From Candidatus Heimdallarchaeota archaeon (GTDB lineage Archaea; Asgardarchaeota; Heimdallarchaeia; JABLTI01), in the NCBI GenBank assembly GCA_018238155.1, contig JABCTZ010000032.1:5034-29033 (forward strand): DNA of 24,000 nucleotides, read 5' to 3'. Both the position numbers and the translations under genes were made by a program. Position 1 is the first letter of the stretch. Each line of letters begins with the position of its first letter. The notes beneath the pieces are model-generated. The model worked only from the letters and a program-made list of their open reading frames with translations, made no database searches and was not told where the DNA came from. This document shows, piece by piece, positions 1 through 24,000 of this stretch.

Positions 1-422
1 TTACTGAATTCTTCAAGTAAATCAATTTCTTGAATGTCTTCATCCACGAAATCGAGAATTGGTAGAACGAAAGAATCTCCATTTCGTATCTCAGATGCTC
101 TTTTTTCATTTATTTTTCCATCTTCATAAATTAATACGGGATGATCGGCTGTAGTTGTAAAAGATCTGTTACTAATCAAATCGAATTTTATTAAATGATT
201 TGGGGTTGGAGTTTTGATTACATCAAGAATATTTGTTACCACAACTTTTCCCTTTAAGCTATCAAAAGAATGCACTTTGATATTTCTTTTTGGTTGTTTT
301 TTAATTTTAACCATTTTTTCTTCTGTTTCATTTTCAAATTCCTTTTCATATAGTTCTTTGATTTTTATTCGTTTTACTTCACTTTCGATATCCACTAGAA
401 CTTCAGTATCTCCTGGAAAACA
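1..422 (-). mobile_element. Intein (N-terminal splicing region, truncated by the window edge) inserted in PolD DP2
   Basis: After the conserved DP2 motif HAAKRRN (Asn codon 425-423) the frame continues with CFPGDTEVLV (Cys1 codon 422-420; intein block A). It then gives ...RSFTTTADHPVLIYEDG (TxxH, block B; His codon 143-141) instead of the expected DP2 catalytic CDGDED. 140 intein residues are visible. The C-terminal junction lies outside the window. Confidence 0.85.
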
Positions 423-3113
423 GTTACGTCTTTTTGCAGCATGCCAATAAGGATGTGCAAGGTTTCCTTTTACATTGGTAAACCCAATAACTCTACCAGT
501 AATTCCTGATGAAGTATGTGGTGCCAATCCTATTACTAAGTGTCCAATCATATCGGTTATTTTTATTGCGTTATAAAATCTAGGCATCCCATAAACCGAT
601 TCCAGCATGTCATCAACGTATTTTGCTACTCTAAAAAGAAAATTACCATTGTCAATGTTAAGAACGACATCTTGTGTTTTTAACTCAATTATTTGATTTT
701 CATCTTTTATTGGATCGCCATTTTTATCACTAACATACCCTAGCTCTAGTAATCTTTCTATTGTAATATTGATTTCTTTGGGTTTGAAATGCATTAAGGG
801 TATATCTGTTGAATCAAATCGTATTGTTCCATCTTTATAGACATTCAAATCGTGTCGTGCTCTTAGAAATCCTTTCTCTAGAATTTCAGGTAGGCGCTCT
901 TTGTTCATCAGTTTTTTAACGCCTTTTGTTCCTGAAGGTATTGACCCCCCAAGATTTTTCTTCACTCGAGTTATTTCAGCGCTTAGATCTAAGAAACGAG
1001 TTGAAAAGCAAGCAGTGCGTTTCCTGCAATTTCCGCAAAATTCCTCGTCTGTTTCTTTCCCACAACTTGGACAACTTCTTAACAACTTTGTTTGCACTTT
1101 ACAACCCGGACAAGTAACTAAATGGGTTATTTTGTTACACATTGGACATTCTCGTTGTGTAATTGTAACTTCAATTAGCTTCTTCTTTCCTGCCTCTAAA
1201 ATATAACGAGCATTACCTTTTCCTTCCATTTCAACAGGAAACAATGAATGAATAGGAGGATTCATTTTTCGTTCTTTTGCTTTTTCTGGTCTCCCCATTC
1301 TCGCTCCTGAATAGATTGGTATCTTAAATTTTATTTCAAATGGAACAATATATTCGAAAGGGGGAGTTGCCGTTCTTTCGATAGTTTCCGGATTTATTTT
1401 TGCATTGTGAATTTGCATACAGTGATCAATAATTAAATTATGCTCATCAATAACAATGCAACCTTTTTTCACTTTATGAGGTAAACCTATTCTTTCAAAT
1501 ATACGTTTTGAATTGAATTCTTTCTTTAAAACCAAGGCATCTCTATTCTTGGTGATCGTTTCCACTGATTTTTTATCTCTTATCCAATTTTTGAGGATAT
1601 CTGCTCTAAGTTCGAAAAATTCATCAAAAGAGATATCGTGCCAGGCATAAGTGTAGAATGGATGAAGTGGAATCAATAATTCATAACTGAAATTCAATGC
1701 TTCTTCTTGCGTTGGTCTAGTTGTTATAGGATTTAGAAGAAATTGATTTAATCGTTCAATTGATACATTACATTTTTTAGCTGCGATTGTAACATCATTG
1801 TTACATCTTGATTTTATTCTAGATTCTAGATGAAGGATCCACCATTCCTCAACATAACCCGAGGGAATTAATGGATGATTGTTTTCAAGAAACTCTCCAA
1901 ATCCAACGAGAAGATCTCCCAAAAACAGAATCTCTTGTACTTGCTTCTCATATTTGAGAGCTTTTTCATAAGTATCTAACCGAATTACTTCACCGTTCTT
2001 CAATAAGACAGTTGGTCCATCGATAGAATCCACAGGCATTACTACGCTGCCTTTACCTGGACGTTCTGTTCTAATATGGGTTCCTGGAGCTAAAAATTCC
2101 AAAACGATTTGCATTGTTGCCGGATGAATACCTATACCTGCTAGTCCGGTATTCCGAGAATGACCATATCTTATTCTGAACCCACCTGGTTTCGATGGGT
2201 GTGAGAAAATTGGTCTGCCAGCGATTACATCTTTAATATATCCATACGATGGTTGTGTTTTGGACATCGCATCATCTTTATCGTCAGAAGCCTTTGTTAC
2301 CTTAAGTGATTTTAACCAATCCCATCCCTTTAAGCCAACAGTATTAACTGTTTTCAAAATCTTCATTGCTCTTCCAATTATTCCATCATTTAGAACGAGG
2401 CAAGCACCTCCTCTCAAGCTGTTTGTTTCAATTCTTGGGAGATCACGAAAAGCAGATACTTCATCAGGGTTTGTTTGTTCACCTGTTACTTCTACTGGTA
2501 AATTTTTCACTGCAAATTCAATTTGTTCTGCTGTTGATGGACTTTGCAAATGCATTACTCTATTATAGAGATCAATTTCTTCTACAAATCGTTTCATTTC
2601 TTTTCCAGTTGCTTTATACTTGGAAAGACCTAACTCTTTGCGAACATAATCTGTAATTAGCACTGTTAATGCTGCTTCCGTTCCACCTGCAGCTCTAATT
2701 GGTCCTGCGAAATAAATAGCTAAATATCTACTGTTGTCTTCATTGCGTTTTATTTTAACTTTAGCAATTCCTTCAAGAGGTGCTGCTGTTACTCCTTCTG
2801 TTAAAATCGCTAGTGCAGCTCGTATTGCCATGTCAGCCTTTACTTCTTCTGGTTGATTTCCGTTGAATCTTCCAGAAGCAATTTCTTGAGCAATTTTAAA
2901 AGCAACATTTTCTCTATCCATTGATTCTCCTAAACTGGTGATTCGTGCACCAATACCTTTGATACCCATTAAACCTTCAACTTTTCCTGCAACATCCTTT
3001 GCTAAATGTATTTCAGGCTCAAGTTCAGGGTCTAAACCTTTCTTTCGAGCTTCTTTTGCAACTGCATATAAGCGATTTACTTCATCTTCCAAAGCTTGAA
3101 AGTAAGCTTTCAT
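1..3113 (-). CDS. polC: DNA polymerase II (PolD) large subunit DP2, 5' portion; runs off the window start and is interrupted by an intein
   Basis: My own minus-strand translation from the ATG at 3113-3111 is uninterrupted to position 1. It reads MKAYFQALEDEVNRLYAVAKEARKKGLDPELEPEIHLAKDVAGKVEGL ... YFAGPIRAAGGTEAALTVLITDYVRKELGL ... GRPIFSHPSKPGGFRIRYGHSRNTGLAGIGIHPATM ... a Cys cluster (CPMCN..CPGCK..CPSCG..CGNC) ... LAPHTSSGITGRVIGF ... HPYWHAAKRRN. This is collinear with archaeal PolD DP2 as I remember it. It is absent from the ORF track only because no stop codon lies inside the window. An in-frame TGA at 3147-3149 bounds the ORF upstream. Confidence 0.93.
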   Translation of the reverse strand, partial: MKAYFQALEDEVNRLYAVAKEARKKGLDPELEPEIHLAKDVAGKVEGLMGIKGIGARITSLGESMDRENVAFKIAQEIASGRFNGNQPEEVKADMAIRAALAILTEGVTAAPLEGIAKVKIKRNEDNSRYLAIYFAGPIRAAGGTEAALTVLITDYVRKELGLSKYKATGKEMKRFVEEIDLYNRVMHLQSPSTAEQIEFAVKNLPVEVTGEQTNPDEVSAFRDLPRIETNSLRGGACLVLNDGIIGRAMKILKTVNTVGLKGWDWLKSLKVTKASDDKDDAMSKTQPSYGYIKDVIAGRPIFSHPSKPGGFRIRYGHSRNTGLAGIGIHPATMQIVLEFLAPGTHIRTERPGKGSVVMPVDSIDGPTVLLKNGEVIRLDTYEKALKYEKQVQEILFLGDLLVGFGEFLENNHPLIPSGYVEEWWILHLESRIKSRCNNDVTIAAKKCNVSIERLNQFLLNPITTRPTQEEALNFSYELLIPLHPFYTYAWHDISFDEFFELRADILKNWIRDKKSVETITKNRDALVLKKEFNSKRIFERIGLPHKVKKGCIVIDEHNLIIDHCMQIHNAKINPETIERTATPPFEYIVPFEIKFKIPIYSGARMGRPEKAKERKMNPPIHSLFPVEMEGKGNARYILEAGKKKLIEVTITQRECPMCNKITHLVTCPGCKVQTKLLRSCPSCGKETDEEFCGNCRKRTACFSTRFLDLSAEITRVKKNLGGSIPSGTKGVKKLMNKERLPEILEKGFLRARHDLNVYKDGTIRFDSTDIPLMHFKPKEINITIERLLELGYVSDKNGDPIKDENQIIELKTQDVVLNIDNGNFLFRVAKYVDDMLESVYGMPRFYNAIKITDMIGHLVIGLAPHTSSGITGRVIGFTNVKGNLAHPYWHAAKRRNCFPGDTEVLVDIESEVKRIKIKELYEKEFENETEEKMVKIKKQPKRNIKVHSFDSLKGKVVVTNILDVIKTPTPNHLIKFDLISNRSFTTTADHPVLIYEDGKINEKRASEIRNGDSFVLPILDFVDEDIQEIDLLEEFS

Positions 3114-3258
3114 TTCATCAGTTGCAATTAATTCCAATTTACACACTCAACAATTTTTCGTTCAGAATATATCCTATCACAATGGATAGGCATTTTGGAT
3201 AGAGAGAGGTTGCTTTAATAATAATGGTACTATTTCCAACAGTACCATTGTATTATAA

Positions 3259-4842
3259 TTATTTCACAAGAATTGCCGCTACTCCTTCGATTATTCCATT
3301 CGAAACTATAGATGGAATAAAGCCGAATAGTATTAGCGCCAACGCTAGTAGAATTCCAATAAATGTCGTTATTGAAATATCATTATTTACATCTGATATT
3401 CCTGTCGGAATTTTCTGTGATTTATTTAATATTATGGATTTTAGTACGAACATATTACATATTAGTAATAATAAAACCACCACTCCAATTAGAATTCCAA
3501 ATATTAGATAATCGGTTTTTAGGAGTGAATAAATGATCATAAACGTAGTCACTCCACCAAAAGTTGGAAATATACCTATATTTGACAATAAACTAACTGT
3601 GAAGATGAAACCTGAAATTGGTAGTTCTTTTCCTACACCTCTCAATTGGTTTAAATCGTAGCTTCCTCCATTAGCACTGGCAAATTTCTCTATACAAATG
3701 AAGCTTAGAAAAATTGTTGCAACAACATTTATCATATGCAAGTAACCATAACCAAGACAATCCTGTAACAATTTTACTTCTGCTAGTCCCTCAATAATTA
3801 CTAGTCCATTAAATGATAAAGTTGTCAACACAATTCCAATATTGACAAATGTTGTATAGACAATAATTTTCATTAGATTGCTATCTTCTTTTTTGAGTAA
3901 CTGTCCTATAATGAGGAGAATGCCCTCAAATGCTGTTACAAGCCCTATTCCTGCAATAATAATGGAGTAATTTGTGCCTGGAAATATTGTTGGATTAAAG
4001 ATGTTATTTAGTATCCTAAAAATTGAGAATACTGCGGTTATACTTATGAAACCAGTTGTTATTATTTTCATTCCAGTACGGGCGCTTTGGATCGTTGAAT
4101 TTGTCCAGATGTTTAGCAAAAATAGATTAGCAAAAATACCTAAACTAATGATTACTAAAGCAATAATAAAATAGATTACTAAATTCAGATTTTGCAGTAA
4201 ATCAGCATTAAATAATTTATTTTCAAGTATGTATGCAAAATTCAAGCTACCAAATATTCCATAAGTTAGAACAACTGCTAAGAGGAGGAGAGCGATTGCA
4301 AAACCAATTGTCATATAAGCTTTTACTCCACCTACTCGTAAGTCTTCCTTTTTTCTGTCGAAAGTAATTAATAATATTAATGACAAACCAATAATAACCC
4401 AAGAAAGAAATAAAGTAAAGAAATCATACGTTAGTAATACTCCATTTATTCCAGAAATAAGCAAGAGGAAAAAGCTAACATAGATTGGTGCATTTTGTTG
4501 TCCTCTTATTTTCGAGGTTTCATAGATTAACACAAATATCAATATGATATTTAAGAATAGCAATAACCAAGAAGATACGCCATCGCTTCTAAATTGCACT
4601 CCTGTTGGAGGAGCATATTCAACACCAAGTGATGTATCATATACACCATAGATAATTTTTGTTGTGCTTGCTTCTACTCGAGAAATAATTGCACCAAGAA
4701 CAGCTACTATTACAATAATTCCTGCAACAGCAATTTCCCCGGAAAAACTCTTCAGCCATTTTCGTAAACCGAAAATAATCATTCCAAGTAAGAAGGGTAA
4801 TAATATTGGTATTAAGAGAATTATATTTACTGCAACCGCCAT
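3259..4842 (-). CDS. Polytopic membrane protein, NuoN/NuoM/MrpD-like antiporter-type subunit (divergent)
   Basis: 527-aa ORF that is hydrophobic throughout. The segments LLTYDFFTLFLSWVIIGLSLILLITF and LGIFANLFLLNIW...ITAVFSIFRI are collinear with the TM5 and TM7-8 motifs of the proton-antiporter M family. Its ATG at 4842 abuts the TAA of the upstream gene (4843-4845). Confidence 0.7.
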   Translation of the reverse strand: MAVAVNIILLIPILLPFLLGMIIFGLRKWLKSFSGEIAVAGIIVIVAVLGAIISRVEASTTKIIYGVYDTSLGVEYAPPTGVQFRSDGVSSWLLLFLNIILIFVLIYETSKIRGQQNAPIYVSFFLLLISGINGVLLTYDFFTLFLSWVIIGLSLILLITFDRKKEDLRVGGVKAYMTIGFAIALLLLAVVLTYGIFGSLNFAYILENKLFNADLLQNLNLVIYFIIALVIISLGIFANLFLLNIWTNSTIQSARTGMKIITTGFISITAVFSIFRILNNIFNPTIFPGTNYSIIIAGIGLVTAFEGILLIIGQLLKKEDSNLMKIIVYTTFVNIGIVLTTLSFNGLVIIEGLAEVKLLQDCLGYGYLHMINVVATIFLSFICIEKFASANGGSYDLNQLRGVGKELPISGFIFTVSLLSNIGIFPTFGGVTTFMIIYSLLKTDYLIFGILIGVVVLLLLICNMFVLKSIILNKSQKIPTGISDVNNDISITTFIGILLALALILFGFIPSIVSNGIIEGVAAILVK

Positions 4843-6756
4843 TTAAATTCCTCCTCTAAATAGAATTGATACTAAGATGACGAAGAATAGAACCGCCCAC
4901 AGTATGATTCCTGCAGGAGCTTTCAATCTTGTCCAAGTAAAATAGTTGCTTAGAAATTTGAATGGTTTCAAAATTAGATAATTATTGATTTTTTCTAAAT
5001 ATAGCCCCTGTTCTATTACTGATTTCACCATTTTTGTTCCTCTGAAGTTTCTTATTGGAGTAAAGATTTTTCCGATTCCATCTCGGTAAGCGAAGAACGT
5101 CCCTGCAAGAACTAAGGGTACTATTACAAGCATTATCATTGATATAACCCAATTGCCGAAAATCGGAAAATCATACCCTAAATCTAGATTTTTATTTAAA
5201 AATAATTTGAAAAATCCCGGGGAAGAAGTACCAATAATGATCAATATGAATCCCGCAAAGCAAGACCATAATAGAACTAAACCTTCTGAAATCATTGACA
5301 GGATATCTATTGGTCTAATTGTGTACTCTTCATTCACGCCACCAAATAATATTTTCATTAATGACTTTCCTACTGCAAAAACAAGTACTATTGTTGCAAT
5401 CATTGCTAATATCATGAGAGCCATGCTTGATGGAACAAGGCTTGTTCGTAATGATTCAAAGATCATATCACGACTAAAGTAAGTGCTAAATGGAAACATT
5501 CCAACATAGCTTAAAATGGCAATAAAACCGAATATTTGTAAGATTGGAAATTGCTTTCCCAATCCGCCTATTCTTGAAATTTGCTTTGTTCGTAATGATT
5601 TGATTACCATTCCAAAGATAATAGTTAATGCAATGCTAGCTGCAGATCCAAGAATAAGATGATAATATGTTGCTAGATACCCTAATTCATTTGCTGCGCT
5701 TAATCCTAAAAATGTTAAACTCAATTGGAAGAGTGAAGTACCAGTCATTATTCTATTAATATTCTTTGATGAAAAAATCACCACTAAACAGGTGACCATC
5801 GTTGCTATCGCGGTCCACCCAATGATCATAAATGGTGCACTATTGAATAATTCAGTTTCAAAGTGCACTTCTAACCCTTTGTTTGAAAACATAGGAAAGA
5901 AAGCGCATATGATATAGAGACCTATATTACCCAAAGTGACTGAAATAAGAAATGAAGAAATCGGTAGTGGTGTTTTTGCCAAATCAGAATCAATTTCTTC
6001 TCCGGACAAGGGCCAAAGAAGTAATGGAAATTGTGCTGACTTAATGAGCGCACCAAGCACTATGAAGATTTCAATTAGCAATCTGGTATTAGTACTCGTA
6101 CCGCCAATAATTGTGTTGGGCGGTCGCATCCATGCAATCATTAACCTTTCATAAGTCAAAGTGTCGTATGCTTTTCCTATTAAACCAATTCCAATTATTA
6201 ATAGAATATCTCCAATGAAGTTAAATATGAAAAATCTTATAGCTGCTTTTCCAACTTTTTTCCCTTCTTCTCCTGATTTATTACTCCAATGTGAAATTAG
6301 GAAGAACCCTCCTAAACTTGCGATTGCAAAACCTGAAAACATCCACAATAGGTTATTTGAAAAGATTGCAAAAAGCATTCCACCTTGTGTTATTAGAAAG
6401 AAAAACCAATATTTTGTTTGATTTCTATCCCCTGACAAGTAATTGATAGAATAAAGACCTAGGAAAGCACTTAGGGCATTTATTAAACAAGTAAATCCAA
6501 CCGATAATTCATTAATATGTATCCCCAAGTAAATATTCGGTAACCAAAGGAAATATTGATTTTGATGTAAGTGCATTTGCCATATTAGTAGCAGAGAAAT
6601 TATTGATGTTGGAATCAAAATAACAATTACCAGAATCCAAGATCTTGTTTTCCCTTCTGCAACATACCTATCCTCTATTTGTGAAAGTCCTAATGCTAAT
6701 ATTGCTCCAATAAATGGTAGTAATATTGTTACCCAAGCAAGTGCAATACCATTCAT
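4843..6756 (-). CDS. Polytopic membrane protein, NuoL/MrpA-like antiporter-type subunit
   Basis: 637-aa ORF. NNLLWMFSGFAIASLGGFFLISHW, FIFNFIGDILLIIGIGLIG and GALIKSAQFPLLLW...KTPLPISSFLISVTLGNIGLYI align by eye with the NuoL motifs [29 protein letters not shown] and GAVGKSAQLPLQTWL...[20 protein letters not shown]. Confidence 0.8.
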   Translation of the reverse strand: MNGIALAWVTILLPFIGAILALGLSQIEDRYVAEGKTRSWILVIVILIPTSIISLLLIWQMHLHQNQYFLWLPNIYLGIHINELSVGFTCLINALSAFLGLYSINYLSGDRNQTKYWFFFLITQGGMLFAIFSNNLLWMFSGFAIASLGGFFLISHWSNKSGEEGKKVGKAAIRFFIFNFIGDILLIIGIGLIGKAYDTLTYERLMIAWMRPPNTIIGGTSTNTRLLIEIFIVLGALIKSAQFPLLLWPLSGEEIDSDLAKTPLPISSFLISVTLGNIGLYIICAFFPMFSNKGLEVHFETELFNSAPFMIIGWTAIATMVTCLVVIFSSKNINRIMTGTSLFQLSLTFLGLSAANELGYLATYYHLILGSAASIALTIIFGMVIKSLRTKQISRIGGLGKQFPILQIFGFIAILSYVGMFPFSTYFSRDMIFESLRTSLVPSSMALMILAMIATIVLVFAVGKSLMKILFGGVNEEYTIRPIDILSMISEGLVLLWSCFAGFILIIIGTSSPGFFKLFLNKNLDLGYDFPIFGNWVISMIMLVIVPLVLAGTFFAYRDGIGKIFTPIRNFRGTKMVKSVIEQGLYLEKINNYLILKPFKFLSNYFTWTRLKAPAGIILWAVLFFVILVSILFRGGI

Positions 6757-6759
6757 TTT

Positions 6760-7140
6760 TCAAACTTCCTCCTCAGTTAGAGTATTAGCTTCTTTGGTCT
6801 TATTTCCTTCTTGAATACTGAAATCGAAATCAAGCAGAGTTGATCCTTCATTAACCTCTCTCAATTTCTTGTCTAGACCAATCCCGATTATAACAAAAAT
6901 TGCGCTCACGATTATAATAAAAAATGATAGTGTTTGTGCAAGTGGGTCTGAAAAAGTAATACTTTGATTATTTGCTGCGCCAAAGGATAACAACAATAAA
7001 TTTACTGCCATTAAAAGAATAACAATACCAAATACTACCTTTAGGAATTTTTTTGCTGTAATCAAAGAATAGATTCCAATACAAAAAAGTATCATTACTG
7101 CTAATATGGTATATGGGAATGGTGTAGTCCAATCTAACAC
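6760..7140 (-). CDS. Small membrane subunit, NuoK/MrpC-like
   Basis: 126-aa ORF with three predicted TM segments. ILFCIGIYSLITAKKFLKVVFGIVILLMAVNLLLLSFG aligns by eye with NuoK [35 protein letters not shown]. The GTG start at 7140-7138 shares one base with the TAG of the upstream gene (7142-7140). Confidence 0.7.
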   Translation of the reverse strand: MLDWTTPFPYTILAVMILFCIGIYSLITAKKFLKVVFGIVILLMAVNLLLLSFGAANNQSITFSDPLAQTLSFFIIIVSAIFVIIGIGLDKKLREVNEGSTLLDFDFSIQEGNKTKEANTLTEEEV

Positions 7141-7466
7141 TAATAATATCTCCTTTCTTGTTGAGTTTGTCTTTCAGGTTGTTTTATTACTTCAAAATTG
7201 ACAAGATAATAGGAACCCATTATTGCTAAAGTGAGTATTATTAAGATTAGGAGTAAATCATATACTCTAAATGTCCAAAGATTTCTTCCTATTTCTTGCC
7301 CTAAAATTGAATAATTTACTTCTGTCTGATTTGGTCCTGAATAAAAGGAATCTTGATTTATCTCAAGAAAAACCAAGAAAAAGACCATTCCAAATAATCC
7401 TGCGGTGATAATACCTATGCCACGTACAAACCACTGATTTAATCGTTCTATTTTTGCTTCAGTCAT
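7140..7466 (-). CDS. Small membrane protein, possibly MnhB/MbhE-like subunit
   Basis: The ORF track gives 7140..7538, but that start overlaps the upstream gene. The internal ATG at 7466 is preceded by GGGAGAG, 6 nt upstream, and lies 17 nt after the upstream TAA (7486-7484). There are two TM segments. RNLWTFRVYDLLLILIILTLAIMG weakly resembles the R-x-x-D TM motif of MnhB-domain proteins. Confidence 0.5.
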   Translation of the reverse strand: MTEAKIERLNQWFVRGIGIITAGLFGMVFFLVFLEINQDSFYSGPNQTEVNYSILGQEIGRNLWTFRVYDLLLILIILTLAIMGSYYLVNFEVIKQPERQTQQERRYY

Positions 7467-7483
7467 TATTTCTCTCTCCCAGC

Positions 7484-7888
7484 TTAAAATCTCCTCATAT
7501 CTTTTTGTACTGTACGTTTGCTTCTCAGCTTGGACCAATCAATAACAGAAAGACAAATGAAAATAATCACCAAGATTGCTAAGATAAAAGGCCACAAATC
7601 AGCAAGAACTAAAACTTCAAACAGACCGTATAGTGGAAATGCAAGTAAAATAATAATCATTTCAAACACAAGTATGTAAACGGTGTATTGATATAATTTA
7701 TTTAAATGTTCATCTGAAATCTTTGTTGTTATTTTTCGATATTCCTGTGGTTTTTCTTCTACACCTTCTAGTTTTTGTTTAATTACTTTTCCAGTTATTG
7801 AAATAATTATTGCTGTTATAATCATAGCAGCTGCAAAACCAAAGGCCAATGCAACAATAATCGGCAAATCTTGCAATTGTAAAGACAT
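7484..7888 (-). CDS. Small three-TM membrane protein, first gene of the Mrp-like operon (family not recognised)
   Basis: ORF 7484..7900 in the track starts with GTG. An ATG at 7888 gives MSLQLQDLPIIVALAFG.... The layout is TM1, a charged loop of about 40 aa, then two TMs carrying buried acidic residues (VFEMIII, LADLW). It has no MrpE/F/G signature that I can recognise. Confidence 0.55.
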   Translation of the reverse strand: MSLQLQDLPIIVALAFGFAAAMIITAIIISITGKVIKQKLEGVEEKPQEYRKITTKISDEHLNKLYQYTVYILVFEMIIILLAFPLYGLFEVLVLADLWPFILAILVIIFICLSVIDWSKLRSKRTVQKDMRRF

Positions 7889-8071
7889 TATTCTTCCCAC
7901 TTGTTATTTCTCTATTATGCATTAGTCTACTCTATTTATTAGCTAATTGGTTCCTTTTGAAGTAAAATTTGCTGTAAATTTATTCCTTATTACAAAAGCT
8001 TTGATTAGAAGTTAACATTTGTTAATATCTGGTTTGTATAAATGTAATGTTGTAATAAAAAAATAAGCTCT

Positions 8072-8129
8072 TTTGAAAAAAAAGAAATCAAAACATCAAA
8101 TAGTCTGAGGAATCAAACTATATTTGATG
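8072..8129 (-). terminator. Hairpin plus oligo-T terminator candidate for the 8118..8855 gene
   Basis: On the minus strand CATCAAATA (8129-8121, the last three codons) pairs with TATTTGATG (8102-8094) across an 18-nt loop that contains the TAG stop. This is followed by TTTT and a T8 run (plus-strand A8 at 8076-8083). Confidence 0.45.
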
Positions 8130-8855
8130 CATCCATAATAAACTACGATAAACGTTTACAATTCGTTTTTTGAGTTCTACTGAAGCTTTTGATTCATTCA
8201 TCTTTTCTAAGCCTTTGAGAACTTTACGACAATAATCACATTCTTCTCCATTCTCAACTTTCTTACTATCTATATCAAGAATTACTTCAGATTCATAGTA
8301 ATCTTTGAGTGATTGAGAAATACCAATTATGTCATAATCTCTTGGATCAACGAATGTTTCAGCATACCAACTGATGCGTAAATCTTTCTTATGAACAAAT
8401 AATTTCATAGTAGCTATTGCAATCTCCATAAGAGCTAAATCACCGACAACAACAACTGTTTTACCTGTCATTATTGGTTTCATGACATATTCAAGATTAT
8501 TACCAAAAGTTCTGAGCATTAATGTAATACTTGCTCTTGCTTCAGTTTTTGCTCCAGGAGAACCTGCTGCTGCTGCCGCTGTTGAACCTGCTTGTGGCGT
8601 TGCTGCTGCCGCAGCTCTTGCTGATGCTTCTTCTCTACTGCTTCTTGCAATAGTAGAGGAACGATGTTGCCTCAAAGCTAAATTCTTATCTAAAAGTAAG
8701 GTAATGACATGATCATCATGAAGGTATGATACTTGCCATAGTCCACCTACTTGCGTTTTTAAATCGTCTACATAAATTGGTATGAAAATATCCTTTCCAC
8801 ACCCTTTACAAGTGAGCGATATTTCTTTTAATGGTACCCTGGCAGATGACAACAA
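8118..8855 (-). CDS. Hypothetical two-domain protein with a central Ala-rich low-complexity linker
   Basis: 245-aa ORF. The N-terminal ~60 aa is beta-rich and has a CKGC motif. The linker STIARSSREEASARAAAAATPQAGSTAAAAAGSPGAKTEARAS spans about aa 65-109. The C-terminal ~135 aa (GKTVVVVGDLALMEIAIATMKLFV...YDIIGISQSL...CDYC) looks alpha/beta. I recognise no family with confidence. Confidence 0.6.
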   Translation of the reverse strand: MLSSARVPLKEISLTCKGCGKDIFIPIYVDDLKTQVGGLWQVSYLHDDHVITLLLDKNLALRQHRSSTIARSSREEASARAAAAATPQAGSTAAAAAGSPGAKTEARASITLMLRTFGNNLEYVMKPIMTGKTVVVVGDLALMEIAIATMKLFVHKKDLRISWYAETFVDPRDYDIIGISQSLKDYYESEVILDIDSKKVENGEECDYCRKVLKGLEKMNESKASVELKKRIVNVYRSLLWMHQI

Positions 8856-9157
8856 TTTGCAACTCCAACTAATTTACTTTTTTATTATAATAGATTGTTT
8901 TTTATTATGATATAATAATACTTGCTTATATTATTTTAAAGTTTTATTTCAAATTTATTTGAATAAATTTGAATAGACTATATTGGTATCTTTGATAGTT
9001 GAAAGATAATAATTTTTTCCTAATATCCAAGTATTATTTACTATCTCTTTCATAAAGATAAAGCTTCTTTTTACGGCAAAAAACCGTTTAAAATATATAC
9101 CCAAAACCAAACGCTAAAAAATTACTATTACCAATAATCACATATTCACCCAAAAGA

Positions 9158-9169
9158 TTTTAAAATAAG
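9158..9169 (+). promoter_or_regulatory. Candidate TATA box for the tRNA-Asn gene
   Basis: TTTTAAAATAAG is preceded by a purine-rich CAAAAGA (BRE-like). It is centred about 35 nt upstream of the mature tRNA 5' end at 9198. The background is AT-rich, so specificity is low. Confidence 0.3.
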
Positions 9170-9197
9170 TTTACTCGCAAAAGAATAATGCAATTCC

Positions 9198-9302
9198 GCC
9201 GGATTAGCTCAGTGGTAGAGCTCTCGGCTGTTAGAGGTTAACATTAACAGTCGACCTGCAGAAACCGGGTGGCCGCAGGTTCAAATCCTGCATCCGGCGC
9301 CA
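9198..9302 (+). tRNA. tRNA-Asn (anticodon GTT) with a 30-nt intron and genomically encoded CCA
   Basis: Hand-folded cloverleaf:
- Acceptor GCCGGAT (9198-9204) pairs with ATCCGGC (9292-9298).
- D arm GCTC/GAGC.
- Anticodon stem CTCGG (9223-9227) pairs with CCGGG (9265-9269), with one G-U pair.
- The loop is CT-GTT-A, with the anticodon GTT at 9230-9232.
- T arm GCAGG-TTCAAAT-CCTGC.
- The discriminator is G9299 and CCA is at 9300-9302.
The mature length is 75 nt after intron removal. Confidence 0.92.
9234..9263 (+). other. Archaeal tRNA intron at the canonical 37/38 position with an hBHBh' motif
   Basis: The central 4-bp helix is CTGT (9228-9231) with GCAG (9258-9261). It is flanked by two 3-nt bulges, TAG (9232-9234) and AAA (9262-9264). 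Both are cut after their second base (9233|9234 and 9263|9264). The outer helix is AGGT (9235-9238) with ACCT (9254-9257), closing a 15-nt loop. Confidence 0.85.
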
Positions 9303-9339
9303 TCTTTTTATTTTTTCTCTTTAAAAGAGCCTGATTAAA

Positions 9340-9597
9340 TTAAAAATCTTCATCAATTTCATGTAGGATGTCTAGTGCGTCTTTTAATCGATTATTGATA
9401 TAGAAACTTAATTCACCATAATCCTCATTCTTCTGCATTCTAGAAATGTCTATTGCTGCATTTTCTAACTGTCTATGTGCTGTTAACATGATTTCTTCCC
9501 GTTCTTTTTCCTCCTCTATTGTAGAGAATTTTGGCCCAACAAATAATGAACCATTCCCTACTGCTTTTACGAAGAAGAAATTGAAATATTCTGTCAT
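9340..9597 (-). CDS. Hypothetical small acidic protein (85 aa)
   Basis: ATG-initiated ORF in an otherwise empty gap. A TTTTTATAG TATA-like element lies about 40 nt upstream on the minus strand. The composition is protein-like and charged (helical C-terminal half). No family recognised. Confidence 0.45.
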   Translation of the reverse strand: MTEYFNFFFVKAVGNGSLFVGPKFSTIEEEKEREEIMLTAHRQLENAAIDISRMQKNEDYGELSFYINNRLKDALDILHEIDEDF

Positions 9598-9734
9598 TAA
9601 GTCAACACCGAGATTTTTTTTACTTTTCTCCTCTATAAAAACTATCTTCTTGAATATTCATAAAGAGCGATAGTCTTAAAGAATCCGCTAAAACACACTT
9701 TATCTATCGAATTATATTTTGCGGTTTGATTTAG

Positions 9735-10787
9735 ATGGCAGTTGTAAATGATGAAAATACTATCCATCACTCTAAAAGAGAAGAAGAGATTCTTGAACAA
9801 TTGAAGCTTGTAGAAGGTTCTAACCTTTGGACAATCACTTTAAGACGAATGAGACAAGATCAATTAGGTCTGTTTGGTTTGGGGTTAGTGCTTGGTTTAT
9901 TTGTGGTAGCTATTGTTGCTTTTACACTACAAATGTATGATTCTTGGTTTGGACTTGCTAACCCAACTGCTGATCCATGGGATGTACATAATTACTTTAT
10001 TGAAATATGGATTCCAGGAACAGAAAAATACTTGCGTTTAATTGCACATCCTAAGCATATCATCGCAGGTGATGAAGGGCTTGTACCATGTATACAATAC
10101 CCATTTGGAACTGATTTACTTGGTCATGATATCTTCTCACGGATGGTTTTTGGTACACCATTGTCTTTAGCATTGGGTGTTACAGGACAGTTACTAACAA
10201 GTTTTCTTGGTGCTGTTATTGGCGCTGTTTCGGGTTATTATGGCGGATTATTTGATGAAGTAGTTCAAAGAGTGAATGAAGTTGTTATGGGTCTTCCTGA
10301 TTTTATTCTGTTTATATTTGCTGTCGCTCTTTTTGGAGAGGTATCCACCTTATTTGATGGAGGTTATTACATTGTTGTGTTAACTATCCTTTCATTACTT
10401 GGTTGGGGTGGTACAAGTTTAATTGTACGAAGTACTGTACTAAGCTTAAAAGCAAGAGACTTTGTTGAAGCAGAAAGAGCTCTTGGAGCAAAAGATAGCA
10501 GAATTATATTCAAACATATTCTACCTAATGCATTGTCTCCACTTATCATCATTACAACCCTTGGTATTGCTGGTACTATAATGAGTATTACAGCACTAGC
10601 TTTCTTTGGTTTAGGCGATCCTACTGCTGTTTCATGGGGTGATGATTTGGCCGCATATCGAGATCAATTACTAAGTTATTGGTGGATGCCTACATTCCCT
10701 GCCATGATGATTTTTATTACAATGCTTGGGTTCAATCTAATGGGTGATGCGTTACGTGATGCCCTGGATCCAAAGCTGAAAAGTTAG
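9735..10787 (+). CDS. ABC transporter permease, oligopeptide/dipeptide OppC/DppC type
   Basis: The 350-aa ORF contains FGTDLLGHDIFSRMVFGTPLSLALGV...GAVSGYYGG..DEVVQRVNEVVMGLPDFILFI and the EAA-loop VEAERALGAKDSRIIFKHILPNALSPLII. These are typical of BPD_transp_1 permeases of the Opp/Dpp family. Confidence 0.88.
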   Translation: MAVVNDENTIHHSKREEEILEQLKLVEGSNLWTITLRRMRQDQLGLFGLGLVLGLFVVAIVAFTLQMYDSWFGLANPTADPWDVHNYFIEIWIPGTEKYLRLIAHPKHIIAGDEGLVPCIQYPFGTDLLGHDIFSRMVFGTPLSLALGVTGQLLTSFLGAVIGAVSGYYGGLFDEVVQRVNEVVMGLPDFILFIFAVALFGEVSTLFDGGYYIVVLTILSLLGWGGTSLIVRSTVLSLKARDFVEAERALGAKDSRIIFKHILPNALSPLIIITTLGIAGTIMSITALAFFGLGDPTAVSWGDDLAAYRDQLLSYWWMPTFPAMMIFITMLGFNLMGDALRDALDPKLKS

Positions 10788-10798
10788 ATTTTTATTTA

Positions 10799-10840
10799 TT
10801 GGATAGGAAAAAATCTATCCAAATTTTTCCTTTTTTTATC
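10799..10840 (+). terminator. Hairpin plus T-tract terminator candidate after the permease gene
   Basis: TTGGATAG (10799-10806) pairs with CTATCCAA (10815-10822) across an 8-nt loop. It is followed by ATTTTTCCTTTTTTTATC and starts 12 nt after the TAG stop (10785-10787). Confidence 0.55.
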
Positions 10841-10857
10841 TTCTTTACTGATTACCT

Positions 10858-11631
10858 TTATGTGAGTTTCACTACTTTCTGTCCGTTGAGTAACTCCTCG
10901 ACTTCGTTGATGGAAGTAGGCACAGCTGATATTTTATTGACTTTACTACAAAATTCAATATCTTTTTTAAATCCTAATTTAACTAATTTTTGCCCATGTT
11001 TTGTTTTCAATAATATTTGGAATAGCGATTGCTTTTCAAGCAATTTCTCAAAATGCTCTAGTTCAGCATCAATTTCTTTTGACAAAGATAATCCTGCTTT
11101 CTTGAATTCTTGTGCTATAATTAATCCGCCAATTTGATCTTCAGTAATTTCATTAGTTATTATTGTCCCTTCACTGTATGCGGGAATTATCACTATTGGA
11201 AAACTGTTTGTAGATAATGATTTGCAAATTTCCATAACTTTAGTAACCACTGCTTGAGCATTGATTGGTGAACCAATAATAATCACTCTTGATCCAATAG
11301 CTTCAACTGCTCTTTTTGATCCTGTTGATGATGTAAATGCTGCGCAATTATTTGATATCTCTTCTTGGTTGTTCATTTCAACAGGACTATTTCCATAATC
11401 AAATCCATTGAGCATTTCACAACCTCGTTCACCCATTAATAAACTATCAAATTCTTCTGCTGCTAAACGTGTGTCCTCAACTTCTAATGCAACATAAATT
11501 GTTGTTATTCCTTTACTCATTGCCACGGGTATCGTTGTACTTGCTCTGAGAGTATCAACAATGATTGCAATACCTCCTTTGCTAGCTGCTAATTTAGAAC
11601 CTTCATAATTTCCAAGAAGAACAATCGTCAT
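10858..11631 (-). CDS. comB: 2-phosphosulfolactate phosphatase (ComB) family protein
   Basis: The 257-aa ORF has IAIIVDTLRASTTIPVA, LLMGERGCEMLNGFDYGNSPVE and ITEDQIGGLIIAQ. These are collinear with the ComB family motifs (VxDvLRAstTi, GER.g....GFD.GNSP, ED...aG). Confidence 0.75.
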   Translation of the reverse strand: MTIVLLGNYEGSKLAASKGGIAIIVDTLRASTTIPVAMSKGITTIYVALEVEDTRLAAEEFDSLLMGERGCEMLNGFDYGNSPVEMNNQEEISNNCAAFTSSTGSKRAVEAIGSRVIIIGSPINAQAVVTKVMEICKSLSTNSFPIVIIPAYSEGTIITNEITEDQIGGLIIAQEFKKAGLSLSKEIDAELEHFEKLLEKQSLFQILLKTKHGQKLVKLGFKKDIEFCSKVNKISAVPTSINEVEELLNGQKVVKLT

Positions 11632-11913
11632 TTCTTTTCACATCTCTACAAAAATAAGATAACCTTACTTTTAAGTGTAGCTTTCAGCCATTTTCTGCAA
11701 AAATAATTCCTCTAAATAGAAATAATGAAAAAGGGTAAATTCTATACTATCATTAAATTAGTTAAATGAGCATGATATTGAGCTGCCGAAGTGAAATAGT
11801 TTCTATTTCTAATCGGTGTTATTATAAATCTAAAACAAACAAAAGAATCCGCCAAAAACGAAGACTGACAGTACTTATGTATTTGGGATCCTATTATTAG
11901 GAGGACTATTAAC

Positions 11914-13014
11914 TTGACCTCGAAAGACGATATTCGACAATTTTTATTAGACAAGAAAGAATCAGAGATACTTGAATTACTAAAGAAAGATAAGACGAAT
12001 GTTCAAAAATTTATAATGGACATTGCAAGAAAAGATTCAGAATGGAAGTTTCGTAGAGATGCCGTTAAAATTTTAGGCAAAGCAGAAATTTCAGAATCAA
12101 TTGAACTATTAAAAGAAATATTATTGAAAGATCATCTTACAGTTTTGAGAAAAACTGCTGCAAAAGCATTGGGTAACCTCGGTGATGAAAAAGGAATACC
12201 TCCTTTACTTTCAGCTTTGCAAACATCAAAAGATCCTGCAATAATTGCTGAAGTATCATGTGCCTTAGGAGCACTCAAAGCTACTGATGCAGTAATTATT
12301 TTGGTAAGCATGTTACAATTAAATCCTGATGGTGAAATTAGAGAGCATGCCGCAGAAGCATTGGGCTTAATTGGTGATACAAAAGGTATTGACATATTGC
12401 TTGAAGCTTTAAATAATGACAAAGAGGATTGGGTAAGAGGGCGTGCTGCAGAAGCTCTAGGTTTAATTGGTGATACAAAGGTTGTTCCTGACTTAGTCAA
12501 AGCACTTGAAGATGACCAAGGAATCGGCGTCTCAGTTCGCGTTGCAACTGCTTTAGGTAGATTAAAAGATAAAAGCGCAATTGAACCCTTGAAAGTTTAT
12601 TTAGAAAAGGGTCAAAAGGTTGAAACGCGTAGAGCAATTGTTTATGCTTTAGGAGAAATTGGTGATAAGAAAGCTGCTGGTATATTTCTTAATTTATTAG
12701 AAAATGATGAAGATGCAACAATACGTTATTGGGCTTGCATTTCTCTTGGATTTATGCAATACAAGCGAGCTGCAAAGGTAATTGAGAGAATTCTATTAGA
12801 AGATGAAAGTGTTCGAGTTAGGCGTACTGCTGCCCTCTCTCTTGGTCAATTAGAACTCAAAACGAAGAAAGCTATTAACACACTTCTTACTGCTTCGAAA
12901 GAAGATAAAGATGAAGAGGTTCGAGTTAAGGCAAAAGAAACTATTAAGAAACTAGCAAAAACACATGGGTACAAAAATCAAACTGAGATGTTAAAAGATT
13001 TGGGCATAAAATAA
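11914..13014 (+). CDS. HEAT (PBS-lyase type) repeat protein
   Basis: The 366-aa ORF is built of repeats of about 31 aa, of the form (V/I)Rxx AAxALGxIGDxKAIxxLxxxLxD. AAEALGLIGDTKG/V occurs twice almost identically. The TTG start at 11914 is preceded by AGGAGG (11899-11904) with a 9-nt spacer. Confidence 0.85.
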   Translation: MTSKDDIRQFLLDKKESEILELLKKDKTNVQKFIMDIARKDSEWKFRRDAVKILGKAEISESIELLKEILLKDHLTVLRKTAAKALGNLGDEKGIPPLLSALQTSKDPAIIAEVSCALGALKATDAVIILVSMLQLNPDGEIREHAAEALGLIGDTKGIDILLEALNNDKEDWVRGRAAEALGLIGDTKVVPDLVKALEDDQGIGVSVRVATALGRLKDKSAIEPLKVYLEKGQKVETRRAIVYALGEIGDKKAAGIFLNLLENDEDATIRYWACISLGFMQYKRAAKVIERILLEDESVRVRRTAALSLGQLELKTKKAINTLLTASKEDKDEEVRVKAKETIKKLAKTHGYKNQTEMLKDLGIK

Positions 13015-13111
13015 TCATTTTCTTTATTTTATCTCATCTTTTTTTCTATTTTTTTGTTTTTCATTTCAAAATAGCAGAAATAGATAAAAATTAATTAATA
13101 TTTAATGAATT

Positions 13112-14551
13112 ATGAATGTTCAAGAGCTATCCATAACTTCAGTTGGTATTGATGTTGGTACATCTACTTCACACATGGTTTTTTCTCGTTTACAACTAGT
13201 AAAACAAATGAGCCGTTCATCTAAAAAATTTGAAATAATAAATCGTGAGATAATATACAAAGGAAATATTTTTCTAACTCCTTTAGTTGATAAAGAGACC
13301 ATTGATTTTGAAAGATTATCGATAATTCTTAACGGTGAATTTAAAAAAGCCGGAATAAGAAAAGATGAAATTGATACTGGCGCAGTTATCGTTACAGGTG
13401 AAACCGCTAAAAAGAAAAATGCTGAAAAAATCGTTAGTATGTTAGCTGCAGAAGCGGGTAAATTTGTTGCTGCAACTGCCGGACCAAATTTCGAGTCAGT
13501 AATTGCTGCAATGGGATCAGGTGCAACAATCCGTGCGAAAGAACTTAAGAAAACTATTATGAATATTGATACTGGTGGGGGGACCTCAAACATTGCTGTT
13601 GTTTCACCTAATGGAGATATTATTGACACTGCATGCATTAACGTAGGTGGGAGATTATTAGTAACAAAAGGCTCTGAACTTGTATTAGAAAAATACGAAG
13701 ATGCCGCCAAAATTGTTGCTGATAGTTTGGGAATAGAATTAGTGATCGGTAAATCAATTGCTCAAAAAGATAAAGAAAGTATCTCAAAAGGATTAGTTGA
13801 AGCTCTTGTTGAAGTTATCACAAAGAAAGAACACATTTCTGAAATAGCTATGAAACTAATGATGACTCCTCTTTTAACTTTTGATGGAAAGGTTGATTAT
13901 TATTCCTATTCTGGTGGAGTAGCAGAATATGTGTTTGGAAAAACAGATGAATATTTTGATGATATTGGACAGGAAGTTGCCCGAGAAATTAAAAAACAAC
14001 ATAAAAAAGCTAAACTAAAATTACTCGAACCACTCGAGTTAATTCGTGCTACAGTTATTGGAGCGGGACAATATTCATTACAAGTTAGTGGTGCAACTAC
14101 TTTAGTAACAGAAGACAATGAATTTCCAATAAGAAATATTCCCGTTATTGTTCCTTATCTTCCCCAAGAAAATCCAACACCAGACCAAATCAAAGAAGCA
14201 ATCGACGTTGCCTATAAAAGGATTGATATGAAAGAAGGAGAAGCTCCTGTTGCGCTATCATTCCATAAAACAATTGGATTATCTTATGAACGTCTAAAAT
14301 CATTTGCTATGAGCATAGTAAGTGCTGTTCCAACAATTGTTAAGAATAAGCTACCATTAATTTTAGTGTTCTCGGATGATATTGGTAATAGTGTTGGTAA
14401 TGTTATGAAACGCGAAACAGAGTTGAAAACCAATATTATTTCAATTGATGAGCTTAATTTACGGGAAGGAGATTACATAGATATTGGTGAGCCAATGGCA
14501 AACAAACAAGTTGTTCCAGTAGTAGTAAAGACGCTTATCTTTCAGAATTAA
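13112..14551 (+). CDS. EutA-like ASKHA-fold ATPase (ethanolamine ammonia-lyase reactivase family)
   Basis: The 479-aa ORF contains ITSVGIDVGTSTSHMVFSRLQL..., DTGAVIVTGETAKKKNAEKI, FVAATAGPNFESVIAAMGSGA and IMNIDTGGGTSNIAVV...DTACINVGGRLL. These are collinear with E. coli EutA as I recall it (LLSVGIDIGTTTTQVIFSRL, SGAIIITGESAKTRNA, VVASAGPHLESVIAGRGAGA, LNIDIGGGTAN..., GTACLNVGGRLL). Confidence 0.8.
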   Translation: MNVQELSITSVGIDVGTSTSHMVFSRLQLVKQMSRSSKKFEIINREIIYKGNIFLTPLVDKETIDFERLSIILNGEFKKAGIRKDEIDTGAVIVTGETAKKKNAEKIVSMLAAEAGKFVAATAGPNFESVIAAMGSGATIRAKELKKTIMNIDTGGGTSNIAVVSPNGDIIDTACINVGGRLLVTKGSELVLEKYEDAAKIVADSLGIELVIGKSIAQKDKESISKGLVEALVEVITKKEHISEIAMKLMMTPLLTFDGKVDYYSYSGGVAEYVFGKTDEYFDDIGQEVAREIKKQHKKAKLKLLEPLELIRATVIGAGQYSLQVSGATTLVTEDNEFPIRNIPVIVPYLPQENPTPDQIKEAIDVAYKRIDMKEGEAPVALSFHKTIGLSYERLKSFAMSIVSAVPTIVKNKLPLILVFSDDIGNSVGNVMKRETELKTNIISIDELNLREGDYIDIGEPMANKQVVPVVVKTLIFQN

Positions 14552-14809
14552 TCAAGCGTCAATATCTTTTTTCTAGAATCGTCAATAAATCAACCTTTAA
14601 ATATAACCTTCTCCCGATGAATATGCGGAGAGATATTCCATAAAGAATTAAAACAAGAAATAGTTTACTCTAATAGGAGTTTTTTAAAGAAAATTTTCTT
14701 TGACATTGCTGCACGAAAAAGAATATCAAAGGAAAATCAATGCAAGGTGAACCTCTCCAAAAAAGTAAATAGATTATTTAGAAAATTCTCCAAAATCGAG
14801 GGAAAAAAA

Positions 14810-15082
14810 ATGAAAGAAAATCTAATAAAACTCACACAAGATTTATCCAATGCCGGATATGTTATTATTGGTCTAGAAGTCGAATCAACAGAACTTGTCC
14901 GATTTAAATTCCAAGGATTGGATGGCTTTGAATTAATTGTTGCTGAAAAATCAGCAAAAATAATTGATGGAAAATGCCCTCCTAAAGTAATAAAGATGAT
15001 TACCAAAATAGTTCGTTCTCGTTATAAAATAAAAGAAAACCTTGAACCTGATATCTTTAGAAATCTATTAAATGCATCATAA
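14810..15082 (+). CDS. Hypothetical small protein (90 aa)
   Basis: The track ORF 14747..15082 starts at a GTG. The in-frame ATG at 14810 has GAGGG 7 nt upstream, so I prefer it. The sequence MKENLIKLTQDLSNAGYVIIGLEVESTELVRFKFQGL... looks like a small alpha/beta protein. The antisense ORF 14737..15006 looks like low-complexity noise. Confidence 0.5.
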   Translation: MKENLIKLTQDLSNAGYVIIGLEVESTELVRFKFQGLDGFELIVAEKSAKIIDGKCPPKVIKMITKIVRSRYKIKENLEPDIFRNLLNAS

Positions 15083-15100
15083 AAAATGAAAAAGGAAACA

Positions 15101-15128
15101 TAAAGGCAATAAAGAAAATGTGCCTTTA
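15101..15128. terminator. Hairpin between convergent genes (possible bidirectional terminator)
   Basis: TAAAGGCA (15101-15108) pairs with TGCCTTTA (15121-15128) across a 12-nt loop. The 3' arm overlaps the TAA stop (15128-15126) of the minus-strand miniprotein gene. Confidence 0.35.
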
Positions 15129-15371
15129 AGATCCTGCAATTCTTTTTATCTTGCAGCTTTCATCAGTACAGCTATAACAAGAAGTTCCTTTATATTTTTG
15201 TGAACAATAAGTTACTGCGTTTCTAATTTTACACCAGTCAATGATACAATCTGTACAAAAAGTCACTTTTGGTGTTTTCACTGCTGATTTCTGTCTCACT
15301 AAGAATTTTTCTTGAGTATCTAAAACAGCCAATTTTTCACCAATCCTTTGATCTAATCTTCTTCTTATCAA
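15126..15371 (-). CDS. Cys-rich miniprotein, paralog 1 (81 aa)
   Basis: The ORF has an apparent TTG start and no internal Met. It shares an ordered motif with the neighbouring 63-aa ORF: EK(L/I)A(V/I)L ... (F/Y)C(T/S)DCxx(D/S)WCx8YCSxKY(K/R)G...Cx4C. Protein-level conservation alongside diverged DNA supports real coding. Confidence 0.6.
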   Translation of the reverse strand: MIRRRLDQRIGEKLAVLDTQEKFLVRQKSAVKTPKVTFCTDCIIDWCKIRNAVTYCSQKYKGTSCYSCTDESCKIKRIAGS

Positions 15372-15456
15372 TAAAGTGATGAAATGTCGCTTTTTAACTT
15401 GCTAATATCTTGAGAATATTGGCATAATACCCAAAAATGAGTATTAGATGCTAAAA

Positions 15457-15648
15457 TTAGTCTAATTTTAGTAGGCAAAGTTCATTCTCACATAAAAAAC
15501 TACGAACACCACGATATTTTAAACTGCAATAAACGATTTTTTCTTTGTTCAAACACCATGAAAACATACAATCTGAACAATAGCCAATTTGTTCTTTAAG
15601 AATGGCTATTTTTTCTGTTAATACTTCGTCTTTTGATTCTGACGCCAA
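15457..15648 (-). CDS. Cys-rich miniprotein, paralog 2 (63 aa)
   Basis: See paralog 1. The sequence is MASESKDEVLTEKIAILKEQIGYCSDCMFSWCLNKEKIVYCSLKYRGVRSFLCENELCLLKLD. The apparent start is TTG at 15648 and is uncertain. Confidence 0.6.
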   Translation of the reverse strand: MASESKDEVLTEKIAILKEQIGYCSDCMFSWCLNKEKIVYCSLKYRGVRSFLCENELCLLKLD

Positions 15649-15754
15649 TTGTAAGTTTCAATCCTCTATTGTTTACTTTACATTGTTACAGTTTTCTTCA
15701 ACTTAATTATTACATTCGTATCTTTAGTAATTAAGACAACGAATATTAATTTGG

Positions 15755-16903
15755 CTATTTATCAGCAACTGAAATTGGTTTCTTAATGAAATCATTGAAA
15801 GTTGTAGTTGTTTGTTTCCCTACGAATTCTTCAGGTAGCTTTCTGAATTCTTCTTGATGGTTCATTGATAACTGCAAATAGTTTTCTAAATTTAATTCAA
15901 GAATTAATAAACCAAACATTAAAGCACTAACATTTTCTGATACATACAGATCACGGTGATTCCAAAGTTCATTTGTTCCTAAATTAATATCACAGATATT
16001 TTCAGCTCCAGGAAGTATTACATCAGCTGCTTCAACTACACCATCGTTTAGGGTCTTTTTACGATAAATTGTTTTAGTAAACCATTGTTGTTTTGTCCCT
16101 CTAATTGTCATCCATCGAATAGTTCCTGGAGTAAGTGGATGAGAATTTAATTCTTCAATGAATTCATTTTTCAGTGATTTTTTCTTATTGAACATTGCCT
16201 TGAATTTTCCAAAGACAGCTCGATTTCCGGCACTAATTTGGAGAAATTGCTTGCTTTGAGAGAAATTATCCTTTCCATAAATTAATCGTAAAATATATTG
16301 AATAAATGGTGCTTGCAAACGGTCTATAATTTTGCATCCTTTATTTGGCGTAGCGATTAGTAAAATATTTTTTATTCGTAAAGTTCCTGATTTTTCAGTA
16401 GGGAGGAGATTATTACCCTTCATTTTATCTTGAATGAATTTTCTAACAATTAACCCACCCATACTTGCTCCTATGAAATCTATCTCACCATTTTCTTGAA
16501 ATTCCCAAGAGTCTCGGTTTGTATTAATACTTTTGAATAATTCTTCAGCTAACTCTGGAATGCTATGTTTAAAATTGCATCTGCCATCTTTTTTAGAATA
16601 GATATCAAAAAGATAGATTCTTTTGTACCCTAGAGGATTTGTTTTTGGATCAAATTTCAAAGCATCAATGTAGTATAAATGATGTCCAATTCTAGGAGGA
16701 TTATCAACTGAATATCCTGGAATGATAATTAGTGTTCTTTCGTTTCCTTTATGGGTGCGTTTTTTTAATTTGAAAGCATTTAGATATCTTTTTGTAAGGA
16801 TTTCTGAAGAATTCTGATTCACACAATTTGTTTCTCTTTTGATTGAAAAGATACTATCTAACACTTTATTCATAGCAAAACCTGCTGAGGGCTCCTCAAG
16901 CAT
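15755..16903 (-). CDS. Alpha/beta-hydrolase, lipase class 2 / PGAP1 / DUF676-like putative serine esterase
   Basis: The 382-aa ORF has TLIIIPGYS (oxyanion-region strand), a nucleophile elbow IDFIGASMGGLIVRKF (GxSxG), then NDGVVEAADV (candidate Asp) and LWNHRDLY (candidate His). The order is that expected for a Ser-Asp-His triad. Confidence 0.7.
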   Translation of the reverse strand: MLEEPSAGFAMNKVLDSIFSIKRETNCVNQNSSEILTKRYLNAFKLKKRTHKGNERTLIIIPGYSVDNPPRIGHHLYYIDALKFDPKTNPLGYKRIYLFDIYSKKDGRCNFKHSIPELAEELFKSINTNRDSWEFQENGEIDFIGASMGGLIVRKFIQDKMKGNNLLPTEKSGTLRIKNILLIATPNKGCKIIDRLQAPFIQYILRLIYGKDNFSQSKQFLQISAGNRAVFGKFKAMFNKKKSLKNEFIEELNSHPLTPGTIRWMTIRGTKQQWFTKTIYRKKTLNDGVVEAADVILPGAENICDINLGTNELWNHRDLYVSENVSALMFGLLILELNLENYLQLSMNHQEEFRKLPEEFVGKQTTTTFNDFIKKPISVADK

Positions 16904-16952
16904 TCACTGGTGAAATTTTGCTTTTAAATGTCTAAAGGACGTATGAAAAACA

Positions 16953-17714
16953 TTACTTGATTATAGTGAAATCATTTTTCTCAAGAAATAGTTTCAATTT
17001 CTTTTTTGATTTCAGTTTTTGTGTTTTGAAAGTTTCTTGATATTCTGAACGGTTAATATACTTCATAATTTTGAGCGTTCTTTCTTTGACTTCATCCTCA
17101 GTTGATACTGATTGATAAAAATAGATTTTCTTATTTTTTTCGTGGATAATAAAAATTAAATCACCGTTTAGTATTACCTTTTTTTCTTCAAATTCCACTG
17201 TTATTCCATTCTTTACTTTGAATACTCTTACCCTTGGTTTAATCTTTAGTTTAAAGACCAAATCTTCGTATATCAATTGTAATGTATTTAATTGCAGATT
17301 TTCTTCTGTTTTGAGATAGCTTTTTTGATAAAGATTCAACAATGATTCGATCATAGAGAAGACATTAGCAATAAGATGAAACATTTCTTTTTTAAAAATA
17401 ATGAATAATGCACAAAAAAGTCCTTTCTCAATAATCTCTGGACTAGTGCTTGTAGTAGCTTCTACATTGAAGATATAAATCAGTGCTTGATATTTTAAAT
17501 TATATTGTACGGGTAGTGGACCAAATAATCCTTGAATTTTTTCTTCGCCTAATCCAACAGCAGTTATTCCTTGAATAGCGGTGGCAAGTGCTTCCCTGTC
17601 ATTTAAGGTACTAGCATTGATGCTTAATTGTGGTCCTGAATCATTTATCATAGCAAACAAAATACCGTTAAAAATAGAATCATCTAATTCTTGTTCCAGA
17701 GATTCAGCTGTCAT
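16953..17714 (-). CDS. Hypothetical protein; N-terminal longin/roadblock-like domain (inferred) plus a beta-rich C-terminal domain
   Basis: The N-terminus of this 253-aa ORF reads FNGILFAMINDSGPQLSINAS-TLNDREALATAIQGITAVGLGEE-GLFGPLPVQ-YQALIYIFNVE-GLFCALFIIFKK-(helix). This gives a beta-beta-alpha-beta-beta-beta-alpha pattern reminiscent of longin/roadblock/uDENN folds. The C-terminal half (RVFKVKNGITVEFEEKKVILNGDLIFIIHEKNKKIYFY...helix) is PH/beta-sandwich-like. The assignment rests on pattern only, not on a search. Confidence 0.55.
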   Translation of the reverse strand: MTAESLEQELDDSIFNGILFAMINDSGPQLSINASTLNDREALATAIQGITAVGLGEEKIQGLFGPLPVQYNLKYQALIYIFNVEATTSTSPEIIEKGLFCALFIIFKKEMFHLIANVFSMIESLLNLYQKSYLKTEENLQLNTLQLIYEDLVFKLKIKPRVRVFKVKNGITVEFEEKKVILNGDLIFIIHEKNKKIYFYQSVSTEDEVKERTLKIMKYINRSEYQETFKTQKLKSKKKLKLFLEKNDFTIIK

Positions 17715-17804
17715 TTTTGTTTACCACGTTTCAAATTAAGAACTCAATTATTATTGCATATTCTTTGAAATCAGTGATACCTCAAAAACCTTTCTAAAGT
17801 TGAA

Positions 17805-19409
17805 ATGCAATATTTTGATAACCAAATAACAAAAAAATTAATAGTTAGCTTTTGTTTAATGGAAAGAAGAATGAGAAGGCATCAATCAATGACCACTACT
17901 ACAGAAGATAATAATTCAGAAGAAAAACCAATTCGAACTGTAACTACAGTCAATGATTTTTCAACTAAAAAACATAACAAATTCATATCAAATATTACTA
18001 ATAGAAATTGGTCAGCATATAGTTTAGATTTTGCCGTTGTTTTGTTATTAGTAGTTTTGGGATTGTTTATTCGCATTCTCTTATCTTACACCTTTCGAGA
18101 GCAATATGGCTTTGGGACTGACTCAATAATTTGGAATAGATGGTTGCACTTTGATATCTATAATCCTGTAGCAAAACAATATATACCAATCCGCGGTTTT
18201 GCTGATTTCGGTTATTATTATCATTCTTGGATTGAAGGGTGGTATAATCGCACCTGGTATCCCTACCAATGGCATGATGAATCAACTGTATTAGATTACT
18301 ATTCTTATCCACCTGTATTCATTTATTTCTTAGTATTTACTTGGCGTCCTGGAATGAGCAATTTGTGGATGGCTTTTCCAATGATTTTTGCTGATGCTGC
18401 CTGTGCTGGTGTTGTTTATCTAATATTAAAAGAATTATTCAAAGAAAAGAAAGGAAGAGCTATTGGACTTGTTGGTGGAATTCTTATGGTGATTGCGCCA
18501 ATAAATGTTATTTATGATGGTATCTACTGGCTAAATCCTGGTCCGGTTACGTTGGTAACAATGATTGCTTTTTATTTTGCTACAAAGAAGAAATGGTGGC
18601 AAGCATTCTTTTGGTTAGCAGTTGCTACTATGACAAAACAAAATGCCTTGTTTTTCACTTACCCAATGTTTATGTTTATGCTTGGTGAAAAGCTTAAGAA
18701 TAAAAAGATAAAAGATGCAATCGTCGAAAGTATAATGAATGCATTGTTGTTTGTAGGAGTGGGTCTCTTACTTTCCGTTCCTTGGATTTTTATTAGTCCT
18801 TACGAATATGTACGTCATATGCTTTTTCCAGGTAGACCCATAGAACTAAGGCTTACACCAATAAATCCTGTATCGAATGATTGCGTATCTTTTGCGAGAT
18901 CTTTACAGGAATTAGGTTTTCCGAATTGGATTTTAGCTTTAGCTTCATTTGGAAATTATTCTATGCTTTGGATGATTCTCTCAGCAAGTATAATTGCAGT
19001 ACTAATGATGTGGAGATCTTATACTGGAAAGATGGATGGTGTTGAATTTTATGAGTGGATAGCCATTTATATGATTTTTAGCCATATATTTATGCCTCGA
19101 GGTGTCTACAAATTCTATGTGGCATATTTTACTCCTGTAATTTTGATTGCCTTTCTTGGGTCATTAACAAAACTTACTGAGAAAAAAGAATTTTTACCAA
19201 TTGGTTTAGTTCTAGGAAGTGCGCTATTTTTGGGTTTCAATGTTTGGTTAATAGTAATACCCAGATTTCCTGTTCCTTTCTTACTATTCATGACTGCTGC
19301 AGTTATCGCATTAATATTGTGGTTAAGAGCTTATTTCCGAGATTTAGCAGTAAAGAAAGGAAATTTACTCAGCACATCTTTCTATCTTGATAAGAAAATT
19401 GGTCAATAA
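17805..19409 (+). CDS. Polytopic membrane protein, GT-C-type glycosyltransferase-like (DUF2029/PMT-like)
   Basis: The 534-aa maximal ORF has alternative ATGs at 17859, 17871 and 17889. It has a hydrophilic N-terminus of about 70 aa, then at least 10 TM segments. An early loop reads ...GFADFGYYYHSWIEGWYN...YSYPPVFIYFLVF...AFPMIFADAACAGVVYLILKELF, typical of GT-C families. The start codon is uncertain. Confidence 0.55.
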   Translation: MQYFDNQITKKLIVSFCLMERRMRRHQSMTTTTEDNNSEEKPIRTVTTVNDFSTKKHNKFISNITNRNWSAYSLDFAVVLLLVVLGLFIRILLSYTFREQYGFGTDSIIWNRWLHFDIYNPVAKQYIPIRGFADFGYYYHSWIEGWYNRTWYPYQWHDESTVLDYYSYPPVFIYFLVFTWRPGMSNLWMAFPMIFADAACAGVVYLILKELFKEKKGRAIGLVGGILMVIAPINVIYDGIYWLNPGPVTLVTMIAFYFATKKKWWQAFFWLAVATMTKQNALFFTYPMFMFMLGEKLKNKKIKDAIVESIMNALLFVGVGLLLSVPWIFISPYEYVRHMLFPGRPIELRLTPINPVSNDCVSFARSLQELGFPNWILALASFGNYSMLWMILSASIIAVLMMWRSYTGKMDGVEFYEWIAIYMIFSHIFMPRGVYKFYVAYFTPVILIAFLGSLTKLTEKKEFLPIGLVLGSALFLGFNVWLIVIPRFPVPFLLFMTAAVIALILWLRAYFRDLAVKKGNLLSTSFYLDKKIGQ

Positions 19410-19422
19410 TAAAATAGGATGT

Positions 19423-19438
19423 ACCTTTTGTAAAAGGT
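19423..19438 (+). terminator. Near-palindromic hairpin after the GT-C-like gene
   Basis: ACCTTTT-GT-AAAAGGT lies 14 nt after the TAATAA double stop (19404-19409). It is followed by a T-rich sequence (TTCATCTAATTTTCTT). Confidence 0.35.
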
Positions 19439-19521
19439 TTCATCTAATTTTCTTATAACTCATAAGTACAATTTTTAACCTAAAAAACATCTAAATTTAA
19501 AGTGAAAAACTACCTTTAGAA

Positions 19522-19938
19522 TTGGAGAAATCAAACGTGTCAGAAAATACTTCAGATGAAGGAAAGCATTTACTCGCTGTTTATGGCACATTAAAAGAAA
19601 ATTTTCCAAATTATTTCTACTACTTAAATCCCCTTGTACCAATATTTCGAGGGATGGTGCAGATACCGTATGAAATGTATTCGAATGGAGGATTCCCTCT
19701 TCTCTTTTCTTCTGATAAGCAAAATAAAATCTATGTGGAAATATTTGAGGTAACCGATAGAATTATCAAAAAAATCGATAGATTAGAAGGTGTTCCCCAT
19801 TTGTATTCACGAGCAACAATTTGGATAGACGAGATTAGTGTCAATGCATTTCTCTATGTAATAGAAAATAGAGAACCCACGGGTGAATTAATTGAAGATG
19901 GAATTTTCAAAAGAAAAGATGATGACCAATTCATCTAA
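19522..19938 (+). CDS. Gamma-glutamylcyclotransferase (GGCT / AIG2-like) family protein
   Basis: The 138-aa ORF has LLAVYGTLKENFPNY..., GGFPLLF, KIYVEIFEV (candidate catalytic Glu) and IDRLEGVPHLYSRATIWI. These are collinear with AIG2/GGACT-family motifs (YGTL, yP.l, V.GE.y.V, LD..EG...Y.R). The start is TTG at 19522 or GTG at 19537. Confidence 0.72.
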   Translation: MEKSNVSENTSDEGKHLLAVYGTLKENFPNYFYYLNPLVPIFRGMVQIPYEMYSNGGFPLLFSSDKQNKIYVEIFEVTDRIIKKIDRLEGVPHLYSRATIWIDEISVNAFLYVIENREPTGELIEDGIFKRKDDDQFI

Positions 19939-19943
19939 AATAA

Positions 19944-21188
19944 CTATTTAGTAGTTTTTATCCAATCTAATAATGCAACAATGCCATGACTTTTTTCATA
20001 ATCTAAAACTCTCTGAAAACCCCGACCGTATATATCCTCTCTCGAGAGAATCATTTCTGCTTGTCCTTGATAACCAAATCGCATAAGTACTTTATAGGAT
20101 ATCCATTCACAGAACCCTTCACGAATTTGTAAGGATTGGTTTAGCTCGGTTACATTTTCAGATTGCCATGCGTGCCCCATTTCATGGCTAATTGTACCTA
20201 AAGACATTTGCAAAGGTAAATGAGATTGAATGAAAATATTCCTTTTTTCTCCTTTTCTTTTGAAGAGACCGAGATTACGTCCTGCGGTAACTTCAGCTCC
20301 TGATTCTTTTATGCGACTGTCTAGTAATTTCTTTGAGATTAAGCGAAAATTAATAGCACTGTTAATTTTCAAACCTAAACCTAATAATCCCACTTCAGCT
20401 TTATCTACTAAAGATATCAATTGTTTTTCAGTAGTGATTGAGCTTCTTTGGCACTCTACACAAATTTTTCTTCCATCTGAAATTTGAACATATTGTAGTC
20501 CAACTGGACGACCACATGAGTCACAATGTGGAGCGAGTTTTTCACAGTGCTCACAATATATGCCTCTCTGGTATTTATAAGAAAAGTATCTACCAACAAT
20601 TGGTAAACCACAAGAAGTGCATCGTTGAGCTTTTTCCTGACATGAATAGCATATCTTTTTATCGTGGACCGTGAAAAGAAATTGGCTTGGCATTCCACAT
20701 AAATTACATCTTTCATAAATTTTGTAACAATAATCACAAACAACTTCATTGTCAAACACCCAATACGTTCCTACTATAGGGTTGTTACAGACACTACACC
20801 GCGGAGCTTTTGTTAAACATTGTTTACAAAGAACTTTCCCACGAATTTTTGTATATTTAACAACGGGTTGCCCACACCGCTCGCATTTTAGATATTTGTT
20901 CATACAATCATCACAAGCAATAGTTTTGTCAACAAAACGAGTGTAGCTCCCGATGACTGCTTTTCCACAGGTATCACACTTTGGGGATCTATTATAACAG
21001 ATTATGCACAAACCATCAACTGATTCATCTGAACCACCAATTATTGGTTTCTTGCAGCTTGTACATTTTAAAAGAAATTTGAAACAGTCGTTACAAAAGG
21101 TTGATCCGTCAGAGAAATGAATGTATTTACCTGTGATAACTTCATTACACGCATCACATTTCACTTTAATTATTCCAACAGATACCAA
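19944..21188 (-). CDS. Multi-zinc-module (LIM-like) protein fused to a DA1-like HEMxH metallopeptidase
   Basis: 414-aa ORF. Residues 11-246 form eight tandem CxxC-x15-19-CxxC modules. Residues ~300-414 read LPLQMSLGTISHEMGHAWQ...IREGFCEWISYKVL...IYGRGFQRVLDYEKSHGIVALLDWI. These are collinear with the plant DA1 peptidase region as I recall it (LPRLLTGSILAHEMMHAWL...VEEGICQVLAHMWL...YGDGFR...GL..TLDHI). The TTG start at 21188 is preceded by GGAGG (21200-21196) with a 7-nt spacer. Confidence 0.85.
   Translation of the reverse strand: MVSVGIIKVKCDACNEVITGKYIHFSDGSTFCNDCFKFLLKCTSCKKPIIGGSDESVDGLCIICYNRSPKCDTCGKAVIGSYTRFVDKTIACDDCMNKYLKCERCGQPVVKYTKIRGKVLCKQCLTKAPRCSVCNNPIVGTYWVFDNEVVCDYCYKIYERCNLCGMPSQFLFTVHDKKICYSCQEKAQRCTSCGLPIVGRYFSYKYQRGIYCEHCEKLAPHCDSCGRPVGLQYVQISDGRKICVECQRSSITTEKQLISLVDKAEVGLLGLGLKINSAINFRLISKKLLDSRIKESGAEVTAGRNLGLFKRKGEKRNIFIQSHLPLQMSLGTISHEMGHAWQSENVTELNQSLQIREGFCEWISYKVLMRFGYQGQAEMILSREDIYGRGFQRVLDYEKSHGIVALLDWIKTTK
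20451..21158 (-). repeat. Eight tandem zinc-binding modules (protein-level repeat, 25-32 aa each, 32 Cys)
   Basis: The modules start at residues 11, 42, 71, 102, 131, 161, 190 and 222. Odd modules are CxxC-x16-18-CxxC(F/M/Y/E)Kxxxx. Even modules are CxxC(G/K)xP-x12-CxxC-xxK/RxxK/R. They therefore pair into four LIM-like double fingers whose inter-finger linker is 6 aa instead of 2. Confidence 0.85.
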
Positions 21189-21301
21189 TGAGTTTCCTCC
21201 GGAAATTAGATTCCCAATTTAACAGAAAATAATCTGTACTAATAAATAACTCTTCAATTGAAAAAAACTTTCTATTAAGGTAATATTTCAAGAGTCTTTC
21301 T

Positions 21302-21829
21302 TCATTTAATATATTTCAGTAATTCTTTGATAAATTCGTTAATTTTCTCACATTCACTTTGAAATTTGATTGGTATTAATTTGTCATAATTGGTGATGTA
21401 GGGAAGAATGACCATCTTAGGAAAAGATGCCGAACCCAATAATAAGATAACAGCTGCAACACCTAAAATCAACCATTTAGACCAATGATCAATAAATATA
21501 ATGCTAGCTATTGTTCCAAGAATAACAAGTATTGAACCGAATATTGTTGTACCAAACAATGAGCGAATTACCCATTGCCTTTTTTTACGTATTTTGGTAA
21601 ATGCTTCTTTTGCTCCTTGTGCTTCCCAAATTAAATCTATATCTTGAATGTTAAGTGAAATTGCTGCAATATAAGTATCAGTAATCTGAAGAGATGAAGT
21701 AATTGCCTCCTTGGCGTCATCTTTCGGCCAATTCTTTCTTCCAATGACAATAGAGAGATTATCAATAATTTGAGTGATATTCTCTTTTATGCCTCGAGAT
21801 AATTTCCTTTTGGTTCTTCTAGGGGACAT
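21302..21829 (-). CDS. Hypothetical membrane protein (soluble N-terminal ~95 aa, two TM segments, short C-terminal tail)
   Basis: 175-aa ATG-initiated ORF with TM segments SLFGTTIFGSILVILGTIASIIFI and WLILGVAAVILLLGSASF. No family recognised. Confidence 0.55.
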   Translation of the reverse strand: MSPRRTKRKLSRGIKENITQIIDNLSIVIGRKNWPKDDAKEAITSSLQITDTYIAAISLNIQDIDLIWEAQGAKEAFTKIRKKRQWVIRSLFGTTIFGSILVILGTIASIIFIDHWSKWLILGVAAVILLLGSASFPKMVILPYITNYDKLIPIKFQSECEKINEFIKELLKYIK

Positions 21830-22008
21830 GATCTTCTTCCTTGTAAATTGAATGAGTTAGATTAATTAATTAATTTAACTAAACTTCTCGGAGTGACCTA
21901 CAAACAGAGCAAAATTGTATCAATCATACAAATTAATCTTCAAATACTATCTGATTTCACTGATAGGAGAATAAAAGACTGATCAGAGAAATAGACGAGA
22001 AAGCAAAA

Positions 22009-22500
22009 CTAACGTTTGCTATCTCTAACTCCATGGACAAAGGTTCCAATAAAAGCACCCAGACCAAAGGTAAAAACACAATAAAGACCAATAACGAGAC
22101 TTGTAAGTGAAATTTGTCCAACGTTAATAAGAAATCCTCCTATACTGGCAGAAAATATTGCTTTTTCTATCACTCCAAATAAGAAGAAGATCAAAGTGAA
22201 GATCATTGCACTATAACTGGAATACCTGAATGAAACCAGAAAACTAAGTGTTTTATTTCTAAATGCAATAACAAACCCTGCAGGCAGACCATATAAACCA
22301 ATTATGAAATTCAATGCCCAGGGATTATCCATAACAATAGCTGCAAAGATGGATGTTATCGATGAAGAAATTGCTGTAATGATTGCAATAACAATAATCC
22401 AAGACCAAGGTGTTTTAATCTGTTTTCTTGCACCTGTTTGATATTCTTTGAACGCAACACTTTCCCTTAGATCAGTATTTTCTTCCATCAATTTTAGCAT
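22009..22500 (-). CDS. Hypothetical multi-TM membrane protein
   Basis: The track ORF 22009..22572 begins at a TTG. I prefer the in-frame ATG at 22500 (MLKLMEENTDLRES...) or at 22488. Four or five hydrophobic segments follow. No family recognised. Confidence 0.5.
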   Translation of the reverse strand: MLKLMEENTDLRESVAFKEYQTGARKQIKTPWSWIIVIAIITAISSSITSIFAAIVMDNPWALNFIIGLYGLPAGFVIAFRNKTLSFLVSFRYSSYSAMIFTLIFFLFGVIEKAIFSASIGGFLINVGQISLTSLVIGLYCVFTFGLGAFIGTFVHGVRDSKR

Positions 22501-22710
22501 CCAACATGAATAAATATGAAGGATTATTTGTATTCTTGTATCACTTTCCAAATTGAAACATACGACAAACAAAAATATTTTTACTGTAAAAATTATACAA
22601 GTATATATACTCCTATTTCTAATATAGTAGTGACAGTCTAGCTTAGAAACTAAATCGCAAACTCTTTCAAAAAAGAAAGATTTTAATTAGAATAGGAAGA
22701 AAAACGATTA

Positions 22711-22732
22711 TTTTCCGCGATAATACGGAAAA
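22711..22732. promoter_or_regulatory. Inverted repeat TTTTCCG-n8-CGGAAAA in the divergent intergenic region
   Basis: Perfect 7-bp arms (22711-22717 and 22726-22732) with GC-containing cores in an AT-rich spacer. No T-tract follows, so it is not terminator-like. It is a candidate protein-binding site. Confidence 0.3.
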
Positions 22733-22763
22733 CCGACCTCTAATAGAAGAAAATTGGCGGATG

Positions 22764-22795
22764 TTTTTACTAGATAGAGTAAACTTTTTACTAGA
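22764..22795 (+). promoter_or_regulatory. Two direct repeats TTTTTACTAGA spaced 21 bp apart, upstream of the wHTH gene
   Basis: Exact 11-mers at 22764-22774 and 22785-22795, about two helical turns apart. They lie 27-58 nt upstream of a TATA-like TTTTATATT (22822-22830), which itself sits about 26 nt upstream of the ATG at 22857. Confidence 0.4.
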
Positions 22796-22856
22796 CGTAG
22801 GGTAAGAATTTGTCAGTCTTCTTTTATATTAGAATACACGGTTTATTGTCTAGGAG

Positions 22857-23090
22857 ATGACTAATAAAATGCTGACTGTAGCCGAACAATTACCCCCTTC
22901 CGCAAGGGCCATTTACACTCTCTTATCTGAACAGGGACCTTTGACTTCAAAGGACTTAATTCTAAAATGCGATCTCGCACCAAGAACTGTCAGATATGCC
23001 TTAAAACGTTTAACGAAAGAAGGCCTTGTTAAAAAGGCACCATACCTATTAGATATGCGCTCTTCAAAGTATTTTGTTGAAACTGGTTGA
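22857..23090 (+). CDS. Small winged helix-turn-helix transcriptional regulator
   Basis: The 77-aa ORF has ARAIYTLLSEQGPLTSKDLILKCDLAPRTVRYALKRLTKEGLVKK. This is a typical wHTH (MarR/TrmB/ArsR-like) recognition unit followed by a short wing. The ATG at 22857 is effectively leaderless relative to the TATA-like box. An alternative ATG lies at 22869. Confidence 0.75.
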   Translation: MTNKMLTVAEQLPPSARAIYTLLSEQGPLTSKDLILKCDLAPRTVRYALKRLTKEGLVKKAPYLLDMRSSKYFVETG

Positions 23091-23133
23091 ATTTTTCAAC
23101 TAACGTAATAGTATAACTAAAGGTATAAATCAC

Positions 23134-23170
23134 CTCGTAAAGACTTACGGGGAAAACTCCTCTTTTTTCT
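23134..23170 (+). terminator. Hairpin plus T-tract terminator candidate after the wHTH gene
   Basis: CTCGTAA (23134-23140) pairs with TTACGGG (23145-23151), with one G-U pair and a 4-nt loop. It is followed by a long pyrimidine/T-rich tract (TCTTTTTTCTTTTCTTC...). Confidence 0.45.
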
Positions 23171-23280
23171 TTTCTTCTTTCTCTCTCATTTTCTTATTGT
23201 GTTTGGTTTTTTAGGATAAATTTTTGAATAGCGATTCTTTTTGATATTAAAGATATTCTGCAAACACAGGTTGAACATTC

Positions 23281-24000
23281 ATGAAACTCTTTAGTACATC
23301 GGGTATTAGACGAAAAGTAACTAATTTATCTCCTGAGTTTATTTCAAAGGTCGGTATGGCAATTTCAACAGCAATTTGTAATAATTCTGGTTCTGATATA
23401 ATTCTTGCTCGAGATGCTCGTTTAACGGGAGCAATGGTTGAACATGCAATTAGCTCTGGAATAATCGCTGGTGGATGTAATGTAGAACGAAAGGGGATTA
23501 TGCCAACTCCCGCTCTTGCTTACCATACTCATAAAACAAACGCCTGTGCAGGAATAATGCTTACTGCATCACATAATCCTCCTGAATATAATGGTATCAA
23601 AGTTTTTGATAAAACCAGCATGGGACTCTCTCCTGAAGATGAAACAAAAATTGAGAAAGCTGTTGCTGAAAACAAACTAAAACAAGTTAATTGGGAAAAT
23701 TTCGGCGAAGATAGAGAAGTATTTGGTTCAACTATTTATGAGGAAATGTTGTATGATGCAAGCTCGGATATTAATTTCGAGAAGTTTGATACCGTAATCG
23801 CTGATCCCGGTGGAGGGGCGGGTTGTGAGTTAGTCGCACATGTATATGAAAAAATAGGGTTAAATTTGCTAACTATTAATGGTATTTTTGACGGTTATTT
23901 TAGTGCCCGACCATCTGAACCTGTGGGAAAAAACCTCACAGCATTGAAATCAAGTGTTCTTCATCACAACGAAAAAGCAATAGGACTAGCTTTTGATGGA
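23281..24000 (+). CDS. glmM: Phosphoglucosamine mutase / phosphomannomutase family protein (5' part, runs off the window end)
   Basis: The translation from the ATG at 23281 is open to the window end. It contains MKLFSTSGIRRKV and the phosphoserine loop GIMLTASHNPPEYNGIKV. It ends at GLAFDG, which is the start of the metal-binding DGDGDR loop. The symbol is tentative, because archaeal members can be PMM/PGM or GlmM. Confidence 0.85.
   Translation, partial: MKLFSTSGIRRKVTNLSPEFISKVGMAISTAICNNSGSDIILARDARLTGAMVEHAISSGIIAGGCNVERKGIMPTPALAYHTHKTNACAGIMLTASHNPPEYNGIKVFDKTSMGLSPEDETKIEKAVAENKLKQVNWENFGEDREVFGSTIYEEMLYDASSDINFEKFDTVIADPGGGAGCELVAHVYEKIGLNLLTINGIFDGYFSARPSEPVGKNLTALKSSVLHHNEKAIGLAFDG

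Follow-up and report, generated by a model that had tools for sequence, protein, structure and literature searches.

DA1 is a plant regulator of organ size that joins LIM-type zinc fingers to a metallopeptidase. Its peptidase activity has been shown and is lost in C274Y, a substitution in its LIM-like domain; it is activated by multiple, E3-mediated mono-ubiquitylation, and it cleaves proteins that it binds directly (PMC5322733). The LIM-peptidase domain of its relative DAR4 could not replace that of DA1 in BB cleavage (bioRxiv 10.1101/2022.06.21.497003). Some of the plant literature still terms the DA1 family "plant-specific" (PMC4007552, PMC4432951). Dong et al. 2017, citing Burroughs et al. 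2011, noted that homologues of DA1 from bacteria (Roseiflexus) have a LIM-like motif (PMC5322733). Searching the literature for Asgard combined with LIM or DA1, we found no reports.

The 24-kb stretch of DNA analysed here (the window) carries a complete minus-strand gene (19944..21188) for a 414-residue protein in which LIM-type fingers precede a DA1-like metallopeptidase. It reads from a TTG start (21188-21186) to a stop codon at 19946-19944, and a GGAGG that probably serves as a Shine–Dalgarno site (21196..21200, minus strand) lies 8-12 nt 5' of the start. The host genome is archaeal, as had been assumed: it has a PolD DP2 gene, an intron-containing tRNA and 95% identity to a Heimdallarchaeota MAG. 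Orthologues were found as 14 full-length proteins at 59-92% identity and one at 35%, and the N-terminus, MVSVG, is kept among them. The protein contains 33 Cys residues, 32 of which fall within 16 CxxC motifs, giving eight modules (M1 to M8) of the form CxxC-x(17,15,17,15,16,15,18,17)-CxxC joined by seven linkers of exactly 6 residues. The initial annotation had placed 32 cysteines in eight modules ahead of a HEMGH peptidase, and this layout was confirmed, with spacings of 15-18 residues. The motifs that it had listed (LP....G.ISHEMGHAW, EGFCE, YGRGF, GIVALLDWI and the junction F-C-N-D-C-F-K-F-L-L-K-C-T-S-C) were likewise all present in the translation. Since all 32 module Cys residues, H335, E336, H339 and E357 are invariant in the 15 orthologues, down to 35% identity, the pattern of Cys modules and peptidase motifs is far beyond chance.

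The peptidase domain (aa 251-414; 19947..20438, minus strand) was delimited by Pfam, hhalign and AF2. Its HEMGH motif (aa 335-339, with H335, E336 and H339) is encoded at 20172..20186 on the minus strand, exactly where it had been located, and E357 of EGFCEW (20118..20120, minus strand) has the HExxH-x17-E spacing of a gluzincin and is predicted to be the third zinc ligand. In the AF2 models the domain consists of a helix, a three-stranded sheet, the active-site helix and a C-terminal helical bundle, and E357 begins the helix after the active-site helix. The DA1 motifs HEMGHAW (335-341), EGFCEW (357-362) and YGRGF (387-391) are conserved among the orthologues and in the wider family, and all align to their plant counterparts.

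Comparison with plant DA1 itself supported membership of the C-terminus in the DA1 family. BLASTP against Arabidopsis DA1 gave E 4e-12 at ~24% identity, and hhalign of an Asgard profile against 14 plant DA1 sequences scored 98.7% (E 2.8e-16), aligning aa 130-413 to DA1 171-527. This alignment is collinear over the LIM, LIM-like and peptidase regions and reaches the C-terminus of plant DA1. Pfam was less decisive. The DA1-like model (PF12315) covered only aa 314-377 and reached 22.3 bits (E 9.4e-5), short of its gathering threshold of 25 and no better than DUF6782 (21.9) or M1 (17.4). Across the orthologues, 12/15 match PF12315 at E<0.01 (best 8.6e-6), and close relatives (E 1e-35 to 1e-44) that are named 'protein DA1' carry it. 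NCBIfam has no family for the protein, nor for its bacterial relatives P0018 and P0039. Thus, the assignment to DA1-like and LIM families is not borne out by single-sequence Pfam scores, which lie below the cut-offs, but it is borne out by profile–profile homology to DA1; as judged from these alignments, the homology of the protein to plant DA1 is real.

A sequence search of the PDB with the whole protein returned nothing significant (best E 0.1, the AccD zinc ribbon), and a Foldseek comparison of the catalytic unit with PDB structures returned only marginal zincin matches, the best being the M61 aminopeptidase 7xyo (E 0.014). As neither search found a solved structure near the peptidase domain, its fold class and ligand assignment rest on motifs and the model. 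Conservation across 150 diverse family members is nevertheless strict at the predicted active site, where H335, H339, E357 and G358 never vary and E336 is kept in at least 90% of them. It bears directly on whether the protein could be a non-catalytic zinc-finger scaffold, a pseudo-peptidase of the kind suggested by inactive plant family members such as DAR4, which was unable to replace DA1 (bioRxiv 10.1101/2022.06.21.497003). With the two predicted zinc-binding His residues, the predicted catalytic Glu and E357 all retained in 15/15 orthologues and at such levels in the wider family, we consider such a scaffold extremely unlikely.

The two fingers next to the peptidase, M7 (aa 190-215) and M8 (aa 222-246), form a proximal pair (20451..20621, minus strand) defined by hhalign, conservation and AF2. 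They correspond to the 'LIM-like' domain of plant DA1 (hhalign to DA1 232-297), include the conserved SDGRKIC.EC motif, and place C222 and C225 opposite DA1 Cys271 and Cys274. Their 18/17 spacing and 6-residue linker are retained in most relatives. In the 150 family members, every Cys of M7-M8 and the second CxxC of M6 are retained either without exception or at 90% or more; in M8, C222, C225 and C243 are invariant and C246 is at least 90% conserved. AF2 of aa 186-414 (M7 to the C-terminus) gave a pLDDT of 93.8 and a pTM of 0.90, scores that point to one rigid unit made of M7-M8 and the peptidase.

The other six fingers form a distal arm (M1-M6; 20640..21158, minus strand), recognized from CxxC positions, invariant Cys residues, the AF2 model, Foldseek and hhalign. 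On the minus strand its modules are M1 (aa 11-35, nt 21158-21084), M2 (aa 42-64, nt 21065-20997), M3 (aa 71-95, nt 20978-20904), M4 (aa 102-124, nt 20885-20817), M5 (aa 131-154, nt 20798-20727) and M6 (aa 161-183, nt 20708-20640). Of these, M5-M6 lie opposite DA1 171-223 in hhalign and are the counterpart of the canonical LIM domain of plant DA1. AF2 models every module as two β-hairpins and a short helix that begins at the second CxxC. The full-length model had a pLDDT of 84.9 and a pTM of only 0.53, values that would fit well-folded beads strung along a flexible chain.

The LIM-like character claimed for the modules was upheld, and the data support LIM-type fingers. Foldseek of the array against the PDB returned tandem LIM proteins as its top six matches (E 2.2e-5 to 1.8e-3, probability 0.96-1.00), indicating a LIM-type treble-clef fold. 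Pfam LIM (PF00412) scored 18.7 bits over aa 102-155 (modules 4+5), below the gathering threshold of 22.9; 14/15 orthologues match it at E<0.01 (best 1.3e-6), and the relatives P0008 and P0011 have precomputed PF00412 matches. Each neighbouring module pair supplies the eight Cys ligands of the LIM consensus (CxxC-x16-23-(H/C)xxC, CxxC-x16-21-Cxx(C/H/D)), with module spacings of 15-18 at or slightly under the LIM range. The two-residue spacer between the fingers of a LIM domain is absent, all seven spacers being 6 residues long.

GATA DNA-binding fingers were also among the Foldseek matches (E 0.015-0.1) and the protein is basic (pI 8.8, with a net charge of +7 on module 4), so the arm may bind nucleic acid. 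Carried further, the array would hold DNA or RNA while the zincin cleaves bound or cross-linked proteins, like SprT, Spartan or Wss1; a weak WLM match in one orthologue (E 0.005), weak RecO and DksA/TraR zinc-finger matches, and the JGI name 'recombinational DNA repair protein' for one orthologue would fit. However, the WLM and RecO matches are far under threshold, LIM proteins rank above GATA in both structure and sequence searches, no DNA-repair neighbours are conserved around the gene, and the N-terminal signal or anchor found in 46% of family representatives suits a chromatin role poorly. The homologous plant enzyme, moreover, cleaves directly bound proteins (PMC5322733). We judge a nucleic-acid-targeted protease to be distinctly improbable, and favour LIM-type fingers that would bind peptides or proteins.

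How the fingers are grouped is less clear than what they are. The initial annotation had divided them into two alternating subtypes, paired into four double fingers. The odd modules are indeed coherent (mean non-Cys BLOSUM score 20.0) but the even modules are not (even-even 0.7, odd-even 1.7), and of 70 labelled partitions (35 distinct splits) the odd/even one is among the best 4. The alternation is thus confirmed only in part. Firm pairing is unsupported, since the linkers are uniformly 6 residues long and, in the model, each of the modules ends in a helix of its own. When pair profiles were compared with the PDB, odd+even pairs matched FHL2 (E 7e-5) and even+odd pairs matched FHL1 (E 0.016), which on sequence grounds only weakly favours the odd+even phase. 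In the FHL2 match the odd module aligned to half a LIM domain plus the inter-LIM linker. Therefore, with the phase preference weak, an arrangement as four double fingers stays unproven.

An exhaustive search showed that the family comprises 2,678 clusters at 50% identity, most of them unnamed, with the Asgard proteins all within one such cluster. Outside Asgard and plants, the named relatives are all bacterial (Chloroflexota, Caldilineaceae, Xenobia, Spirochaetia, Leptospirales, Selenomonadaceae, CSSED10-310, Wallbacteria and Riflebacteria). The Chloroflexota 'protein DA1' and 149 other representative clusters share the arrangement of LIM-like CxxC pairs immediately before a DA1-type HExxH peptidase. 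These 149 representatives have one module in 4 cases, two in 11, three in 10, four in 42, five in 16, six in 51, seven in 5 and eight in 10. Across the family the array grows or shrinks mostly in two-finger steps. A count of eight modules is not unique to the Asgard form, given the 10 further eight-module clusters. The 6-residue linker occurs at 454/576 family junctions (79%). When the array (aa 1-250) was searched for on other domains, a homologue search of word-limited sensitivity returned the same family only. The architecture had been thought unusual and eukaryote-associated; with this number of clusters, and with named bacterial relatives that have up to eight modules and the same linker, that view does not hold.

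Nor did phylogeny connect the archaeal and plant proteins. In an unrooted NJ tree of 202 taxa and 225 columns, the Asgard clade and the plants were each recovered in 100/100 bootstraps, whereas Asgard and plants were sisters in 0/100; the nearest neighbours of the Asgard clade were weakly supported (22/100). Among the sequences collected here, plant DA1 scored best against ~300-residue bacterial-type proteins, two of them named Chloroflexota by NCBI, reaching 62 bits against the best of these and 35-40 bits against the Asgard proteins. Because the design is widespread in bacteria and already described, we reject a special archaeon-eukaryote link. We infer that the Asgard clade most likely received its gene by horizontal transfer from bacteria and did not give rise to the plant genes; since most family representatives have no taxon label, this direction is not proven. 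We give little credence to the converse, in which the Asgard LIM-peptidases are an old archaeal lineage whose arm is a forerunner of eukaryotic multi-LIM adaptors, or in which the protease is wired into Asgard ubiquitin/ESCRT-type machinery without UIMs. Either, if true, would yield a previously unlisted protein resembling eukaryotic signature proteins, with a testable regulatory protease function.

The gene neighbourhood was examined for functional clues and gave none. Genes for two small transmembrane proteins, which match no known family, lie upstream on the same strand (21302-21829 and 22009-22572) in 11/11 Asgard loci. A soluble protease could thus be recruited by these proteins, or process them. 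Membrane association would also fit the N-terminal hydrophobic segment (signal or anchor) of 68/149 other family representatives (46%), and Burroughs et al. 2011 reportedly describe LIM domains of prokaryotes as partnering membrane-associated peptidases. The Asgard proteins themselves have no hydrophobic segment (maximum KD19 1.1-1.45). Since synteny in the Asgard clade extends beyond 10 kb to either side of the gene, adjacency carries little information, and no neighbour family is common to the Asgard loci and any of 13 bacterial loci. The 113-nt AT-rich gap and separate Shine–Dalgarno-like site upstream of the protease gene suggest that it has its own expression signals. A membrane role for the Asgard protein is unlikely on this evidence. 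Operon-based functional inference, including from the adjacent convergent GGACT gene, was rejected because synteny is confined to the Asgard clade. PADLOC assigned neither the gene nor its neighbours to a defence system.

Asgard archaea encode ubiquitin-like systems. Plant DA1, to which the protein is homologous, is activated by multiple mono-ubiquitylation (PMC5322733), and by analogy the Asgard protein could be a ubiquitin-activated peptidase, as its DA1 likeness had been taken to imply. We found no UIM: the 10 residues before finger 1 leave no room for one, and the alignment to DA1 starts at residue 171, past the UIMs. No ubiquitin, E1, E2, E3 or JAB gene was seen within the 24-kb window, no ubiquitin context is conserved, and bacterial relatives have the same core without an evident ubiquitin link here. 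Ubiquitin activation consequently appears very unlikely.

Taking the anatomy, conservation, homology and family distribution as observed, we infer enzymatic activity and roles for the fingers as follows, in a reading that we regard as reasonably probable. The protein would be a zinc metalloendopeptidase of the gluzincin type, soluble and presumably cytoplasmic, that belongs to the LIM-peptidase (DA1-like) family. Its catalytic unit (aa ~186-414) would bind zinc through H335 and H339, with E336 as catalytic base and E357 as third ligand. M7-M8 would be rigidly packed on the gluzincin domain and, by analogy with the LIM-like domain of plant DA1, are probably required for its active conformation. 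M1-M6, as six LIM-type treble-clef zinc fingers on short, 6-residue helical linkers, would make up a flexible arm able to bind peptides or proteins multivalently and to deliver substrates or partners to the active site, where the outcome may be limited, site-specific cleavage. As there is no UIM, activation triggered by ubiquitylation, as in plants, would not be expected.

These results show that the LIM-peptidase core of DA1, four zinc fingers and a peptidase, originated in prokaryotes and has thousands of relatives that are still uncharacterised, one of which, in an Asgard clade, is a conserved, soluble, eight-finger form. LIM or DA1 matches in Asgard genomes should not be counted as eukaryotic signature proteins. 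The protein also offers a compact prokaryotic model for control of a DA1-type active site by a proximal LIM-like pair and for substrate selection by an array.

How does this protein compare with known systems? The clan MA(E) gluzincins (M1 and M61 aminopeptidases) share its HExxH and a Glu ligand that lies 17-18 residues further on, in the next helix. Weak Pfam M1 matches cover aa 331-372 of this protein and occur in 12/15 orthologues, and the best Foldseek match for the peptidase, M61 7xyo, is marginal (TM 0.37). However, the Asgard domain is much smaller, has a different surrounding architecture and belongs to neither M1 nor M61. In structure, the array best matches eukaryotic tandem LIM adaptors (PINCH1 LIM4-5, 7d2t; paxillin LIM2/3, 7qb0; LMO2; FHL2, 2miu; E 2e-5 to 3e-3), and FHL2 is also its best sequence-profile match. 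Adaptors and array alike are strings of treble-clef zinc fingers in which an aromatic residue follows the last ligand. In contrast to the adaptors, the Asgard array lacks both a 2-residue intra-LIM junction and a His ligand, superposes poorly overall (TM 0.3, rmsd ~9 Å), stays sub-threshold for Pfam LIM and is fused to a protease.

The plant DA1/DAR proteins (Arabidopsis DA1, P0187; PF12315 + PF00412) have the same collinear core of a LIM pair, a LIM-like pair and a HEMxH...EG.C...YG.GF peptidase. They share with the Asgard protein the DGRK(I/L)C.EC motif of the last finger and a LIM-like pair with a 6-7-residue inter-finger linker. Unlike them, the Asgard protein has four additional fingers (M1-M4) and neither the two N-terminal UIMs nor the plant insertions between sheet and active site, and in M5-M6 the spacer is 6 residues rather than the canonical 2 and Cys replaces His at ligand 3. 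The two are only ~24% identical and are not sisters in the NJ tree.

Also close are the bacterial LIM-peptidases, such as the Chloroflexota 'protein DA1', the Roseiflexus homologues (Dong et al. 2017), CSSED10-310 MBN2056769.1 and a Wallbacteria protein named 'LIM zinc-binding domain-containing protein' in UniRef. They have the same finger type, 6-residue linker, 18/17-spaced proximal pair and peptidase, at 30-37% identity (E values reach 1e-44 among 3-finger and 1e-95 among 8-finger forms). The Asgard set differs in forming a separate, tight clade (100/100), in lacking the N-terminal hydrophobic segment seen in almost half of the other representatives, and in having eight fingers, a number also found in bacteria but at the top of the range, four and six being commonest. 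The Asgard eight-finger protein is a further member of an already described LIM-peptidase design.

The LIM-peptidase gene (19944-21188, - strand) consists of one 414-codon ORF that starts with TTG, and GGAGG sits 8-12 nt 5' of this start. Its product contains 33 Cys residues, 32 of which lie within 16 CxxC motifs, grouped into eight modules (M1 to M8, CxxC-x(17,15,17,15,16,15,18,17)-CxxC) that are joined by seven linkers. The initial annotation had placed 32 Cys in eight such modules before the peptidase, with linkers of 6 rather than 2 residues, and the HEMGH codons at 20186-20172 (- strand). All three points were confirmed: the measured spacers are x15-18, each of the seven linkers is 6 residues long without exception, and HEMGH corresponds to aa 335-339. 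When the window protein is aligned with 14 homologues (identity 59-92% for 13 of them and 35% for the last), none of the 32 finger Cys varies, nor do H335, E336, H339, E357 and G358. The LIM-finger/peptidase feature is real and strongly constrained.

The AF2 model of the full-length protein (pLDDT 84.9, pTM 0.53) gives every module two beta-hairpins and then a short helix beginning at the second CxxC, a predicted layout that is treble-clef-like. A Foldseek search of the PDB with this model placed tandem LIM domains on top (PINCH1 LIM4-5, E 2.2e-5; paxillin LIM2/3, Lhx, LMO2 and FHL2), with GATA fingers ranking lower. A second model, of M7-M8 and the peptidase (aa 186-414), had a pLDDT of 93.8 and a pTM of 0.90, and M7-M8 and the peptidase are therefore predicted to form one rigid unit. 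Its peptidase part had only marginal Foldseek neighbours, namely M61 aminopeptidase (E 0.014), anthrax LF and YbeY, and a PDB sequence search with the window protein found no relative. E357 lies on the helix that comes next; the resulting HExxH-x17-E spacing is the gluzincin pattern and explains the weak Pfam M1 matches.

Are the modules paired? Alternating subtypes, paired into four LIM-like double fingers, had been proposed. The odd modules are indeed coherent, with a common I.G.Y motif and an aromatic residue following the last Cys, and out of 70 labelled partitions (35 distinct splits) the odd/even one is in the best 4. Similarity was 20.0 for odd-odd, 1.7 for odd-even and only 0.7 for even-even comparisons, so that the even modules do not make up a matching subtype. 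A two-finger unit is favoured by the likeness of the odd modules, by the mostly even module counts in homologues, with alignments to the profile beginning at aa ~10, ~68, ~128 or ~178, and by the alignment with plant DA1, which pairs M5-M6 and M7-M8. Against LIM double fingers are the spacers of 6 residues rather than 2, the separate helix of every module in the AF2 model, the choice of M4+M5 by the Pfam LIM model, and the best PDB profile match, which sets an odd module on an FHL2 half-LIM and then the inter-LIM linker. We conclude that the modules are LIM-type fingers duplicating in twos, while their packing into four compact LIM domains is unproven.

Pfam was inconclusive for the single sequence. 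The window protein scored below the cut-offs of DA1-like PF12315 (22.3 bits vs 25), LIM (18.7 vs 22.9), DUF6782 (21.9 vs 27) and Peptidase M1 (17.4 vs 27.7), although 12/15 and 14/15 orthologues matched DA1-like and LIM, respectively, at E<0.01. Module 8 matched zf-dskA_traR (26.4 bits vs 24.9). Transitive and profile evidence settled the DA1 question. Bacterial proteins of ~300 aa, in which PF12315 is present, match the window protein at E 1e-35 to 1e-44; two of these relatives have the NCBI taxon Chloroflexota and the name "protein DA1". P0187, the Arabidopsis DA1 entry, was found with a partial DA1 query (304 aa) that is 100% identical to it. Arabidopsis DA1 matched the window protein in BLASTP at E 4e-12, and a profile of the Asgard orthologues matched a profile of 14 plant DA1 sequences (98.7% probability, E 2.8e-16) collinearly over aa 130-413. 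Here M5-M6 lie opposite the plant canonical LIM and M7-M8 opposite the plant "LIM-like" domain, DGRK(I/L)C.EC motif included, and the peptidase matches at HEMxHAW, EG(F/I)C and YG.GF, reaching the last helices. Judged by homology, the initial annotation was right both in its DA1-like assignment of the C-terminus and in its LIM-like assignment.

The array had also been called unusual, a view that its distribution contradicts. When 1.84 billion representatives were searched exhaustively with a profile, 2,678 clusters matched at E<=1e-3 (211 at E<=1e-30). All Asgard orthologues fall into one cluster (P0007), whose next-best match is 35% identical; an orthologue is present in 11 Asgard genomes, as found by a peptide-pattern scan of GTDB species genomes that is biased to close relatives. 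Among the 149 best representatives other than the Asgard cluster, the number of modules ranges from one to eight (1: 4; 2: 11; 3: 10; 4: 42; 5: 16; 6: 51; 7: 5; 8: 10; >8: 0). Four and six modules are the usual numbers, and a count of eight is not unique. The 6-residue spacer occurs in 454/576 of their inter-module junctions. The members that have names are all from bacteria: Chloroflexota and Caldilineaceae, Xenobia, Spirochaetia, Leptospirales, Selenomonadaceae, CSSED10-310 (8 modules), Wallbacteria (UniRef name "LIM zinc-binding domain-containing protein") and Riflebacteria. Four representatives (P0041, P0160, P0173 and P0177, of which only P0160 is named, Riflebacteria) have CxxC-x16-HxxC fingers that resemble LIM finger 1 in their His ligand 3 and preceding aromatic, still with 6-residue spacers. 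An N-terminal hydrophobic segment ahead of the first finger, a signal peptide or membrane anchor, is found in 68/149 of these representatives (P0038-P0186) and in none of the Asgard proteins; it would put many of the zinc fingers at the membrane or in an extracytoplasmic location. Burroughs et al. are reported to have described prokaryotic LIM domains as peptidase partners in 2011. The architecture is widespread among bacteria and is not new to the literature: Dong et al. (2017, PMC5322733), with reference to Burroughs et al. 2011, noted the LIM-like motif in Roseiflexus homologues of DA1.

In a neighbour-joining tree of 202 sequences (225 columns, M7 to the C-terminus), the Asgard and plant clades each had a bootstrap of 100/100, and Asgard with plants 0/100. 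The plants' closest neighbours were bacterial-type (P0160, P0173 and P0177; support 49/100), and those of the Asgard clade were unlabelled or bacterial sequences (weak support, 22/100). With the ~300-aa proteins of bacterial type, Arabidopsis DA1 reached scores of up to 62 bits, compared with only 35-40 for Asgard proteins. A specific Asgard-eukaryote affinity is absent, and the suggested link through a eukaryote-associated architecture does not hold.

The DNA itself is archaeal. The window encodes the PolD (DNA polymerase II) large subunit DP2 (3-3146, - strand; >1,048 aa, running past the left window end) with an intein-like insert, and an intron-containing tRNA (9198-9299, + strand; Rfam RF00005, 60.1 bits), and the LIM-peptidase gene is 95% identical to its counterpart on a Heimdallarchaeota MAG contig. 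An intein-splicing-domain match after the catalytic-domain match of DP2 (aa 922-1029; 35.0 bits vs a cut-off of 35.8) suggests an intein. The 31-nt tRNA insertion, directly after the anticodon loop, is consistent with an archaeal intron; the anticodon reads GUU (Asn) from the alignment, and ARAGORN called no tRNA anywhere in the window.

A GGACT/AIG2-like gamma-glutamyl cyclotransferase gene (19522-19938, + strand; Pfam E 5.6e-18) is convergent with the LIM-peptidase gene, with 5 nt between the stop codons, and adjoins it in 9/11 Asgard loci and 0 bacterial loci. Directly upstream on the peptidase strand are genes for small predicted membrane proteins of 175 and 187 aa (21302-21829 and 22009-22572, - strand), which have no match in Pfam, NCBIfam or PADLOC. 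These two, and a 534-aa multi-pass membrane protein (17805-19409, + strand), are kept in 11/11 Asgard loci; the latter has nothing in Pfam and a single weak NCBIfam match (cell-surface glycopolymer formation protein family, E 1.8e-4). Gene order around the LIM-peptidase, further genes included, is conserved in 11 Asgard loci, which reflects close relatedness, since no neighbour family is common to these and the 13 bacterial loci compared. Elsewhere in the window is a full-length member of the ethanolamine ammonia-lyase reactivase family, EutA-like (13112-14551, + strand, E 2e-137), with no further recognised eut genes; beside it are a PBS-lyase HEAT-repeat protein (11914-13014) and a ComB-like 2-phosphosulfolactate phosphatase (10858-11631). 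In an Mrp/Nuo-type membrane-subunit cluster (3259-7900, - strand), two Proton_antipo_M proteins (527 and 637 aa) are accompanied by two small membrane proteins and a NuoK-like protein (126 aa). Genes of a ubiquitin system, of defence or of repair were not found in the 24-kb window.

The protein is most likely a soluble gluzincin endopeptidase. The proximal finger pair (M7-M8) would be integral to the catalytic unit, and the six distal LIM-type fingers would bring in protein substrates or partners. Its activation by ubiquitin is unlikely. Plant DA1 is a ubiquitin-activated peptidase whose activity is abolished by C274Y in the LIM-like domain (Dong et al. 2017, PMC5322733), and some plant papers still term the family plant-specific (PMC4007552, PMC4432951). 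Our literature search for Asgard with LIM or DA1 found no paper linking them. The plant LIM-peptidase core consists of four single zinc fingers and the peptidase (10.1101/2022.06.21.497003), and the collinear alignment of M5-M8 and the peptidase with DA1 shows that this core is present in full in the Asgard protein. Unlike plant DA1, the Asgard protein has four additional fingers and no UIMs (the ubiquitin-interaction motifs of DA1). As it also falls below the Pfam thresholds and lacks the 2-residue LIM junction, it belongs with the prokaryotic LIM-peptidases and not with the DA1 proteins proper, and the gene is an Asgard addition to an already known bacterial architecture.
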